From Chloroherpetonaceae bacterium (GTDB lineage: Bacteria; Bacteroidota; Chlorobiia; Chlorobiales; Thermochlorobacteraceae): a stretch of 64,000 nt of DNA. The number at the start of each line of letters is the position of its first letter. Positions within the stretch are counted from its first letter, which is position 1. This document shows positions 1 through 64,000 of the stretch, piece by piece. The stretch is from NCBI GenBank assembly GCA_033763895.1, contig JANRJQ010000004.1, forward strand, positions 804,319 through 868,318, written 5' to 3'. Made by a program: the position numbers and the translations under genes. The notes below the pieces were generated by a model, which did not search any database, was not told the origin of the DNA, and saw nothing but the letters and a program-made list of their open reading frames with translations.

Positions 1-16
1 TCGCTGCGAGCAAGGT

Positions 17-289
17 GTGATGCTTTTTGGCATTGGCCTGCTCACATTGCTTACATCACAATTTCCCGTGTTTCACCGTCAAATGCTTGTATTTATTATG
101 GCGCAACAAGTGATTAACGCGCTTAGTGCGGCGGTAGAATTGGCTTTTGGAACCATTCTCTTTCCACAGTTTTTGCTTGTGGCTTCGGTTCAAGTCATCA
201 CATTCATATTATTCTTTTTGCTTTATCCTCGGCTTCACACTTTGAACGGGTTAGAAGCGGATGTGAAGACGACTCAACCTCAACTATAA
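17..289 (+). CDS. hypothetical small membrane protein
   Basis: 90-aa ORF with hydrophobic stretches and no recognisable motif. It may be part of a gene that starts upstream of the window. Confidence 0.25.
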   Translation: MMLFGIGLLTLLTSQFPVFHRQMLVFIMAQQVINALSAAVELAFGTILFPQFLLVASVQVITFILFFLLYPRLHTLNGLEADVKTTQPQL

Positions 290-296
290 GACCGCG

Positions 297-893
297 ATGC
301 GAAGTGTGACATCGGAAGCGGAGTCGAAATCCGTGCGTCGGCAGCGTCAAGCTGTACAGGCGATATTCGTTTTTATCAACTTGGTGCTGATTGATACGCG
401 GCTTCCGAGTCTCACTTGGGCGGTCATTGGCGGCGTTTTTTGGACCGCGATCATCGTAATTACCATTACCAACGGTCCAATCGTATGCAGTTGGGTCTGT
501 TGGCTTGGGGCGGCGCAAGATTGGGCAGAGCCGCTTGCCAAAAGGCGTTGGAAACTAAGCCCAAGTTTTTGGCGTGGTTTCATGCTTGCGGTTGCGGTGC
601 TTTGGGCACCCTTTTCGTGGCTTATTCGTCCGGAGCTTTTGAATTCTATTGCGATTCCCTTTGGATTTGATTACACCGATTTGCAAGCGCATTTTTTACA
701 AGCAGGTTTTTTCCTCGTGGTTGGGTTATCGGTAGCTGTTTTAGGCAAGCGTGGGGCGTGTTTGCATTTCTGCCCACTCTTAATGGTTTCGAGAATGATG
801 CGCATGAAAAACTTTTTTTCTTCGTTACGGATACGTCAGCTTTTTGGTAAGCCTATTGTGCTCAATGCGGTTGTACCTAAAGCTGATTCATAA
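297..893 (+). CDS. polyferredoxin-like integral membrane protein (two Cys motifs)
   Basis: 198-aa ORF with several hydrophobic helices. Motifs CSWVCWLGA and CLHFCPL resemble the CxxxCPxG motifs of NapH/MauN-type membrane 4Fe-4S proteins. Confidence 0.45.
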   Translation: MRSVTSEAESKSVRRQRQAVQAIFVFINLVLIDTRLPSLTWAVIGGVFWTAIIVITITNGPIVCSWVCWLGAAQDWAEPLAKRRWKLSPSFWRGFMLAVAVLWAPFSWLIRPELLNSIAIPFGFDYTDLQAHFLQAGFFLVVGLSVAVLGKRGACLHFCPLLMVSRMMRMKNFFSSLRIRQLFGKPIVLNAVVPKADS

Positions 894-904
894 ATTTTTA
901 ACTT

Positions 905-1381
905 GTGCTTTCAAAAATTATCATCAACAATTCGCTGCAAAAAATAATGGATAACAACAAAATCAAATTGCTTTCGGCACTAATGTGGCTTTTGGCTGCG
1001 TGGGAACTCTTAAATGCTTTGGGTTCAACGGTATTCCTTAACCTTGGCGCTTCGCTTTATGGCTGGTCGGGTTATCTTGATAGTCCTTTGACGGTCAATG
1101 TCTTTCATCAATATGGAATGGTGATGTATGTATTGGCGGTTGGATATGCGATTATCGCTACGGATGTTGTCAAGTATGAAAAACTGATGTGGATGGTCGT
1201 GATTGAACAGATTGTAGGAGCCATTGTTTCAACTTACGAAGTGCTTAACGCCGAGCAGATTATCAGTTGGTCGAACTTCGCATTGGTGCATACACCACAA
1301 GGCATCATATTGGCATTGCTTTGGTTTTTAAGGCCCTCGTATGGCACAAATATTTCAGGAAAAATATCACCTGCCGCATAG
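905..1381 (+). CDS. hypothetical 4-TM membrane protein
   Basis: 158-aa ORF with a GTG start. An ATG at 947 (MDNNKIKLL) is the more likely start. Four hydrophobic segments. Confidence 0.4.
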   Translation: MLSKIIINNSLQKIMDNNKIKLLSALMWLLAAWELLNALGSTVFLNLGASLYGWSGYLDSPLTVNVFHQYGMVMYVLAVGYAIIATDVVKYEKLMWMVVIEQIVGAIVSTYEVLNAEQIISWSNFALVHTPQGIILALLWFLRPSYGTNISGKISPAA

Positions 1382-1663
1382 CACTTGCAAGGTTATTCAA
1401 TTTGGTCAAATCGCATTGGGCATTTTTCTTTTGGGAAATACCGATGCGATTTTTTCATTTTTCACTTTTTTCACCTTTCCAATTTCCTTTCTACCTTCGC
1501 GGGTTCACTCTGCCGGTTTACTTCTTTAATGTTGGAGACCTACTGATAAATCGCATCTCGATTTCAGTTTCATGATTGTATCTTTTCGGTCATTTAAACA
1601 AGATCGCTTTTTAGGTTCATTGAAAAAGGCGATAACGAATCCAATTCCATTTCAATATTTGAT

Positions 1664-3721
1664 ATGCGATTCACCGTACCATCGCTTGAAGAGTTACAAG
1701 CGAAAGCCGCTTCAACGCTAAAGCGATTTCCACTTTCGGTTACTGTTTCATTCGGGCTGTTTGTGACCACCTTCATTGCCATTGAACATGAGCCGGATAA
1801 AATTTGGATACGTACCTGTTTTGCTTTTGCCATTGCTTTGCCGCTTTCGGTAGCGTGGCATATTGCGGCAGAACAATTAATTTCGCGACTCGTAAAGACT
1901 GCTTGGGCTACCTTGCTTCTGCTTTTGCAGGGTTTTTATATCTATGCGATTTGGAACGAGGCATTTCGGAATGAGCAGTTCTTCATTCGATTTTGGCCAC
2001 TGTTTTTTGCTGCACATCTCTTTGTGGCATTCGCACCGTTTTTGACGCGTGAAACGGCGTGGGGGCAAGACTCTCGTCAAGTGACGGAATCACTTTTCTG
2101 GGAGTATAACAAAACGCTTTTCCTAAGAAGCCTCATCACAGCGCTTTATTCAGGGGTTCTTTATGTGGGTCTATCGATTGCGATTTTAGCGCTGACAAAG
2201 CTTTTTGATTTGGAAATTAAAGGCTTCCGATACGCACAGCTTTTTTTTGCTATTCTATCGATTTTCAACACGATATTTTTCCTTTCAGGTGTGCCCCGCG
2301 CGGAGCAAATTGCTCTTAAAGAATCCGCAGAATCGCCTTACCCAATTGGCCTGAAGCGCTTTACACAGTTTGTGCTCTTACCGCTCGTTGCGCTTTATCT
2401 TCTCATTCTTTATGCGTACTTGGCAAAGATTATCATTCTTTTTTCCTTACCCAAAGGGTGGGTTTCGTGGCTCGTAATTTCTTATGCCACGGCTTCAATC
2501 TTTACCTTGCTTCTCCTTTATCCCATTCGCAATAACACTGAGAATAAATGGATTCCGATTTTTTCACGATGGTTTTATGTTGCACTTTTCCCACTCATTG
2601 GGTTGCAATTGCTTTCGATTGGGCTTCGGTTGAATCAATATGGCTTAACCGAAAAGCGGTTCATCATTTTAGTGCTTTCGCTTTGGCTCCTATTCATCGC
2701 TCTTCATTATACACTCCGCTTGAAGCGATTTTCAATCAATCACAATGGAGACTTAGGTATTCGATTTATTCCGGTTTCACTTTCCATTGCCGTTGTTTTG
2801 ATTGCCTTTTTAGCCATTCCAATGAGCTATCAAAGCCAATGGGGACGATTGAAATCACTCATGAGTGCAAATGGATTGCTTCTTAACGGAGAGCTTCAGT
2901 TTATTTTACCCGAGCGGGATCAATCAATTTCCGAAAGAGACCGAAGAGAGCTTTTTGAGACCGTATCTTATTTAAGATCATATCATTCTCTTTCAGCGAT
3001 TTCAGAGTTTATTCCGAAAGAGAAGAAGGCTACCTTTGCAGAAGTGGGTATTTCTTCAGATCAAAAAGAGTGGGATGATGGCCAATCATCGATACTAGAA
3101 TCTTTAGGCGTTTCCCCAACGCCATCAATGAACGGCTTTTTTTATTTCGACTTTTTTTCTTCCATACCTCGCATTCCTTTGAAAGGATACCAAGAGGGCA
3201 TTTTTTTAAGGGATACTTTTGAACAGGAATTCGGAAAGGATTCGATTCCAAGGTTTCGCTTTAAGGCCCAATTGCCAGATACTTCGGTTTCAATCGCAAT
3301 CGAAAATTCTGATCTTCTTTTCTTTCATACTTCAACCCAATCCGTTACCGGTGATTCTCTTATTTTGAGATATAGCCTACTTCCATTTATTGAAAAGTAT
3401 GCCGTTCAGTCACGGACAACCACAAAATCTTTTGAAACAGATTCCTCTCAGCTGATTTATTTACCTGAGGTAAAGTGTATGGAAATGATGCTCTTTATTG
3501 AATCTTTGAATGGAAATCGACTCTCTGTTGAGCGCTTATCGAATTCAGCAAGGAACGCCCAATCAGCTATGACCGATATATCTGAAGAAGAGAGCCCGAT
3601 TTTTCAAGGCGAGAGAAGCGCGAGCAATAACCCTTCTGTTCGTGAAATCATTCGAATTCAATCGCTTAAAGGAATTCTATTTTTGAAACCTCATCTTTCG
3701 AAAGAAGGGAAGACGCTGTGA
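1664..3721 (+). CDS. large polytopic membrane protein (DUF4153-like) with soluble C-terminal region
   Basis: 685-aa ORF. The N-terminal 400 aa or so has many TM helices and the C-terminal 280 aa or so is hydrophilic. Its stop overlaps the next gene's start (GTGA). Confidence 0.6.
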   Translation: MRFTVPSLEELQAKAASTLKRFPLSVTVSFGLFVTTFIAIEHEPDKIWIRTCFAFAIALPLSVAWHIAAEQLISRLVKTAWATLLLLLQGFYIYAIWNEAFRNEQFFIRFWPLFFAAHLFVAFAPFLTRETAWGQDSRQVTESLFWEYNKTLFLRSLITALYSGVLYVGLSIAILALTKLFDLEIKGFRYAQLFFAILSIFNTIFFLSGVPRAEQIALKESAESPYPIGLKRFTQFVLLPLVALYLLILYAYLAKIIILFSLPKGWVSWLVISYATASIFTLLLLYPIRNNTENKWIPIFSRWFYVALFPLIGLQLLSIGLRLNQYGLTEKRFIILVLSLWLLFIALHYTLRLKRFSINHNGDLGIRFIPVSLSIAVVLIAFLAIPMSYQSQWGRLKSLMSANGLLLNGELQFILPERDQSISERDRRELFETVSYLRSYHSLSAISEFIPKEKKATFAEVGISSDQKEWDDGQSSILESLGVSPTPSMNGFFYFDFFSSIPRIPLKGYQEGIFLRDTFEQEFGKDSIPRFRFKAQLPDTSVSIAIENSDLLFFHTSTQSVTGDSLILRYSLLPFIEKYAVQSRTTTKSFETDSSQLIYLPEVKCMEMMLFIESLNGNRLSVERLSNSARNAQSAMTDISEEESPIFQGERSASNNPSVREIIRIQSLKGILFLKPHLSKEGKTL

Positions 3722-5064
3722 GGGCTTATTTTCGCCACATTGCCGGATTTCAGAGAGATGCAAAAATATTTCTTCTTGGCTCCTTTCTCTTTTCGACCGG
3801 CACGGCCATTAATGATTTACTTTTCAATCTGTATTTAAAGGAACGTGGACTCAAAGAGTCCTTTATCGGTAGTTCAGTCAGCACCCTTGCGTTGGGAATT
3901 ATGCTAATGGCCATACCCTCGGCATTTATGGCCAAGCGATTTAGCCCCCGAAGAATGCTTATTTTTTGCGCGGCTTTTGAAGCATTTCTTTATTCCGCTC
4001 GTGCGGCTTCGTCAAACCCGATTTCGATTCCAATTTACAATGTTTTGATTGGGGCGGCAGGTGCATCGTTGCGAATTCTACCGGCGTCGGTCATGATGAC
4101 TTTGGCCGAAAAGCATGAGCGCCCTTACCTCTTTGGGCTTAATTCCGCATTTCAGATGGCAGGGTTAATGGTTGGTAATTTTCTTGGTGGATACTCGCCT
4201 GAAACATTTTTTTGGATCTTATCTGCTATCCTATTCCCCATTTCTTCAGTTGCATCTTATCAATTAGGTCTTGCTTTATCCACCGTGGTGATGCTTGCTT
4301 CTTCAGCAGTCTTTTCAAAGCTACACGCTGAGCGGAATCCATTGCCGATGAACTTCGTTGCCAATAACCCTCAAAAGACCTTCGTGAAATTGCAGGCGAT
4401 TCCTCTTTTTTTTCAAAGAGTGGTTTTGGGTGTTCAAGTTCCGTTTAAGATTTTTCATCACGTTTATGGTGATATCAAATCGAATTGGCCGGAAAGGCAC
4501 ACACGAAAGGCATTGGTCAGCATTATTTTCCCGCATACACTTGTCGCAATTGGCGCCGGCGCTACAATTCCTTTTATCCCACTTTTTTTGAAAACTGATT
4601 TTATGCTCAGCCCTTCTACGATCGGAAGCATTATGAGCGGAGTGCAAGCAGCTGTATCGCTTGGGTATGTGGCTTCACCACTCGTGACAAAGCGGCTCGG
4701 TGTACTACGGAGCATTATTGTGGTTCAAGCAGCCTCATTGCCGTTTATGGCGATCGTGGGTTTTGGGGAGTCTCTCATTTGGGCTGTATTTGCTTTGGGA
4801 TTTCGCAATGTACTGATGAATATGTCTTCCCCGTTTATCGACCAGTACAATATGGAATCGGTTCATGAATCGCAGCGGCAGTTAATCAGCAGTTTAGATC
4901 ATTTTCTTTGGAATGCGGCGTGGAGCGTGATGCCTTTTATTGCTGGGTTTGTGATTGAATGGGTTGGCTACGAACCGCTTTTTGCCTTTACGATTGTGCT
5001 TTATGCGGCATCAAGCCTTCTTTATTACCGGCGGTATCGCGAGCGACATCTTATTCATTTGTAA
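3718..5064 (+). CDS. MFS-type transporter
   Basis: 448-aa ORF with about 12 hydrophobic helices in a 6+6 arrangement and a central loop, which is typical major-facilitator architecture. It overlaps the upstream gene by 4 nt. Confidence 0.65.
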   Translation: MRAYFRHIAGFQRDAKIFLLGSFLFSTGTAINDLLFNLYLKERGLKESFIGSSVSTLALGIMLMAIPSAFMAKRFSPRRMLIFCAAFEAFLYSARAASSNPISIPIYNVLIGAAGASLRILPASVMMTLAEKHERPYLFGLNSAFQMAGLMVGNFLGGYSPETFFWILSAILFPISSVASYQLGLALSTVVMLASSAVFSKLHAERNPLPMNFVANNPQKTFVKLQAIPLFFQRVVLGVQVPFKIFHHVYGDIKSNWPERHTRKALVSIIFPHTLVAIGAGATIPFIPLFLKTDFMLSPSTIGSIMSGVQAAVSLGYVASPLVTKRLGVLRSIIVVQAASLPFMAIVGFGESLIWAVFALGFRNVLMNMSSPFIDQYNMESVHESQRQLISSLDHFLWNAAWSVMPFIAGFVIEWVGYEPLFAFTIVLYAASSLLYYRRYRERHLIHL

Positions 5065-5214
5065 TTTCAACCTAATTCTCTTGCAATTTTGGATTAAGAA
5101 ACACCTACGTGGTGAGACACCGTATGCGTTAAAAAAAATCGATGGGCTTAATGAAAATCCAGTAAATTTGCCTGTCGCTGCATTTTCTCAATTCACTTAA
5201 TTCGAAACCAATTT

Positions 5215-6882
5215 ATGAAGTTACGTTACTTACACTCGCTTCTCTCCTTGGGGTTTTTGTTTCTTGTACTTTTCACCACTTCTTTTTCGCCACTTTTTGC
5301 TCAAGAACGCAAGTATGTGCGTAAATCGGTGACCTCGCTTGGCACGGTGATTGTCAAAAAAGGCAATCCGGATGTTAAGATTATCAGTTCTCGATTGAAG
5401 GCCAATATTGAACTGCCGCGCTTCGATTACAACCAAATCTCTGAATCGGCTTCTCAGGAATTCGTGGCGAAAATTCGCAACTCCGATTACTCCGAAAAAG
5501 CCATCACCACTGCTTTGGAGCAAACCGTGATGCCCAAAATTCTTGCCGTGGTAAAGGCTGTGGCAGAAGAACGCGCAAAGGGCAACCTTTCAGAAGAAGC
5601 ACTTGCACGTGCAGCCGTTGAGAAGCTTAAGGGTTCCGGACTTACGGCTGCCGATATTCAGCAAGTCTTAAACTCTGCCTACCTTTATTTGCCCGTCGTT
5701 ACTGATTACACCGAGTCAACAAGTGAAGGAAGCGTTTCGGTCAATCTGGAGGGTTATGTTTTATGGTTTAAGGTTGTAGAAGACCAAAACCGCGTCATAG
5801 CATTGGAATCTGCGCCTGAACCAGAGTCGGGAAATTCATCAGCCAAAGTTTCTGATATGTATTCGATCAAAAATCGTCAGGTCGATGGTACAACTTATGC
5901 CCGTTTGCTTTCAGCCAATACTTGGGCAAAAAATATTGCTCAGGCAATGAAGAAGATTCCTGATTTCAAGTTAGCGGGCGGTGTTCGTTCGGTAGAAGGA
6001 AATAAATTTACCACCGGACTCGGCACTCGTGAAGGTGTAGGACTTGATGACGGTTTTGAAGTCTATCAAGAAGAAGAGGATGAATCGGGAAAAGCCGTAT
6101 TTAAGCGTGTCGGTTTTGCACGTGTTGAAAAGGTGGGCGATAACACCAGTTCTTCTGCTTTGCTTTCTGAATTGAAAAATTATATTGGCCGCGCCGAAGA
6201 AGGACAAACGCTTAATGAACACCCGCAATTGGGAATTGATGTCGTGGTTCGCCCAAAGTATGGCGCCACAAAAGTTCCCGAAGTCGCAACCTTTGATGCC
6301 ATTAGCTCACAAGCAGATTCTTACTTTGGAGTTGAATTGGGGATTTGGTTTAACGCTGCAAAAATTACCGGATCAACACAACTTTTCTTTGTCGTTGATT
6401 TAGGTGGAGGAATCCTGAATGCCTCTTACTCCAGTTCTACCATTGAGGTTACTCCCCTTGTTGGAACAGCGTATGCCGGTGTTGTGAAAAAATTCTGGTT
6501 TGGAAGAGCCAACTTTAATCTTGGTGGTTATGCCGGTGTGGATGCGCTCTACTTGATGGCAAACGGAAATCTTTTCGATGTATTCCGTGAAGTTGAAAGT
6601 GTTACCATTGCTTCACCCGGAATTCGCCTCGATGCCGGTTTAGAATATCTCTTTAACCCAGACCTTAGCATTGGCGTTACAGCACAATACAAGCTTGGCT
6701 TTGATGCATTTTTAGGTGAAATCAAATATAAAAACGGTGATACACGGCAAATCGTTAATGATTCACGATTCAAGGATGTGAATTTCAGCGGTCTCTCTTT
6801 CGGGGCTTATGTGAGTTTCTCACTGCCGTCTTTAAGCACCGATGTGATGGAAGGTTTAACCGCTCAATCCATTGAGTATTGA
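5215..6882 (+). CDS. secreted/outer-membrane-associated hypothetical protein
   Basis: 555-aa ORF with an N-terminal signal peptide (LGFLFLVLFTTSFSPLFAQ). The C-terminal third has alternating Gly/aromatic beta-strand-like segments. Confidence 0.6.
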   Translation: MKLRYLHSLLSLGFLFLVLFTTSFSPLFAQERKYVRKSVTSLGTVIVKKGNPDVKIISSRLKANIELPRFDYNQISESASQEFVAKIRNSDYSEKAITTALEQTVMPKILAVVKAVAEERAKGNLSEEALARAAVEKLKGSGLTAADIQQVLNSAYLYLPVVTDYTESTSEGSVSVNLEGYVLWFKVVEDQNRVIALESAPEPESGNSSAKVSDMYSIKNRQVDGTTYARLLSANTWAKNIAQAMKKIPDFKLAGGVRSVEGNKFTTGLGTREGVGLDDGFEVYQEEEDESGKAVFKRVGFARVEKVGDNTSSSALLSELKNYIGRAEEGQTLNEHPQLGIDVVVRPKYGATKVPEVATFDAISSQADSYFGVELGIWFNAAKITGSTQLFFVVDLGGGILNASYSSSTIEVTPLVGTAYAGVVKKFWFGRANFNLGGYAGVDALYLMANGNLFDVFREVESVTIASPGIRLDAGLEYLFNPDLSIGVTAQYKLGFDAFLGEIKYKNGDTRQIVNDSRFKDVNFSGLSFGAYVSFSLPSLSTDVMEGLTAQSIEY

Positions 6883-6913
6883 GCGTTTCTATCTTTTTGA
6901 TTTATTCAAGTAA

Positions 6914-6945
6914 GGCGAGCATTTTCAGCTCGCCTTTTCTTTTTC
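6914..6945 (+). terminator. rho-independent terminator
   Basis: GGCGAGC-attttca-GCTCGCC followed by TTTTCTTTTTC, 32 nt after the stop at 6882. Confidence 0.75.
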
Positions 6946-7071
6946 TTGTTTACAACGCTATCGATTTCGAAATTGAGTTTAATTCTTCACGAAAACCTTA
7001 TTTTCTTTTCCTATCGGTTTTATTATCGGTTTAAAATTGAATCCATTCATCTTTAATATTGGCTTTCATTC

Positions 7072-8169
7072 ATGACGATGTTAACACCAAGAAATGGCTT
7101 TTCCGGCGATATCGAAACCTTCTTAGTTCAAACCCTTATCGAGCGGTTTGGCCCGAATCATGAATGGGATACCGAGCGCGTGTATCTAAACCGCGTCCCT
7201 GATTTGAATGGCTTTATGCCTGCAAATATCTTATTGGTATTACAACACTGCTTTATTCAAAATCAAGCGTTAAATGATCATATTGAAAAAGCAAAGCACA
7301 GACTTTTAGCTTATCGAAAGGGTCATTTAGCCTATTACTGGCCGTTTAATGATGGGCGTTCTACCATTCCCAATGCACCAACTTTATCCAAGTTTGAGTT
7401 TCTCACACTTTCACCCGATGCTGATGATACAACGGTGCAACAATTGGTCCTTCATGAAACGCAATTTTTTGAACCAATCTTAAATGAATTGGCATTTTAC
7501 CGATGCGATGAAATTAACTTCATTCCACCTAATCCGCAGCGAATCTTAGGCAATTGGAATGGCGCTTACTTGGCTTGGTTTCCTGAAAGGGAACGGTGTT
7601 CATTAGGTAAAATTGAAACGCTGGATTTGGGAGTATCTGCCAACATTTTATGGTTTCTTTCCCGTTTTGGATTTACAAATCATGAGGGGGCACAAGAAAC
7701 CGCAGGTTGGATAAAGCATATCTTAAAAAATGAGTTCATCCTTTCGCACCCGTTCTTTCTTACTCGGTATTACCCTGTTCCTTTGCTGCAACTCTACATT
7801 TTAGCGCGTGCTGTGGATTTAGGTCAGTTGGTAAAGGCTGGTTTTTTCAGTGATGAAGACATCGAGATGATGAAAAGATTATTTAAAAAAATGGTTCCGA
7901 GGTCGCGATACGAGTCTCTCTTAACCCTTGCAACAGCCATTCATCTGAACGACCGCGAGACCTTTTCGAAACTTCGTCACATCCTTCAATCACCAATTCT
8001 TGATTCAGGAATCTACTTTGCAGCCCCGCTGGTCCCTATCGTAACCTATCAGAATCCAATTTTTGCTTTTTTAGCCAAACAACCCTTTATGAGATTTCGC
8101 TTTGAAAGCATTGCACTTTCCGCAGCCATACACCTCTGGTGCCTTCAAGCCGCAAAGCAGCGGTTTTAA
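7072..8169 (+). CDS. hypothetical protein (contains DADDT motif)
   Basis: 365-aa ORF with no signal peptide. It looks helix-rich and contains SPDADDTT at residues 114-121. Confidence 0.55.
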   Translation: MTMLTPRNGFSGDIETFLVQTLIERFGPNHEWDTERVYLNRVPDLNGFMPANILLVLQHCFIQNQALNDHIEKAKHRLLAYRKGHLAYYWPFNDGRSTIPNAPTLSKFEFLTLSPDADDTTVQQLVLHETQFFEPILNELAFYRCDEINFIPPNPQRILGNWNGAYLAWFPERERCSLGKIETLDLGVSANILWFLSRFGFTNHEGAQETAGWIKHILKNEFILSHPFFLTRYYPVPLLQLYILARAVDLGQLVKAGFFSDEDIEMMKRLFKKMVPRSRYESLLTLATAIHLNDRETFSKLRHILQSPILDSGIYFAAPLVPIVTYQNPIFAFLAKQPFMRFRFESIALSAAIHLWCLQAAKQRF

Positions 8170-8274
8170 TCGTAAATTTAGCCCTCGTAAAAAAACCCAA
8201 AACTTTTTAATTAGGCTTGGCGTAAATTCACTGACCGTCGGTCATTCTGCCGGCCAAATAACTATTGTATCATC

Positions 8275-10860
8275 ATGACCAATTCGTTAAAAGATCCGTG
8301 GAGCGTTGAGCGTTTACCCGAACAACCCACACCGAATGCTCACTCTGCACCAAAAAATGGGAATCATCTTAACACCAACGGTGCGGCTAAAAAATTGTTA
8401 ACCTCCATTAAAGTTGATTTAGAAAAAAATACCGACGCTCACACGCTATTTCACTTTCCTTTTAAAACCTCTCTATCGCTCTCACCGCTTGTGGCGTATT
8501 GGGAAAAATTCGCCGAGCGTGACGATGCCATCCGAAATACATTAGGCAAAAGCATCCACCGAGAGATAAAGAAAATTCCCGAACTCCTGCTGCCCATTGA
8601 TTCAGATAATAAAGCGGAGCTTGAGGCATTTTTAGAACGCTTTGAAAATCATCGAGGCCTTTTGGATACAATGTTCTCTGTTGTTTTCCCTCCTGTTTCT
8701 TGGGAAAGCGATTATATGGCAGCCTTTATCCCGTTTAATTTCCAATCATTTTATGCGACACCTCCTTATGAAAAAATGATTCGTAAAAATGGCGGCATTC
8801 AGTCGTGGCTCAATCTCAACGAATCGGAAATGTCTTATGGCCGCGAACTCAAAGCCTTTACCCATATCGCAAAACAGATTTATGGCCTTGACATTCAAGA
8901 ATTTCAATACCCGTTTATTTTCAGAATCATCGACCCTGATACTTTGCTTGATCGGTATTTCCGCGCTTCTATCAATACCCGCTTCTGCGAAATTATCGCC
9001 CACGGCCCTGTCAAGCCACTGACCGAAACTGAAAAAAAACGTCTTTTTGCTAACCTTTCAGATTTAAATGTTTGGCGCGAACTCATCCCGCGCGAACAAT
9101 TTGAATTCCGTGGCTTTACCATTGTCAGTGCTCTGGATGTTACTGATCAGGAAGTGATTTCGGGGTTAAAACGAGACCTCATCGAGAAGGAATCCATCGT
9201 CTCCAATGCCCGTTTTGCAAGCCTTCGCCAATATATTCGTGCACTTATGAATAAGCCCGACTTACGAATGGCACTTGCTTCCGTCAATAAAGATGTGGTT
9301 ACCGTTCTTAATTATAATTGTGAAAATGCCGATGAGGAACTTGAAGCGCTTAGGAAAAAAAATTCTCCTGCACTTCGCTTCAGCATTTCAGAGCTGAAAG
9401 ATTCCATCCACTCAAAAGCCGTTTTGGAATCGCGTCCAATTTTAATAGAAGATATTCATGACATTCCCACAGAAAATCATTGTGACTCGCTCAAGAAGCT
9501 TTTTATTAAAGGGGTTCGCAATGTCTTTATCGCTCCGCTTCATTACCAAGGTGATGTGATCGGCGCACTGGAAATCTCTTCGCCCAATGCCGGAGATATC
9601 AACCCCATCAATGTGGTACGGCTCAAAGAAGTACTTCCGCTCTTTTCAATGGCAGTTAAACGCGCCAACGAAGAAAGCAACACCGAGCTGCAAGCGGTGA
9701 TTCGTGAAAAATTTACGGTGATTCACCCTTCTGTGGAGTGGCGATTTCAAGAGGCCGCTGAAGCGTGGATCGCTCGGCAGAACACTGGAATGAATTCCGA
9801 TTTGGACGAAATCATCTTCCGCGATGTTTACCCACTTTACGGCGTTTCAGATATTCGCAATTCCTCTTTGCTTCGCAATGCCGCCATTCAAGCCGATATG
9901 ATTCGGCAAATGCAGCTCGCCAAAGAGATTCTTGAAATGGCAGAAAAAGTAAAGCCTTTGCCGCTGATTCAAGAAATGATTTTTCATCTCAATTCTAAAA
10001 TGGATGGTTTTAAGAAGAGCTTAAGTTCGGGCGACGAAGGCTCAGCAATTGAGTTTTTGAAACATAAAATTGAAACCTTTTTCCCCGAAGCCGAAAGATT
10101 TTCAAAACCCATTAAATCTAAAATCGAAGCCTATCGATCACTTATTGATCCGCGGCTTGGGTTACTCTATGACAAGCGCAAAGCATTTGATGAAAGCGTT
10201 GCTTCGCTCTCCGAAGCGATCGCTCGATATTTCGATCATGAGCAAGATGCCGCGCAAAAAATGTTCCCGCATTATTACGAGCGTCATAAAACTGATGGGG
10301 TTGACCATACAATGTATATCGGCGCATCGATCTGCCCCGACGGCCGTTTCGACCCGCTTTATGCTCGCAACCTGCGGCTGTGGCAACTCATGACAATTTG
10401 CGGGGTCGCACGCCTTTCCGATCGAATGAAAGAAACACTTACGGTTCCGCTTGATACCGCGCACTTGATTTTAGTTCAAAGCGCACCGCTATCCATTCGA
10501 TTTCATATCGATGAAAAGCAATTTGATGTGGATGGTACTTATAACATTCGTTATGAGATTATGAAGAAACGCATCGATAAAGCTGTGGTGAAAGGCGAAT
10601 CGCAGCGCGTCACGCAGCCGGGGCGAATTGCCATCATTTACTCTCAGCAGCGGGAGATTGCTGAATACCGTGAAATGATTCAGTATCTTCAAAACATCTG
10701 CTTCCTTCAAAAGGAAGTGGAAGAATTGGAATTGGAAGATATGCAGGGCGTTCACGGACTTAAGGCGCTGCGTGTTACGGTCAATCTTTCGCTCAGAAAA
10801 GAAACGGAGACCTTTCATAGCTTGATTTCTTCGTTCAAAACCAGCCTTCCAGTTGAATAA
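8275..10860 (+). CDS. large GAF-domain-containing protein, function unknown
   Basis: 861-aa ORF. The central segment (LIEDIHDIPTENHCDSLKKLFIKGVRNVFIAPLHYQGDVIGALEISS) fits the GAF pattern. I do not recognise the rest. Confidence 0.6.
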   Translation: MTNSLKDPWSVERLPEQPTPNAHSAPKNGNHLNTNGAAKKLLTSIKVDLEKNTDAHTLFHFPFKTSLSLSPLVAYWEKFAERDDAIRNTLGKSIHREIKKIPELLLPIDSDNKAELEAFLERFENHRGLLDTMFSVVFPPVSWESDYMAAFIPFNFQSFYATPPYEKMIRKNGGIQSWLNLNESEMSYGRELKAFTHIAKQIYGLDIQEFQYPFIFRIIDPDTLLDRYFRASINTRFCEIIAHGPVKPLTETEKKRLFANLSDLNVWRELIPREQFEFRGFTIVSALDVTDQEVISGLKRDLIEKESIVSNARFASLRQYIRALMNKPDLRMALASVNKDVVTVLNYNCENADEELEALRKKNSPALRFSISELKDSIHSKAVLESRPILIEDIHDIPTENHCDSLKKLFIKGVRNVFIAPLHYQGDVIGALEISSPNAGDINPINVVRLKEVLPLFSMAVKRANEESNTELQAVIREKFTVIHPSVEWRFQEAAEAWIARQNTGMNSDLDEIIFRDVYPLYGVSDIRNSSLLRNAAIQADMIRQMQLAKEILEMAEKVKPLPLIQEMIFHLNSKMDGFKKSLSSGDEGSAIEFLKHKIETFFPEAERFSKPIKSKIEAYRSLIDPRLGLLYDKRKAFDESVASLSEAIARYFDHEQDAAQKMFPHYYERHKTDGVDHTMYIGASICPDGRFDPLYARNLRLWQLMTICGVARLSDRMKETLTVPLDTAHLILVQSAPLSIRFHIDEKQFDVDGTYNIRYEIMKKRIDKAVVKGESQRVTQPGRIAIIYSQQREIAEYREMIQYLQNICFLQKEVEELELEDMQGVHGLKALRVTVNLSLRKETETFHSLISSFKTSLPVE

Positions 10861-10916
10861 TTTTTTTTATACGATTGGAAATCGCAGCAAACCATTGACT
10901 TATCTGCCGGTAAATT

Positions 10917-11603
10917 ATGAACGATTTCATTTTTAATTTTTTGCGTTCCATTCATATTCTTGCAGGTTTCACGGCGCTCTTCGCAGGTCCCGTTGCAATG
11001 GTTACGCATAAGGGCGGAAGGAAGCATCGTTTGTCAGGTAAAATATATTTTTGGGGAATGGCGATTGTTGCTGCCACGGCATTGGGGATGTCAATTCTTC
11101 GCACCAATCATTTTCTTCTTTTAATCGCCATTTTCAGTTTTTATTTCTCTCTAACGGGCTATCGGGCACTTTATCAAAAAAAGAGAACCGCTGGCAATGG
11201 AAGTCGATGGGATCGGGATCTTGCGGTGGTTATGCTACTTGCCTCGGCTGTGATGATGATTTACGGCATCATCAATTTTGCTCAATTGGGTGTGGTGATG
11301 ATTGTCTTTGGCGGCATTGGTGCGGTCTTGGGAGTCCAAGATCTTCGCAAGTGGATGACCTTACAGCCTTCGAAATATCAATGGTTTTACGATCATATCG
11401 CGAGAATGGGCGCGTCTTACATTGCCACACTTTCGGCTTTTTCGGTGGTGAATTTCACATTTATACCCGATGTCATTCGTTGGCTTTGGGCAACCGCATT
11501 TGGCACACCCCTTATTATTTACACGGTCAGGCAATACCGAGCGCGGTTTGAAGCAGGTAAAAAGCCTGACGATGTTGCCACCTTTTCAATCAAAGGAGAA
11601 TAG
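10917..11603 (+). CDS. hypothetical membrane protein (about 6 TM)
   Basis: 228-aa ORF with hydrophobic helices throughout. It ends 5 nt before the ABC ATPase gene. Confidence 0.55.
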   Translation: MNDFIFNFLRSIHILAGFTALFAGPVAMVTHKGGRKHRLSGKIYFWGMAIVAATALGMSILRTNHFLLLIAIFSFYFSLTGYRALYQKKRTAGNGSRWDRDLAVVMLLASAVMMIYGIINFAQLGVVMIVFGGIGAVLGVQDLRKWMTLQPSKYQWFYDHIARMGASYIATLSAFSVVNFTFIPDVIRWLWATAFGTPLIIYTVRQYRARFEAGKKPDDVATFSIKGE

Positions 11604-11608
11604 AAGCT

Positions 11609-12313
11609 ATGTCAAATCCGTCACCCATTGAAGACACTTCACTCTCCGCAATTTCCTTTATTGCCCAAGGCATCACAAAACGATATGGATTTAAGCCACT
11701 TTTTTCAAATATTTCTTTTTCACTTCAACGTGGCGAGCGGCTTGCACTTGCCGGCAGAAATGGAAGCGGAAAAACCACCCTGCTTAAAATTCTTTCCGGC
11801 TTGATGCGCCCAAGTGAAGGCACAACACAGTTAACTTTTGACGGAATTATTCTTGAACGCGAATCATACTTCAAACACAGCGGATTTGCCGGCCCTTACT
11901 TAACCTTTTATGACGAACTTACAGGACTTGAAAATATTCAATTTGCTTTAGGCCAAAGCATAAAGAAAACCCATCAAGAGCAATTCGAAATCATCGAGCA
12001 TCTGTTTCAAACCCTGAACTTGTGGCACGCCAGAGATGCAATGCTCAAAACTTATTCTTCGGGAATGATTCAACGGCTTAGGCTCATTCAAGCGTTTGCC
12101 CGACCCGCAAAGCTGCTTTTTTTAGATGAGCCGACCGCCACACTCGATACCGATGGAAAAGCCCGATTTGAAAAACTTTTGGAAGACACGGCACCCCACG
12201 TCATCAGCCTTATCGCCAGCAATGACCCCGACGAAATTTCACTCTGCCAAAAGAAACTACAGATTACCGATTTCTACAGGAAACCTCTTGAGGACACGAC
12301 CCCTCAAAAATGA
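11609..12313 (+). CDS. ABC transporter ATP-binding protein (CcmA-like small ATPase)
   Basis: Walker A GRNGSGKTT, a degenerate signature YSSGMIQR and Walker B LLFLDEPTATLD. No canonical permease gene lies downstream. Confidence 0.8.
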   Translation: MSNPSPIEDTSLSAISFIAQGITKRYGFKPLFSNISFSLQRGERLALAGRNGSGKTTLLKILSGLMRPSEGTTQLTFDGIILERESYFKHSGFAGPYLTFYDELTGLENIQFALGQSIKKTHQEQFEIIEHLFQTLNLWHARDAMLKTYSSGMIQRLRLIQAFARPAKLLFLDEPTATLDTDGKARFEKLLEDTAPHVISLIASNDPDEISLCQKKLQITDFYRKPLEDTTPQK

Positions 12314-12501
12314 ACGGAAATTCCCTATCTTTATTAAATTTATCAGTCTTGCATTTGAATCAATTCATGCCGCTTAACCCAAATATTATTTCTGCGTATC
12401 CTCCTCTTCCTTTGCTGCTTCAACTTCGGCTTAAATTTTTTTTCTCTGCTTTGTCATTCCTCTCCTTCCAATCCTTAACCGCAACTCAGTTGTGAATCGC
12501 T

Positions 12502-14898
12502 ATGCCAAATAACAAAAAACACCGTCGCGATAAGCGATTTGAAAGAGGGAACAAACGCGGTGCCGAGCGGCCTCGCCCCGACGACTTCGATGCCATTCGC
12601 GATTTCCTCATGAAGCAAGGCGAAAAAAGCATCGCCGCGGAAATCGTCAACTTTCTTTCATCGAGAGACACTGAATCGTTTCGCTCTCGCACCATTGCAA
12701 CCGAATTAGGCTACGGCAGCGACACTGATTTGCCCGGCTTTTGGTATGTGCTTCATAAACTGCACGAAGAAGGACGCTTAGAGAAAGACAGCGAAAAGCT
12801 CTACAGCCTTTCAAAATCAAGCAAAGCCGGTGCCGATGAAGTCATCGAAACCGAAACCGCCGCCGCAATCGAAATCAAAAAACCGAAATTCGAACGAGGC
12901 AAAAAATATATCGGCAAAATTTCCACTCACAGCAATGGCTACGGCTTGGTGACCATACCTGAATACGACGAAGAAATTTATGTACCCGCACACGAAGTGA
13001 AGAAAATTCTTCACGGCGATACCGTAGAAGTGGAAGTCACGCTCGTTCCTTTCACCTCGCCGTATCAGCGCGAAGCGTGGTCGAAACGCAGCGAAGGGAA
13101 AATTGTGCGTTTGGTTGAGCGAGGACTTAAGGAAGTTGTCGGAAAAGTCGAGCGTCATAATAAATTTTTCCGCTTGGTTCCCGATAACTCGAAGCTCTTT
13201 GTCAGCATTATCATTCCGCTGAAAGATGCCAAAGAGGCTACGGATGGCGATAAGGTTGTTGTCGATAAACTCGATTTCAAAGACAATGAAACGCTGACGG
13301 GAAAAGTAAAAGAAGTGCTCGGCCGCGCGGGAGATTCAAAAGTCGAAGTGCTTGCGATTGCACGCTCCAAAGGCATCGACGAAACTTTCCCGAAGGCTGT
13401 TGTCAAAGAAGCCGATGCGATTTCAGAGACGATTGACGAGGATGAAATTGCTACCCGCGTTGATATGCGCCAGAAGCTCGTCTTCACCATCGACCCTTAC
13501 GACGCGAAAGACTTCGACGATGCGCTCTCCATCGAATACGGTAAAGATGGCAACTACATCATTGGCATTCACATTGCCGATGTCTCGCACTATGTCACCG
13601 AAGGCTCAAAGCTCGATAAAGAAGCGCAAGAACGCTCAACTTCCGTCTATTTGGTTGATCGTGTGATTCCAATGCTCCCTTCCAACCTATCTGAAAATAT
13701 TTGCAGTCTTGTTCCAAACGAAGATCGGCTCACTTACTCCACCTTCGTGACGATGAATAAAAATGCCGAGGTGTTGGATTATTGGATTGAGAAAACCGTC
13801 ATTCACTCCAAGCGGCGCTTCACTTACGAAGAGGTTCAAGATATTCTTAATGCCGGCAAAGGCGATCATTACAAAGAGCTCTCGGATATGCACAAGCTCT
13901 CAAAGATTATGACCAAGCGGCGAATGGATGAAGGCGCGATTGATTTCGATACCGAAGAAATCAAGTTCAAACTCGATGACACCGGAAAACCCATCTCCGT
14001 TTTTCGCAAACAGCGGCTCGATAGCCACCGGCTGATTGAAGAATTTATGCTGCTCGCTAACCGCACGGTGGCAGCGCATGTGGCCAAGCATTTTCAGCCG
14101 CACGATGAATATGAGAAGAATTATCCCTCGGTTTATCGCATCCACGATTCCCCACATCCCGACCGGATTCGCACCCTCGCTGCATTTGTGAAGAAGCTCG
14201 GCTACACGCTTGAAATCTCCAAGAGCCGCAACCTTTCAGACACCGCGTCATCAAAGGCGTTGCGAAAATTATTGGAAGAGGTGAAGGGTTCGCCGGTGGA
14301 GTTTATGGTTTCGGAAATCACCTTGCGTACAATGGCCAAGGCGATTTACTCCGAAAAGAACATCGGCCATTACGGGCTTGGATTCGAGTATTACTCGCAC
14401 TTCACTTCGCCGATTCGCCGCTACCCCGATCTTATTTTTCACCGGTTGCTCTTTGAATATGAAACGCTTCGGAAAGCACGCAAAAAGCTTGCGAAGGTGC
14501 GGCACGCACGGCTGCTTCGCGAGATTCCCGAAATATGCAAGCACAGCAGCGATCAGGAGCGCAACGCCACCGAAGCCGAACGCGATTCAATTAAGCTCAA
14601 GCAAGTGGAGTTTATCTCCGAACACATCGGCAATACATATCCGGGCGTTGTTTCGGGCGTAACCGAATTCGGCATTTATGTGAAGCTCGATGATATGGGT
14701 GTTGAAGGGCTGATTCATATCAAAAACTTGCTCGATGATTATTATGAATTTGATGAGCGAACTTATTCGCTTGTCGGGAAGCGGCGACAAAAGCGGCTGC
14801 AATTGGGCAAGCGGGTTCAGGTAAAAGTCCACGAAGTTGACCCACGCCGCCGCACGATTGACTTTTTATTGGTGAAATCGGAAGACGAGAAATCTTAG
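12502..14898 (+). CDS. rnr: ribonuclease R (3'-5' exoribonuclease)
   Basis: 798 aa. Basic N-terminus, OB/cold-shock region, RNB catalytic motifs (IDPYDAKDFDDALS, VYLVDRVIPMLP, YSHFTSPIRRYPDL) and a C-terminal S1 domain (YPGVVSGVTEFGIYVKL). Confidence 0.9.
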   Translation: MPNNKKHRRDKRFERGNKRGAERPRPDDFDAIRDFLMKQGEKSIAAEIVNFLSSRDTESFRSRTIATELGYGSDTDLPGFWYVLHKLHEEGRLEKDSEKLYSLSKSSKAGADEVIETETAAAIEIKKPKFERGKKYIGKISTHSNGYGLVTIPEYDEEIYVPAHEVKKILHGDTVEVEVTLVPFTSPYQREAWSKRSEGKIVRLVERGLKEVVGKVERHNKFFRLVPDNSKLFVSIIIPLKDAKEATDGDKVVVDKLDFKDNETLTGKVKEVLGRAGDSKVEVLAIARSKGIDETFPKAVVKEADAISETIDEDEIATRVDMRQKLVFTIDPYDAKDFDDALSIEYGKDGNYIIGIHIADVSHYVTEGSKLDKEAQERSTSVYLVDRVIPMLPSNLSENICSLVPNEDRLTYSTFVTMNKNAEVLDYWIEKTVIHSKRRFTYEEVQDILNAGKGDHYKELSDMHKLSKIMTKRRMDEGAIDFDTEEIKFKLDDTGKPISVFRKQRLDSHRLIEEFMLLANRTVAAHVAKHFQPHDEYEKNYPSVYRIHDSPHPDRIRTLAAFVKKLGYTLEISKSRNLSDTASSKALRKLLEEVKGSPVEFMVSEITLRTMAKAIYSEKNIGHYGLGFEYYSHFTSPIRRYPDLIFHRLLFEYETLRKARKKLAKVRHARLLREIPEICKHSSDQERNATEAERDSIKLKQVEFISEHIGNTYPGVVSGVTEFGIYVKLDDMGVEGLIHIKNLLDDYYEFDERTYSLVGKRRQKRLQLGKRVQVKVHEVDPRRRTIDFLLVKSEDEKS

Positions 14899-14902
14899 GG
14901 CG

Positions 14903-15465
14903 TTGGTGGTTGAGCTTGTCGAAACCACCGTGTCGAGAAAGGGGGCACTTCGACAGGCTCAGCACAAGCATTTCGACAGGCTCAGCACAAGCATTTCGAC
15001 AGGCTCAATGACCCCCTTCACTTTGTCATTTCGAGCGCAGCGAGAAATCTCAGACTCTCAGTACGCCACAACACGAGGTGGTTGAGCTTGTCGAAACCAC
15101 CGCTTCGTTTAGCACAGAACCTAAAGAAGTCATTTCGAGCGCAGCGATAAATCTCGGAACTTCCACACACCAGAGATTTCTCACTCCGCTTCGCTCCGTT
15201 CGAAATGACAGAAAATAAGGCAATAAAGAGGGTGGTTGAGCCTTCTAAACCACCGTGTCGTGAAGGGGGGCATTTCGACAGGCTCAATGACCCCCTTCAT
15301 TTTGTCATTCCGGCGAAGAATGACGCTCGGCAAGCTCGCGATGCAGCGCGTCCGGAATCTGTATGCCCTTCACCTGAAAGAGTCATTTCGAGCGCAGCGA
15401 GAAATCTCGGAACTTCCACACACCAGAGATTTCTCACTCCGCTTCGCTCCGTTCGAAATGACAAA
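14903..15465. repeat. cluster of REP/MITE-like hairpin repeats (several interleaved families)
   Basis: GGTGGTTGAGCYTGTCGAAACCACC occurs 3 times (14905, 15077, 15231). A 22-nt unit CGACAGGCTCAGCACAAGCATTT is tandemly repeated (14951-15010). Two 83-nt hairpin elements differ at 1 nt (15128-15210, 15381-15463), and a partial copy lies at 15025-15051. A GTCATTCCGGC...GTCCGGAATC hairpin is also present. Confidence 0.85.
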
Positions 15466-15493
15466 AAGTTGATTCAATACAAAAAGTGTCCTT

Positions 15494-15527
15494 AAATAAA
15501 AAGAGCGCAATCCTTTCACTTGCGCCC
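15494..15527 (-). terminator. probable rho-independent terminator of the T9SS repeat-protein gene
   Basis: Minus-strand GCGCAA-gtgaaagga-TTGCGC followed by TCTTTTTATTT, about 30 nt after the stop at 15555. Confidence 0.55.
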
Positions 15528-15554
15528 TTAAAGAATATTCTTTATGGTAAATAA

Positions 15555-17849
15555 TTACTTCACCAAAGTCATCTTCATTGTCTTTACAAAACTGCCCGAT
15601 TGCAACCGATAAAAATACACCCCGCTTGAAAGGGATGATGCATTAAATGGCACTTCATATCGACCTGCCTCTTGGCGTTGATTAAGGAGAGTAGCGACTT
15701 TTCTCCCCAGCATATCAAAAACGTCTAACTGAACCACTCCGCTTTGCAGCAATTGATAGGCAATTTGAGTGGTTGGGTTAAAAGGATTGGGGTAGTTTTG
15801 TTCTAACGCATAGGTTGATACTTTTTGCTTTGTTTCGGAGACGGAAAGGGGTGACTGTCTCCACCGCGCAAAGCGCGACGCTGAAACCCCACCAGCGCTC
15901 GTGAAACCACCACCCACAAATACATCACTTCCGCTGACCACAATCGCAGAAACATTCGAATTCACCCCTGTACCCAAGGCATCCCAACTTGTCCCGTTCC
16001 ACAGCGCAAAATAGTCTGCTGCCGCAACCCCCCCGGCGTTCATGAAACCGCCGCCTACATAGATATCGCCGCCGCTGGTTGCAATTTCTTCTACTGTACC
16101 ATTCAGACCTGTTCCAAGCGCATTCCAACTCGTACCGTCCCACCTTGCAATACAATCAGCACTTGCGTTCCCACCTACATCAGAGAAGCCCCCACCTATA
16201 TACACATTGCTACCACTAATTACGATGGCTTTAACCGAGCCATTCCCCCCTATCCCTGTTCCGAGGGAATTCCAACTTGCGCCGTCCCATCGTGCGATAC
16301 GATCTGCATTAGCGTTTCCCCCGGCATTAGTGAACTCTCCTCCTACATACACATTGCTACCACTTGCCGCAATCGCGTAAACCGACCAATTCAAACCTAT
16401 ACCGAGCGCATTCCAATTCGTGCCATCCCATCGTGCGATACGGTCTGCATTAGCGTTCCCACCCGCGTCAGTGAAATTTCCACCCACATAGACATCGTTG
16501 CTACTAACCGCGATGGCAAAAACGGTATTATTCAGCCCCGTACCCAAGGCATTCCAACTTGTCCCGTTCCACCTCGCAATATAGTCTGCCGCAACAATCC
16601 CCCCCGCGTCTGTAAACCAGCCTCCTACATAGACATCGCTGCCGTTTACCGCAATGGCGTTAACCGAGTTATTCAGCCCCGTGCCAAGTGCATTCCAATT
16701 TGTGCCATCCCATCGTGCAATACCTACAGCATTCGGGTTTCCTCCTGCTCTAAAGAAACTGCCGCTTACATAAATATTACTCCCACTAACTGCAATGTCA
16801 GAAATACTACCATTCAAGCCTGTACCTGTACCGAGAGCATTCCAATTTTTGCCGTCCCACTTTGCAAAATGACTTTCGCCTATTATCTCGCCTACATCCC
16901 CGAAGATACCACCGACATACACATCGCTCCCATTGAATGTAATGGCGCGAACCAATCCAGAGGTCCATCCTATTCCGAACTCTTTCCAACTTGTACCGTC
17001 CCACATCGCAATTCCATTCGCATCCAATAACTCCCCGGCGTGCCTAAAATTTCCTCCAACATAGACATTATTTCCGTTGACAGTAATTGTGTAGACCGTA
17101 CCGCTATTGACCCCCGTACCCAGTGCATTCCAATTATTCCCGTTCCAACGCGCGACACCGTCTGCATTAGGATTCCCGCCTGCATCAGTGAACTCTCCCC
17201 CCGCATAGACATCATTCCCGCTAAGTGTAATAGCAAAAACAAAACTATTCAGACCTGTGCCAAGAGAATTCCAACTCGTGCCGTCCCATCTTGCTATATT
17301 GTCGGCATTTGGGTTTCCTCCCGCATTCCAAAATGTACCTCCTACATAAACGTTGCTATCACTAATCGCTATGGCCCAAGCCGTGTTATTCAGCCCTGTG
17401 CCAAGAGAATTCCAATTAGTACCATCCCACCTTGCTATCCAACATATACTGGAATCCCCACCCGAGTCACTGAACTCACCACCTACATAAACATCACTGC
17501 CGCTAACCGCTAAGGCATAAACCTGACCACCATTCAAACCCATACCTAGTGCACTCCAACTTTTCCCGTCCCACCGTGCAACATAATCTGCATTAGGATT
17601 CCCTCCCGCGTCAGTGAACCCGCCGCCCACATAGACATCGTTGCTACTAACCGCGATGGCAAAAACGGTATTATTCAGCCCCGTACCCAAGGCATTCCAA
17701 CTTGTCCCGTTCCACCGTGCAATAAAATCCGCATTTGTTTTCCCTCCTGCAAATCTGAATCCACCGCCCACATAGACATCACTGCCACTAATTGCAATTG
17801 CACTCACAATACCGCCAAATTGGGTGGGTTTCCTCCAAGCCCCTCCCAA
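15555..17849 (-). CDS. T9SS-sorted repeat protein (about 13-14 beta-propeller-like 50-aa repeats), body ORF lacking its signal peptide
   Basis: 764-aa ORF. The repeat ARWDGTSWNALGTGLN..V.AIAVSGS.VYVGG.FT.AGG occurs about 13 times. The C-terminal 80 aa or so (NYPNPFNPTT...GVYFYRL...KMTLVK) matches the Por/T9SS C-terminal sorting domain pattern. The ORF track places the start at a TTG. Confidence 0.8.
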   Translation of the reverse strand: MGGAWRKPTQFGGIVSAIAISGSDVYVGGGFRFAGGKTNADFIARWNGTSWNALGTGLNNTVFAIAVSSNDVYVGGGFTDAGGNPNADYVARWDGKSWSALGMGLNGGQVYALAVSGSDVYVGGEFSDSGGDSSICWIARWDGTNWNSLGTGLNNTAWAIAISDSNVYVGGTFWNAGGNPNADNIARWDGTSWNSLGTGLNSFVFAITLSGNDVYAGGEFTDAGGNPNADGVARWNGNNWNALGTGVNSGTVYTITVNGNNVYVGGNFRHAGELLDANGIAMWDGTSWKEFGIGWTSGLVRAITFNGSDVYVGGIFGDVGEIIGESHFAKWDGKNWNALGTGTGLNGSISDIAVSGSNIYVSGSFFRAGGNPNAVGIARWDGTNWNALGTGLNNSVNAIAVNGSDVYVGGWFTDAGGIVAADYIARWNGTSWNALGTGLNNTVFAIAVSSNDVYVGGNFTDAGGNANADRIARWDGTNWNALGIGLNWSVYAIAASGSNVYVGGEFTNAGGNANADRIARWDGASWNSLGTGIGGNGSVKAIVISGSNVYIGGGFSDVGGNASADCIARWDGTSWNALGTGLNGTVEEIATSGGDIYVGGGFMNAGGVAAADYFALWNGTSWDALGTGVNSNVSAIVVSGSDVFVGGGFTSAGGVSASRFARWRQSPLSVSETKQKVSTYALEQNYPNPFNPTTQIAYQLLQSGVVQLDVFDMLGRKVATLLNQRQEAGRYEVPFNASSLSSGVYFYRLQSGSFVKTMKMTLVK

Positions 17850-18088
17850 GTGCCGCCCGTGTTTTGTGTGCTTGGGAGAAAAATCGGTTCTCCATTTTTG
17901 CCATATTGCATTTGGAATCCCTCTGCCTTAAAGGAGCCTTGCATTCCTTTTTTTATTCGGCCTTGTTCATCTAAGGCATCTTGTAAGGGCTTTTGCTCAA
18001 TGCCTTGCGCAGTAAGGTTTTGGGCAAAAAAAGCGATCGAGAAAATTGTATAGAAAAGTGTAGAGTAGTTTTTCATCGGTAGTTTCAA
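17804..18088 (-). CDS. signal-peptide-bearing 5' fragment of the repeat-protein gene (out of frame with body)
   Basis: 94-aa ORF with signal peptide MKNYSTLFYTIFSIAFFAQNLTAQ. It ends in TWEGLGG, which matches the start of the repeat motif. It overlaps the body ORF by 46 nt in another frame. Confidence 0.55.
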   Translation of the reverse strand: MKLPMKNYSTLFYTIFSIAFFAQNLTAQGIEQKPLQDALDEQGRIKKGMQGSFKAEGFQMQYGKNGEPIFLPSTQNTGGTWEGLGGNPPNLAVL

Positions 18089-18244
18089 ATGTAAGGCGTG
18101 TTGTGGAATACGTTGAAACGGGTTGCAGCGCCTTTCTGCAAGGGTGTTTCAAGGTTTAGCCAAGTTACTGAACATTTTTTGTTTTTTGTGTTATTGTGAG
18201 AATAATTCCTAATCATTTTTTTAAAAGACGGTAAGGTGAGATGC

Positions 18245-18393
18245 GGTGGTTTCGACAGGCTCAACCACCTTATTTTGTGGCGTGCGGATTCCGGACGCGC
18301 TTCGCTTGCCGGAATGACTTGCTGAGGATGTGTGGTGCACGACACGGTGGTTTCGACACTTCGACAGGCTCAGTGCGGCGCAGGCTCAACCAG
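18245..18393. repeat. second REP-like hairpin repeat cluster, inverted relative to 14903-15465
   Basis: GGTGGTTTCGACAGGCTCAACCACC (18245-18269) is the reverse complement of the left-cluster unit. GATTCCGGACGCGCTTCGCTTGCCGGAATGAC (18287-18318) is the reverse complement of the left GTCATTCCGGC hairpin family. A further CGACAGGCTCA copy lies at 18343-18393. Confidence 0.8.
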
Positions 18394-18467
18394 CTCACTT
18401 TTTAAGTGTTAATCCTTTTCATCCTTCAATCCTTCAATCCTGATTCAGACATGCTTCTTTCATCACG

Positions 18468-20366
18468 CTATGCCCACTCGGCGAGTTCTGACCACCGTGC
18501 CATATCGTTTTCTAGCCGCTTGGTAAGCGTTTCCAATTCATCATAAAGCGGTTTTGCCTTTTCATAATCCGACCCAAGCTTTGAAAGCAAATTCCCAATC
18601 TCCTCTTTTCTTGCCTCGGCTTTTGCTATTGCGGCTTCGAGTTTTTCAAGTTCTTTTCGCTCCTTGCTGCTCAGTTTGCGCGAGTCGCTTGTCGCCGCCG
18701 CCGGCACCGCTTTGGGCGTGGGCTCCGGTTGGGTTTTCTTCTTACTTTCTGCCGACTTTGCCGCGTCTTCTTCTTCTTTACGCTCTGCCAAAAAGTCGGA
18801 GTAGCCGCCGCTGAAATGCCGAAGCGTCGCATCGGGCTCAAAGCGAAAAAGATGCTGCACGGTGCGGTCGAGGAAGTAACGGTCGTGACTAACGACAATG
18901 AGGCATCCCGCGAAGGTATCGAGATAATCTTCGAGCACTTCAAGCGTGGGAATATCCAAGTCGTTGGTAGGCTCATCGAGCAAAAGCACATTCGGGGCCG
19001 ACATCAAGATCTTCAGCAAATACAGCCGCCGTTTTTCACCGCCCGAAAGCTTTGCAATCGGTGAATATTGTGCTTCGGGAGAAAAGAGAAATTTCTCAAG
19101 CATTTGCCCGGCAGAGATGGTTCCGCCGTTAGCGGTTTTGATATGCTCGGCGGTTTCTTTGATGTAATCAATCACGCGCTGCGCGGGGTTTAGTTCGCGG
19201 CTTTCCTGATCGTAGTAGCCGAGCACCACAGTTTCGCCGCGTTGAATTTCGCCTTTATCGGGCTTCTGCCGCCCTGCAATCATTTCAAGCAGCGTCGATT
19301 TCCCGCTGCCATTGGAGCCAATGATGCCGATACGATCGCGCGATTCCATTGGGTAGGTGAAGTCTTTCAGAATTGTTTTATCTCCAAATGATTTTGAAAC
19401 CCCAATGAATTCAAGGGTTTTCTTCCCCAAGCGATTCATTGTGAGCGCGATTTCCATTTTCTCTTTGGCTTTTTCTTCAGGCGTATTAAGCAAGGCTTCG
19501 GCGCGGTCGATTCGCGCTTTCTGCTTGGTGGTGCGGGCTTTTGCGCCCTTTTTCAGCCACGCGAGTTCTTGCTTGCGAAGCTGCCCAAGTTTATGGCCCT
19601 CAATCGCCCGCCGCTCTTCTTCCTCGGCCTTCTTTTCGAGGTAGTAAGCATAGCCGCCGTAAAAGGTTTGCAAGTTGCCGCGGTCGAGTTCGATGATTTT
19701 ATTGGCAACGCGGTCGAGAAAATAACGGTCGTGCGTGACAAGCAAGATGGCGCCGCTGAGGCTTCGGAGATACTCTTCGAGCCAATCGGTGCTTTCGGCA
19801 TCGAGATGGTTGGTGGGTTCATCCAAGATGAGCAAATCGGCCGGGGCGACGAGGGCATGCGCCAAAGCCACGCGTTTGCGCTGACCGCCGGAGAGCGTTT
19901 TCATTTTTGCCTCAAGCGCAGTGATGCCAAGCTTGGCAAGCGAGGATTTCGCAAGGGCTTCGATGCCCCACGCATTTTTTTCATCGATTTTGTGCGAGAG
20001 CGTGGTGAGCCGTTCGATGACTTCATCGGTCGGGTTTCGGTCCAGCTCGATGCAGGTTTTTTCGTAATCAAGAATAAGTTTCAGCGTTTCGTTTTTCGCT
20101 TCAAGCACGGCTTCAAGCACTGTGGATTCGGGGTTGAAGGGCGGGTCTTGCGGCAAATAGATCACGGTTTTGCCGTTTGGTGTGGTCACTCGGCCGGCGT
20201 CGGCTTGTTCTTCACCGGCAATGATTTTAAGCAGGGTTGATTTGCCGCAACCATTGGCGCCGATGACACCCACTTTATCGCGCTCGTCCATCCCGAACGA
20301 AACGCTTTTGAAGAGTTCACGAAGCCCGAAGGTTTTTTTGAGGTTTTCGACGGTTAAGACATTCAT
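18468..20366 (-). CDS. ABC-F family ATPase (Uup/YbiT-like, translation/ribosome-associated class)
   Basis: 632 aa. Two ABC cassettes (GANGCGKST and GSNGSGKST Walker A; LSGGQRKR and LSGGEKRR signatures; LILDEPTNHLD and LLLDEPTNDLD), no TM domain, and a charged C-terminal coiled coil. Confidence 0.9.
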   Translation of the reverse strand: MNVLTVENLKKTFGLRELFKSVSFGMDERDKVGVIGANGCGKSTLLKIIAGEEQADAGRVTTPNGKTVIYLPQDPPFNPESTVLEAVLEAKNETLKLILDYEKTCIELDRNPTDEVIERLTTLSHKIDEKNAWGIEALAKSSLAKLGITALEAKMKTLSGGQRKRVALAHALVAPADLLILDEPTNHLDAESTDWLEEYLRSLSGAILLVTHDRYFLDRVANKIIELDRGNLQTFYGGYAYYLEKKAEEEERRAIEGHKLGQLRKQELAWLKKGAKARTTKQKARIDRAEALLNTPEEKAKEKMEIALTMNRLGKKTLEFIGVSKSFGDKTILKDFTYPMESRDRIGIIGSNGSGKSTLLEMIAGRQKPDKGEIQRGETVVLGYYDQESRELNPAQRVIDYIKETAEHIKTANGGTISAGQMLEKFLFSPEAQYSPIAKLSGGEKRRLYLLKILMSAPNVLLLDEPTNDLDIPTLEVLEDYLDTFAGCLIVVSHDRYFLDRTVQHLFRFEPDATLRHFSGGYSDFLAERKEEEDAAKSAESKKKTQPEPTPKAVPAAATSDSRKLSSKERKELEKLEAAIAKAEARKEEIGNLLSKLGSDYEKAKPLYDELETLTKRLENDMARWSELAEWA

Positions 20367-20523
20367 ACTTTTGGTTCATGCGTTTAATTGACCCCAAAAT
20401 ACGCCATTCTTGGGCAATGCAACGGGAAGTTTCTTCGCGAGGCATTGCAGAAATTCAATTTTTGAGCGATTTTAATATAAAAACGCTTTTTGAGTGCGCC
20501 GAAATTACAATAGGGTATTTTAT

Positions 20524-20613
20524 CGGAAAGAAAGCCTTATTTCAACCGTGAGAAAGCCTTATTGTTACGGAAAGAATAGGTTATTCTTTCCGTGAGAATA
20601 GGTTAATGTTGGC
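20524..20613. repeat. four alternating repeats of about 22 bp, including a perfect 12-bp inverted repeat
   Basis: Units CGGAAAGAAAGCCTTATT / CGTGAGAAAGCCTTATT / CGGAAAGAATAGGTTATT / CGTGAGAATAGGTTAAT. ACGGAAAGAATA-ggt-TATTCTTTCCGT lies at 20567-20593. Confidence 0.7.
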
Positions 20614-20614
20614 G

Positions 20615-20758
20615 TTGAAATCAAGCTTTGTTTCAGACTTGAAATCAAGCTTTGTTTCAGCCGTCAAAACAAGCTTTGATTTAACCTTGAAATCAAGCTT
20701 TGATTTGAGCGTTAAACCTAAGCTTGATTTTAACTTCAAAAATGACTTTTGAGGTCGG
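20615..20758. repeat. tandem array of 24-bp dyad-symmetric repeats (5 good copies plus 1 degenerate)
   Basis: Units start at 20615, 20639, 20663, 20687, 20711 and 20735 (the last degenerate). Consensus is TTGAAATCAAGCTTTGATTTNANC, and each unit can fold as AAATCAA-gct-TTGATTT. Confidence 0.85.
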
Positions 20759-21013
20759 ATTTCATTCAAAAAGATACAAAAATGTAAGCGGCGATAGATT
20801 TCACCTTTAAACCGGCTTCTATTTTTAAGTTGAAATGGTTTTTACCAAACCGCCCTTAATTTTTCGAGGAAGTATTAAGGAAGAAAGGACACGCGAGATT
20901 CTCGATGTGGCGAATCATCCCATTGAAAAAATATTTAAGGATGGTATTTGTTTTTAGGAGGGTTTTCACGCCAATTTACGAAATCGATCGCTAAGTAAAA
21001 TGGTAATAAAACT

Positions 21014-22084
21014 CTAAGGATAAACAATCAGAAAAATAAAAGCCAATAAATTTACAAGTAACACGGTTCCATACACGACGTTGCTTTTTCCACTGTTCAA
21101 AGAAAGAATAACTGTGAAAGTAGAGAGCATTAATAATATGATTGAAAGGGAATCCAACCCCAAAATAATTTCCATATTGTAGGCATAACAAACCAATGAA
21201 ACAGCAGGGATGGTTAAGCCAATACTGGCGAGTGCAGACCCTAAAGCTAAATTCAAACTTGACTGAAGTTTATTGTTTTTGGCGGCGGCAATGGCAGCGA
21301 TGCCTTCCGGAAGAAGAATAATTGCCGCAATGATGATTCCAACGAGCGTTTTTGGCAAGTGATAACCCAAGACAATTTTCTCAATTGTTGGAGAAAGAGT
21401 TTTAGCCAATAAAACAACAATCAATAAGCTAATAAGCAAAAATACGGTGCTGATGAGGAAGTCACGTGTCGATACCTTATGCGGCGTTTCGCTTTCTTGT
21501 GAATCGTTGCTCGTTAAAAAATACTCTCTATGCCGAACTGTTTGCGCAAATAAAAATGATGCATAAATGATAACGCACACAGCCGAAGCAAAAAGAAGTT
21601 GGGTGGTTGAATAGTAGGGACCTGAAATCGTGGTGGTAAATGAAGGAAGGATTAATGTAAACACCACGATTGAAACCAAAGAGACCAACGCAATTCGAAC
21701 CGAGTGTGCTGAAAACGTTTGTTCGTGATGCTTTAATCCTCCCAAAAAAAGACACATCCCCACAATTCCGTTTAATATCAGCATTACGGCAGCAAAAACA
21801 GTATCTCGTGCTAAAGTTACCCCTTCGCTACCACTTGAAATCATTAATGAAATAATCACAGAAACTTCGATAATCGTAACGGCAACAGCCAATATGATTG
21901 TTCCAAAAGGTTCACCAACCCGATGGGCAATAATTTCTGAATGATGCACCGCAGACATCACCGAGCCAATTAATAACGCACCTGCCAATAATTGAAGTAT
22001 TGCATAATCATGAATTAGATTTGTCATGTAAAGCAGGGAAGCTAAAATGGGCAGCGTAATTGTCCATTGATAAAACTGTTTCAT
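21014..22084 (-). CDS. Ca2+/H+ (cation/proton) antiporter, CaCA/ChaA family
   Basis: 356 aa with about 10-11 TM helices. Two alpha-repeat-like regions (VGEPFGTIILAVAVTIIEV and LLPEGIAAIAAA) are separated by an acidic loop. Confidence 0.7.
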   Translation of the reverse strand: MKQFYQWTITLPILASLLYMTNLIHDYAILQLLAGALLIGSVMSAVHHSEIIAHRVGEPFGTIILAVAVTIIEVSVIISLMISSGSEGVTLARDTVFAAVMLILNGIVGMCLFLGGLKHHEQTFSAHSVRIALVSLVSIVVFTLILPSFTTTISGPYYSTTQLLFASAVCVIIYASFLFAQTVRHREYFLTSNDSQESETPHKVSTRDFLISTVFLLISLLIVVLLAKTLSPTIEKIVLGYHLPKTLVGIIIAAIILLPEGIAAIAAAKNNKLQSSLNLALGSALASIGLTIPAVSLVCYAYNMEIILGLDSLSIILLMLSTFTVILSLNSGKSNVVYGTVLLVNLLAFIFLIVYP

Positions 22085-22265
22085 AGTTTAGGATTTTAGG
22101 AGATACTAATTCTTGTTTAAGCAGAATAATTTGATGGAAATAAATTTTTTTTCTCAACCTTAATAGACATAATCTTTTAGGTTCTTTGCAATTGGATAAA
22201 ATCAAAAAAGGTAATATCCGACTTTACTTGACTGAGAAACCGCATTGAACTTCGAACAGATCGGT

Positions 22266-23474
22266 TCAATTCGTCGCCTTATCCGGCAATGGCGCTGTCG
22301 TGAAAAAGTCATTGTAAAACCGCTGCAAGTAGCTCTCTAATAGTTCATCTACCCGCGAGGCTTTTGGGGATGTCACAATAAGCCCGGCATGATGCTTCCG
22401 ATTCATTTTCCACCAAACTTCGGGATCATTGTAGGCACTCATATCCGGATGCTCTTGCTTTGCGAGCGAAATTAATAGTGCGGCAGTATTTTTTTCTGCT
22501 ATTGGTGGCATATAGCTTTTTTCTCCTTGTTCGCATTCTATCTTTGCCCATTCACGCCAAAGGTTCACGCCCGTAGCGGCTTCAACAAGTTCGGCAATAT
22601 TCGCCCCGCCAACCCGCGCTGAGGTTTCAAGAAAATAAACCGTGCCGTCCTTCCCCATAATAAACTCAGTATGAGAAACCCCTCGCACCAGCCCAAGCGT
22701 TTGCAAGACAGTCTTATTGGCTTTCAATACAGCTTTTGCCTCCGCCGAAGTTGGAGAAAGCGTTTTGGTGGTAAATACATCGCCTTGATGCGCCACATGC
22801 ATTGGCGGTTTGCCATATTTGCTAGCACACGCAAAAACCACGGCCCGCTCCGATATGACTGAATCGACATGATAAACATCCCCTTCCACAAATCGCTCCA
22901 TCAAATAAAATGATTGTTTATCACCCAAGTGGTCTAAGTGACGCCAAAGCTCTTCCTCATGATGAATTTTTTTTATTCCAAGCGCTGAAGCTTGCATTCT
23001 TGGTTTTACTAACCAAGGACCCGGAACGCGCTTCATAAATTCGCGAAGGGCATCGTAATGAAGCACATGAACAAAATCGGGCACCGCTATCGCAGCTTCT
23101 TTTGCGCGAACACGCATTGCAAGTTTATCGCGGAAATATCGCGCGGTAGTATCGCCCATTCCTCCAATTCGCAAATGCTCCCTTAGCGCAGCGCCAGTTT
23201 CTACATCAAAATCATCAAGCGGGACAATGCGATCAATGCGGTGATTGCGTGCCATATAACTGACCCCGTAAATTACATCTTGCCTGTTCCACTCTTTATC
23301 TTTATCGGGAATCAAAAAAATATCATCCAAACTTTCACGTGGCCAATCAGCGCCGGCAATGCTTTGGGAAGTTAATAGAAAAACGCGCGCGCCTTGCCGC
23401 TTGCATTCGCGCATGAATTCTTGACCCTTTTCATAACTAGCAAGGCAAAGAACGGTGAATGGCTGTGTGCTCAT
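22266..23474 (-). CDS. ATP-grasp domain enzyme (carboxylate-amine ligase type), substrate unknown
   Basis: 402 aa. Pre-ATP-grasp N-terminus, the pattern WLVKPRMQASALGIKKI ... FVEGDVYHVDSV ... HTEFIMGKDGTVYFLETSARVGG is typical of the ATP-grasp fold. Confidence 0.7.
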   Translation of the reverse strand: MSTQPFTVLCLASYEKGQEFMRECKRQGARVFLLTSQSIAGADWPRESLDDIFLIPDKDKEWNRQDVIYGVSYMARNHRIDRIVPLDDFDVETGAALREHLRIGGMGDTTARYFRDKLAMRVRAKEAAIAVPDFVHVLHYDALREFMKRVPGPWLVKPRMQASALGIKKIHHEEELWRHLDHLGDKQSFYLMERFVEGDVYHVDSVISERAVVFACASKYGKPPMHVAHQGDVFTTKTLSPTSAEAKAVLKANKTVLQTLGLVRGVSHTEFIMGKDGTVYFLETSARVGGANIAELVEAATGVNLWREWAKIECEQGEKSYMPPIAEKNTAALLISLAKQEHPDMSAYNDPEVWWKMNRKHHAGLIVTSPKASRVDELLESYLQRFYNDFFTTAPLPDKATN

Positions 23475-23657
23475 AGATTTTTAGAATTTATTTTGAAAAC
23501 CAATGGCCTCCCGTAAGGGTCTCAGGAAGTGATGATGGTGATGTGCTTAATGCTTATTGTTTTGGGAAAAAGAAAATACAACGTGAATGCAATTTATCCA
23601 TTCAAAAAAAATCGGTTGTGGGTTTCAACCCCTTTTTCTTTCAAGTTCAATACGATT

Positions 23658-24671
23658 TCAATTCGGGCGCTTGAATATAAACAGCAATGGACGACGGTCT
23701 TGAGGGGCATTTCTTCGAGCGTCCTGATTATTATCCAAAATGACATAGATATGTGATTCATCCATCCATAATCCTTCGGCTAAGCCGTAAGTGGTATCTT
23801 GATAACTAAAATCGGGATGGGTGACCCAATTCGAAAAACGCCACAATCCTTTTTCATGAAATTTTCCATCCTTGAAGTCCATTTCAAGTATGCCTTCTGC
23901 GCCGCGATACAAAAGAAAAATTCGATTTTCTTGTGATATCCTCTCGACATCTTCACGAGCCGGGGAATCGTTACTTTTTTCTTGAACAGGTTCAATAAAA
24001 ATGTCTGAGAAGTCGGGCGTTCTGGGCATCTTCAGTTCCGCTTTTGTTTCAGGAATTAAATACCCCACCACTTTTTGAATTGAATCTCTCGCATCGAGTT
24101 TGACATAAATTATCCCATTCACTTCCCGTTCAGCTGAGAGTAAAAATTCTTTTGCACTTACAACCGCAATCCCTTCAAGACCCGCATTGCGATTGACAAG
24201 CATGCCGCAGTCTTTGACAAAAGGCTTTAAATCGGGCGTCAATACGAATGTTTCTCCTGTTTTGGGATTCACTTTGATAATTTTGGACTGTGCTTCGCTA
24301 ACGAGATAAAAATTCCCATCCGTAGATTTTGAGATTCCCTCAAAGTCACATTTCTCAGGCAATGCCCCATTGGAATAAATATGGAATTTTCTTTCTTCCT
24401 TTGGGTACAGTGGTTCAATTAGAATGCGAGCGGTTCCCTCTGAGCCGTAGGTTCGATCAGTCAGTTTAGGAAGCGTTACGGAATAAAGTGTTGAGTCATC
24501 TTTATCGCATACAAACCAAAGTTTCCCGTCTTGCATCTCAAGTCCCGAAGGTTCTACCGGGTGTGTGGATTCAATGAGAAATACCTGCTTAAGTTCCAAA
24601 TCCACTGTTTTCATCGTTCCACAACCGCTTAGGAACACCATAACCAAGACATGCAAAAGCATCTTCCTCAT
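23658..24671 (-). CDS. lipoprotein, beta-propeller-like (SdiA-regulated/phytase-like fold guess)
   Basis: The ORF extends to 24743, but MRKMLLHVLVMVFLSGC (start 24671) gives a signal peptide plus lipobox. The fold assignment is tentative. Confidence 0.6.
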   Translation of the reverse strand: MRKMLLHVLVMVFLSGCGTMKTVDLELKQVFLIESTHPVEPSGLEMQDGKLWFVCDKDDSTLYSVTLPKLTDRTYGSEGTARILIEPLYPKEERKFHIYSNGALPEKCDFEGISKSTDGNFYLVSEAQSKIIKVNPKTGETFVLTPDLKPFVKDCGMLVNRNAGLEGIAVVSAKEFLLSAEREVNGIIYVKLDARDSIQKVVGYLIPETKAELKMPRTPDFSDIFIEPVQEKSNDSPAREDVERISQENRIFLLYRGAEGILEMDFKDGKFHEKGLWRFSNWVTHPDFSYQDTTYGLAEGLWMDESHIYVILDNNQDARRNAPQDRRPLLFIFKRPN

Positions 24672-24920
24672 AGATAACCCGATATTCTTGCTTTGGCGAA
24701 TCTTTTGAGAGAAGAAAAGGGGCGAGTGCGGTACAAAGTTCAACTTAATAATATTATTTGGTGTATAACACTGGTTCGATATTTTGACCTATTTTCGCTC
24801 AATGTTAAAAGTCGAAAATCGGTTCAATCCAACAAAAGTGCTTTAATCTGTTTTGAAAACAAAAAGTAACAAAGTTACAAATCGTATTTCCGTTAACAAA
24901 ATTTAACTATAATTTTATCT

Positions 24921-25538
24921 ATGAACCGCTATTCTTCCCAAGCCATTGAAAATCTCATCGAAGAATTATCGCAATTACCCGGAATTGGGAAAAAAACCGC
25001 TCAAAGGCTTGCGCTTCATCTTCTGCGCGATTCCCCTGAAAATGTTAAGCGTTTAGCAACTGCCATTACCGAAGCCAAAGAAAAAGTGATTTACTGCAGC
25101 GTTTGCTGTAACATGACCGATCGGCATCAAGACCCTTGTCCGGTTTGCATGAGCCCCAAACGAAATCGCACCGTCATCTGCGTGGTTGAGTCTCCTGCCG
25201 ATGTCATCGCATTTGAAAAAACCAATCAATACACCGGGCTTTATCATGTTTTACACGGCGTGATTTCCCCTCTTGACGGCATCGGGCCTAACGAATTGAA
25301 GGTCAAGGAATTGCTAGCACGATTTTCGAATCCTGAGTCCCCCATTATTTCTGAAATCGTCTTGGCATTAAGCCCCACGGTTGAAGGAGAAACAACGGTT
25401 TTATATCTCTCGAAGCTGCTCAAGCCCTTAGGCGTTAGAGTCTCGCGTATCGCCCGTGGGATTCCGATTGGAAGTGAATTAGAGTTTATCGATGAAGCCA
25501 CGCTCACCCGAGCTCTTGAAGGGAGAGCGGAAGTTTAA
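24921..25538 (+). CDS. recR: recombination protein RecR
   Basis: 205 aa. N-terminal HhH ([13 protein letters not shown]), Zn finger CSVCCN...CPVC, and a Toprim region ([10 protein letters not shown] ... GGE-type). Confidence 0.92.
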
Positions 25539-25694
25539 TCAGTTAACATTCCTTCGGGTTATGATTTTTTGAATGACTTAATTCATTTTTTGAAAAACGG
25601 TCACTCCCTTTATGAGTGGAATTTCATCGCCCTTAGGCTAGCCCTATTTTAGACGCTTAGTGCCCGGCAGTCGATTTTCCTCCGCCAAACTCGC

Positions 25695-27512
25695 TCACTT
25701 TTTCTTTATGCTATCAAGCCGATCAAGCCATACCCATTTATAATCGTTACGACTCATTGCGTTCAGGGGATTGTCACGCACTTCTGCATGCAACACACGC
25801 TCTTCTTTCGGATAAGTAAGAATCACAAGCGAAGCATCATCAACAGCAATTTGCTCAGCCTGTTGGTAAAGCTTGTATCGCAGCGAATCATTAGGGGTTG
25901 ATAACGCTTTTTCATAAATCGAATTGAATTGCGGGCTGTTGTAACGTTGCATATTTGGGAAACTTCGCTCATCTGGATTTTTTGGCAAAAGTTTACCGTA
26001 GTAAAGATTGAGGAAATTTTGGGGCTCTGCATAATCAGCCACCCACTCTTGCTTATAGAAAGCGACTTTCCCACTTTCAATGCTCCGATTTAACTCCGCC
26101 CACTCTATTTGACGAATTGAAACACGAATAGAAAGTGTCTCGGTTATCATTCGCTCAATCGCACGCGCAATTCGCAAAGTCTTTTCACTGTTTGCGGGAA
26201 TGTGTAGAATTAACTCAGGAAAATTTTTACCATTTGGAAATCCCGCTTGTGCCAGAAGTTTTTTGGCTTGATTCGGGTCGTACTTAAATCCCTTTATGAG
26301 CGAAGCGCGGTATTTCGGCATTGTAGGTGGGGTAAATCCAAAATTCGCCGCAACACCCTCGCCCTTCAATTCGGTTCTTTCCAAGAGTTCTCGGTTAATC
26401 GCAAAAGCAATCGCTTGCCGCACTTTTACATCTGTAAATGGGGCTTGCATGACATGAAGTCCCAAAAATTCGGTTGCTAAAGCAGGAACCCATTGATAGC
26501 GGAAGTCTCTCTGATACTCGGGTGACAGCCGAAGTCCGGTTTCATCCAACCATAGACTTCGGATATCACCCGGTAAACCGGAAGATTCCAGCAAGTTTCC
26601 TTTCTTGAATTCTGCTTGCTGCATCCCCCGATCCGGGATATAGCTGACACGAATTTCATTCAAGAAAGGAAGTGAATTTCCAAACTCATCTTTCCCCCAA
26701 TAGCCATCATTTCGTTTGATTAAAATTGATTTCGTTATTCCGTTTTCCTTCACCCCCATTTCTTTGATCATAAAGGGACCGGTGCCCACAGGATGTCTCC
26801 CAAAGTTTTCACCGTAAAAAAGCACGGCTTCTTTGGGAACGATGTAGCAAAACCCATTGGTGAGGGTCATTAAGAAAGGCCCAAACGGCTTATTCAGTCG
26901 AATCCGAAATCGAAGCCGGTCAACCACTTCGAAACCTTTCACTTCATTTATTCTTGGTTCGCGTCCCTGTTCCAATGCCGCTTTTTGTTCCTCGTAGAAT
27001 TCGGTAGCTCCATACACGATATCCTTAAACACATAGAAGCCAACAGGCGAGTATCGCGGGTTACAAACCCGTTCAAATGAAAACTTCACATCCTCAGCAG
27101 AGACCGCTCTCACCACCCCTTGAGGGAAGCAATTGTCTTGATGAAAATACACGCTATCTCGGAGAGTGAAAGTATAGGTTGTTCCACCATCTTCAATCGT
27201 CCACGATTTGGCAAGCTCCGGCGTCAGTTGTAGGGTTTTGGAATCTAAATCGACAAGGAGTTCAAAAATTTGATGCGCTAGCGTTATCGATGAAGCATCA
27301 GAGATATTGATGGGGTCTAAAGATTCGATTGGTATTGAAACACTGTATGAATAGGATCCTCCATAAACTTTTCCATTGCTTCCCGCCGAGTATTCACTTC
27401 GGAGCTGAGGTTCATTTTGATTCATACATCCCGAAACAAAGAAAAAGAGCTGAATGATCATCAATGCTCTTTTTCCTTGCTTCATTGATAATTGATTTAA
27501 CTTATATCCCAC
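25695..27512 (-). CDS. ABC transporter substrate-binding protein, family 5 (peptide/nickel type), lipoprotein
   Basis: 605 aa. Signal peptide/lipobox LFFFVSGC (the true start may be at MKQGKR, 27485). The overall pattern resembles OppA/DppA-type SBPs. No permease genes are adjacent. Confidence 0.75.
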   Translation of the reverse strand: MGYKLNQLSMKQGKRALMIIQLFFFVSGCMNQNEPQLRSEYSAGSNGKVYGGSYSYSVSIPIESLDPINISDASSITLAHQIFELLVDLDSKTLQLTPELAKSWTIEDGGTTYTFTLRDSVYFHQDNCFPQGVVRAVSAEDVKFSFERVCNPRYSPVGFYVFKDIVYGATEFYEEQKAALEQGREPRINEVKGFEVVDRLRFRIRLNKPFGPFLMTLTNGFCYIVPKEAVLFYGENFGRHPVGTGPFMIKEMGVKENGITKSILIKRNDGYWGKDEFGNSLPFLNEIRVSYIPDRGMQQAEFKKGNLLESSGLPGDIRSLWLDETGLRLSPEYQRDFRYQWVPALATEFLGLHVMQAPFTDVKVRQAIAFAINRELLERTELKGEGVAANFGFTPPTMPKYRASLIKGFKYDPNQAKKLLAQAGFPNGKNFPELILHIPANSEKTLRIARAIERMITETLSIRVSIRQIEWAELNRSIESGKVAFYKQEWVADYAEPQNFLNLYYGKLLPKNPDERSFPNMQRYNSPQFNSIYEKALSTPNDSLRYKLYQQAEQIAVDDASLVILTYPKEERVLHAEVRDNPLNAMSRNDYKWVWLDRLDSIKKK

Positions 27513-27892
27513 AGGTTTTGCTCTTTATTCAAAAAGGGTGCTTTGTTTGTGTTTTTCATACAAAGCCGATTCCCTCTCATTTTTCCGAATTGCATTAATT
27601 AAGAATCGTTCAAAACCGAACTCACCCGTTCTGTTCAAAAGATTCATTAAAGATTGAAAGACAGCCTTAAATATACATTATTTTAGACCTGCAATGCGGT
27701 TAAATATCACATCAGTTGATGCGTTCCCATTGTGTTCCGCTTCACCCGTTCGAGAAACTCGGCTTGATTCCAAAGAGACGCGACTATTTTTTTCCCTTTT
27801 GTTTATAAATCTTTAGACTTTTTTTCGTCTATTTTTCTTTTCATTTTTAGCAGATTTAAACTGCAAGCCCATAACCAAGTGAACTTAAAAGA

Positions 27893-29710
27893 ATGACACT
27901 CTCAGCTTCCTCAAGCGATTCACCCTCGCGTGAAAACTTAAAAACAAAGGCTCTTGAAGTCTTGTACAAATTTTTTGGATATCGAGAGTTTCGCGGTGGG
28001 CAAGAATCCATTATTCTCGAAGTTCTTTCGAAGCACGATGTCCTTGGGGTCATGCCCACTGGTCAGGGAAAATCCGTTTGTTATCAAGTTCCGGCTTTTG
28101 TCTTAACGGGTACCGCCATTGTAATTTCACCGCTTCTTGCTCTTATGAAAGATCAAGTGGATGGCCTTAAAGCTCGAAATTACCCTGCTGAAGCGCTCAC
28201 CAGCCAAACACCACCGGCACAAAGCACCAAGATCATCTCCGATTTAGAAGAGGGGAAAGTTAAGCTCCTTTTTGTTTCACCGGAGCGGCTACAAAACGAG
28301 CGATTTCAATTGCTTTTGCGTTCGATATCAATTTCGTTTATCGCTGTCGATGAAGCACATTGCATCTCAGAATGGGGCTATGATTTTCGCCCAAGTTATC
28401 AGGCCATAGGGAGTACCTTATCGAAAATTTTTCCCTCGAAAAGACCAAATATTGTTGCCCTAACTGCAACAGCAACCCAAGAGGTTCTTCAAGACATCCA
28501 AAAATTTCTTTCACTTTTCAACCCTTTCTTTTATGTAGGAGGGTTTGAACGTACCAACCTTTCACTCTCTATCTTTGAAGTTGAAAATAAACGCGCCAAA
28601 TTGATGCAAATCCTCAAGGCCGTTCCGGGCTCAGCAATTGTGTATTCAATGAGCCGTAAGCTTGCCGAAGAAACTGCCTTTTATCTCAATCAAAATGGAT
28701 ACCGCGCAGCGTTTTACCACGCCGGACTTCCTGATGAAAAGCGTGCGGAAATTCAAGACGGATTTTTTTCTGGAAAATATCCCATCATTTGCTCTACCAA
28801 TGCTTTTGGAATGGGCATCAATAAAACCGATGTTCGCGTTGTTATTCACCTTGAGCCGCCAGATACCCTTGAAGCATACTATCAAGAGGCCGGCCGTGCA
28901 GGACGTGATGGGAAAAAAAGCTATGCGGTTCTTCTTTTTCAAGAGGCTGATATTGAACGCCGCAAAGTGCTCGTTTCATCTGCAACACCCACCGCACGCC
29001 AAGCATTATGTCTTTATCAAATGATTGCAAGCTGGTACAAACCAAACACCCCTAAGCCACTCAAACTCCATCTTGCCGGCGATCTTTTTTCTGTTCCAAG
29101 AGATTTTCTTTCGGAAATGCTTCATAAAGTACACCCACTTGATTTTCCTTCTGATTCATTTCCGCCTATTGATGCCATTTTTTCTTTTCTTGAGCGGATG
29201 GGGCTTTTAAAGAACCACACCTCAAATGCCGAAGGGGAAAAACTTCACTTTTTTGTCTCGCGAGAGTCGATGGAAGAATATCTTCAACGGCCTACCCTCC
29301 CTTCAGAACACAAAGTTTTTCAAGCGATTTTGCGATACTTTAGCCACTCCGTTTTTTTGGAATCAAAACCATTTTCGTTGGCGTCGTTTTCTGAAAAGTC
29401 CGGAATCCCTGCATCGATTTCCGTTGAAGTGTTTCAGCATTGGCGCAGCATCAATATGGCACATTTTGAAGCTCAAGATCTGCTTGAAGCCGAGCTTCTT
29501 CGTTTGCCAACCCCAGAAATTCTTAATGATGCCCGATGGCAATTTTTGGATCAACGCAGAACCGTTATCCTAAAGAAACTTGCCGCCGTCAGTTCTTATA
29601 TTCACTATCAGCGTTGCCGTCGAAATTATCTTTTGGATTATTTCGGCGAAGCTTATTACACCGAGCGCTGCGGGATTTGCGATAATTGCCTTGGTCGGCA
29701 CAATACTTAA
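27893..29710 (+). CDS. RecQ-family ATP-dependent DNA helicase (atypical C-terminal region)
   Basis: 605 aa. Motifs MPTGQGKS, VDEAHCISEWGYDFRPSY, LTATAT and YYQEAGRAGRDG. The Zn motif CRRNYLLDYFGE...CGICDNC lies at the extreme C-terminus. No obvious HRDC domain. Confidence 0.85.
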   Translation: MTLSASSSDSPSRENLKTKALEVLYKFFGYREFRGGQESIILEVLSKHDVLGVMPTGQGKSVCYQVPAFVLTGTAIVISPLLALMKDQVDGLKARNYPAEALTSQTPPAQSTKIISDLEEGKVKLLFVSPERLQNERFQLLLRSISISFIAVDEAHCISEWGYDFRPSYQAIGSTLSKIFPSKRPNIVALTATATQEVLQDIQKFLSLFNPFFYVGGFERTNLSLSIFEVENKRAKLMQILKAVPGSAIVYSMSRKLAEETAFYLNQNGYRAAFYHAGLPDEKRAEIQDGFFSGKYPIICSTNAFGMGINKTDVRVVIHLEPPDTLEAYYQEAGRAGRDGKKSYAVLLFQEADIERRKVLVSSATPTARQALCLYQMIASWYKPNTPKPLKLHLAGDLFSVPRDFLSEMLHKVHPLDFPSDSFPPIDAIFSFLERMGLLKNHTSNAEGEKLHFFVSRESMEEYLQRPTLPSEHKVFQAILRYFSHSVFLESKPFSLASFSEKSGIPASISVEVFQHWRSINMAHFEAQDLLEAELLRLPTPEILNDARWQFLDQRRTVILKKLAAVSSYIHYQRCRRNYLLDYFGEAYYTERCGICDNCLGRHNT

Positions 29711-29715
29711 ACATC

Positions 29716-30177
29716 ATGTTAACATCTCAGTTAGATTTTCGCGCAAGCCTAATCAGTTGCCTTTCAGGATGTGGGTTTTTTCCGCTCGCACTTTCAGTTG
29801 TTTCTTATTTCAAGTTCGATTCTTTTCTTTTACCCTTTCAGATCATAGCTTCTTTTGTATTGGGTCCATCCGTCATCTCGGCAGAAAGCAATGCTTCATT
29901 TCCCGTATTGGGTTATGCATTGCTCATATTAAGCTTATGGTGTTTTGCTTTCGGGTTTTTGACTCATTTTCTCTTGCATCGTTGGGGAATCCTCGTCGGC
30001 ATTGTGGGAGGCGCTTTATTGGGATTGTGCGCTTTCGCCATTACATTCAAAATGCTCCCGTATTTTTTTGAGTGGAGCCGCGCTTTCTTGCGACCTGCTT
30101 TTGCAGTTGCTTTTCTTGCCTTCGGTGCTTGGAGTGGGGGCGTTTACGAATCGTTGGAAGAAGAACCGGAGAATTAA
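29716..30177 (+). CDS. hypothetical small membrane protein
   Basis: The ORF runs from 29686, but I prefer the ATG at 29716 just after the recQ stop. 4-5 hydrophobic helices and an acidic tail. Confidence 0.45.
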   Translation: MLTSQLDFRASLISCLSGCGFFPLALSVVSYFKFDSFLLPFQIIASFVLGPSVISAESNASFPVLGYALLILSLWCFAFGFLTHFLLHRWGILVGIVGGALLGLCAFAITFKMLPYFFEWSRAFLRPAFAVAFLAFGAWSGGVYESLEEEPEN

Positions 30178-30230
30178 AATCTTATTGCCACATCATCCGG
30201 CTATCTGTGAAAAAGGCTTGGATTAGGTTT

Positions 30231-30815
30231 TCAGCTCCCTTTCTCTTTTAAGGCAACTTTTCGAATGACCTTCTCACAGCCTTTGGTCATCCAAGCGGCA
30301 ATTTCATTGTAAGAAGGCAATTTTGGCTTATTTTTTTTCGTTGAACGATCTCGATCTCCTTCCTTTTTTGAGCCGCTACCGACAAATAAAAACGCAATTT
30401 GCAGTATGCCTTGTATCCCTGCCGACTCTCCGCAGTTGTAAATCACTTCCTTCTGAAGACGAAAAGCTTCTCGCATTAAGCGTTTAATTCGATTGCGTCT
30501 TGTCGCTTTAGGCTCAATTCTTTTTCCCACACTAAAAAGTGCTTGTATTCGAAACAATTTCGATTGTTCAACTTTCAGTATTTGGGTTTCCTTTTCAACA
30601 TCCAATTGCGTTTCCATTAGGGAGGGGTTCTTCTCATTCATTCCCATTTTTTCAACATCGAGGCGTTTGATTCTGCAAAGCATTTTCACCCCGCCCTCCC
30701 TGTGCACTGCAACACTCGAAGCGTTTTTATCAAAGAGCATCTCAAGCTCCTTTTTTGAGCGAATGATTTCTTCCTTTGTTAGCCCTGCCACTTTGGTGTC
30801 TTTTGCTTTATTCAA
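30231..30815 (-). CDS. rnpA: ribonuclease P protein component (long form)
   Basis: RNR motif KATRRNRIKRLMREAFR, N-terminal IIRSKKELEMLF element, and a position directly downstream of rpmH. At 194 aa it is long for this family. Confidence 0.75.
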   Translation of the reverse strand: MNKAKDTKVAGLTKEEIIRSKKELEMLFDKNASSVAVHREGGVKMLCRIKRLDVEKMGMNEKNPSLMETQLDVEKETQILKVEQSKLFRIQALFSVGKRIEPKATRRNRIKRLMREAFRLQKEVIYNCGESAGIQGILQIAFLFVGSGSKKEGDRDRSTKKNKPKLPSYNEIAAWMTKGCEKVIRKVALKEKGS

Positions 30816-30981
30816 ATCCCATTAAGACTGCAATTGCTGATTGACCTCATCATTTGAACCTCCTTCAATTGAACCTCCTTCACTTTTATCTTCCAAAATC
30901 AATTTTGAGGAGGATTCCCTTTAAAACATTTTGATTGAGCATACTTTAATTCGAAATCAGTTCATAAATAATTTTTGAAAT

Positions 30982-31007
30982 AAAAAAAGGCGACTTCTAA
31001 GTCGCCT
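30982..31007 (-). terminator. rho-independent terminator/attenuator between rpmH and rnpA
   Basis: Minus-strand AGGCGACT-taga-AGTCGCCT followed by TTTTTTT, about 20 nt after the rpmH stop. Confidence 0.7.
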
Positions 31008-31028
31008 CGTAAACCTAAAAACTTCATT

Positions 31029-31184
31029 TTACTTAGGTTTATTCTCGTCACTGACCGTCAATTTATAACGGCCTTTCTTTCGGCGCATTGCCAAAACTTT
31101 GCGACCATTCTTTGTCGCCATTCTCGAGCGAAAGCCGTGCTTGTTGCGACGCTTCCGGTTATGCGGTTGATATGTACGTTTCAT
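31029..31184 (-). CDS. rpmH: 50S ribosomal protein L34
   Basis: Hand-translated 51 aa: [51 protein letters not shown]. It falls below the ORF-track length cutoff. Confidence 0.95.
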
Positions 31185-31805
31185 CGTTTGTTAGGTTTCA
31201 GTGTTAATTTTTTTCTGCGGGCAATATCCCATTCCAATATGTTTTCAAACTGTCTCTCTGTAACGAATCATCCAAAAATCTTAGATTTTTTTCGCGTGAG
31301 AAATGCACGCACTTTTTAGGCCGAGTATTTCAGAAAAGAGCGCAAACTTACCACAGTTTTTTTTAAAAAACAAGTTTGACTCATTATATCTTTATTGTAT
31401 TATTGTCCCCTCATTTCGAGGTCACACCGCTTCGTTTTTTTCACTTTGTCGGTTCATCTTTTCCTTTTGGGCTATCAAGCTCTTGGGGAAGTGTCGCCTC
31501 TTGTCAATTCAGAGCGCGAGAGTGATTCATACAAATGGCTTTTTATGCTTCGATAGCAGGATGCGATATATTCACAATTGAATTTGAATTTGTCTTTCGA
31601 GAGTCTTGTTTTTTTCTTTTGATTCGTACTATTTACTTTCTCTTTTTTGGTAATCTCTGTTTTTTAAGGTGCAATATCGCTGATTTCACAACTGCATTTT
31701 TTGAATTGTTGTCAGCGCTCATTTTTGGGTGATTTCGGCGTGATTTTTGAAATTTTTTATCGAATTTTCGAAAAAATAAGCCAAGAATCATTAACGGGAA
31801 AAAAA

Positions 31806-31842
31806 TGTGGATAACTTGTGGATAGATGTGGAGAATTCCACA
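31806..31842. promoter_or_regulatory. cluster of DnaA boxes
   Basis: TGTGGATAA (31806-31814) is a perfect reverse complement of TTATCCACA. TGTGGATAG (31817-31825) has 1 mismatch and TGTGGAGAA (31827-31835) has 1. A weak inverted AATTCCACA follows, forming TGTGG-agaatt-CCACA. Confidence 0.65.
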
Positions 31843-32039
31843 TCCCCAATCTCCAATAAACTTCCGTTATTCTAATGTTACGGCAATGTTACTGCTTCGT
31901 TTCGCCTAAGTCTCGGTGAATTCGGTACTTACGCGTTTTCCTTGGCTTGAAAACGCATTATTTTTGGGCACTTGTCAACTGTATTCTTTATCAATATTAG
32001 CCAAAAGAGTCGCTTATTGCCGCAAGCCTATGTGGATAA

Positions 32040-32048
32040 AGCCTTTTT
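32040..32048. promoter_or_regulatory. perfect DnaA box 134 nt upstream of dnaA start
   Basis: TGTGGATAA at 32040-32048. Confidence 0.55.
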
Positions 32049-32181
32049 TAAGGAGAAATTCCATAGAGGTTAATGAAAATGCGACTCTTTGAGCATACAA
32101 TTCTCTATCTCTTCGATTGATGTGCTTTTGCACTCAAGGATGAGTAATAAAAATTTGAAAGTTTAGGATCCTTCATTCATA

Positions 32182-33942
32182 ATGGCTGAAAAACCAACTT
32201 CTTCGCTGATGAAAATCGGCCTCGAAATCTCTTCCTCTGCCCCATTGCCTTCGGGGTCGGAGTCGCCTTCCCTTTCGTCAAAATCCGCTTCGGCAAAGTC
32301 CGACCGCCAAAAAAAGGATCCGCTTCAAATTTCTTTGGAAATTCCACCTGCTGAATCTTCTCAGACACATGAATCCATTGAAGACCAAAAGTCAAACGAG
32401 ACGACACCTAAAACGCCATCGCTTGTAAATGCCACGGGATCCACACAAAAAGAAATAAACCAACCGTATCAGCCATTGCACTTAAAGCCCTCTGCGGAAC
32501 AAATTGCGGATCCTTTGGCGTCAAGCCGCACAGCCTCCGAGGTTTGGAATCAGTGCCTTGATTTCTTGCGCGATAACCTCAATCCTCAAGCCTTCAGCAC
32601 TTGGTTCGAACCCATCACGGCCGTCTCTCTTGTTGGTGAAGAACTTACCGTGCAAGTGAAAAGCCATTTTATTTATGAATTCATCGAAGAAAATTATTAC
32701 AACATTCTTCGCAGCAGTTTAATCAAGTTTGTGGGGCCCGGGGCAAAAATGCTTTACTCCGTTGAAGTGGTCAAGACGCAAGACCAAATGCCTTCCGTCA
32801 CGCTCACTTTACCACAGCAACATATCGAACAGCAATCGGAGCTTACACCTTATCGCATTTCGCAAAATCGGAAAATTTCTGAGCTGTTTCGCGCCAATGT
32901 CGAGCGGTTTCAAAGCTACCTGAACCCAAAGTATAGTTTCGATAACTACATCAAGGGCGATTGCAATGTTTTGGCCTACGCCGCTGCAAAATCTGTGGCT
33001 GAAAACCCCGGAAATAACAGCTATAACCCGCTTTTTATTTACGGCGGAGTCGGGCTGGGTAAAACCCACTTAATCCAATCTATTGGCAATTATGCTCGTG
33101 CAAAACAAAAGGCTGAGTTCGTGCTTTATGTTTCAAGCGAAAAATTCACTATCGATTTTGTAAGCGCCATTCAGAACGACCGAATTCGGGAATTTGCCGA
33201 GTTCTATCGCAGTATTGATTTGCTTATAATCGATGACATTCAATTCTTTGCCGGAAAAGAAAAAACGCAGGAAGAAATTTTTCACATCTTCAATGCCCTT
33301 TTTCAATCCAATAAACAAATTGTGCTCTCAAGCGATCGTCCGTTAAAAGATATTCGCGATATCGAAGAACGCCTTCTTTCACGCTTTGCTTCCGGTCTTT
33401 CAGCCGATTTGCAACTGCCCGATTATGAAACGCGGCTTGCCATCTTAAACCGCAAAAGCGAAGAACACGGCATCACCCTTGCGCGAGATGTCTCGCAATT
33501 CATTTGTACCAATGTCAATAGCAACATTCGTGAAATGGAAGGTTGCCTTATTAAACTCCTTGCCACGGCTTCGATTTCAGGGCAAGAAATCGATCTTGCG
33601 CTCGCAAAAAATGCCTTACGTGATATCATCAGAGAAAAAAGCAAGACCGTAACGCTTGAAATGATTGAAAAAGTCGTTGCCGATTATTTCGGACTCTCTG
33701 CCAATGACCTCAAAGGAAAATCGCGTAAACAGGAAATTGCGGAAGCTCGTCAAGTGGCAATGTTCCTTTCGAAAAATCAAACCGGTAAAACCCTTAAAAC
33801 AATTGGCCTTCACTTCGGCGGCCGCGATCACACCACCGTCATGCATGCCGTTTCGACCATTGAGTCTAAGCTCAATTCTTCTTTTGAAACCCGCCAAACG
33901 GTTGATGAACTTCGCAGAAGGCTTGATATCATCTCGCTTTAA
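32182..33942 (+). CDS. dnaA: chromosomal replication initiator protein DnaA (with long N-terminal low-complexity extension, start uncertain)
   Basis: Domain I-like EVWNQCLDFLRDNLNPQAFSTWFEPI begins at about residue 120. AAA+ Walker A GGVGLGKTHL and Walker B LLIIDDIQF. C-terminal DNA-binding region (QVAMFLSK...GGRDHTTVMHA). Confidence 0.92.
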   Translation: MAEKPTSSLMKIGLEISSSAPLPSGSESPSLSSKSASAKSDRQKKDPLQISLEIPPAESSQTHESIEDQKSNETTPKTPSLVNATGSTQKEINQPYQPLHLKPSAEQIADPLASSRTASEVWNQCLDFLRDNLNPQAFSTWFEPITAVSLVGEELTVQVKSHFIYEFIEENYYNILRSSLIKFVGPGAKMLYSVEVVKTQDQMPSVTLTLPQQHIEQQSELTPYRISQNRKISELFRANVERFQSYLNPKYSFDNYIKGDCNVLAYAAAKSVAENPGNNSYNPLFIYGGVGLGKTHLIQSIGNYARAKQKAEFVLYVSSEKFTIDFVSAIQNDRIREFAEFYRSIDLLIIDDIQFFAGKEKTQEEIFHIFNALFQSNKQIVLSSDRPLKDIRDIEERLLSRFASGLSADLQLPDYETRLAILNRKSEEHGITLARDVSQFICTNVNSNIREMEGCLIKLLATASISGQEIDLALAKNALRDIIREKSKTVTLEMIEKVVADYFGLSANDLKGKSRKQEIAEARQVAMFLSKNQTGKTLKTIGLHFGGRDHTTVMHAVSTIESKLNSSFETRQTVDELRRRLDIISL

Positions 33943-34241
33943 CAATCAATTGATTGTGGCCATTTCGCCGAAGCGTTTGCTTTCCATCCCATTCACCTCC
34001 ATTCAGATTAAACAATCATTGTTTCCCTTTTTGCTATTTTCGTTTTTCGATCTTTCCCGAAATGGTTTTCATTTTGGGACTTCTGCTTATAACTTTTTAC
34101 TTAATTCGAAGAATTAACGATTTCCTCTCGTTGAAGCGTTCTTTGAATGATGTTTTGGATACCTTTAACGAATCCTTAGGTATTTGATGGGCTTTGATAT
34201 TTGCTTTCGCATTTACATTTTTGAAAAACTCTGACCAACAA

Positions 34242-36701
34242 ATGGATTTATTTTCTCAACCCGTTGCCGCCTCACCGGAAAGTTCTCCCGAGCTGACCAA
34301 TGAAGAGGCAAAAAAGCTCTCTCTAGCCGCCGGGTTTCTTTCGAATGAATTGCTTTATGGAAAAGATTCAGAAGAAAATATTATCGCTGTTTCTACCCTT
34401 AACGATACACATATCCGCGTCTATAAACGAGATCGTTCCGGAAGCCTGATCCACCGAGATGACCCCTGTTATCCATTTTTCTTTCTATCCAAACACGGGT
34501 TTTTGAAAGACTTCCGCTCGGCTGATGGTTTTTGGTTGAAAGATCTCGAAGGCAATAATTATTACAAGCATCTGGCCATTTTTAGAAGTTGGAAGGAATA
34601 CCGTGCCGCTCAAGACTATGTTGCCGATACGAAGCGTCGGTTAAACCCAAAAGAAACCTTGGTAAGCGATGAAGATGGATTCGGGAATCGTGTAGAAGAA
34701 ATTTATGCCAAAGGTGACGCCTCTTCTCAATACCTTTTCCAATCAGGGAAAACGCTCTTCAAAGGGATGACTTTTCAAGATTTGCGCCGATTACAGTTGG
34801 ATATCGAAACCTACTGGAAGCCCGAAGCCACTCGTTCCGGAAAAATTGAAATCGGTAAAGATCCAATCATCATTGTCTCCCTTTCCGATAGCTCCGGTTG
34901 GGAAAAAGTCATTCACACAAAAGCACAAAGTGAAAAGGCCTTATTGCTTGAACTCATTGAAATCATTAAAGAGCGCGACCCCGATGTCATTGAAGGTCAT
35001 AACATTTTCAGTTTCGATTTACCTTACATTCAACGCCGCTGTGAACTTAATGGGGTTCGCTTTACCATAGGTCGCGATGGCTCCCTCCCACGCAGCTATC
35101 CGGCAAGCATTCGATTTGCCGAGCGCACCATCGATTACCCCTACTGCGAAATCGCCGGCCGTCATGTGGTGGATACTTTGTTTCTGGTTCAATATTTTGA
35201 TTCCGTCAAGCGGGCAATGCCTAGCTATAGCCTCAAAGAATCCGCCAAGTACTTCGGATTTGCTTCTGATTCCCGCACATACATTGCTCACGAAGACATC
35301 GCCCATACGTGGGATACCAATCCTGAGAAGCTTCTGAATTATGCGCTCGATGATGTTCGTGAAGCCGGAAAACTTTCCGAACTCCTTTCGGGGAGCAATT
35401 TTTATATGACCCAAATGATGCCCTTTTCCTACGGACAGGTTTCGAGAATGGGCCCTGCGGCAAAGATTGAAGCCCTCTTTGTTCGCGAATACTTGCGGCA
35501 AAAGCACTCACTTCCTCGGCCTCAAATCGGGCAGCAGGAGTCGGGCGGGTTTACCGAAGTTTTTCTTAAAGGAATTTTAGGTCCAATCGTTTATGCCGAT
35601 GTCGAATCGCTTTATCCATCCATTATGCTCACTTTTGATATTTGCCCAAAGTCAGATGAGCGAAAACTTTTTCCTAAAATTCTTAAAGACCTAAAAGAAC
35701 TTCGCTTTACCGCGAAACGCCGCGCCAAAACTTCCTCCGAAAAAGCCGAGCGTGACCTTTATGATGCAATGCAGAATTCCTTCAAGATTCTCATCAACGC
35801 AATGTATGGCTACCTTGGGTTTCGAGCAGGAATCTTTAATGATTATGCCGAAGCCGACCGGGTTACAACCAAAGGCCAAGAAATCGCCAAAAAAATGATT
35901 GTTGAATTCGAAAAACGCGGAAGCCGCGTGGTGGAAGTTGATACCGATGGAATTCTTTTAATTCCCCCTCCCAACGTTCAAGGTGAAGACGATGAACGCG
36001 CTTTGGTGAAATCAGTTTCCGACACAATGCCCGAAGGGATTTCAATCGCTTACGATGGTCGATTCAAAAAAATGATTTCTTATATGAAGAAGAACTATGT
36101 TCTTCAATCGTATGACGGCAAATTGAAAATCAAAGGGTCGTCCCTTGTTTCACGTAGCGGAGAAAAATTTGGCCGAGAGTTTGTCAAAAAGGGGTTCCAA
36201 CATCTGCTTGATTTCGATATCGTGGGGCTGCATCAACTCTTTATTCACACCCGCGAGCGAATTATCAAAAAAGAAATGGATGTCTCGGAATTCAGTCGAA
36301 CCGAAAGCCTCAAGGAATCAATGGATGAATACAAACTTGGTGTTAAAAATGGTAAGCCGAAACGAATCACTTATGAAGTTTTGATTCGTGCAAAAAAAGT
36401 TGCTTCAAAAGGTGACCGTGTGACCTACTACCTTTCAGGTTCCGGAATTATCGGAAATAACGCAGAAAAAGGAAAACTTTCATCGGAGTGGAATAAAGAC
36501 AAGCCTGATCAAAACATCGACTTTTACCTGCGCAGACTTGACGAATTCACCGATAAGTTTAAGCCTTTCTTCAAGCCCTCGGATTTCAGCCGAATTTTCA
36601 CCGCCGATGAGCTTTTTGGATTTACACCTGAGGGAATCGAATTGATTACAGAAATTCAAAATCGCGATAGTTCTGAAATCGATGATGAAGTTCCCTTTTA
36701 G
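34242..36701 (+). CDS. polB: family B DNA polymerase (Pol II-like)
   Basis: ExoI LQLDIETY, Exo[12 protein letters not shown], ExoIII YALDDV, motif [11 protein letters not shown], motif [13 protein letters not shown], motif C VEVDTDG. The ORF track starts at TTG 34194, but ATG 34242 (MDLFSQP) is more likely. Confidence 0.88.
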
Positions 36702-36947
36702 CGTTCTTCTACATTTGAAATGCCCTTTCGGGTGTCAAGTCCGCTTTTTTATTTTGCCGAGTGTTTCAAGTTATTGGTTACTTATTCACAAGTCATAATT
36801 TTACTTGGTTTGATTCATTTATTCATTTTGACTGTTCTTTTCTCTGAAGAGACACTTTTTTTTGATTAAATTACCCTTGTAAATAATCCGTATTCATTAA
36901 TTCCATCTGAATTTTTTACCCTTTTGTTTCAAAAGGGAATTTGATTT

Positions 36948-38120
36948 ATGTCCACAGTAGCTACTGATGTCCAAAAACGCCGCGTGCTCGTTGTTGATGA
37001 TGAGCCAAACATCGCCATCGGCATTCTAAAAACTTTAGGTCAACACCAACACTACTTTGCTAAGCATGCCCCAACCGGAGATTTAGCCGTTGAATTGCTG
37101 AAAAAAGAATCTTACGATTTGGTGATTACCGATATCAAGATGCCCAATAGCAAATTTCAGGGAATTGACTTGCTTCGGCATATTAGAACCAACTATCCGG
37201 ATATTGGTGTCATCATCATGACCGCCTACGGTTCAACCGCAGTTCAGGAAGAGGCCTCTCGGCGAGGGTCTCTTTTATATCTTGAAAAACCATTTGAATT
37301 CACCCATCTCCAACAAGTTGTTGATGATTTTTTTGATCGTAAAGAACATACTGCTGCACCTGCCGAGGCCGAAGCCGATAGCGGGGTTCAAGGTGTGATT
37401 CCGGGTCTTTCGTTAATGGATGTGATCCAAATGAATTGCCTTTCACGATCAACATGTACATTTCTTATTCAAAAAAGCGACGGTTCAGGGCAAGGTATTA
37501 TTTGCTTCAACAAAGGCGATATCACGCATGCCGAAACGCCAAACCGCAGCGGAAAAGATGCGTTTTTAGAAATCGTTTCTTGGCAAGGTGGAAGTTTTGA
37601 AACCCTTGATCAGATTTCGCCTACTGTTACCATTGTTGAAAGTTGGGAACAACTGATGATGGAGGCAGTGATGTTAATGCCTGATGCACCTGTTGCTCAG
37701 CCCGGCGCCGCTTCTCCAAAGGCAGTTGCTAAGCCACAAGCACCCGCACCGAAGCCGCAAGCCGACCTTGACCCAGCGAAAATGCTTGATCGCGTGCTCG
37801 ATGCCGCGAAAGCTGATGCCGCTTTTTTAGTCACACACAGTGGTTTTATGCTTGATAAACGTGTCAAAGCAACTTTAGATATTACGAAAACCGGCGATGA
37901 AATTGCCAAGTTGATGCCCGGCGTTTTTGCTTTCGGAAAGAATATTGGGGGAGGAACACTTTCTGAAATCACCTTTCGCTTCGGAAACAAAATTGTGATG
38001 GTGCGCAATGTCCAAGAGAGTGAAGCACTGTTTATTGTAATTTCACCGGCATCAATTACTTCGGGTGATATATTCAAAGCAATTGATCGTGAATCAGCAA
38101 CGCTCAAAAAAATTCTTTAA
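36948..38120 (+). CDS. response regulator: receiver + DUF4388 (PATAN-type) + Pro/Ala linker + Roadblock/LC7-like C-terminal domain
   Basis: REC motifs VLVVDDE, DLVITDIKMP, IIMTAYG and LEKPF. DUF4388-like LSLMDVIQMNCLSRSTCTFLI...GIICFNKGDITHAE...AFLEIVSWQGGSFE. Linker PGAASPKAVAKPQAPAPKPQ. The C-terminal 110 aa or so shows a Roadblock-like pattern (AAFLVTHSGFML...ITFRFGNKIVMVRNV...LFIVIS). Confidence 0.75.
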   Translation: MSTVATDVQKRRVLVVDDEPNIAIGILKTLGQHQHYFAKHAPTGDLAVELLKKESYDLVITDIKMPNSKFQGIDLLRHIRTNYPDIGVIIMTAYGSTAVQEEASRRGSLLYLEKPFEFTHLQQVVDDFFDRKEHTAAPAEAEADSGVQGVIPGLSLMDVIQMNCLSRSTCTFLIQKSDGSGQGIICFNKGDITHAETPNRSGKDAFLEIVSWQGGSFETLDQISPTVTIVESWEQLMMEAVMLMPDAPVAQPGAASPKAVAKPQAPAPKPQADLDPAKMLDRVLDAAKADAAFLVTHSGFMLDKRVKATLDITKTGDEIAKLMPGVFAFGKNIGGGTLSEITFRFGNKIVMVRNVQESEALFIVISPASITSGDIFKAIDRESATLKKIL

Positions 38121-38217
38121 AGCAACTTGTTCGATATCTTTTAAGTTTTTGATTTAGAAATCGATTAGCTTTTTGTAACTTTTTCTCATATCCTGCAAAT
38201 AAAGCGCAGGGGTTTTC

Positions 38218-38583
38218 ATGACAAATTTTAGTGAAGTTCTTTCCGTATTTAACGGAATCCAAGGGGTAATCGGTGTTTCCGTTGTCGATAGCGATGGAAT
38301 GCATTTGGTATCTTCATTTCCCGGGACGGAATTCAATGATGCCCTTTCGCCGGTCATTTGCTATTTAACAAGTGATGCGACAAAGCATCTTCAAGTTTTG
38401 GGTGAGTCTCCAAATCAGGTTTGTATTTCGATGAGTGATAAATTAATTATAATCCAATTGGTTTATGATCTCATCCTTGTGGTTTATAGTCAGAAGCGCA
38501 ATTTGCACGCAGTTCAAACAGCCATCGAATCCGCTTCATTAATCTTGAATCGAATTGCAACAGTAGAATTTTCAAACACATAA
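38218..38583 (+). CDS. mglB: Roadblock/LC7 domain protein (MglB-like GTPase-activating partner)
   Basis: 121 aa. The pattern GVIGVSVVDSDGMHLVSSFP ... KLIIIQLVYDLILVVY is typical of Roadblock/LC7. It lies 11 nt upstream of the mglA-like gene. Confidence 0.75.
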   Translation: MTNFSEVLSVFNGIQGVIGVSVVDSDGMHLVSSFPGTEFNDALSPVICYLTSDATKHLQVLGESPNQVCISMSDKLIIIQLVYDLILVVYSQKRNLHAVQTAIESASLILNRIATVEFSNT

Positions 38584-38594
38584 CTTTATCAGCA

Positions 38595-39290
38595 ATGGCA
38601 AATATCAATTACGCGAATAAGGAAATCATTATTAAGATCGTTTACTACGGTCCGGGGATGAGCGGAAAAACCACCAACTTGCAAGTGCTTCATCAAATGG
38701 TTCCGCAAGATTCCGCAAGCAAGATGATTTCACTTGCCACAGAGCAAGATCGCACCCTGTTTTTCGATTTATTGCCAATTTCATTGGGCTCAGTGAAAGG
38801 CTTCAATACTAAGTTTCAGCTTTACACCGTTCCGGGTCAGGTTTATTACAATACCACAAGAAAATTGGTGCTTAATGGCGTTGATGGCGTTGTTTTTGTC
38901 GCAGATTCTCAGCAAGGAAAAATGCCTGAAAACATTGAAAGTTTGAATAACCTTAAAGATAATCTTTCTGAGTATGGGATTGATATGGCCAAGTTTCCGG
39001 TTGTATTGCAGTACAATAAGCGAGATGTGGCTAATCCAATTACCATCGATGAATTCCAATCAACCTTAAATGCTGCTTACAACTTTCCTTATTCTGAAGC
39101 AGTTGCCTTTAAAGGTCAAGGTTTAATGGAAACATTGAAGTTGATTAGCAAAATAACATTGCAGCGCATTGGCTCTAAAACCAGTTCCGCCACAACACCG
39201 GCAGAGCCCTCTGCTCAGCCAGCGAACCCTGCGACACCACCACCGCAAGCCAGCAGCGAATTTTTCAAGAATCTTCAAAAGAAAATGTAA
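38595..39290 (+). CDS. mglA: MglA-family Ras-like small GTPase with Pro/Ala-rich C-terminal extension
   Basis: Colinear with Myxococcus MglA as I recall it: NYANKEIIIKIVYYGPGMSGKTTN, DRTLFFD, LYTVPGQV, GVDGVVFVADSQ, QYNKRD. It has about 35 extra C-terminal residues. Confidence 0.88.
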   Translation: MANINYANKEIIIKIVYYGPGMSGKTTNLQVLHQMVPQDSASKMISLATEQDRTLFFDLLPISLGSVKGFNTKFQLYTVPGQVYYNTTRKLVLNGVDGVVFVADSQQGKMPENIESLNNLKDNLSEYGIDMAKFPVVLQYNKRDVANPITIDEFQSTLNAAYNFPYSEAVAFKGQGLMETLKLISKITLQRIGSKTSSATTPAEPSAQPANPATPPPQASSEFFKNLQKKM

Positions 39291-39311
39291 GCCATTATCT
39301 TTTATAAAGTT

Positions 39312-39337
39312 GAAAAGCCCCGATTTCGGGGCTTTTC
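39312..39337. terminator. bidirectional rho-independent terminator between convergent mglA and clpB-fragment genes
   Basis: GAAAAGCCCCGA-tt-TCGGGGCTTTTC, a perfect palindrome flanked by A/T runs on both sides. Confidence 0.8.
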
Positions 39338-39379
39338 AACTTTATATTACTTCTCCAATATCATTTATAAATATTCTTC

Positions 39380-40708
39380 TCATTTTTTAGTAAATGTGAT
39401 TTCTGTCCCATTTAATCCAATCTCAATTTGATCCCCTTCACGAAAAGTGCCTGAAAGAATTTTTTCTGCCAATGTATTGACAATTGTTCGCTGCATCACG
39501 CGCTTGAGTGGCCGAGCACCAAAGGAAGGATCGTAGCCCAATTGTGACAACCAATCTTTTGCCGCTTCATTCAGCTCAAGGGTTAAGCCTTGTTTTTGGG
39601 CCGATTCCCGAATCCGTTCAAATTGAATCTGCACAATGGCATTCGTTTCATCTCGGGTAAGTGGCATGAACATAATCACCTCATCAATTCGGTTTAAGAA
39701 TTCAGGGCGCACTTTTTTTCTTAACAGTTCAAACACTTCAACCTTTAACTTTGATACCACTTCCCGTCGGTTATCATCGGTAATGAATTGAAGTTGATCT
39801 TGAATCAGTTGCGAACCCAAATTGCTTGTCATGATAATTATGGTATTCTTAAAGTTAACTACATGACCTTTGTTATCGGTCAACCGGCCATCATCAAGCA
39901 CTTGTAAAAGAATATTAAAGACATCTTGATGCGCTTTTTCTATTTCATCCAAGAGCACAACAGAAAAGGGATGTCGCCTTACTGCTTCAGTGAGTTGCCC
40001 GCCTTCATCATACCCCACATAACCCGGCGGTGCACCAACCAGCCTTGATACGCTATGAGCTTCCATATACTCGCTCATATCAATTCGTACCAAGGCATTT
40101 TCGTCGTTAAATAAATATTCAGCTAAACTCTTGGCTAATTCCGTTTTACCTACGCCAGTTGTTCCTAAAAAAATGAATGATCCGATTGGCCGCCGTTCAT
40201 CTGAAAGCCCTGCCCTTGCCCGCCTTACGGCTTCGGCTACTGCTTTTATGGCTTCATCTTGGCCGATTACGCGTTTGTGTAATTCAGATTCAAGCGAAAG
40301 GAGTTTTTGCCGCTCCGATTGTAACATCTTTGAAACAGGAATCCCTGTCCATTTGGCCACCACTTGCGCAATATCCTCTGCACCGACTTCCTCTTTCATC
40401 ATCGCACCATTTTGCTGCATCGTTTCGAGTCTTGTTTTAGCTGATTCAAGTTCTTTTTGCAAGGCGGTAATTTTACCATAGCGCAATTCTGCTACTTTAC
40501 CGAAATCACCGTTTCGCTCAAATTCTTCTGCCTGAACCTTTGCTGACTCTATTTCACTCTTCAATCGTCGTAATTCTGTGATGGCCTCTTTTTCCCGTTG
40601 CCACTTCGCTTGTATTCGCGATTGCTCCTCGCGTAAATCAGCCAATTCCCGTTCGATTTCCTGAAGCCTAACTTCAGTTAGAGAAATCACTTCGTTTTCT
40701 TTTTTCAT
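39380..40708 (-). CDS. ClpB-like AAA+ protein consisting only of distal M-domain + NBD2 + C-terminal small domain
   Basis: 442 aa. It aligns to the C-terminal half of ClpB: [30 protein letters not shown], Walker [10 protein letters not shown], Walker [40 protein letters not shown] lies 4 nt upstream of the ATG. There is no NBD1 coding sequence upstream. Confidence 0.8.
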
Positions 40709-40819
40709 TTTTCGCTCCTTGATTTCCTTTTATGAAAATCTAAATCCGTAAATTTTTGTTATAAATATTTGTCTTCTGCTTTGTTCTTATAACATTTTTT
40801 TGAATTAATTCACTTCATT

Positions 40820-41272
40820 ATGTCTCAAGCTTTAATGAGCCCGCGTTGGCTTCGCCTTGTAAAAGTTGAAGAAATCGAAACGGATGTTTATTTCATCGAT
40901 CTTTATGTTTCTCCTTTGCCGGCGGCTGAACTCATTTCACAACACTTGTCTGAAAACCCCGTCCTTTATGCTTTTGCCGTTTTTAACAAAGAGAATAAAT
41001 ATCTTTTGAGTTATGCGCTTGAAATTCGCGAAACCTCTCGCCTTCTTGATTCAGGCGAAGAAGAAACATACATTGGCTATTTTCTTGAAACATATTGTGA
41101 ACACAAGCAATTCAGTTGTAAGAATTTTAAGGAAACCACACCAACGCTCGAAACAGTTCGCGCCTTTGTCCTCTCACTTGTTAATGAATACGATGCTATC
41201 CCCAAGATGATCAATTACGACCAAGAATCTGCCAAAAGGGACATCGTTCAAGATTCCGATGAAGGCGAGTAG
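40820..41272 (+). CDS. hypothetical acidic protein
   Basis: 150-aa ORF with no recognisable motif. Its 3' end overlaps convergent folK by about 25 nt. Confidence 0.45.
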   Translation: MSQALMSPRWLRLVKVEEIETDVYFIDLYVSPLPAAELISQHLSENPVLYAFAVFNKENKYLLSYALEIRETSRLLDSGEEETYIGYFLETYCEHKQFSCKNFKETTPTLETVRAFVLSLVNEYDAIPKMINYDQESAKRDIVQDSDEGE

Positions 41273-41874
41273 CGTAAACTCAGTTTTTTCGCTGTTAACT
41301 TCGTTGAATTTGATTTTTGTTCCTTTCCATTTTCGCTTGATAAAGTTGAATCACTTTCAAGAATCTTTAAAAGGTCGCTACACTTCGAATTGAATATCGG
41401 ATGAATCGGGTTTCCGACTTCCAAGAGTGGCCGCAAGACAAATTCTCTCCGGTGCAATTCGGGATGTGGGATGGTTAGAACATCAGATTTTATCACCAAC
41501 TGATCGTAAAAGAGGATATCCAAATCAAGTGGTCGCGATTCCCATTTTTTTCTTGGCTCTCGCCCGCTTTCTTTTTCTAGTTGCTTCAGTTCTCGAAGTA
41601 ATTCCTCTGGACTTAATTTCGTTTCAATTAGCCAAACGGCATTGAGGTATGGTGGTTTTGAATAATCGATTCCTTCCGTTGTTAGTGCCGGACTTTCCCA
41701 AAAGCTGGAGCCTTTCAAGACCCGAAGCGAAAGATGATGCTGCAGTCGATTTAATGCAGTTTCAAGCGTTTCGTGTGGGATTCCAAATTTCCCTGCCACA
41801 TTTGCTCCTGCGCCAAGCCAAACTAAATGCCAATCGTTTTCAGGTGAGCGCATATTCCACTTCAGCATAGTCAC
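41248..41874 (-). CDS. folK: 2-amino-4-hydroxy-6-hydroxymethyldihydropteridine diphosphokinase (HPPK) with C-terminal extension
   Basis: WESRPLDLDILFYD, LTIPHPELHRREFVLRPLLEV and an N-terminal LGAGAN pattern. The start is uncertain because the ORF overlaps the folB end. Confidence 0.85.
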   Translation of the reverse strand: MTMLKWNMRSPENDWHLVWLGAGANVAGKFGIPHETLETALNRLQHHLSLRVLKGSSFWESPALTTEGIDYSKPPYLNAVWLIETKLSPEELLRELKQLEKESGREPRKKWESRPLDLDILFYDQLVIKSDVLTIPHPELHRREFVLRPLLEVGNPIHPIFNSKCSDLLKILESDSTLSSENGKEQKSNSTKLTAKKLSLRYSPSSES

Positions 41875-42271
41875 AAACCCCGCCCACGGGTGGGTTTCGC
41901 TTTCTCACCTTTACTTTAATTTCCTCAATATCTGCAAAGTCCTTTTTGAGTTCTTCAGCAATATTTTTTGCAACCTTTTCGATGAGGTAGTATTTTTTGG
42001 GTGTGATTACTTCTTTCATAATTTTATACACTTTTTCATAATCAACGGTCTTTGAGAGTGAATCCGTCGCACCTGCTTCTGTAAAGTTGTAGGTTAATTC
42101 GACATCGACTTCATATCGAGCACCAACTTTATGTTCGGCTTCGCTTACCCCGTGATGAGCATAAAAGATGGCATTGACCAATCTGATTTTTCCTTTTGAA
42201 GTTGTCATTTTTCCGTTGACAATTTCATGTTTTAGTACTTTTTCGTTACCTGTGTTTTTTTGATTTTCCAT
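41840..42271 (-). CDS. folB: dihydroneopterin aldolase
   Basis: 143 aa. IRLVNAIFYAHHGVSEAEHKVGARYEVDVEL ... DSLSKTVDYEKVY ... LIEKVA matches the FolB pattern. Confidence 0.85.
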   Translation of the reverse strand: MENQKNTGNEKVLKHEIVNGKMTTSKGKIRLVNAIFYAHHGVSEAEHKVGARYEVDVELTYNFTEAGATDSLSKTVDYEKVYKIMKEVITPKKYYLIEKVAKNIAEELKKDFADIEEIKVKVRKRNPPVGGVCDYAEVEYALT

Positions 42272-42346
42272 TTTGATTTTTCTGTGTGCTTTTCCCCTTT
42301 TGCCTTAAATTACCTTAGCAATCTATTATACGCTAATCATATTCTC

Positions 42347-43000
42347 ATGCCTGAGCTTCATCTCATTCCTCTATTCCCTTTGCCGGTTGTGGTTTGCCCA
42401 ACCGAGCCATTACCACTTCATATTTTTGAAGAACGCTACAAGCAAATGATTGCCGACTGTCGCAAAGAACTATTGGGCGATCGGCCTTTGCCTTTTGGTG
42501 TTTCACTCGCTTATAACAACAAACTCTATACCATCGGTTGTTCCGTAGAAATTACTGAAGTGGTGAGCGAATATCCTGACGGACAATTGGATATTATCAC
42601 TACAGGCTTAACCCGTTATAAAATGATTGAAACCTATCGAGACCGTGCCTATATGCGCGCTCAAGTAGAATATTTTCAAGATGATGACCATCAAGTTGAT
42701 ATACTTCAACGTGAACGCGCCATCACACTTCACATGAAGTTCCGTGAACTCATTCAAGGCGAGACATTTGTTGAGGAATATGAAGAAACTGATTCCGTTT
42801 CGTTTCGCATCGCACATTCCTCAGGTTTTGATGTGCTTCAAAAGCAAAAATTATTAGAGATGCGGAGTGAAACTGAGCGACTCCTTTTTATTATTTCTTA
42901 CTTTGAAAAGGCCATTCCTGAAATTGAACGTTCTGAAGAAATTAAGCGACGGGTTCGCTCCAATGGTCATTTCAAAAATTTTGATTCACCAAATTTTTAA
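42347..43000 (+). CDS. standalone Lon N-terminal (LON substrate-binding) domain protein
   Basis: LIPLFPLPVVVCPTEPLPLHIFEERYKQMI is typical of the Lon N-domain. I chose ATG 42347 over the ORF-track start at 42260. Confidence 0.7.
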   Translation: MPELHLIPLFPLPVVVCPTEPLPLHIFEERYKQMIADCRKELLGDRPLPFGVSLAYNNKLYTIGCSVEITEVVSEYPDGQLDIITTGLTRYKMIETYRDRAYMRAQVEYFQDDDHQVDILQRERAITLHMKFRELIQGETFVEEYEETDSVSFRIAHSSGFDVLQKQKLLEMRSETERLLFIISYFEKAIPEIERSEEIKRRVRSNGHFKNFDSPNF

Positions 43001-43001
43001 T

Positions 43002-43883
43002 ATGTCTGATCAATTTCGCGAGTTTCATGAAGAGTGTGAGCTCGAAACGCTTGAGCTTGCAATGATTGAAGATTTGAATGAGGGCGATATTACCACGCTT
43101 GCCATAATTCCACCAACTCACCGTAGTAAGGGAATTTTTCGCGCGAAGTCATTCGGTGTAATTTCTGGACTTGCTGTTGCGGAGCGACTTTTTTCCCTAT
43201 CGGCTCTGCCTAATCATTTTCATTCTTTTATTAAAGATGGGGAGGAGGTCGAGTCTGGCACTATTATTGCCGAAGTTACAGGCCCAACGGATACGCTTCT
43301 TGTCTGCGAACGCACCTCGCTTAATGTGATGCAGCGGATGTCTGGCATCGCAACTAAAACAAGGGAATTTGTTCGAGCGGTTTCACATACCAAAGCCGTG
43401 ATTTTAGATACCCGTAAAACCTCTCCCGGAATGCGTTACTTTGATAAAGCAGCCGTTCGCGATGGCGGCGGGCGGAATCATCGCTTTGGTCTCTATGATA
43501 TGATATTGATTAAAGATAATCATGTTGATGCTGCAGGTTCCGTTGGTGAAGCCATTGCACGGGCAAAAGCCTACTTAAAAAAGGAATCACTTGAAGTGAA
43601 AATTGAAGTGGAAGTTCGTTCAATTCCTGAACTAAAAGCGGCACTAATTTCGAAACCCGACATTATTCTGATTGATAATTTTACGATTGATGCTTTGAAG
43701 GAGGCGGTTGAGATATCAAGAGAAATAAATCCTAAAGTTTTGCTGGAAGCTTCCGGTGGGGTTTCACTTCAAACTGTCGGTAAAATCGCTGAAACCGGCG
43801 TTGATTTTATTTCTGTTGGTGAATTAACTCATTCCGTAACCGCGTTAGATATTTCAATGAAAATTATTCCTCTCGCGTCATAA
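43002..43883 (+). CDS. nadC: nicotinate-nucleotide pyrophosphorylase (quinolinate phosphoribosyltransferase)
   Basis: ERTSLNVMQRMSGIAT, DTRKTSPGMR, AVRDGGGRNHRFGLYD, LIKDNH and EASGG. I chose ATG 43002 because the longer ORF (42867) overlaps the upstream gene. Confidence 0.9.
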   Translation: MSDQFREFHEECELETLELAMIEDLNEGDITTLAIIPPTHRSKGIFRAKSFGVISGLAVAERLFSLSALPNHFHSFIKDGEEVESGTIIAEVTGPTDTLLVCERTSLNVMQRMSGIATKTREFVRAVSHTKAVILDTRKTSPGMRYFDKAAVRDGGGRNHRFGLYDMILIKDNHVDAAGSVGEAIARAKAYLKKESLEVKIEVEVRSIPELKAALISKPDIILIDNFTIDALKEAVEISREINPKVLLEASGGVSLQTVGKIAETGVDFISVGELTHSVTALDISMKIIPLAS

Positions 43884-44085
43884 ACCCTAACTCTGATTGA
43901 ATAGATTATTTTCATATTATTCCAAAATCTCCAGTAATTGAAAAGATTAATTTCACTATTTAACCAATCTCGAAAGATAATTTGGTTGCAAAGTTTTATC
44001 GTTAAAGTTAAACCACAAACCTTTTAGCGTACTAATTTCTATTTCCGAATAAATCTCAAATTGTATGAACTATTTTTCTTATCCA

Positions 44086-44116
44086 CAAAAAAAGGCTGCC
44101 AATTTGGCAGCCTTTT
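44086..44116 (-). terminator. rho-independent terminator ending the ribosomal/alpha operon
   Basis: Minus-strand AAGGCTGCC-aaatt-GGCAGCCTT followed by TTTTTTTG, about 25 nt after the rplQ stop. Confidence 0.85.
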
Positions 44117-44139
44117 CTGTAGGTAATGATTTTTTTTGG

Positions 44140-44613
44140 TTATGCACCTGCAGCAGTTTCTTTTGCACTTGAATCCTTTTTGGTTTTCGATTCTTTTGAA
44201 CCTCGAACGCGTTTTGCACGATCTTGCTTTTGTGCCTTTGGCGCTTCAGTAATTTCGCTGTAATCGACAAGTTCAATGAAAGCCATTTTTGCACCGTCAC
44301 CAAAACGGGGTGGCATTTTCACCACACGTGTATATCCACCGTTGCGAGCGGAAGTTTTACTTGCGACGTCTCCAAATAGCTCTTTTATCGCTTCTTTATC
44401 CTTAATGACTTTAAAGACTTCGCGTTGTGCGTGAAGTGTACCGGCTTTGGCCTTTGTAATTAAGGGTTCAAAGTACATGCGTAGGTCTTTTGCCTTAGCT
44501 TCTGTTGTTTGAATCCGCTTGTGCAAAATTAATTGTGTACAAAGATTCGACATCAAAGCATGTCTGTGGGTTGTCGTCCGTCTTAATTTACGGAGCGGTT
44601 TCAATTTTCTCAT
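44140..44613 (-). CDS. rplQ: 50S ribosomal protein L17
   Basis: [24 protein letters not shown]...[11 protein letters not shown]. Last gene of the alpha operon. Has a C-terminal Lys-rich extension. Confidence 0.95.
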
Positions 44614-44654
44614 TTTTCTAAATCGTTACTGGTGTATAATCTTGTAAACTGTCC

Positions 44655-45647
44655 TTAGATTTCTTTTAGGCGGTATTTGCTCACATCCATTCCGAAATGA
44701 ATGCCGCGTGTTTCGACAAGTTCGCGCAATTCCGCGAGTGATTTTTTTCCAAAGTTTTTGAAATTGAGCAATTCTTCTTCTCTTTTTGCAACCAACTGGC
44801 CTAAGGTTTCAATTTCCGCCGAACGCAAGCAATTGTGAGAACGCACGGAAAGTTCAAGATCTTCAATGCGTGTGGTTAAGAGATTTCTCATTCGGTTAAA
44901 CTCCTCATCATCAGTCTTGGTCGTTTCAGTCATCACTTCTTCATCTGCGGTTTGAGTAAACTGAGAGAAGAGCTTAATATGATCACTAATTATCCTACCA
45001 GCCAAAGTAATTGCTTCATCTGGTAATATTGAACCGTCAGTTTCTACTTCCAAATTCAATTTTTCATAGTCTGTTCTCTGACCAACACGAGTATTTTCAA
45101 CACTATAACGAACATTCTTGATTGGTGTATAAATTGAATCCACTGGAATAAATCCAATTGGCGCATTATCTGGTTTGTTGTCTTCCGCCGGAACATAGCC
45201 TCTACCTCTGCCTACGGATATATCAATTTTCAAAGTGGCATTTTTATTGAGTGTCGCGATATGAAGTTCCGGATTGAGAATTTCAAAATCAACTTCTGGG
45301 CTTACAATATCACCTGCTACAAAATCCTTTGGTCCCTTTAAAACTAAAGAGACGGTTGCGCTTTTTTTGCTGATTGAACGGAATCGGACTTGTTTCAGAT
45401 TGAGAATGATATCAGGTAAATCTTCCTTAACACCTTCAATTGTTGAGAATTCATGCAATACGCCATCAATTTTAATCCCTGTTATCGCAGTTCCGGGAAG
45501 AGAAGAAAGTAATACCCTACGAAGTGTATTGCCAATCGTAACACCGTATCCGCGTTCTAGCGGTTGAGCTGTAAATTTGCCGTAGTTATTTGAATAGGAC
45601 GCTTCGTCTAATTCTAACTTTTCCGGCATTTGCATTGATTGTATCAT
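44655..45647 (-). CDS. rpoA: DNA-directed RNA polymerase subunit alpha
   Basis: 330 aa. [21 protein letters not shown] in the N-terminal domain and [11 protein letters not shown] in the C-terminal domain. Confidence 0.97.
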
Positions 45648-45702
45648 ATCTTCAAATTTTTTATTCTTAACTGGCGACTTACTTCTACTGTAGTCTTAGC
45701 TG

Positions 45703-46314
45703 TTACTTCGAGTACAATTCAACAACCAACTGCTCGTTGAAAGGTTCGTTGACATCCGCACGATCGGGTATGGCTAAGAAAGTTGCTTTAGCCGCTGCTT
45801 TATCAACTGCGATCCATTTTGCAATGGTGTTTTCAATTCTTTTATTCAACGAGGCTCGCACTGCTTCTAAGTCCTTGCTTTTTTCACGGAAAGTAATCAC
45901 ATCTCCGGCTTTCAATTGAAATGAAGGGATATTGACTTTTTTTCCATTGATAAGCAAGTGTCCGTGAGAAACCAATTGGCGAGATGCGCGGCGAGATACA
46001 GCGAATCCCGCGCGATAAATTACATTATCCAGACGGCGCTCAAGCATTTTTACTAAGTTATCACCGGTAACACCTCTTTGTGACGCCGCTTTTTCGTAAT
46101 AATTTCGAAATTGCTTTTCAAGGACGCCATAGATGTACTTCATTTTTTGCTTTTCGCGAAGCTGAACGGCATATTCAGAAATCTTGCTTTTTCTGGATTG
46201 CCCGTGCTGACCCGGTGGGTAAGGACGACGCTCAAGATATTTCTCATCTTTGGCGGTAATTGCAACGCCCAGTCTTCGTGAAACTTTTGCTGTTGAACCT
46301 AGGTATCGTGCCAT
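45703..46314 (-). CDS. rpsD: 30S ribosomal protein S4
   Basis: [16 protein letters not shown]..., an S4 RNA-binding domain, and its operon position. Confidence 0.97.
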
Positions 46315-46341
46315 TTGGCTTTATCTCCCAATAATTATCGA

Positions 46342-46725
46342 TTAAACTCTTCTGCGTTTTGGAGGGCGGCATCCATTGTGAGGAAGCGGCGTAATATCGC
46401 GGATTGAACGAACTTCTAATCCGGCTACTTGCATCGAACGTATCGCTGCGTCTCTCCCCGAACCCGGCCCTTTAATCAGCACATCCACTTTTCTCATTCC
46501 CAATTCGTGGGCTTCTTTTGCGGCTGATTCCGCTGTTACCTGTGCTGCGTAAGGCGTATTCTTTTTTGAACCTTTAAATCCCATTTTGCCTGCGGTTGAC
46601 CAAGAAACGGTGTTACCGACAGAATCTGTAATCGTGACAAGCACATTATTGAAGGTCGCTTTAACATGCGCAATGCCTTCACTGGTAACCGATACTTTTT
46701 TCTTCTTTTTTACTGGACTGGCCAT
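46342..46725 (-). CDS. rpsK: 30S ribosomal protein S11
   Basis: [18 protein letters not shown]...[11 protein letters not shown]...[13 protein letters not shown]. Confidence 0.97.
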
Positions 46726-46741
46726 CTTTCAACTTTATTTT

Positions 46742-47122
46742 TTACTTTTTAGCTGCTGCTTTCTTCTTACCTGCAACCGTCTTTCGCTTTCCTTTACGTG
46801 TACGCGCATTGGTTCGCGTTCTTTGACCCCTCACCGGCAAACCTCTCCGATGACGAAGTCCTCTATAGCAACCAATATCCATTAATCGCTTAATTGAAAG
46901 TTGCTGCTCACTTCTAGCTTGACCTTCAACACGGTATTCCGATGTAATAATGCTACGAATCGCATTCGCATCATCATCTGTCAGTTCTGCAATTTTTCGA
47001 TCTTCACTAATTTTAGCTTTTGCCAAAATTTTTTGAGCTGAAGATTTTCCAATTCCATAGATGTAAGTTAAACCAATAACCGAGCGCTTATTTCTCGGTA
47101 AATCCACCCCTGCTATACGCAT
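46742..47122 (-). CDS. rpsM: 30S ribosomal protein S13
   Basis: [25 protein letters not shown]...[16 protein letters not shown]. Confidence 0.97.
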
Positions 47123-47157
47123 GTGCTCTTCTGTTTAATAATTGGGATTAATTGAAA

Positions 47158-47274
47158 TTACCCTTGGCGTTGTTTATGATTCGGGTTTTTCTTGCAAATC
47201 ACCAAAATTTTCCCATTTCTTTTGATAATCTTGCAACTCTCGCAACGCTTTTTAACCGATGAATAGACTTTCAT
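47158..47274 (-). CDS. rpmJ: 50S ribosomal protein L36 (Zn-ribbon type)
   Basis: Hand-translated 38 aa: [38 protein letters not shown]. Below the ORF-track cutoff. Confidence 0.93.
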
Positions 47275-47370
47275 ATTGTGCTTCTCTTTTCTTGTTCCAG
47301 ACCTTTCTTTTCCCGTTAAGGTATATAAAAAAAGGGCGCAAAGATAAAAAAATATAACTTTCCAACCAAT

Positions 47371-47589
47371 TTATTTATAACGGTAGTTAATTCTACCCTT
47401 CGAGAGATCGTAAGGTGAAACTTCTACCCTTACACGGTCTCCCGGTAAGATTTTAATAAAATTCATTCTCATTTTTCCCGAAATATGTGCAAGAATTTCA
47501 AGGTTATTTTCAAGTTTTACCCTAAAACTTGCATTCGGGAGGGCTTCTAAAATAACCCCATCAATTTCAATTGCTTCTTCTTTCGCCAA
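47371..47589 (-). CDS. infA: translation initiation factor IF-1
   Basis: 72 aa: [29 protein letters not shown]...[16 protein letters not shown]. Confidence 0.97.
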
Positions 47590-47613
47590 ACGAATTAAAG
47601 ATTTAATGATGAA

Positions 47614-48444
47614 TTAGAGACTAACAAGTTGTTCAGCTCGTACCGCTTTAGTTTCGCTTCTTTTCAAGCGGGATATTGTTAAAACCTCTGCTCTATCTTT
47701 GCGAACGATAATCGTGTGCTCAAAGTGTGCGGAGGGTTTTCCATCCCCCGTAATGGCGGTCCAAGTGTCGGAACCAATTTTTGCTTTTCTTGACTTTCCA
47801 AGATTAATCATTGGTTCAATTGCTAGAGCCATCCCTTCTCTTAAAAATGTACCGGTTCCTCTTTTTCCTAGGTTTGGCACTGCAGGCTCTTCATGCAACC
47901 TTGTTCCAATACCGTGGCCAACCATATTTTCAATTATACCGTAGCCAAATTTTTCAGCGTTTTCCTGAATGGCTGCAGATATATCAAAGAGCCTCTTCCC
48001 TACAATAGCTTGTTCAATTCCCAATTCTAAACAGTGCTCTGTTTCTTCGACCATTTTTTTTATTTCAGGCTTTACCTCACCAACAATAAATGTTCTGGCA
48101 GAATCTGAGTGGTAACCATTCTTGAATGCGCCACAATCAACTGAAACAATATCGCCACTCTTAATTACGCGTTTCAAATTTGGTATCCCGTGTACAACCT
48201 CCTCGTTGATTGAGGTGCAAAGTGTAGCGGGATATGGTCTTGTCCCCACTGATCCTTTCGGAACATAATTCAAAAAACTTGGCAAAGCTCCTTGACCTCG
48301 AATAAATTCTTCGGCTAAAACATCCAAGTGCTTAGTTGTGATACCTTCTCGAATTTCTTGCTGTAACAAGTCAAGGGCCTCTGCAACAATTCGTCCGGCC
48401 TCACGCATCAGTTCAATCTCTTTTTCGCTTCGTGCCGTAATCAT
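47614..48444 (-). CDS. map: type I methionine aminopeptidase (with C-terminal extension)
   Basis: Metal-ligand context VVHGIP, DIVSVDCGA, GHGIG, LAIEPM, HFEHT. No adk gene lies between secY and map. Confidence 0.93.
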   Translation of the reverse strand: MITARSEKEIELMREAGRIVAEALDLLQQEIREGITTKHLDVLAEEFIRGQGALPSFLNYVPKGSVGTRPYPATLCTSINEEVVHGIPNLKRVIKSGDIVSVDCGAFKNGYHSDSARTFIVGEVKPEIKKMVEETEHCLELGIEQAIVGKRLFDISAAIQENAEKFGYGIIENMVGHGIGTRLHEEPAVPNLGKRGTGTFLREGMALAIEPMINLGKSRKAKIGSDTWTAITGDGKPSAHFEHTIIVRKDRAEVLTISRLKRSETKAVRAEQLVSL

Positions 48445-48447
48445 TTT

Positions 48448-49785
48448 TTAAGCGGTTGCGCTGCTACGACTTTTAATCCTTCCTGATTTCATAAATCCAT
48501 CGTAATGACGCATGAGTAAATGACTTTCAATCTGTTGCAAAGTATCTAATGCAACACCCACTATAATTAATAAACTGGTTCCTCCGAAGTATTGCGCAAA
48601 ACCCGGTGTCACATTCCCGAATTTGATTAAAATTGTCGGCAAAATTGCAATTAACGCAAGCGAGAAAGCGCCGGGCAATGTGATTCGGGTAAGAATATTA
48701 TCGATAAAATCAGATGTGCTTTTTCCCGGTCTGACGCCCGGAATAAATCCACCTTGCTTCTGCATTGTATCTGCAACATCTTTTGGATTAAATGCAATTG
48801 CAGTGTAAAAATAAGTAAAGAATACAATCAAGAGTCCAAACATGATCGCATATCCCCAAGAATCATATGCAATCCATTGGCTGACCCTTTGCATCGTTTC
48901 ACTTTCAGGAAAAAAGGAAATGAGCGTACTTGGTATAAACATGATGGATTGAGCGAAAATAATAGGCATAACACCAGCCGTATTGATTTTCATCGGGATG
49001 TATTGGGTTGAACCACCCACAACTTTTCGATTAACAACCCGCTTAGCGTATTGAACCGGGATTCGTCTAGTACCAACAGTAATGAATACGACAGCTGCGA
49101 TAATCGCGACCATAATCGCGAGGACAATTAATTCGATGATTATGTTCTTATTTCCAGAAGCCACCATCTGCCATTCTCCCACAAGTGACTGTGGAAAGCG
49201 CGCTAAAATTCCAATCATAATGATGAGCGAAATTCCATTTCCGATTCCACGCTCAGTAATTCGTTCACCTAACCACATTGTGAAAACAGTCGCAGCAGTT
49301 AATGTGAAAATGGTAGATATGGTAAATAAAAAACCGGGATCAGGAACAATGGATTGACCAAAAGACGATGGACTTTGCAAACTTACACTTAATCCCCACG
49401 CTTGTAGTGCCGCTACGAATACAGTTCCAAGTCTTGTGTATTGATTAATCTTTTTTCGCCCTTCTTCTCCTTCTTTTTGAAGCTTTTGGAAATAGGGTGC
49501 CACTGCACCCAAAAGTTGAATAATAATTGAAGCTGATATATATGGCATAATACCAAGCGCAAATACGGATGCGCGCTTGAATGCCCCACCGACGAATAAG
49601 TCAAAAAGTCCAAAAAGGTCATTACTTGGTCCTTGAGCTGCAGCTTGAACAGCAACGGCGTCGACTCCCGGAATCGTTACATGCGACCCAAGTCTGTAAA
49701 TGAAAAGAAGTGCTATCGTGTAAAGAATACGATCCTTCAACTCTTCAATTTTCCCGATGTTTCTTATACTTTCAAAAAGCTTCAT
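48448..49785 (-). CDS. secY: preprotein translocase subunit SecY
   Basis: 445 aa, 10 TM. FALGIMPYISASIIIQLL, GERITERGIGNGISLII. Confidence 0.97.
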   Translation of the reverse strand: MKLFESIRNIGKIEELKDRILYTIALLFIYRLGSHVTIPGVDAVAVQAAAQGPSNDLFGLFDLFVGGAFKRASVFALGIMPYISASIIIQLLGAVAPYFQKLQKEGEEGRKKINQYTRLGTVFVAALQAWGLSVSLQSPSSFGQSIVPDPGFLFTISTIFTLTAATVFTMWLGERITERGIGNGISLIIMIGILARFPQSLVGEWQMVASGNKNIIIELIVLAIMVAIIAAVVFITVGTRRIPVQYAKRVVNRKVVGGSTQYIPMKINTAGVMPIIFAQSIMFIPSTLISFFPESETMQRVSQWIAYDSWGYAIMFGLLIVFFTYFYTAIAFNPKDVADTMQKQGGFIPGVRPGKSTSDFIDNILTRITLPGAFSLALIAILPTILIKFGNVTPGFAQYFGGTSLLIIVGVALDTLQQIESHLLMRHYDGFMKSGRIKSRSSATA

Positions 49786-49830
49786 TCTCTATTGGGCATT
49801 ACGATTTACGGCGGCTCTTATTTAATTGCA

Positions 49831-50421
49831 TTATTTCGCGGTTTTTTTTGCTGCTGCTTTTTTCTTTTCAAGCTTTATGGCCTTTTTATGTTTTTCTACA
49901 CTTTTCTTAGGCGTTACCAAAGCCTTCAACACATCACCCGCGGATTTCATTGTCTCAGCTTCTGCCAGTGTTCTTTCAGCAATAATTATGCTTCCGCCAG
50001 CTTTTTCAATTTTTTCTTTCGCTACCGAACTAAAGGCATGTGCCGTAATTTTAATTGGCTTTGTTACTTCACCTTCCGAAAGTACTTTTAATTTCGTCCT
50101 TCGTCTTGCAACGCCTGCTTCAACGAGCGATTCAAGGGTCATTGTTGTGCTCAATTTTCCTTTTTCAACGAGCGCAATAAGATCGGCAATATTAATGACG
50201 TCGATAACTTGCTTATTTGGTGGTTCAAATCCGAATTTTGGTAATCTCCGAACCAATGGCATTTGTCCCCCTTCTTTAAAGGAACTAGAATAACCGCTTC
50301 TCGCCTTATGACCTTTATTCCCTTTGCCGGCTGTTGTACCATTTCCGGAACCCGGACCACGTCCGACTCGTTTTCTTGCTTTTCTTGAACCGGCTGCCGG
50401 CTTGAGTGAATGTAAATTCAT
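49831..50421 (-). CDS. rplO: 50S ribosomal protein L15 (Lys/Ala-rich C-terminal extension)
   Basis: MNLHSLKPAAGSRKARKRVGRGPGSGNGTTAGKGNKG. At 196 aa it is longer than typical. Confidence 0.95.
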   Translation of the reverse strand: MNLHSLKPAAGSRKARKRVGRGPGSGNGTTAGKGNKGHKARSGYSSSFKEGGQMPLVRRLPKFGFEPPNKQVIDVINIADLIALVEKGKLSTTMTLESLVEAGVARRRTKLKVLSEGEVTKPIKITAHAFSSVAKEKIEKAGGSIIIAERTLAEAETMKSAGDVLKALVTPKKSVEKHKKAIKLEKKKAAAKKTAK

Positions 50422-50453
50422 GTTATTATTATCTCTTTAATAGAATACTCGTG

Positions 50454-50651
50454 TTATCCTAATTTTTCAACTTTAATCAAGTGATTGACTTTACTGATCT
50501 GACCCAGTACTCGGGGGTCATTTGTTCTTTCCACACTTTGATTCGGACGGCCTAAACCTAATGCTTGAATTGTGGCCTTCTGACGACTCGTTGCCTTGAT
50601 TGTGCTTTTTACTTGTGTAATTTTAAGCGTATTCTTCTTTTTCTCTGACAT
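50454..50651 (-). CDS. rpmD: 50S ribosomal protein L30
   Basis: LKITQVKSTIKATSRQKATIQALGLGR, plus operon position. Confidence 0.93.
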   Translation of the reverse strand: MSEKKKNTLKITQVKSTIKATSRQKATIQALGLGRPNQSVERTNDPRVLGQISKVNHLIKVEKLG

Positions 50652-50664
50652 TTTTTATCCAATC

Positions 50665-51177
50665 TTAACTTTCAAATACTTCTTTTAATGTCTTGCTTCT
50701 TCTAAATCCAACCTCCTGAGCATTTGAAAGGCTTAACAGACCTTTCACCGTTGCTTTAACCACATTATGTGGATTTGAAGAGCCTAGCGATTTGGTTAAT
50801 ACATCTTTTACGCCCGCACTTTCTAAAACTGCACGAACAGCACCACCGGCGATTAGCCCCGTACCCGGTGTTGCCGGTTTCATTAATATTTTTGCTGCAC
50901 CAAACTTCACATACACCTCGTGCGGGATGGTTCCTTTGTGAATCGGAACTTCCATTACATTCTTTTTGGCATTTTCAGTTCCTTTGGCGATTGCGTCTTG
51001 TGCTTCGTTGGCTTTACCAAGTCCATAGCCGACATGTCCGTTTCCGTCTCCAACTACAACGATTGCATTAAAACCGAAACGTTTACCACCTTTTACAACT
51101 TTTGCCGTACGATTTACTTCAACTAATCTTTCTTTAAGATCAAGTTCGCCGGGTTTTATTCTTTTTTGCTTTGCCAT
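50665..51177 (-). CDS. rpsE: 30S ribosomal protein S5
   Basis: [36 protein letters not shown]. Confidence 0.97.
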
Positions 51178-51197
51178 TACCGCAATTAAATTTTCAG

Positions 51198-51563
51198 TTA
51201 GAATTCAAGTCCAGCTGATCGAGCACCATCAGCTAATGCTTTTACACGACCGTGATATCGATATCCGTTTCGGTCGAAGACCACCTGTTTAATTCCAAGT
51301 CCCTTTGCTTTTTCTGCCAATTCTTTACCAACCCATTCGCTGACTTCTGACTTCTTTTTTCCCTTGAGTGTGGTAGTGGCAGTTTTGCCTAATGAACCAG
51401 CAGCACAAAGCGTTTGGCCTGTTTCGTCATTAATGACTTGCGCGTAAATAAATCGCAAGCTACGAAATATTGATAGACGAGGGCGTTCCGAAGTTCCATA
51501 TACTTTCTTTCGAACGCGCTTTTTTATTTTAACTCTCTTTTCTGCTTTTACAATTGGATTCAT
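51198..51563 (-). CDS. rplR: 50S ribosomal protein L18
   Basis: [26 protein letters not shown]...[28 protein letters not shown]. Confidence 0.97.
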
Positions 51564-51604
51564 TTTTCATATAGGCGATATTGGCCGCCTGTTTTGATTA
51601 GCGA

Positions 51605-52150
51605 TTATTTACCTGCTGTTTTACCTTCTTTGCGTCTTACGGCTTCGCCTTCAAAGCGAATCCCTTTACCTTGATACGGCTCAGGTTTTCTGAACGATCG
51701 AATTTTGGATGCAACCTCACCCACCATACGCTTGTCAATTCCTGAAATCAAGATGTTTGTCGGCGATGGTGCTTCAACTTTAACTCCATCTGGCGCTTTG
51801 AATGCTATTTGATGCGAATAACCGACCGAAAGAACCAAGTAACTTTGTTTCATTTCAGCCTTAAAACCAACACCCACAATTTCTAATTTCTTTGAATACC
51901 CTTGGGTTACTCCAATAATCATATTATTGAGGAGCGCTCGATATAAACCGTGAAACGCTTTTGTCTGCTTATCTTCAGCATCTCCACGGTTAATTACAAT
52001 GGTATTGTCTTTTACTTCAACAGCGAGTTTATCGGTATTGAATACTTGCGAAAGCTCTCCTTTTGGACCGGTAACTTTGAGCACTTGATTCTTATACTCA
52101 ACCTTAACGCCTTTTGGAAGTTCAACAGGTTTTTTTCCTATTCTTGACAT
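51605..52150 (-). CDS. rplF: 50S ribosomal protein L6
   Basis: MSRIGKKPVELPKGVKVE...VGVGFKA...PEPYQGKGIR. Confidence 0.97.
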   Translation of the reverse strand: MSRIGKKPVELPKGVKVEYKNQVLKVTGPKGELSQVFNTDKLAVEVKDNTIVINRGDAEDKQTKAFHGLYRALLNNMIIGVTQGYSKKLEIVGVGFKAEMKQSYLVLSVGYSHQIAFKAPDGVKVEAPSPTNILISGIDKRMVGEVASKIRSFRKPEPYQGKGIRFEGEAVRRKEGKTAGK

Positions 52151-52173
52151 AGTTCTTCTTGGGTCAGTAAGAT

Positions 52174-52569
52174 TTAGTGAATTCTGAAAAGTACTTCTCC
52201 GCCAATACCGGCCGCACGGGCTTCTTTATCTGTCATAAGTCCGCGTGAAGTCGATACAACGGATAGACCTAACCCTCTCAAATAGGGTTTAATTTCTTTG
52301 TTTGTGTAAACTCTTCGGCCTGAAGTACTGATTCGATCAAGAGATTTTATGGCGTGTTGACCATAAGCATCGTACTTTAGGTGCACTCGAAGGGTTGGAA
52401 AGTTATTGATGCTTTCAACCGAAAAGTCACGAATGTACCCTTTATCTTTTAGAAGCCTTGAAATCGCGACTTTAAGCTTCGAAGATGGAACATCCAAACT
52501 TTTGTGTTTGGCTTTTGCTGCATTACGAATTCTCGTCAAGTAGTCAGCAACAGGATCTTGTACTGGCAT
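52174..52569 (-). CDS. rpsH: 30S ribosomal protein S8
   Basis: DPVADYLTRIRNA...GLSVVSTSRGLMTDKEARAAGIGGEVL. Confidence 0.97.
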   Translation of the reverse strand: MPVQDPVADYLTRIRNAAKAKHKSLDVPSSKLKVAISRLLKDKGYIRDFSVESINNFPTLRVHLKYDAYGQHAIKSLDRISTSGRRVYTNKEIKPYLRGLGLSVVSTSRGLMTDKEARAAGIGGEVLFRIH

Positions 52570-52662
52570 AGATATTGGTGAATTCTGCGCGTTCCGTCGG
52601 AGATGACGGCGGCCGCAGGTTATCGGAATAGATTACAATTGTCCCTTTCGGGAAGCAAAACT

Positions 52663-52932
52663 TTACCAGCTTGCTTTTTTCATACCCGGTATCTTACCGG
52701 AAAGTGCCATATCACGAAATTGATGACGGCATAACATAAATTTTTTATACACACCTCTAGGCCGACCTGTCATACTGCAACGGTTTCTAACCCGAGTCGG
52801 TGAACTGTTTCGAGGTAATTCTCGAATTGCTTCAACATCACCCTTTTTCTTCAGCTCTTCACGAATCGCAGCGTATTTTTCAACCATCGCTTTGCGTTTT
52901 TCGTTACGAACCACAACGCTTTTCTTCGCCAT
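52663..52932 (-). CDS. rpsN: 30S ribosomal protein S14 (89-aa form)
   Basis: [14 protein letters not shown]...[40 protein letters not shown]. Confidence 0.95.
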
Positions 52933-52954
52933 AAAATTGTTGAATTCTCTATTT

Positions 52955-53587
52955 TTAATTCTTTTTTCTAAAGGGCATGCCTAATTCCTTCAATAGTGCA
53001 TACGCTTCTTCATCTGTTTGTGCATTTGTCACAAAAGTAACATCCATACCTGAGATTTTTGGCACTTTATCGATATCGATTTCTGGAAAAATAATTTGCT
53101 CACGAATTCCTAACGTATAATTTCCTCTTCCGTCAAAACTGCTATCACTCACCCCTTTGAAATCTCGAATACGTGGTATCGCTAAAGAAATTAAGCGGTC
53201 AAGAAATTCGTACATTTTTTCTTTTCTGAGCGTAACGCGGCAACCAATGGCTTGATTTTCACGAAGCTTGAAATTTGAAATCGCTTTTTTCGATTTGCGA
53301 ATATCTGGTTTTTGCCCGCTAATTTGACTTAATTCCTTAACAGCCGTTTCAAGTAACTTTGGATCGCTTGCTGCTTCACCAACACCAATGTTGATGCTGA
53401 TTTTTTTTAACCTCGGGACCATCATCACATTGTCGTACTTGAATTGGTCCATCAATTTCTTGACAACTTCTTCCTTATACTTTAATGCAAGCCTTGGCTT
53501 TGGTGCAGGTTCATTAGAAAGCGGTACCACTACGCGCGCGGCTTCCTCCTGCTTTTTTTTCGATTTTTTTTGTTCTTTTTCGGCCAT
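52955..53587 (-). CDS. rplE: 50S ribosomal protein L5 (N-terminal extension)
   Basis: [15 protein letters not shown]...[20 protein letters not shown]. About 25 extra Lys/Glu-rich N-terminal residues. Confidence 0.95.
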
Positions 53588-53629
53588 TCTCAGTAATAAT
53601 ATGAAACGGTCTTGGTCGTTTCTGATTAA

Positions 53630-53884
53630 TTAAACTTTTTTCACATTTGATGCATGAATTGGCATTTCTCGTTCAACAATAGCCCCTTGAGGTTGTGTCC
53701 TTGTTGGACGCTGATGCTTTTTTCGTACATTGACGCCTTCAATAATGACGCGGTTTTCTTCCGGAATAACACGAAGAACTTTTCCGGTTTTACCTTTGTC
53801 GTTACCTGCAATAACTTGAACGTTGTCGTTCTTTTTAACGTGTACTTTTGGTCTTATGGTGCCTAATTTCATTGTTATCTGCAA
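53630..53884 (-). CDS. rplX: 50S ribosomal protein L24
   Basis: [27 protein letters not shown] (KOW motif). The true start is probably MKLGT at 53872. Confidence 0.93.
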
Positions 53885-53954
53885 TTCAGATTGTAGCCGG
53901 TCGAGCTGGTTTTTTTTCTATTCTTGAACCGAGCGTTTATGCTTCGGTAACTTG

Positions 53955-54027
53955 AGCGAGAGACGGGATTCGAACCCGCGACCAACAGCTTGGAAGGCTG
54001 TGACTCTACCAGCTGAGTTACTCTCGC
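53955..54027 (-). tRNA. tRNA-Gly (anticodon UCC), no encoded CCA
   Basis: Hand-folded cloverleaf: acceptor GCGAGAG/CUCUCGC, D arm ACUC-AGCUGGUA-GAGU, anticodon arm ACAGC-CUUCCAA-GCUGU, variable loop UGGUC, T arm GCGGG-UUCGAAU-CCCGU, discriminator U73. Confidence 0.9.
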
Positions 54028-54097
54028 TTGTAAGCCTTAACGAAATACCCTTAAAAAAAGGGTTGCAAAGATAGCAAACCTTTTTGAATAAAAAAAT

Positions 54098-54466
54098 TTA
54101 AATTACTTCTGGTGCCAAAGAAATTATTTTTGCATAATTCCGATCTCTCAATTCGCGTGCGATTGGTCCAAAAATTCTTGTTCCCTTTGGCTCACCTGTT
54201 GCGTTAATCAATACCACCGCATTATCGTCAAAGCGAACATAAGAACCGTCTTTACGGCGGTGTTCTTTTCGTGTTCTAACAACAACGGCTCTTGAAACAT
54301 CTTTTTTCTTCACTGTTCCACCCGGAATAGCAGCCTTGACAGAGACAACCACAACATCGCCAATACCGGCATAACGGCGATGAGTTCCTCCCGGAACGTG
54401 GATAACGCGAACCTTTTTTGCTCCGCTGTTATCGGCTACTATTAAGTTAGTTTCGTTTTGAATCAT
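54098..54466 (-). CDS. rplN: 50S ribosomal protein L14
   Basis: [24 protein letters not shown]...GPIARELR. Confidence 0.97.
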
Positions 54467-54511
54467 AGCGTTATTCTAAAAATTTCGATTTGATAGAGTC
54501 GATTTTCGACT

Positions 54512-54835
54512 TTATTTGGCTTTTTCTACAATTTCAACTAAACGCCAACTTTTTCTTTTCGAAAGAGGGCGGCATTCGGTAATCAAGACTTTATCACCAA
54601 TTTTGGCTTCATTTTTTTCGTCATGAGCCATAATACGCGTGGTCTTTTTGAAGTATTTTTTATAAATCGGATGTTGGACGCGGCGTTCAATTGCAACCAC
54701 AATACCTTTTTCCATTTTATTGCTCACAACAAGACCGATTTTCTCTTTTCTTGTACTTCTTTTTGGAGCATTTGCCGAGCTGCTCTTCTCGTTTGTAATG
54801 GTTGTATTTTGCTCTGACATGTTATTCGTACTCAA
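54512..54835 (-). CDS. rpsQ: 30S ribosomal protein S17 (N-terminal extension)
   Basis: [42 protein letters not shown]...[16 protein letters not shown]. Confidence 0.95.
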
Positions 54836-54844
54836 TTGGTTGCG

Positions 54845-55057
54845 TTACTTTGTTTTTTCAGCTTCAATCGCTAATTTCTTTTTATTCAGTGCGGTTTTCA
54901 TTCTCGCAATGTCTTTACGCAAGTTGCGCACTTCGCTTGTATTTTGCGGTGGTTCGGTTGCTTTTTTGAAAACAATTTCGGCAATCAGTTTTTGGGCTTC
55001 ATTAATTCTTTCTTTCATTTCTGATTCGGAAAGAGCCGCAATTTCATATTTTTTCAT
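54845..55057 (-). CDS. rpmC: 50S ribosomal protein L29
   Basis: 70 aa, helical, NLRKDIARMKT pattern, plus operon position between rplP and rpsQ. Confidence 0.9.
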   Translation of the reverse strand: MKKYEIAALSESEMKERINEAQKLIAEIVFKKATEPPQNTSEVRNLRKDIARMKTALNKKKLAIEAEKTK

Positions 55058-55083
55058 CGTCGCTTAGTTTTTAGCTTCAATTT

Positions 55084-55518
55084 TTATTTTTTTTCTGCGA
55101 TTTCTTCGTAGTCTGGCCGAGTTACGATTTTTGTTCTCACAGGCAATTTTGACGCTGCAAGTCGAAAAGCTTCCTCAGCGATTGCTTTCGTTACTCCATC
55201 TATTTCAAACATAATTCGTCCGGGCTTTACTGGGGCAACCCAAAATTCTGGCGCTCCTTTTCCACTACCCATACGAGTTTCCGCCGGTTTTTTTGTAACC
55301 GGTTTATCTGGAAAAATACGAATCCACGAACGCCCATCACGCTTCATAAAACGTGTCATTGCAACACGTGCTGCTTCTATTTGTCGACTTGTAATCCACG
55401 CTTGCTCGAGAGTTTTAAGTCCAAATGAACCGAAAGCGATATCTGTTCCCCGAGTTTCATTGCCTTTCATTTTACCGCGTTGTGTACGGCGAAACTTGAC
55501 GCGTTTTGGCATCAACAT
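55084..55518 (-). CDS. rplP: 50S ribosomal protein L16
   Basis: [19 protein letters not shown]...[24 protein letters not shown]. Confidence 0.97.
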
Positions 55519-55542
55519 AATTAGGTCTCCTAATAAATAATA

Positions 55543-56382
55543 TTAATTTTCAGATCCGGTCTCAGTTTCCGGTGCTCCCTCGGAGCCCCCACCTTGATTT
55601 CCTTTGCGAGGTCCACCTTTACCTCTTCGGCGTTTACGATTGGCGTTATTGTTGCCACCGCGATCGTCTCGGCGTCCACGACTTCTATTTTGTTCGCGAC
55701 GGTCTTTTACTTTTTGCTTTTCTTCTTCTTCGATGGTATCAATTCTTTGGACCAACACTTCGCCTTTGTAAATCCACACTTTAATTCCAACTGTCCCTGT
55801 AATCGTAAATGCAGTGGATTGAGCGTAGTCGATATTTGCTCTTAGGGTATGAAGCGGAACGCTGCCTTCTTTGTATTTTTCCATACGAGCGATTTCAGCT
55901 CCTCCTAAACGACCGCTCACTTGAACGCGAATTCCCTCGGCACCTGCTCGCTCTGCTTGTTGCAGGGCTTGTTTCATTGCGCGTCGGAAAGACACACGAC
56001 CTTCAAGTTGTGAAGCAATGTTATCACCTACAAGTTGTGCATCTAATTCCGGTTTCTTGATTTCGATAACATCTATTTTTACTTCTTTTTGAGTAATCTT
56101 ACCCAGTTCTTGGGCTAAAGTGTTGATTTCTTCGCCACTTTTCCCGACAACAGCTCCCGGTCTCGCTGCATAAATGTAGAGCTTGACATTTTTTGTTGTC
56201 CGTTCAATTACAACTTTTGATACACCTGCTTTTTGTCTTTTCAAGCGGGTAATTACATAGTTTCTGATGGTTTGATCTTCCTTCAGTTTGGATGCGATGT
56301 TACCGGTATTGTCGTACCAGCGCGAATCCCAATCTTTGATGATTCCTAATCTGAAACCGATTGGATGTACTTTCTGTCCCAA
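55543..56382 (-). CDS. rpsC: 30S ribosomal protein S3 (Arg/Gly-rich C-terminal extension)
   Basis: I chose a TTG start at 56382 ([15 protein letters not shown]) with AGGGAG upstream. The longer ORF to 56472 would overlap rplV. KH domain and [10 protein letters not shown] motif. Confidence 0.93.
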
Positions 56383-56398
56383 GAGTGCTCCCTTTGGT

Positions 56399-56857
56399 TT
56401 ATGCTGTTTTTGGTAATTCCTTTTTGCGAGATACTGGCTTTTGTGCTTTCGCGATGCCACGCAATTTGTCAACCGTAATTGTCAAGTGATTAGAGCGCTT
56501 TCTAATCCGATATGCGCGGCCCATAGGTGCAGGTGAAATTCTTTTCACCGTAACTCCTTGATCGACTGAAACATTTTTTACTACCAATTGATCTTCACTT
56601 AGTGTAAGATTTGGATTTTTTGCAGTAAAATTTGCTATAGCTGATTTCAGGGCTAAAAGTGCTGTTCTTCCGCTATGCCGTGTTGTATTTTGCAAGATTG
56701 CTTTTGCTTCTGATACTTTTTTTCCTCGAATCATAGATACGGTAATTCTCATTTTCCGCGTTGAAGTTGGCACATGAGAAAGGGAAGCGGTAGCTTGCTG
56801 CTGACTCTTTTTGGCTTCTTTTCTTTTTTCTGATGATTCTCTTTTTCTAACACCCAT
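56399..56857 (-). CDS. rplV: 50S ribosomal protein L22 (extended termini)
   Basis: [22 protein letters not shown]...[30 protein letters not shown]. Confidence 0.95.
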
Positions 56858-56874
56858 TTGGACTCTCCTGATGT

Positions 56875-57171
56875 TTATTTTTTAGCTGGTGCTGAGGCTG
56901 TTTTTTCAACCTTTGCGCCGGAGTGACCCTTGAAAACTCGTGTTGGTGCAAACTCACCTAGTTTATGCCCCACCATATTTTCTGTGACATAAACCGGAAT
57001 GTGTGTTTTCCCGTTATGAACGGCTATCGTATGACCAACGAAATCCGGCGAAATCATTGATGCACGCGACCAAGTTTTTAATACTTTTTTTTGCCCTTTA
57101 TCATTCAACTGCTTTACTCTTTCGATTAGTCTCTGTTGGATGAACGGACCTTTTTTTAACGACCTAGCCAT
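56875..57171 (-). CDS. rpsS: 30S ribosomal protein S19
   Basis: [11 protein letters not shown]...[33 protein letters not shown]. Confidence 0.97.
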
Positions 57172-57183
57172 TGTTTAATTTAT

Positions 57184-58032
57184 TTATGCAGTTTTCTTTG
57201 CTCTTCTGTCACGAACAATTAGTTTTGAAGAGGCTTTCTTTCCACGGCGTGTTTTTAGCCCCTTGGAATTTTGACCCCAAGGCGATTCAGGATGCTGTCG
57301 TCCACCACCGGATTTCGATTTACCTTGGCCACCTCCCATTGGATGATCAACAGGATTTCTTGCCATACCGCGAGTCACCGGTCTGACGCCAAACCATCTT
57401 GACCGCCCTGCTTTTCCGTAACTAATATTTTCGTGCTCAAGATTTCCAACAATCCCAACCGTTGCTCGGCATTCTACCCTTACTTTTCTTAACTCACCAG
57501 AAGGCATTTTGAGTGTTGCATAGTCCCCTTCTTTTGCAACAAGTATTACGTATCCACCAGCGCTTCGCGCGATTTGTCCGCCCTTACCAGCTTTCAATTC
57601 AACGTTATGAACTTCGGTACCAACGGGGATATTTTTTAAGGATAAGGAATTACCCGGCTTGATATCGGCGTTTGCCCCACTTTCAATTTTATCTCCAACT
57701 TTGATCCCGTTTGGCGCAAGGATATAGCGCTTTTCTCCGTCAGCATATTTAAGGAGTGCAATTCTCGCAGAGCGATTCGGGTCATATTCAATCGTCGCAA
57801 CAACAGCGGTGATTGCTTCTTTATCGCGCTTGAAATCGATGATGCGGTAGAATCGCTTGTGACCGCCGCCCATTCCTCGACTGGTTACGCGACCTTGGTT
57901 ATTGCGCCCACCGGAGCTTTTAATGGGTACCAATAAACTTTTTTCAGGTTTATCGGTTGTGATTTCTTCGAATGAAGCGTAAGAAAGAAATCGTGACCCG
58001 GGTGTGCGTGGTTTTAAGTTTCTTACTGGCAT
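57184..58032 (-). CDS. rplB: 50S ribosomal protein L2
   Basis: [36 protein letters not shown]. Confidence 0.97.
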
Positions 58033-58052
58033 AATTTTTTATTAACCCTTGA

Positions 58053-58397
58053 TTACTTGTTCTCAGCGGCTGCAGTTGTGTTTTGCGCGCCGTAATAGTC
58101 AATCTTATTCCCTTTTGCAAGTGTAACATAGGCGCGTCTCTCATCTGATTTGCGTCCTGCGCGTACACCTTTGCGTGTAAATTGAATTTTTGCTTTACCT
58201 TTTTTATTGACTGTTCTGACAGAAGTCACTGTAACACTAAAGCGTGATTCAATTGCTTTTGCAATTGCGTTTGGAGATGCATCATCGCCAACTTCAAATA
58301 CATATTGATTTTCCTTTTCTGCAAGCAGAGTCGCCTTTTCAGTAAGAATCGGTCGTATTAAAACAGTAGACATACTCTCTAATTTTGGTTTTCTCAA
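58053..58397 (-). CDS. rplW: 50S ribosomal protein L23
   Basis: VLIRPILTEKATLLAEKENQYVFEV. An alternative start at 58373 (MSTVL) is possible. Confidence 0.92.
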   Translation of the reverse strand: MRKPKLESMSTVLIRPILTEKATLLAEKENQYVFEVGDDASPNAIAKAIESRFSVTVTSVRTVNKKGKAKIQFTRKGVRAGRKSDERRAYVTLAKGNKIDYYGAQNTTAAAENK

Positions 58398-58400
58398 GAT

Positions 58401-59039
58401 TTAGTTGGCCAATTGCTCTTCAAGAACTTTTACAGCACTTTTTTGTAGAACGAGAACTCGGCTATCCAAAATGTCGTAGGTTGATACATTTTTTGCCTCG
58501 AGAACAAAGAGGTTTTCGATGTTTCGTCCAGAACGATATAGTTCTTCGTTGTGCTTCGGTGTTAAAAGCAAGGTTTTCTTTCCGTCAAGACCAAGCTTAG
58601 TTAGCATTTCTGATATCGGCTTGGTTTTGATTGCATCGGGTGCAAAGTCTTCCAAAACTAAAATTGCATTTTCCTTCGCTTTATAGGTTAAAGCTGATTT
58701 ACGAGCCAATGCTTTCATTTGCTTGTTGATTTTCACAACATAGTCATGTGGTTTTGGCCCGAATATTGACCCTCCACCCGGCATGAGTGGCGACCGATTT
58801 GTACCACGGCGAGCGCCCCCGGTACCCTTTTGACGGTAAGGTTTTTTTCCTCCTCCGCGAACCTCGGATCGGGTTTTAACCTTATGAGTGCCTTGTCTTT
58901 GATTCGCTCGAATCGAACGGACATCCATATAGATGGCATGATCGTTCGGTTCAATTCCAAAAATTTCTTCGTTCAACTTTACCGATTCACCTGTTTCGGT
59001 TCCGTCTTTCTTCAATATTTTCACTTCAATAGTTGCCAT
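58401..59039 (-). CDS. rplD: 50S ribosomal protein L4
   Basis: RSEVRGGGKKPYRQKGTGGARRGTNRSPLMPGGGSIFGPKP. Confidence 0.97.
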   Translation of the reverse strand: MATIEVKILKKDGTETGESVKLNEEIFGIEPNDHAIYMDVRSIRANQRQGTHKVKTRSEVRGGGKKPYRQKGTGGARRGTNRSPLMPGGGSIFGPKPHDYVVKINKQMKALARKSALTYKAKENAILVLEDFAPDAIKTKPISEMLTKLGLDGKKTLLLTPKHNEELYRSGRNIENLFVLEAKNVSTYDILDSRVLVLQKSAVKVLEEQLAN

Positions 59040-59042
59040 ACA

Positions 59043-59675
59043 TTATTTTCCTTTCACAGATACAACTTGAACGAATGAATTCTTATGTCCGGGGATTGCA
59101 CCTTTCACAACTAACAAGTTTGAGTCTGCAAGCACCTTTACTACCAATAAATTTTTCACTGTAACTTGATCTCCACCCATTCTTCCGGCCATTCTCATTC
59201 CTTTGAATGTGCGCGATGGATAAGAGGATCCCCCCATAGAACCCGGAGCTCTTTCACGATCAGATTGCCCGTGAGTTCTGGACATCCCGCCGAAATGATG
59301 GCGCTTCACAACGCCAGCAAAACCTTTACCTTTTGAAGTGCCTACAACATCAACAATCTCGCCTTCTTTGAAGACATCTACCTTCACCACATCACCGACA
59401 TTTAAGTCTGCTTGTACATCTTCTTTTCTAAATTCAACAACACTATAGGTAGGCTTCACTCCGGCTTTTTTGAAATGCCCGAGAAGAGGTTTTGAAACTC
59501 TATTTTCTTTCTTTTCAGCAAAGGTGAATTGATAAGAGTGATAACCTTCCTTTTCCTTTGTTTTGACTTGTGCGATTGTGCAAGGTCCTGCTTCGATTAC
59601 GGTGCAGGGAATTTCTTTGCCTTTCGCGTCATATATGCTGGTCATTCCGACCTTGCGTCCTAATATTGCGCTCAT
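59043..59675 (-). CDS. rplC: 50S ribosomal protein L3
   Basis: [12 protein letters not shown]...[19 protein letters not shown]. Confidence 0.97.
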
Positions 59676-59726
59676 TGTTCCTTAAGGATTGGCGGTCGAG
59701 GATTCGACACAACCCGTTATAAAAAT

Positions 59727-60035
59727 TTAGTTCTTAATTTCAACATCTACACCGCTCGGTAACTCTAAGCGCATGAGAAGATCGATTGTTCGATTGCTCG
59801 GATTAATAATTTCAATTAATCGCTTATGAGAAGCAACCATAAACTGTTCACGTGACTTTTTATCCACGTGAGGAGAGCGGTTAACGGTATATACCTGCGA
59901 ATCTGTAGGAAGCGGAATCGGTCCTGAGATAATCGCATCCGTTTGCTTTACCGCATCAATAATCTTTTCAGCCCATTTATCGACAAGGCTATGATCATAA
60001 GATTTCAACTTGATGCGTATTTTCTGTTGTGCCAC
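59727..60035 (-). CDS. rpsJ: 30S ribosomal protein S10
   Basis: [16 protein letters not shown]...GPIPLPT...[13 protein letters not shown]...HKRLIEI. Confidence 0.97.
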
Positions 60036-60066
60036 GGTACTTTGTGTTTATTTCAATTTTATGGAT

Positions 60067-60096
60067 AAAAAAGGAGCGAATGGATCGCTCCTTTTT
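60067..60096 (-). terminator. rho-independent terminator/attenuator after tuf, before the S10 operon
   Basis: Minus-strand AGGAGCGA-tccat-TCGCTCCT followed by TTTTTTA, about 20 nt after the tuf stop. Confidence 0.75.
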
Positions 60097-60115
60097 ATAC
60101 CCAATGAATCATGCT

Positions 60116-61315
60116 TTATTCGATAATCTTAACAACTGCACCTGCGCCAATTGTTCTTCCACCTTCGCGAATAGCGAAACGAAGACCTTCATCCATAGCA
60201 ATCGGAGACATAAGCTCAACCTTGATGGTGGTGTTATCACCCGGAAGAACCATTTCAACACCTGCCGGAAGTTCAATTGTACCAGTTACGTCTGTTGTTC
60301 TGAAGTAAAACTGAGGACGGTAGTTGGTTACAAACCCAGTATGACGTCCGCCTTCTTCTTTCTTAAGAACATAAATCTGCGCATCAAATTTATGGTGAGG
60401 TGTAACCGTACCCGGTTTTGCAATAACCATACCACGCTCCAAGTCCTTCTTTTCAACCCCACGAAGAAGAAGGCCTGCGTTATCGCCGGCTTGTCCTTCA
60501 TCAAGGTTTTTACGGAACATTTCGATACCGGTAACAACGGATTTACGGGTAGTGCCGAGTCCAACAATTTCAACTTCTTCGTTGATTTTAATCTTCCCTC
60601 TTTCAATGCGGCCAGTTCCTACAGTACCGCGACCTGAAATTGAAAACACATCTTCGATTGGCATCAAGAATGGCTTATCGACTTCACGGACTGGTGTTGG
60701 AATATAACGATCTACTTCGGCCATAAGGTTTGCAATGGATTCAACCCATTGATCTTCACCATTCATTGCACCGAGTGCTGAGCCGCGAACAATCGGGATT
60801 TCGTCGCCCGGGAATCCATAATGCGTGAGTAATTCACGAAGTTCCATTTCAACGAGATCAACAAGTTCCGGATCGGCGATATCAATTTTATTTAAGAACA
60901 CAACAATAGAAGGGACATTCACTTGGCGAGCCAAGAGAATATGTTCTTTTGTTTGTGGCATTGGACCATCAACTGCTGAAACAACCAATATCGCTCCGTC
61001 CATTTGGGCTGCACCTGTGATCATATTTTTCACATAATCCGCGTGACCGGGGCAATCAACGTGTGCGTAATGACGGTTCGGAGTTTCGTACTCGACGTGG
61101 CTCGTTGCAATGGTTAAAATTTTAGTGGGGTCACGGCGACCTTGAGATTCTGAGGCCTTCGCTACTTCGTCGTAGGAGACGAACTTTGCACCCCAACCTT
61201 TAACGGCAGAAACTTTCGTCAATGCTGCGGTTGTGGTCGTTTTACCGTGGTCAACGTGACCAATCGTTCCCACGTTTACATGTGGTTTATTTCTTAAAAA
61301 ATTCTCTTTTGCCAT
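60116..61315 (-). CDS. tuf: elongation factor Tu
   Basis: 399 aa. [21 protein letters not shown], and the canonical C-terminal domains. Confidence 0.98.
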
Positions 61316-61376
61316 TTCCTTCCTCCGGAATTCGTTTTAAGATTTGCTAAAAAACTTGATTAGTGGTTAGAAACAA

Positions 61377-63497
61377 TTACGCTGTAGCCCCTTTTGCGAC
61401 ACCGCTTTTTTCGATAATTTCTTCGCGTACATTCTTTGGTGTTTCTTCATACGCCAAAAACTCCATTGAATAATTTGCTCTGCCTTGTGTCATAGAACGC
61501 AGTTGTGTTGAGTATCCAAACATTTCAGCAAGCGGAACCTTGGCAGTAATCACTTGAGCTCCTGCTCTTGCAGACATCCCTTCGATTCTTCCACGGCGAC
61601 TTGAAAGATCCCCCATTACATCTCCCATATAATCGTCGGGTGTAACCACTTCAACTGACATAATCGGCTCAAGAAGAGCTGGGCTAGCTTTTCTCGCACC
61701 TTCCTTAAAACCTATTGAACCAGCTATTTTGAAGGCCATTTCCGATGAGTCAACATCATGATATTTACCATCATAAAGTGTCACTTTTACATCTTGGACA
61801 GGGTAACCTGCAAGGACACCTTCTTTTAAGGACTCTTCAATCCCCTTTTGAACTGCCGGAACATATTCACGAGGAATTGACCCTCCGACAATTGCATTCA
61901 CAAACTCAAATCCTTTACCCGGCTCGGAAGGTTCTACGATGAGATTTACCCATCCGAATTGACCTTTACCGCCAGATTGACGAACGAACTTACCTTCCGC
62001 TTCGACTTTCTTGCGGATGGTTTCACGGTATGCAACTTGCGGCTTACCGACATTTGCATCGACCTTAAACTCACGACGAAGCCGATCAACAATAATTTCA
62101 AGGTGCAACTCACCCATTCCCGCAATAAGAGTTTGACCTGTTTCTTCTTCTGTCGTTACTCTGAATGTCGGATCTTCTTCGGCAAGTTTTTGGAGTGAAA
62201 GTCCTAATTTTTCAGAATCTGCCTTGGTTTTAGGTTCAATCGCAATTTGAATCACAGGCTCAGGAAAGGTCATCTTTTCCAAGATGATTGGCTTAGACTC
62301 ATCGCAAATTGTATCACCGGTACGCGTATCTTTGAGGCCTACAGCAGCAACAATATCACCTGCCATTGCGTCATCAACATCTTCACGATGATTGGCGTGC
62401 ATCTGAAGCAATCTTCCAATTCTTTCTCTTTTACCGGAAATCGTATTAAGAACATAACTGCCAGCCTTAAGGGTACCTGAGTAAACCCTCAAAAAGGTAA
62501 GTTTTCCGACATAGGGATCAGTCATGATTTTAAATGCTAAGCCCGAAAAGCTCTCGTCGTCGGAAATCTTTCTGGTAATCTCTTCGCCACTCTTGGTATC
62601 TTGACCCTTAACAAGTTGAAGATCAAGCGGCGTTGGTAGGTAATCGATGACTGCGTCAAGTAGAAATTGCACGCCCTTGTTTTTAAAGGATGAACCGCAA
62701 AGAACCGGAAAAATAAGCATTCTCAGCGTTGCTTCTCTTAAGGTAACCCGCATTTCCTCTTCAGTGATGTGCTCACCCCCAAGATATTTTTCAAGAAGCG
62801 TATCATTCACTTCTGAAACCGATTCCAGCAATTGAATTCGGTATTGCTCAGCTTGTTCCTTTAGATCGGCGGGAATCTCGATTTCTTTATAAGTTGAACC
62901 GTCTTCCTTATCATAAATAACCCCGATCATTCTGATAAGGTCAATAAATCCAGCAAATAGCTCACCTTCACCGATCGGGATTTGAATTGGAATTACATTT
63001 GCTTTTAAGCGTTCTTTCATTGAATCAATGGCTCCAAAAAAGTTAGCACCAATTCGATCCATTTTATTTACATAAGCAACGCGTGGAACGCCATATTTAT
63101 TTGCCTGTCGCCAAACTGTTTCGGATTGTGGTTCTACACCTTCGACAGAACCAAAAAGTGCGACAGCGCCGTCGAGCACACGAAGCGAACGCTCAACTTC
63201 AACTGTAAAGTCGACGTGACCGGGAGTATCAATAATATTAATCCGGTATTTTTTATCTTTAAAATTTCCGTACTTAGGCACCCAAAAACACGTTGTTGCA
63301 GCAGATGTGATGGTAATCCCGCGTTCTTTTTCTTGCTCCATCCAATCCATTGTCGCGGCACCATCATGCACTTCTCCCATTCGGTGAACGCGGCCTGTAT
63401 AGTAAAGAATACGCTCAGTCGTCGTCGTTTTTCCGGCGTCGATATGAGCCATAATCCCAATATTTCTTGTTCTTTCTAATGGTACTTGTCTTGGCAT
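61377..63497 (-). CDS. fusA: elongation factor G
   Basis: 706 aa. [27 protein letters not shown]. Confidence 0.98.
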
Positions 63498-63540
63498 GAT
63501 CGTGTATCTTTATCGTATTTCGTTTCCCAACTATCAATAC

Positions 63541-64000
63541 TTAGAATCTAAAATGAGAGAACGCCTTATTGGCTTCTGCCATCTTATGGATTTCTTCTTT
63601 CTTTTTTACAGCGGCCCCTTGATTATTTGCCGCATCCATCAATTCAGCAGCCAACTTATCGGCCATCGAACGACCGCCTCTTGAAGTCGAATACTGTTTC
63701 AACCAGCGCATCGCTAAGGCAATTCGGCGTTCAGCGCGAACTTCCATCGGAATTTGGTAGGTCGCCCCCCCAATTCGTTTTCCGCGAACTTCAACTACCG
63801 GAGCGATGTTTGAAATTGCTTTCTTGAATACTTCAAGCCCGTTTTCTTTTGTCTTTGCTTCAATCGTAGCAATCGCATCATAAACAATACGCTGCGCGGT
63901 ATCTTTTTTTCCGTGTAGCAATATCGTTGTAATCAAACGCGTAACCGTAGGATCTTGAAACTTTGGATCCAGTGTCACTTGACGCTTAAAAGCTGATTTT
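63541..64000 (-). CDS. rpsG: 30S ribosomal protein S7 (5' end lies beyond the window edge)
   Basis: GKKDTAQRIVYDA...VEVRGKRIGGATYQIPMEV...ANKAFSHFRF. The reading frame is open to position 64000. Confidence 0.93.
   Translation of the reverse strand, partial: KSAFKRQVTLDPKFQDPTVTRLITTILLHGKKDTAQRIVYDAIATIEAKTKENGLEVFKKAISNIAPVVEVRGKRIGGATYQIPMEVRAERRIALAMRWLKQYSTSRGGRSMADKLAAELMDAANNQGAAVKKKEEIHKMAEANKAFSHFRF

Follow-up and report, generated by a model that had tools for sequence, protein, structure and literature searches.

Bacterial family-B DNA polymerases include group G3, which corresponds to the Pol-epsilon-N-like or EpsilonN-like clade (Kazlauskas et al.). The PolB proteins of Chlorobi have been assigned to G3 (PMC7544198, PMC12926913), and a G3 PolB was reported to be present in all Chlorobi surveyed, with one B-family polymerase per Chlorobi genome listed in a table of that study and placed in G3 in its text (PMC12926913). 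A glutamate in motif C (E-x-DTD) has been described as a synapomorphy of the clade, which in the published phylogeny groups with Pol-epsilon-N, B9 and B10 and not with B3 (PMC7544198). According to published surveys, G3 is still uncharacterised. Escherichia coli DNA polymerase II (polB) represents another subgroup, G1, and is under SOS/LexA control (PMC12926913).

As regards gene order, the canonical cluster is composed of rnpA-rpmH and dnaA-dnaN-recF(-gyrB). In Synechococcus-type cyanobacteria, an oriC-like cluster of DnaA boxes lies upstream of dnaN and away from dnaA. The G3 papers are silent on genomic context, and nothing was found in the literature on dnaA-polB gene order.

The DNA analysed here is a 64-kb stretch (hereafter the window) of a Chloroherpetonaceae metagenome-assembled genome (MAG), which is the single genome available for its lineage. 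A previous, sequence-only reading of the window proposed that the gene 3' of dnaA, on the same strand, encodes a family-B polymerase, and this is borne out by matches of its product to Pfam DNA_pol_B (PF00136; 3.6e-25, 89.1 bits, cutoff 23) and DNA_pol_B_exo1 (PF03104; 2.2e-14, 53.9 bits, cutoff 23). Two start codons can be considered for this gene, the ATG at 34242 and a TTG at 34194, the latter giving 835 aa and a distance of 251 nt to the dnaA stop codon; the deposited product, MDX2128234.1, is the 819-aa form, with 100% identity. All six exonuclease and polymerase motifs quoted in that reading were found (Table 1), and their catalytic residues, i.e., D187, E189, D259, Y367 and D371 in the case of the exonuclease, are invariant across 16 aligned sequences, among them Armatimonadota homologues at 40% identity. 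Motif C is preceded by VE to give VEVDTDG, and the glutamate concerned, E565 (35934-35936), is invariant in 16/16 of the aligned sequences.

Table 1. Features of the origin-type gene cluster and of the polB gene in the window
Feature	Position (nt)	Strand	Remarks
rnpA (RNase P protein)	30231..30815	-	Pfam Ribonuclease_P, 4.9e-9; left flank of origin-type cluster
rpmH (ribosomal protein L34)	31029..31184	-	51 aa; divergent from dnaA
DnaA boxes, three in tandem	31806..31835	-	+ strand letters TGTGGATAA, TGTGGATAG, TGTGGAGAA
Fourth DnaA box	32031..32039	-	perfect; 143 nt 5' of annotated dnaA start
dnaA	32182..33942	+	586 aa; TIGR00362 and Pfam DnaA_N, Bac_DnaA, Bac_DnaA_C
dnaA-polB spacer	33943..34241	+	299 nt, 35% GC
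polB, group G3 family-B DNA polymerase (assigned from sequence)	34242..36701	+	819 aa; PF00136, PF03104
3'-5' exonuclease motifs ExoI-ExoIII	34800..35357	+	all intact
ExoI, DIETY	34800-34814	+	residues 187-191; DxE
ExoII, FSFDLPY	35007-35027	+	from residue 256; NIFSFD at 254-259 fits NxxxFD
ExoIII, YALDDV	35340-35357	+	from residue 367; YALDD at 367-371 fits YxxxD
Polymerase motifs A, B and C	35598..35951	+	all intact
Motif A, DVESLYPS	35598-35621	+	from residue 453; fits DxxSLYPS
Motif B, KILINAMYG	35784-35810	+	from residue 515; fits KxxxNxxYG
Motif C, VDTDG	35937-35951	+	from residue 566; DTDG at 567
ADELFGF near the C-terminus	36603..36623	+	candidate beta-clamp-binding motif
Terminator-like hairpin, then CTTTTTTATT	36729..36743	+	28 nt past polB stop
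Response regulator with DUF4388, MglB/roadblock-like gene, MglA-like small GTPase	36948..39290	+	Pfam; downstream flank of polB

Near the C-terminus of PolB, the sequence ADELFGF is a putative beta-clamp-binding motif, and the corresponding pattern, [ATD][DG]xLF[GAS]F, is present approximately 30 residues from the C-terminus in 14/14 Chlorobiales PolB orthologues. A beta-clamp motif has been reported for G3 in the literature. An N-terminal candidate, QMDLF, was rejected, as it requires the upstream TTG start and is not conserved in orthologues.

On the basis of its sequence, the window PolB belongs to group G3 and is not Pol II-like. This assignment relies on its orthology to P0062, the sole PolB of Chlorobaculum tepidum, with which it shares 61% identity across 95% of its length, on the published placement of the Chlorobi enzymes in G3, and on the motif-C glutamate of the clade, which the window PolB possesses. 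Its identity to Chlorobiales orthologues amounts to 58-73%. At the protein level no difference from G3 was observed: the N-terminal, exonuclease and polymerase domains are shared, motif C reads E-x-DTDG, and the active sites of the DEDDy exonuclease and of the polymerase are intact, while a conserved C-terminal motif is a candidate for beta-clamp binding. What is added here to the published picture of this group, as described below, concerns genomic context, namely the pairing of mnmG with polB, the location of polB within the dnaA cluster, and the junction of dnaA with polB.

The label 'Pol II-type' given in the sequence-only reading is consequently incorrect. The window PolB and E. coli Pol II have in common a family-B fold and proofreading, and by analogy may both be accessory polymerases using the beta clamp, but the three NCBIfam Pol II equivalogs all scored below cutoff, with the best, NF004421, at 112 bits against 570 (NF004422, 82 against 1103; NF004420, 52 against 1435). 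Furthermore, when solved structures in the PDB were ranked against a profile of the family, an order that reflects similarity and not phylogeny, E. coli Pol II (85 bits) was a far weaker match than archaeal B3 polymerases (238 bits), with Pol delta and Pol alpha scoring between these two and Pol epsilon (63 bits) below Pol II. The top-scoring structures are those of the archaeal PolB3-type enzymes of Pyrococcus and Thermococcus (Pfu, KOD and Tgo), with which all six motifs are shared, profile positions 34-743 aligning with residues 15-735 of Pfu, i.e., near full length (E 1.7e-69). Unlike these enzymes, the window polymerase is encoded by a bacterial gene without an archaeal PCNA context, and NCBIfam archaeal PolB models (PRK05761) were matched far below their cutoffs (best, NF004419, 76.5 against 1285).

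Upstream of polB, the window retains part of the canonical cluster, with rnpA and rpmH divergent from dnaA and DnaA boxes in between. Pfam Ribosomal_L34 was found on the gene of relatives at the rpmH position. The rpmH-dnaA spacer contains four DnaA boxes against 0.31 expected (at most one mismatch), and this cluster adjoins dnaA, as expected of an oriC located at dnaA. The DnaA protein scored 524 bits against TIGR00362 (cutoff 344) and carries a low-complexity N-terminal extension of approximately 110 aa relative to its relatives (476-512 aa). Unlike the canonical cluster, that of the window lacks dnaN, recF and dciA after dnaA, and yidD and yidC after rnpA; the full dnaA-dnaN-recF-dciA order is retained in relatives. 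No homologue of dnaN, recF, mnmG or yidC was identified by tblastn in the whole 64-kb window, in keeping with the earlier statement that dnaN is not the neighbour of dnaA. On the other side of polB, the genes for the response regulator with DUF4388, MglB and MglA were found beside polB in none of the relatives searched (tblastn, L001-L047). An Rfam search of the window returned one tRNA and nothing else. For a truncated clpB gene (39380-40708), derivation from the 861-aa ORF located at 8275-10860 was considered and rejected for lack of similarity, and an NBD1 remnant was not found upstream of it.

The dnaN gene of this MAG was located on a different contig of 361,737 bp (L055). Its product (P0288, MDX2130368.1) shares an accession series with DnaA and PolB (MDX2128233/4) and was found in the same sequencing run, this contig being placed in the same genome by binning and accession numbers and not by a physical link. 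The 393-bp AT-rich spacer 5' of the displaced dnaN contains five DnaA boxes against 0.14 expected, and this cluster is stronger and denser than that at dnaA. A similar association occurs in Chloroherpeton thalassium, where dnaN is not adjacent to dnaA and is accompanied by 12 DnaA boxes in 667 bp. The location of boxes upstream of dnaN and away from dnaA in both the MAG and C. thalassium resembles the Synechococcus-type arrangement, with the difference that the window also retains its four-box cluster upstream of dnaA. No change of GC-skew sign was observed at 32 kb, where dnaA is located; skew at four-fold sites and in intergenic regions is dominated by codon bias and coding strand, and is uninformative on replication within 64 kb. 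The ribosomal protein genes clustered at 44-64 kb are oriented toward dnaA.

Comparison with related genomes indicates where polB ordinarily resides. In 37/37 other Chlorobiales loci, polB follows mnmG (gidA). The Chlorobiaceae show the order polB-roo-x-<recF<dnaN<dnaA in all 25 loci with enough flanking sequence, polB being convergent with the dnaA-dnaN-recF(-dciA) genes and separated from their end by 3-5 kb. The same type of order, again with polB convergent at 3-5 kb, was found in two further lineages (L051, L058). From the constancy of the mnmG-polB pair, together with the proximity of polB to the dnaA operon in these lineages, it follows that an origin-proximal polB is ancestral, and the expectation that such a polymerase would usually lie elsewhere in the genome fails for the Chlorobiales. 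Direct, co-oriented adjacency of dnaA and polB was encountered in the window genome alone, the gene 3' of dnaA being dnaN in L049-L052 and L058, xseB in L053/L054 and small ORFs in L059. Other Chloroherpetonaceae also possess a broken dnaA|dnaN junction, with different partners.

Given this repeated breakage of dnaA|dnaN in the Chloroherpetonaceae and the ancestral order of the relatives, the adjacency is probably (at roughly 80%) a by-product of a rearrangement specific to this lineage, at a junction that has been broken more than once, and not a conserved functional unit. The suggestion that a rearrangement had displaced dnaN fits both its position on another contig and the ancestral order in relatives. 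The Chlorobiales ancestor would have possessed the order yidC<-rnpA<-rpmH<- (DnaA boxes) dnaA->dnaN->recF->dciA-> ... <-polB<-mnmG. In the lineage of the MAG, two breaks would have occurred in this cluster, one at dnaA|dnaN and one at mnmG|polB. The orientation of polB with respect to dnaA would have been reversed and polB placed directly 3' of dnaA, with dnaN departing together with its AT-rich upstream spacer, rich in DnaA boxes, to what is now another contig. A single inversion breaking these two junctions was rejected as the sole event: it predicts the order mnmG->dnaN->recF, and L055 contains neither mnmG nor recF around dnaN, its flanks being a 121-aa ORF without assigned identity upstream and DUF5362 downstream, so that more than one event is needed. 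Main transcription of polB would probably initiate from its own promoter within the spacer, and the motifs of PolB suggest that it most likely serves in gap filling or restart, as an accessory polymerase with high accuracy and dependence on the clamp. As part of this explanation taken as a whole, the window polB is in all likelihood orthologous to the G3 polymerase that the Chlorobi carry in single copy and have inherited vertically.

An alternative and doubtful explanation holds that G3 PolB is a core part of the replisome in Chlorobiota, acting as a trans-acting proofreader or as a second clamp-bound replicase. Its position in the origin cluster would then reflect this role, and the window would present a rearranged or extreme form of the linkage. 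The Chlorobi surveyed, all of which have a G3 PolB, are reported to possess a DnaE1 with an inactive PHP domain and no canonical DnaQ (PMC12926913), which is in agreement with such a role, as are the intact and invariant exonuclease and polymerase sites, the conserved C-terminal LF motif and the order-wide linkage of polB to mnmG and to dnaA-dnaN-recF-dciA. By sequence identity, PolB is also conserved at least as well as DnaA and better than DnaN, at 61-65%, 56-62% and 44%, respectively, in the same genome pairs. This explanation, however, draws on sequence and gene order, and origin-proximal synteny may reflect plain inheritance. Moreover, the linkage has been lost in several Chloroherpetonaceae, with no dnaA within the polB flanks of L001-L010 and dnaA lacking a polB neighbour within 10 kb in L049, L053 and L059, and dnaA, dnaN, recF and mnmG were not found near the G3 loci of Fimbriimonadales.

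Selection for the adjacency itself, whereby polB would be co-transcribed or co-regulated with dnaA, its supply tracking initiation or gaining from origin-proximal dosage, appears improbable. The two genes lie on the same strand, 299 nt apart, and a hairpin in the spacer (34055-34079; 11-bp stem, fold z-score -2.6) has a weak T tail, which makes read-through possible and leaves room for co-transcription; dosage could also matter, given that polB is origin-proximal throughout the order. Against this, the arrangement occurs in one genome, and elsewhere in the Chlorobiales polB follows mnmG and is convergent with the dnaA operon wherever the two are close. As the sequence-only reading had observed, the spacer contains no DnaA box (none at up to one mismatch, and one at two mismatches, which is the chance level). 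In addition, the functional oriC of this MAG may or may not be at dnaA, considering the stronger boxes upstream of dnaN. The benefit in co-regulation or dosage put forward earlier for the adjacency thus finds no comparative support, the case being that of one genome with a hairpin and no DnaA box in the spacer.

That faulty assembly or binning produced a chimeric contig has very little probability, even if the source is a MAG and no relative shares its gene order. Window positions 31695-37305, junction included, were recovered at 100% identity in an independently made Logan contig (L048; run DRR729080, 5611 bp), which extends from the rpmH-dnaA spacer through dnaA and polB into the beginning of the following gene. 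As both assemblies probably derive from the same reads, this comparison checks the assembler and not the library. No repeat of at least 28 nt is present at or near 33.9-34.2 kb, and GC content is even over the junction (0.42-0.44). An assembly artefact is therefore unlikely, owing to the identical second assembly and the lack of a repeat.

Finally, recent acquisition of polB by horizontal transfer, or its insertion 3' of dnaA on a mobile or viral element, is scarcely credible, for although a viral entry of G3 into bacteria has been proposed (PMC7544198) and the window PolB scores nearest to archaeal PolB, its nearest homologues are those of Chloroherpetonaceae (66-73% identity) followed by Chlorobiaceae (57-62%), a taxonomic pattern matched by DnaA, surveys have reported polB for every member of the Chlorobi that they covered, no integrase, transposase, flanking repeat or mobile-element signature was found at the junction, and any transfer of polB would be older than the order.

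The type of PolB encoded in the window is thus already known in Chlorobi, and its adjacency to dnaA, as a gene-order variant of one genome, is of little weight. Of greater interest is the order-wide embedding of a G3 polB among the genes of the origin cluster, as part of a conserved block linked to mnmG and, in the Chlorobiaceae, at 4-5 kb from dnaA-dnaN-recF, which provides a reason to examine the essentiality and clamp binding of this polymerase. In the Chloroherpetonaceae, dnaA|dnaN has been broken repeatedly and at least two genomes carry a region rich in DnaA boxes upstream of dnaN and away from dnaA; in this family, oriC predictions that rely solely on where dnaA lies may therefore be wrong. 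If the core-role explanation were true, G3 PolB would serve normal chromosome replication and not optional repair, supplying the proofreading that DnaE1 lacks or acting as a second replicase.

The sequence-only reading had placed a family-B DNA polymerase gene, rather than dnaN, directly after dnaA, and this was confirmed by ORF order, Pfam matches, polymerase motifs and the lack of dnaN in the window. The rnpA, rpmH and dnaA genes constitute a classic origin-type cluster, and none of dnaN, recF, mnmG or yidC was found in the 64-kb window. The window DnaA and PolB are 100% identical to consecutive proteins (MDX2128233.1 and MDX2128234.1) encoded on a 959,073-bp contig of a Chloroherpetonaceae MAG, while a 5,611-bp contig from the Logan assembly of run DRR729080 is identical to window positions 31695-37305 and thus crosses the dnaA-polB junction. 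As both assemblies were probably built on the same reads, their agreement tests the assembler and not the library. GC content is even across the junction, no repeats of at least 28 nt were found near it, and a chimeric join is unlikely.

Features of the window
Feature	Position	Strand	Remarks
Intergenic repeats	14905-15467, 18240-18358		short, dispersed; either side of 764-aa ORF
764-aa ORF	15555-17849	-	13 tandem units of 141-147 nt
24-nt unit	20594-20737		AAATCAAGCTTTGTTTCAGACTTG-like, five tandem copies
RecQ-family helicase gene	27893-29710	+	neighbour of rnpA
rnpA	30231-30815	-	origin-type cluster
rpmH	31029-31184	-	origin-type cluster
rpmH-dnaA spacer			996 bp; 4 DnaA boxes (0.31 expected)
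dnaA	32182-33942	+	TIGR00362, 524 bits
Extra part of dnaA	32182-32520	+	
dnaA-polB spacer			299 bp; 0 DnaA boxes
Spacer hairpin	34055-34079		11-bp stem, weak T tail
polB	34242-36701	+	819 aa; alternative TTG start at 34194; DNA_pol_B, DNA_pol_B_exo1 (Pfam)
Terminator-like site	36729-36743		after polB
RR-DUF4388, MglB/roadblock-like, MglA-like small GTPase genes	36948-39290	+	directly downstream of polB
ClpB-like ORF	39380-40708	-	442 aa
fusA, tuf, S10-spc-alpha ribosomal protein, secY, rpoA cluster	44140-63978	-	10-30 kb right of dnaA
tRNA-Gly (TCC)	53954-54027	-	within ribosomal protein gene cluster

Window positions 27893-30815 lack yidD and yidC, both of which come after rnpA in every relative examined; a RecQ-family helicase gene stands in their place, indicating that the origin cluster is rearranged on its left flank too. 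The annotated DnaA comprises 586 aa versus 476-512 aa in relatives; its first ~110 residues are Ser/Pro/Lys-rich and homology begins near residue 110-119. The surplus reflects either an extended N-terminus or annotation of the start codon too far upstream. Elsewhere in the window, GC content is locally raised (0.49) in the region of the repetitive 764-aa ORF, and GC skew there is strongly negative, down to -0.35. The flanking intergenic repeats resemble REP or MITE elements; their direct copies share 91-97% identity, and their inverted arms show 78-86% complementarity.

All six family-B motifs were located where the sequence-only reading had put them, yet its ‘Pol II-type’ label could not be upheld: the best NCBIfam Pol II model gave 112 bits, below its cutoff of 570, ruling out an E. 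coli Pol II equivalog. With the family profile run against solved structures, Thermococcales PolB scored 238 bits over a nearly full-length alignment, E. coli Pol II 85 bits and Pol epsilon 63 bits. Published work assigns the Chlorobi enzyme to bacterial group G3, part of the EpsilonN-like clade, whose marker is a glutamate in motif C (PMC7544198). Motif C of the window PolB reads VEVDTDG, and in a 16-sequence alignment reaching down to 40%-identical Armatimonadota homologues, E565 and the catalytic residues of the six motifs are invariant. A 2026 survey reported that every Chlorobi species has one G3 PolB, that this uncharacterised group keeps its exonuclease and polymerase sites intact and carries a beta-clamp motif, and that in Chlorobi the DnaE1 PHP domain is inactive and canonical DnaQ absent (PMC12926913). 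Both the protein family and its occurrence throughout the Chlorobi surveyed have already been published. The window PolB shares 61% identity with the only PolB of Chlorobaculum tepidum, and an [ATD][DG]xLF[GAS]F motif ~30 residues before the C-terminus, retained in 14/14 Chlorobiales sequences, is a candidate clamp-binding site.

Among Chlorobiales polB loci from a species-representative genome collection, all 37 that extend upstream of polB have mnmG (gidA) there. The order mnmG->polB->roo->x-> <-recF<-dnaN<-dnaA / rnpA->yidC-> was observed in all 25 Chlorobiaceae loci whose flanks were long enough, with the ends of polB and dnaA about 4.2-4.7 kb apart. Two non-Chlorobiaceae lineages (loci L051 and L058) keep an arrangement of this type in which dciA follows recF. 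Together these loci indicate that a polB close to the origin and convergent with the dnaA operon is the ancestral state in Chlorobiales. Fimbriimonadales G3 loci possess none of these origin-cluster or mnmG neighbours. The roo-like flavodiiron gene (ODP/flavodoxin) is always present between polB and recF in Chlorobiaceae (L011-L036, L045, L046); L051 and L058, which are of the Chloroherpetonaceae type, lack it there.

The window is the only compared locus with dnaA->polB. Loci L049/L050 carry dnaA-dnaN-recF-dciA with polB elsewhere; L053/L054 carry dnaA->xseB->yceD->fabH; L059 has small ORFs after dnaA; in L057, about 7 kb separate <-polB<-mnmG from a dnaN that has no dnaA next to it; and in Chloroherpeton thalassium ATCC 35110 (L056), dnaN-recF-dciA follows ftsZ, an MFS transporter gene and a Crp-type regulator gene, with no adjoining dnaA. 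The dnaA-dnaN junction has thus been broken several times in Chloroherpetonaceae, with a different outcome each time, the dnaA-polB junction being a lineage-specific variant. Joining the polB head to the dnaA tail would require breaks between mnmG and polB and between dnaA and dnaN, with polB inverted relative to dnaA. A single inversion as the sole event predicts mnmG->dnaN->recF, which is not the order on the Logan contig bearing dnaN of the same MAG (L055), and at least one further event is therefore needed. The three genes now following polB, a type of module typical of polarity or gliding control, adjoin polB in no other locus compared. The ClpB-like ORF beyond them, possibly a split gene or the mark of a rearrangement breakpoint, retains only the coiled-coil part, NBD2 and D2-small domain. 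Its upstream sequence shows no trace of NBD1, and the ORF is not similar to the 861-aa ORF at 8275-10860.

The alternative raised by the sequence-only reading, that a rearrangement displaced dnaN, is supported, as dnaN of the same MAG (product MDX2130368.1) lies on another contig, 361,737 bp long, and was also recovered from the same sequencing run. On L055, dnaN is followed by DUF5362 without recF and preceded by an oriC-like spacer (366-758; 393 bp, 30% GC) with 5 DnaA boxes at up to one mismatch, the threshold for all spacer counts (0.14 expected), or 10 at up to two. The spacer upstream of Chloroherpeton thalassium dnaN (L056:9334-10000, CP001100 at about 1.004 Mb) holds 12 boxes in 667 bp. 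At least two genomes of the family thus have an oriC-like element that precedes dnaN and is separate from dnaA. Skew over 64 kb is uninformative as to which box cluster fires. Transcription of the ribosomal protein gene cluster runs toward dnaA and would meet head-on any fork that started from an origin there.

The proposal of dosage or co-regulation for dnaA-polB was unsupported. The terminator-like site after polB is better than the hairpin in the dnaA-polB spacer, and sigma-70-type promoter scans, whose model may not suit the phylum, returned background level only; we infer that polB is transcribed separately from dnaA. Identity in the same genome pairs is 61-65% for PolB, 56-62% for DnaA and 44% for DnaN. 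The window PolB would be an accurate, proofreading and probably clamp-dependent polymerase, by default read as an accessory gap-filling or restart enzyme. That G3 PolB forms part of normal Chlorobi replication is improbable, though conceivable given its reported presence in all Chlorobi, the reported lack of DnaQ and the origin-cluster linkage. The order-wide mnmG-polB pairing and dnaA-cluster linkage, of which no mention was found in the literature searched, represent a more useful by-product than the dnaA-polB junction itself.

Follow-up and report, generated by a model that had tools for sequence, protein, structure and literature searches.

At positions 39380..40708 of the 64-kb stretch of DNA analysed here (the window), the minus strand carries an intact open reading frame (ORF) of 442 aa with an ATG start. 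The ORF list, Pfam, the NCBIfam profile TIGR03346 and an alignment to T. thermophilus ClpB (1QVR) describe it as the C-terminal half of a clpB gene (hereafter the C-half), holding L2-L4 (the distal helices of the middle domain), the whole of NBD2 and the C-terminal small domain (D2-small). A preliminary description, made from the sequence letters, had delimited the ORF in just this way, and the profile, domain and structure alignments bear it out. The protein is identical to NCBI entry MDX2128238.1 (P0001), filed as 'MAG: Chloroherpetonaceae bacterium' from a contig of 959,073 bp.

Within this protein, aa 1-122 (40343..40708, minus strand) consist of a 13-aa head followed by L2, L3 and L4, as placed by an AF2 model and the 1QVR alignment, and this region is conserved in Chlorobiales. 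In the model (pLDDT 73.9), helices span aa 2-65, 69-99 and 110-121, and ELRYGK, the landmark by which the middle domain had been recognised in the preliminary description, lies here at aa 74. The AAA+ core of NBD2 follows (Pfam AAA_2, aa 173-344, E 1e-68; 39677..40192, minus strand), and then D2-small (PF10431, aa 350-430, E 1.9e-25; 39419..39661, minus strand). A motif scan located, all on the minus strand, Walker A (GTTGVGKT, aa 182, 40139-40165), a pore loop (GAPPGYVGY, aa 225, 40010-40036), Walker B (LLDEIEKAH, aa 252, 39929-39955), a 10-residue motif at aa 334 and GARPLKR (aa 397, 39500-39520). Both Walker motifs and GARPLKR had been named before and were all recovered; with them, NBD2 has the pore-loop Tyr and RPEF.NR.DE.

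By NCBIfam score the protein matches ClpB (629 bits) far better than ClpA (389 bits), and ClpB is likewise the top family, far ahead of ClpA, ClpV and ClpK/G, for the separately encoded N-terminal half (N-half) described below. The ClpP-docking IG[FL] loop, whose presence separates ClpA and ClpC from ClpB, was not found in the NBD2 core by motif scan; the sole [IL]G[FLM] match in the C-half, IGL at aa 430, falls where the D2-small match ends, outside the AAA core. The ORF covers only positions 425-852 of the 853 in TIGR03346, and its 629.4 bits fall below the curated whole-protein cut-off of 1232.1 bits. An E. coli ClpB query matched it with 52% identity over residues 430-849; that query sequence was approximate, and positions within ClpB are taken from the NCBIfam and PDB alignments. 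The ORF does not encode a single polypeptide with Clp_N, NBD1 and NBD2, as Clp_N and NBD1 stand on another protein, P0430 (MDX2128446.1). Searches of the 64-kb window in any frame, with E. coli ClpB and two genuine N-half proteins as queries, found no N-domain or NBD1, which upholds the earlier statement that these parts are missing.

Upstream of the ATG lies a Shine-Dalgarno-like AAGGAG (40715..40720, minus strand), which had been noted before at a distance of 4 nt that we correct to 6 nt (spacer CGAAAA). An AT-rich spacer of 111 nt (40709..40819) separates the C-half start from a divergent ORF (40820-41272, plus strand) without family match in Pfam or NCBIfam, an arrangement given correctly at the outset. 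The promoter of the C-half gene presumably lies in this spacer, inside which a promoter scan found no sigma-70-type match. On the downstream side, a sequence scan detected a terminator-like hairpin (39303..39346; a 20-bp stem with a GC-rich centre and A/T runs on either side) between the C-half gene and a convergent gene for an MglA-like GTPase. The gene folK (HPPK) adjoins the C-half both in the window and in Thermochlorobacter.

Conservation of the C-half in Chlorobiales

The preliminary description had proposed looking for the same truncated gene in relatives, and the protein database holds at least 120 protein clusters of it in Chlorobiales, with common length and boundaries (384-472 aa, nearly all 436-445 aa). 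The best 120 clusters are 64-78% identical to the window protein and their sources are Chloroherpeton, Thermochlorobacter, Prosthecochloris, Chlorobium, Pelodictyon and Chlorobaculum, finished isolate genomes included. Across 13 aligned Chlorobiales orthologues, the catalytic and motif residues are all invariant and the starts agree to within a few residues. A comparison of substitution rates with orthologues, also suggested at the outset, gave pS of 0.78-0.95 (saturated) and pN of 0.18-0.29 between the window C-half and those of L001-L004 and L084. Judged from these rates, the C-half is under strong purifying selection across Chlorobiales.

These observations bear directly on whether the ORF is a decaying remnant or pseudogene of a truncated clpB, one of the three readings first offered. 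Such a reading could appeal to the fact that the ORF represents half of what is normally one gene and scores 629 bits where the cut-off is 1232, but the frame is intact, at least 120 clusters across Chlorobiales share its length and start, the catalytic residues are invariant and synonymous sites are saturated while pN stays far lower. The constant size throughout the order and the strong purifying selection refute a recent truncation, and we assign decay a negligible probability.

The window derives from a MAG, so that an artefact of assembly, binning or frameshift splitting one gene deserves consideration, and an assembly error had been named in the preliminary description as a possible objection. 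However, identical boundaries occur in the finished isolate chromosomes of C. thalassium (CP001100), P. luteolum (CP000096) and P. aestuarii. In-frame extension of the C-half ORF upstream is impossible, and none of five related C-half genes is extendable, each having an in-frame stop 1-20 codons ahead of its start; stops lie close upstream in all orthologues checked. Coding sequence for the N-half is absent in any frame of the 64 kb, and with the upstream stops this agrees with the earlier claim that the missing half is not merely frameshifted. An artefact thus seems scarcely conceivable. The intact ORF, the invariant residues, the upstream stops and the pS and pN values in combination exclude recent truncation, pseudogene and assembly error.

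The N-terminal half and the site of the cut

In Chlorobiales, separate N-half genes encode proteins of 438-443 aa with Clp_N, NBD1 and helix L1. Mean column identity among N-halves is 80% and their motifs are intact, which indicates purifying selection on this half as well. Both Walker motifs (GEPGVGKT, LFIDEIH), the arginine fingers (LERRFQ) and the pore loop (KFRGEFE) are preserved, the last with Phe where Tyr is usual. The first N-halves were found with the N-terminal half of the full-length ClpB of L006 as query. These numerous proteins (436-440 aa, with Clp_N, AAA and AAA_lid_9) are filed under Ignavibacteria, Kapabacteria or 'Chlorobi bacterium', some of them on megabase contigs, and end in '...QLEIEREAL[KR]REL' plus 0-7 residues. 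The Chlorobiales N-halves were retrieved with the N-half of L086 as query. With the N-half P0178 as query, the 150 representatives listed included no N-half from Chlorobiales, and a scan of genome contigs with the C-half gave no N-half among the matches listed, which were mostly full-length ClpB from other phyla, together with L003, L004 and outgroups.

A search for an ORF with N-domain and NBD1 elsewhere in the genome, as the preliminary description had advised, led to a probable partner. The N-half of the window organism is most likely P0430 (MDX2128446.1), a protein of 442 aa on another contig (524,516 bp) that is likewise filed as 'MAG: Chloroherpetonaceae bacterium', and its accession number is that of the window protein (MDX2128238.1) plus 208. 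Accession proximity and organism name together point to one MAG as the source of both genes. The two proteins have also diverged in parallel, P0430 being 78% identical to the Thermochlorobacter N-half and the window C-half 77% identical to the Thermochlorobacter C-half, levels of divergence that fit a shared MAG origin.

Further support for the pairing comes from nine cases, complete Chlorobiaceae chromosomes among them, in which an N-half and a C-half share a contig, as recognised by an identical base-pair size of the longest contig for the N-half and C-half clusters. These are P. luteolum (2,364,842 bp), P. aestuarii (2,512,923 bp), Prosthecochloris sp. HL-130-GSB (2,414,726 bp), Prosthecochloris sp. 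ZM (2,653,521 bp), Prosthecochloris sp. ZM_2 / N3 (2,141,884 bp), a further Prosthecochloris sp. (280,780 bp), Chlorobium sp. (738,128 bp), Thermochlorobacter sp. (98,173 bp) and L086 (72,710 bp). For P. luteolum, Thermochlorobacter, L086 and L084 the coordinates of both genes were confirmed; in the window MAG the pairing was made by the organism name and the close accession numbers. The P. luteolum chromosome (CP000096) carries the N-half at 168098-169426 and the C-half at 2283545-2284870; in Thermochlorobacter (JBKBSK010000013.1) they lie at 51265-52596 (plus strand) and 15582-16910 (minus strand), respectively. In L086, a 440-aa N-half stands 3.3 kb upstream of the C-half P0057 on one strand, and P0057 is 67% identical to the window protein. 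The Ignavibacteria-like L084 has the order dnaK, N-half (P0150, stop TGA), a 22-nt spacer with GGAG, and a C-half of 453 aa.

An N-half was present in every C-half genome examined. In Chlorobiales the two genes are unlinked, each among different neighbours, and no N-half was found within 10 kb of the C-half in the window, C. thalassium (L001), P. luteolum (L002), a Chloroherpetonaceae MAG (L003) or L085. A by-eye comparison of the regions upstream of N-half and C-half genes revealed no convincing common promoter, heat-shock element or motif. The Kapabacteria-like L083 has an N-half alone. The gene tsaD adjoins the N-half in L083 and in P. luteolum (L087).

The two proteins of the window organism divide ClpB between them. 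On TIGR03346, P0430 covers positions 1-432 (666.5 bits) and the window protein 425-852, and the simple sum of their scores, 1296 bits, exceeds the ClpB cut-off of 1232. On T. thermophilus ClpB (1QVR) they align to residues 2-428 and 428-844, and on E. coli ClpB (4D2Q) to 6-435 and 437-853, so that profile and structure alignments alike tile without a gap or large overlap. Unsplit relatives read 'QLEIEREAIRRE-KDEASKD-RLEDVERELAE' across the junction; the N-half stops a few residues past the 'RE' of this junction, and the C-half carries a 13-residue head before the matching sequence begins. Set against the unsplit junction, the N-half end and C-half start place the chain break in the L1/L2 loop, leaving L1 with NBD1 and L2-L4 with NBD2. 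This loop we take to be the tip of middle-domain motif 1; the DnaK-contacting motif 2 presumably lies in L2-L3 and would then be carried by the C-half. Since L1 is the end of the separate N-half, the middle domain is complete from L1 to L4 only if the two chains pair.

Bacterial 'fractured genes' with split inteins do exist (PMC2677866), and protein trans-splicing could in principle rejoin the halves after translation. Against this, the end of the N-half and the start of the C-half depart from the ClpB alignment by no more than a few residues, too few for the two intein fragments (roughly 100 aa and roughly 35 aa), and the first 60 aa of the C-half contain no HN[CST] junction. We regard a split intein as exceedingly improbable. 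Pseudogene, assembly artefact and split intein were rejected on conservation, finished chromosomes, upstream stops and the lack of room for an intein.

A probable two-gene ClpB and its known counterparts

Genome comparisons show two complementary, conserved genes that occur together in the same genomes. We consider it very likely that the product of the window ORF is the C-terminal one of two ClpB subunits, each from its own gene, which would reassemble non-covalently, their assembly and activity being what we infer here. A split clpB with its partner elsewhere had been among the options of the preliminary description, and it is supported by MDX2128446.1, identified by accession and name, and by the nine shared-contig pairs. 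The cut of an ancestral clpB fell in the surface loop at the motif-1 tip, between L1 and L2 (about residues 435/437 in E. coli, 428 in T. thermophilus), and the resulting N-half and C-half polypeptides would pair 1:1. L1 would pack on L2 as the normal antiparallel coiled coil, with the NBD1-NBD2 interface as a further contact, and six such pairs would build the usual two-tier hexamer. This hexamer of pairs would thread aggregated proteins together with DnaK, DnaJ and GrpE; the order dnaK, N-half, C-half in L084 fits a partnership of split ClpB with DnaK. The C-half by itself would probably be monomeric and inactive.

Compared with canonical ClpB (E. coli; T. thermophilus 1QVR; TIGR03346), both halves together supply all domains in equal order, with the ATPase and pore motifs. 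In contrast to the canonical protein, the window's lineage uses two polypeptides from genes that are unlinked in Chlorobiales, with the break in the L1/L2 loop, and each half scores about half of the family cut-off. In L084, where the split clpB genes are adjacent, the cut site is equal and there are likewise two products, and its C-half region groups with Chlorobiales in a neighbour-joining (NJ) tree; the L084 halves are neighbours in an apparent dnaK operon, whereas those of the window's lineage are dispersed. Translation from an internal start yields a short ClpB isoform in which NBD1, the M-domain and NBD2 remain on a single chain and only the N-domain is missing. Like that isoform, the window protein is a natural ClpB product below full size; unlike it, the window protein is without NBD1.

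There is also an engineered parallel. T. thermophilus ClpB split in vitro into NTD-NBD1-M and NBD2 regained chaperone activity in trans, and NBD2 alone was inactive (Beinker et al., 2005, J Biol Chem 280:37965, as cited in PMC7343390 and PMC4239642). In both the engineered and the natural split, the AAA+ modules are on separate chains. The engineered split cuts after the whole M-domain, whereas in the natural split the N-half retains L1 and the C-half L2-L4, and the coiled coil itself would thus bridge the chains. Because the natural cut lies inside the M-domain and the engineered cut after it, reconstituted activity of the natural halves is an extrapolation. Split ClpB is a natural counterpart to the engineered split, and functionally it would be a ClpB and not a new kind of system.

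The third of the options first offered was an autonomous single-ring AAA+ protein: the C-half would hexamerise and work alone, like Skd3 (human CLPB) or ClpX, and the N-half would be an unrelated machine. The sequence is compatible with this, and several features speak for it, namely the unlinked genes with different neighbours in Chlorobiales, the C-half's own ribosome-binding site and terminator, and the precedent of Skd3, an NBD2-type single-ring disaggregase (PMC7343390). Skd3 also shows that the preliminary statement that the only natural short form of ClpB lacks just the N-domain was incomplete, as it is a natural single-ring relative (PMC7343390). Skd3 resembles the window protein in its one AAA+ module of the NBD2 type and its D2-small-like end; however, it needs cis-fused ankyrin repeats and works without a second ring (PMC7343390), whereas the window protein has half an M-domain, with NBD1 on the partner gene, and Pfam finds in it no accessory domain akin to those repeats. 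The isolated NBD2 of ClpB or Hsp104 has moreover been reported to be inactive and non-hexameric (PMC7343390). Half a coiled coil is left on the C-half while its partner helix L1 ends the N-half chain; moreover, the tiling of the two halves is exact, and an N-half co-occurs in every genome examined. Given these points, independent single-ring function appears improbable, and the two-gene ClpB is the reading we retain.

Evolution and meaning of the split

As judged from gene content, the two-gene ClpB arrangement is kept throughout the green sulfur bacteria and some relatives. In the NJ tree of C-half regions, Chlorobiales form one clade, whose sister is an Ignavibacteria-like group containing both split (L004, L084) and unsplit (L005, L006, L008) forms. 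Matches to the L006 query show three kinds of loop: the canonical unsplit 'REKDEASKxRL', the split 'REL..' followed by a stop, and a long-loop unsplit form. The last, 'RELSAEYADESDRQAINTHIL.IE', has a loop about 10 residues longer, the start of which resembles a split N-half tail. Among close Ignavibacteria-like relatives these three forms occur side by side. The long-loop 'RELSAEYADESD...' unsplit form looks like re-fused halves, and the pattern as a whole suggests repeated fission and/or re-fusion at the L1/L2 loop. A bolder proposal would be that the split is used and not merely tolerated, the supply of C-half setting the amount of active disaggregase and the N-half possibly acting as a single-ring ATPase when C-half is scarce, and that the L1/L2 loop serves as a fission/re-fusion toggle; taken jointly, we think these suggestions doubtful, if worth stating.

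Full-text literature searches returned no description of a naturally split ClpB. Split clpB genes have been publicly available ever since the first Chlorobi genomes were released. UniProt presumably lists two C. tepidum entries, 'Probable chaperone protein ClpB 1' and 'ClpB 2'. A comparative study (PMC1887533) concluded that most Chlorobi lack ClpB and reported a full-length clpB for C. phaeobacteroides, a species in which we found an N-half (P0489). From an alignment fragment of that study and the loop lengths in the loci analysed here, we infer that the indel studied there lies in the loop of the gene cut; an indel in the cut loop would explain how that study missed the halves. Neither half by itself reaches the cut-off of the ClpB family. 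Their NCBI labels, 'AAA family ATPase' and 'Clp protease N-terminal domain-containing protein', can now be corrected to split ClpB.

ClpB/Hsp104 is the textbook two-ring disaggregase, in which communication between the rings and the middle domain is still under study. The pairs of halves described here are ready-made for mixing experiments, and they offer a natural, evolution-tested system in which to ask what the covalent link contributes, extending the in-vitro result of 2005 to living cells. A whole bacterial order appears to run its ClpB, over the long term, as two polypeptides cut inside the regulatory coiled coil.

The clpB C-half and its neighbours

Pairings of tsaD with the gene for the ClpB N-half and of folK with that for the C-half were observed as traces of local synteny in related genomes. 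The former pairing, in which tsaD lies near the N-half gene, was found in P. luteolum (L087, 8147-9193) and in a Kapabacteria-like genome (L083, 14006-15058). In the latter, folK, which encodes HPPK, adjoins the C-half gene in Thermochlorobacter (L089, 11310-11828) and in the window (41248-41874), with the order of the two genes reversed between them. A candidate gene, a 150-aa ORF (40820-41272, forward strand), is divergent from the C-half gene of the window, and its last 25 nt overlap the 3' end of the HPPK gene, which runs towards it. Searches of this ORF against Pfam and NCBIfam gave no match, nor did tblastn against the loci compared. A few kilobases from the half-ClpB there is a second stand-alone fragment of AAA+ protease type, a 246-aa protein whose sole domain is the N-terminal LON substrate-binding domain (42260-43000, forward strand).

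Convergent with the C-half gene is a row of three forward-strand genes (36948-39290), encoding a response regulator with a DUF4388 domain (36948-38120), a small protein with a weak match to LAMTOR5 (38218-38583) and a Ras/Arf-like small GTPase (38595-39290). We read the GTPase as MglA-like and the small protein as putatively Roadblock/MglB-like. Together, the trio resembles a GTPase module for polarity or motility in bacteria.

Probable proximity to the replication origin

The presence of rnpA (30231-30815, reverse strand), dnaA (32182-33942, forward strand) and, immediately 3' of dnaA, a gene for an 835-aa family-B DNA polymerase (34194-36701, forward strand) indicates that the window is probably close to the replication origin. 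The usual gene order is dnaA-dnaN, from which a family-B polymerase gene adjoining dnaA departs. Nearer the start of the window, three large consecutive forward-strand ORFs of 555, 365 and 861 aa (5215-10860) had no Pfam match at a cut-off of E ≤ 1e-5.

Half-length and unsplit ClpB proteins

When N-halves of 440-441 aa served as queries in similarity searches, no target listed exceeded about 765 aa, despite the existence of full-length ClpBs close to one query. Candidate selection appears biased against targets much longer than the query, which helped to bring the half-size proteins to light; for the same reason, these lists do not bear on the absence of full-length ClpB. One N-half-like protein, P0320 (432 aa), ends in '...LEVEKEALLRE', the same endpoint as the split N-halves. 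It carries Trp in place of universally conserved Gly (e.g., 'WDPWVGKTA'), which suggests a source organism that reads TGA as Gly and a translation made with the wrong genetic code.

A full-length ClpB of Ignavibacteria-like type (875 aa; L008, 8687-11314) was found in a MAG labelled 'uncultured Chlorobiaceae bacterium'. This could reflect mis-binning, mislabelling or lateral transfer; the last can be compared with the ClpB of C. phaeobacteroides, for which lateral transfer is proposed in a comparative study (PMC1887533). In other unsplit ClpB genes, the loop at the split site is extended by about 10 residues (L005, 5981-8623; database proteins P0135, P0152-P0157, P0180 and P0217). The sequence of this long loop is 'RELSAEYADESDRQAINTHIL.IE', and its opening resembles the tail of the split N-halves. 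Given this resemblance, the long-loop ClpBs may have arisen secondarily, by split halves fusing again.

Follow-up and report, generated by a model that had tools for sequence, protein, structure and literature searches.

A tRNA-Gly(UCC) gene between rplN and rplX is an old trait of the order Chlorobiales

The genes rplN and rplX are neighbors in almost all bacteria, and L14-L24-L5 is among the most conserved of bacterial gene adjacencies. In the 64,000-nucleotide stretch of Chloroherpetonaceae DNA analyzed here (the window, taken at its full length), a tRNA gene stands between them. This raises the questions of whether the tRNA gene is a working one, whether its position is peculiar to this genome, and how a tRNA placed in the middle of a ribosomal protein gene cluster would be expressed and matured.

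The upstream neighbor, rplN (54098..54466, minus strand), is an open reading frame encoding uL14 (122 aa), and an identical product in locus L081 was recognized as Pfam Ribosomal_L14. The downstream neighbor, rplX (53630..53872, minus strand), encodes uL24 (80 aa) and is followed by rplE, rpsN, rpsH, and further genes on the same strand. Translated from the ATG at 53872, the rplX product is 100% identical over its full length to P0001, annotated "50S ribosomal protein L24 [Chloroherpetonaceae bacterium]." Because we take this ATG as the start rather than the TTG upstream at 53884, the rplN-rplX gap is 225 nt (53873-54097) and not the 213 nt given in the preliminary description of this region; the start of rplX is the only coordinate that changed. 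The remaining junctions of the cluster measure -74 to 94 nt, mostly 3 to 61 nt, and the larger ones are rpsN-rpsH (93 nt), infA-rpmJ (94 nt), and tuf-rpsJ (80 nt). The preliminary description gave about 3 to 55 nt for most junctions, with two longer ones of 93 and 96 nt. The tRNA gene (53955..54027, minus strand) divides the gap into a 5′ spacer of 70 nt from the rplN stop codon to the tRNA (54028..54097, minus strand) and a 3′ segment of ~81 nt that holds the tRNA trailer and the rplX 5′ untranslated region (53873..53954, minus strand).

Two programs agree on the identity of this gene. ARAGORN accepted a tRNA-Gly with anticodon tcc at 53954-54027 (minus strand), the sole tRNA that it found in the window, and Rfam matched RF00005 end to end at 53955-54027 (minus strand) with 69 bits and an E value of 6e-13, compared with a gathering score of 29. 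The complete same-strand tRNA-Gly(UCC), which had previously been folded by hand, is thus borne out. The bacterial glycine identity set consists of G1:C72, C2:G71, G3:C70, U73, C35, and C36. Inspection of the sequence and of the Rfam alignment showed G1-C72, C2-G71, G3-C70, discriminator U73, anticodon UCC, C35, and C36. The CCA end is absent from the gene, and the 3′ flank reads CAA. By its sequence, the tRNA is of the glyT type and reads GGA and GGG codons. The window has its own acceptor-stem variant, GCGAGAG, which was seen nowhere else.

Mobile elements often integrate at tRNA genes, so that a tRNA gene in an unusual position might be non-decoding: a decaying pseudogene, a relic of integration at an att site, or a tRNA-like regulatory structure. 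Beyond this general preference of integrating elements, such a reading can point to one relative (L007) in which the 5′ part of the tRNA is present as a truncated tandem copy. We nevertheless regard it as highly improbable. The gene scores as a full-model tRNA, carries every glycine identity element, and is kept throughout the order (see below). We aligned six distinct variants, of which five came from Chlorobiales loci and the sixth from a contig of Ignavibacteria-like type. Stem pairing was 100% in 6/6, and the only variable stem positions (4:69, 5:68, and 52:62) were all three compensatory double substitutions. Three of the six variants were common to Chlorobiales loci and to tRNA cluster contigs of Ignavibacteria-like origin. 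As judged from this alignment, the stems are under purifying selection, which is the pattern of a working tRNA and not of a relic. A search of the window that tolerated up to 3 mismatches found the 22-nt 3′ end of the tRNA at one place only, and there were no direct repeats of relevance. As the 3′ end is not duplicated, no relevant repeats are present, and the neighbors are exclusively ribosomal protein genes, an att-site or mobile-element remnant was ruled out. A blastn search of a phage collection with the rplN-rplX region returned generic tRNA and ribosomal protein similarity only. We also considered a special demand of ribosomal protein synthesis for tRNA-Gly(UCC) and dropped this idea, since GGA and GGG together make up 43% of glycine codons in translation genes versus 48% in the other genes of the window.

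To see whether relatives share the arrangement, a point that the preliminary description had left open, we compared rplN-rplX junctions across genomes. With the window L14 as the query, a set of genomes in which each GTDB species has one representative yielded 80 loci. The ten closest, whose L14 proteins are 84 to 91% identical to that of the window, belong to Chloroherpetonaceae, Thermochlorobacter, or metagenome-assembled genomes (MAGs) labeled "Chlorobiales," and in 9/10 of them a tRNA-Gly(tcc) lies directly downstream of rplN on the same strand. In the same scan, 0/70 loci from other phyla had a tRNA beside rplN. Further loci, in named genomes and contigs, were reached through L24 homologues. 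The tRNA was present between rplN and rplX in Chloroherpeton thalassium ATCC 35110 (CP001100), Chlorobaculum parvum (CP001099), and Prosthecochloris (CP016432), in Chlorobium-type genomes, MAGs, and contigs, in Thermochlorobacter, and in 15 additional metagenome contigs. Altogether, 32 Chlorobiales loci besides the window carry a tRNA-Gly between the two genes.

The tRNA was absent from the rplN-rplX gap in ~75 loci of other phyla. Ignavibacteria, the sister group of Chlorobia, are among these; Ignavibacteriales contigs (gap of 21 nt) carry no tRNA there, and neither does "Bacteroidetes/Chlorobi group bacterium Naka2016" (gap of 10 nt). Among the ~110 rplN loci scanned, a tRNA next to rplN was found in Chlorobiales only. 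The single exception within the order is the Chlorobiales MAG ES-bin-17 (L009), which has no tRNA and an rplN-rplX gap of 33 nt. In a rough neighbor-joining tree of six ribosomal proteins, the bootstrap values of which are unreliable, L009 nests among tRNA-bearing lineages, which suggests secondary loss; the alternative would be a basal position. The same MAG has an additional gap of 327 nt, with a 72-aa open reading frame, between rplX and rplE.

The rplN-tRNA-rplX arrangement is therefore an old trait of the order Chlorobiales and is not peculiar to this genome. The preliminary description had noted that a widely shared and already annotated arrangement would lose its novelty, and order-wide occurrence in genomes long public does remove much of it. 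Literature searches found no paper describing a tRNA-Gly between rplN and rplX, which is no proof that none exists. The feature is known in kind, as a mixed tRNA-mRNA operon, and complete genomes that carry it were released years ago.

The likely origin of the gene emerged from its occurrence elsewhere. A metagenome collection was scanned with a 73-nt pattern covering all Chlorobiales variants of the tRNA, and 120 contigs were returned. The tRNA was in the rplN/rplX context in 15 of these and inside a tRNA cluster in 104, where the order was mostly Thr(UGU)-Tyr(GUA)-Gly(UCC)-Thr(GGU)-...-Trp(CCA). In the cluster contigs that were inspected, the genes after the cluster were rpmG, secE, nusG, rplK, rplA, rplJ, rplL, and rpoB, with tRNA-Trp standing between rpmG and secE. 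NusG was searched for one cluster contig, L140, and its relatives were named Ignavibacteriae, Ignavibacteriales, or Bacteroidota. Since Ignavibacteria-like contigs hold the same tRNA sequence type in the classical cluster, we infer, as the most economical reading, that glyT probably moved, rather than being duplicated, from a Thr-Tyr-Gly-Thr cluster to the rplN-rplX spacer in an ancestor of Chlorobiales. The common ancestor of the order would have lost glyT from the cluster upstream of rpmG-tRNA-Trp-secE-nusG-rplKAJL, and the gene would then have become fixed between rplN and rplX in the S10-spc-alpha cluster, oriented like the ribosomal protein genes around it.

How the relocated gene is expressed may be read in part from the length of its spacers, which fall into two classes. 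In Chlorobiaceae, C. thalassium, and T. aerophilum (L008), the 5′ spacer is 8 to 18 nt and the 3′ spacer is 31 to 46 nt, and both are unstructured. In the window and in L001 to L005, L012, L106, L202, and L206, both spacers are expanded, to 70 to 82 nt on the 5′ side and 77 to 128 nt on the 3′ side. The tRNA of the window, at 70 and 81 nt from the flanking coding regions, does not abut them, and those of the short-spacer relatives stand closer (8 to 18 and 31 to 46 nt). The spacers of most Chlorobiales are too short to accommodate an intergenic promoter and terminator of the tRNA's own, so that the tRNA must share a polycistronic transcript with the ribosomal protein genes. Co-transcription in these short-spacer lineages is, on the evidence of gene layout, nearly unavoidable. 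The earlier proposal that the tRNA is coupled to ribosomal protein transcription is strengthened by these relatives and is qualified in the sub-clade of the window by a promoter-type box in the expanded 5′ spacer.

When the window is aligned with L001 to L005 and L012, conservation in the expanded 5′ spacer is highest in the block TATnTTTGCnnCC. This block holds the promoter-like box (TATCTTTGCAACC), which lies 39 nt upstream of the first position of the tRNA; at 54061..54073 (minus strand) it reads TATCTTTG-CAACC, a conserved TAnnTTTG -7 element with a C-rich, discriminator-like segment. TTG/TAnnTTTG is the -33/-7 promoter type of Bacteroidetes. In the six relatives (L001 to L005 and L012), the box belongs to a complete TTG-N19/20-TAnnTTTG, which is unique in the 6.3-kb locus on both strands in 5/6; in L012 a second match is located on the opposite strand. 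At the window's own box, no TTG is present at the -33 spacing. The 13-mer TANNTTTGCNNCC has just two copies in the window, both on the gene strand and in the two largest spacers of the ribosomal protein cluster. The second promoter-like element, TTG-N20-TATCTTTG-CGCCC (47334..47369, minus strand), lies between infA and rpmJ, where the alpha-type unit begins. The box upstream of rpmJ is kept in C. thalassium, T. aerophilum, and the L004 genome and has one mismatch in the L002 genome; together with the C-rich segment, it is conserved in four Chlorobiales lineages. TAnnTTTG itself showed no enrichment, with 47 occurrences observed in the window versus 57 expected and 7 versus ~6.5 in intergenic regions, so it is conservation on which the promoter call is based. 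A dRNA-seq study of Chlorobaculum tepidum reported a main RpoD motif most like TTG-N17-23-TAnnTTTG (bioRxiv 10.1101/172254).

These observations suggest that the conserved TAnnTTTG-CnnCC box, which in the window stands without a -33 TTG, may serve the tRNA and the open reading frames downstream. It is probably a promoter of the class that precedes ribosomal protein genes, with a GC-rich discriminator-like segment, and by analogy the predicted promoter would resemble those under stringent control. In the sub-clade of the window, the tRNA would then probably also, or mainly, be the first gene of a tRNA-rplX... transcription unit.

The box might instead be no promoter at all but the U-rich tail or loop of a hairpin, or an RNase site, in which case the tRNA would be a passenger transcribed only by read-through from a promoter in the upstream S10 part of the cluster, the one route left to it in Chlorobiaceae. 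Relatives with short spacers do without an intergenic promoter, and both the missing -33 TTG and the lack of TAnnTTTG enrichment in the window are in keeping with this interpretation. Predicted structure lends it some substance as well: in relatives the box is able to pair with an A-tract upstream of it, and within the window it is located in the loop of a hairpin. We consider it unlikely, however, because the sequence of the box is kept while its predicted structural role varies, from a loop in the window to a 3′ tail in L001-type spacers. In addition, the box recurs with its C-rich segment before rpmJ in four lineages, and it fits the promoter class reported for Chlorobaculum tepidum.

If the box is a promoter, it matters where its transcripts, and those of rplN, would end. 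A small hairpin (ACCCTTTTTTTAAGGGT; ACCCTT stem strand, TTTTT loop, AAGGGT stem strand; 54047..54063, minus strand) comes directly after the -7 box and is followed by ATTTCGTT. It would serve as a 5′ stem-loop of the leader should the box act as a promoter, or else as a weak attenuator of rplN read-through. All members of the expanded-spacer clade have a hairpin after the box, and in relatives of the window its stems read CCCGTT/AACGGG, CGCCCC/GGGGCG, ACCTGT/ACAGGT, and CCCAT/ATGGG; covariation support for it is weak, with double changes at 2 pairs. Another possible hairpin in the window (GGTTTGC/GCAACCC, then T7), 20 nt past the rplN stop codon, is weakly terminator-like. A consensus scan of the coding strand of the rplN-rplX gap found no strong intrinsic terminator. 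On the 3′ side, between the tRNA and rplX (53873-53954, minus strand), the window has no hairpin followed by a U-tract, and the fold z score of this segment is -1.9. This agrees with the preliminary description, which saw no convincing coding-strand terminator on either side of the tRNA; the weak hairpins are all on the 5′ side. Rfam, run in E-value mode on the gap of the window and on that of one relative, returned nothing credible except the tRNA.

A different 3′ spacer is found in some relatives. In L001 to L005, L012, and L106, a stable conserved hairpin (-19 to -28 kcal/mol) comes after the tRNA and is followed by AAAATTTTTCTC; the combination of hairpin and AAAATTTTT 3′ of the tRNA is confined to these relatives, and the window is without it. 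This hairpin has kept its sequence, with no covariation, and AAAA separates the U-run from the stem. Judged from this structure, read-through from the tRNA to rplX may be attenuated in these genomes.

Such elements might be assembled into an autonomous tRNA gene with its own promoter and terminator, so that the cluster would consist of two independent operons with no transcription across the tRNA. The promoter-like box upstream of the tRNA, the weak terminator-like hairpin between rplN and that box, and the hairpin with T5 3′ of the tRNA in L001 to L005, L012, and L106 would each have a place in this layout. Several points nevertheless make it a very doubtful one. The window lacks the hairpin and U-tract that would have to separate the tRNA from rplX; no second promoter-like box precedes rplX, which would leave rplX and the later genes without a promoter; the U-run of the relatives is split from its stem; and in short-spacer Chlorobiales the layout is impossible.

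The reading that we favor, at a probability of roughly 0.7, is that of a functional, relocated tRNA-Gly(UCC) of the glyT type in a mixed operon that it either leads or punctuates and that is transcribed with the ribosomal protein genes. The tRNA shares its strand with the protein genes, and no terminator-like site separates it from rplX, as is expected of a mixed operon. With the short spacers of most Chlorobiales, the tRNA would simply belong to the polycistronic ribosomal protein transcript. In the sub-clade of the window, the spacers were expanded, and a promoter of the ribosomal protein class would have been gained upstream of the tRNA. Transcripts from the box, together with any read-through from rplN, would continue through the tRNA to rplX-rplE-...; since no terminator follows the tRNA, they should run on into these genes. 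The tRNA would be excised by RNase P at its 5′ end and by a 3′ endonuclease with exonuclease trimming, followed by CCA addition, and its excision would leave the ...rplN mRNA apart from the rplX... mRNA.

The model can be compared with known systems. In E. coli, the metY-rimP-nusA-infB and secG-leuU operons each combine one tRNA with genes of the gene expression machinery, and RNase P and RNase E separate the tRNA from the mRNA. The Chlorobiales locus would likewise have a single tRNA sharing a unit with protein genes for gene expression, presumably with similar processing; the tRNAs of the E. coli operons, however, come first or last in a short operon, whereas here the tRNA is flanked on both sides within a cluster of ~30 genes. 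In organelles, embedded tRNAs punctuate transcripts, acting as cleavage signals that release the flanking mRNAs. The tRNAs of Chlorobiaceae and C. thalassium, 8 to 18 nt from the preceding stop codon, resemble this arrangement, but Chlorobiales have one tRNA at a single junction rather than a genome-wide system, cleavage would have to be assumed, and the window differs further in its spacers of 70 and 81 nt and its probable promoter.

The tRNAs of the enterobacterial tufB operon are matured out of a common transcript. In E. coli and Salmonella, this operon holds thrU-tyrU-glyT-thrT together with a gene for a protein of the translation apparatus, and in Salmonella no tRNA other than glyT is predicted to read GGA (PMC6134099). 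The same isoacceptor, glyT, thus stands in one operon with a translation apparatus gene in both cases, and contigs with the Chlorobiales-type tRNA show exactly the Thr-Tyr-Gly-Thr cluster. In Chlorobiales, by contrast, a single tRNA is in the middle of S10-spc-alpha instead of a four-tRNA block leading tuf, and its co-transcription is one that we infer from the arrangement of the genes. The S10-spc and spc-alpha junctions of Salmonella contain inter-operon overlaps of terminator and promoter (PMC6735719). Similarly, the spacer after rplN in the clade of the window joins a hairpin and a U-rich segment with a promoter box, and a second such box is at the start of the alpha-type unit (rpmJ). The boundary differs in being one gene off (rplN|rplX versus rpsQ|rplN), in containing a tRNA, and in having a predicted promoter of the Bacteroidetes/Chlorobi -33/-7 type.

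The mechanism proposed for this locus is already known from mixed tRNA-mRNA operons and from RNase P processing of polycistronic RNA, and the placement of the tRNA-Gly opens no long-standing question. The placement is real, marks a lineage, and is ordinary in its working. The insertion of the tRNA is a simple rare-genomic-change marker of Chlorobiales, Chloroherpeton and Thermochlorobacter included. It also prompts one to ask whether cutting out an embedded tRNA uncouples the two operon halves in stability or translation and whether the supply of tRNA-Gly(UCC) is tied to ribosomal protein transcription. Because Chlorobaculum tepidum is culturable and genetically accessible, the locus is tractable as a system. 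A further-reaching interpretation, which we offer tentatively and think less likely to be right than wrong, is that this tRNA, perhaps the only reader of GGA and GGG in these organisms, has served, for as long as the order has existed, as punctuation that physically splits the message of L14 from that of L24. The clade of the window would then have evolved a new terminator-promoter operon boundary one gene off the S10|spc junction, at which a promoter of the stringent type drives tRNA-Gly and the spc genes. If this is true, the insertion would be a clean genomic synapomorphy of Chlorobiales with one secondary loss, and the order would provide a natural test of how tRNA excision sets the relative stability of operon halves.

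The spacer between the tRNA-Gly(UCC) gene and rplX contains a hairpin that resembles a terminator, AGCCGGTCGAGCTGGT with T8 after it, on the (+) strand at positions 53895 to 53911 of the window, antisense to the operon. Read on the gene strand, the same segment presents an A8 run and then a far weaker hairpin. In the nearest relatives of the window, the tRNA-rplX spacer holds a stable, sequence-conserved hairpin, GCGTCAATCTTCAC...GTGAGATTGACGC (L001 to L005 and L012, at about 3530 to 3590; L106), which is flanked by an A-run and AAAATTTTTCTCAAAA. This hairpin is absent from the window, and the copies in L001 to L005, L012, and L106 showed no covariation and had no match in Rfam. As a terminator, it seems better suited to the antisense strand.

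A different, conserved motif, approximately TTTATGAATA(A/C)TATCATA, is common to the Chlorobiaceae, where it is located in the tRNA 3′ spacer shortly before the rplX start (loci L083 to L088, L101 to L103, L108, L122, L130, L165, and L170). It includes the short inverted repeat TATGA/TCATA and may serve as a signal for processing or for translation.

In GBChlB (L007; JPGV01000009.1), a truncated, mutated tandem copy precedes the intact tRNA-Gly at about 3370 to 3532; it covers the tRNA's 5′ two-thirds together with the upstream spacer and represents either a duplication in decay or an artifact of assembly. Among the Chlorobiales loci, only that of Chlorobiales bacterium ES-bin-17 (L009) lacks the tRNA. 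Its rplN-rplX gap is 33 nt (3370 to 3402), and its rplX-rplE gap is unusual, with a length of 327 nt (3643 to 3969) and a 72-amino-acid open reading frame.

The ancestral context of the tRNA varies among metagenome contigs. tRNA-Gly(CCC) adjoins Gly(UCC) within a Tyr-Gly-Gly-Thr-Trp cluster in L110 and L175, the order Thr-Tyr-Thr-Gly occurs in some clusters, and in L185 the same tRNA-Gly(UCC) sequence sits in a different cluster, Pro-His-Arg-Gly-Arg-Lys-Leu.

An exact −7-type box was observed within the rplN coding sequence of L087/L088 and L139, 27 nt upstream of the tRNA. There, in the last 30 nt of rplN, the ..VSLAPEV codons read TATCTTTGGCGCC or TATCTTTGGCTCC. This box is similar to the one found between genes in the window's clade; it may have arisen by chance from constraints on the coding sequence, or it may be an internal promoter.

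A full motif, TTG-N20-TATCTTTG-CGCCC-T-run, including a GC-rich discriminator-like segment, is present in the infA-rpmJ spacer upstream of rpmJ (47334 to 47369 of the window, [−] strand). Among relatives' loci, the rpmJ-upstream box lies at 996 to 1008 in L216, 1032 to 1044 in L217, and 1026 to 1038 in L218, and it is kept in C. thalassium, Thermochlorobacter aerophilum, and another Chloroherpetonaceae metagenome-assembled genome. The rpmJ-upstream motif is likely an internal promoter for the rpmJ-rpsM-rpsK-rpsD-rpoA-rplQ unit.
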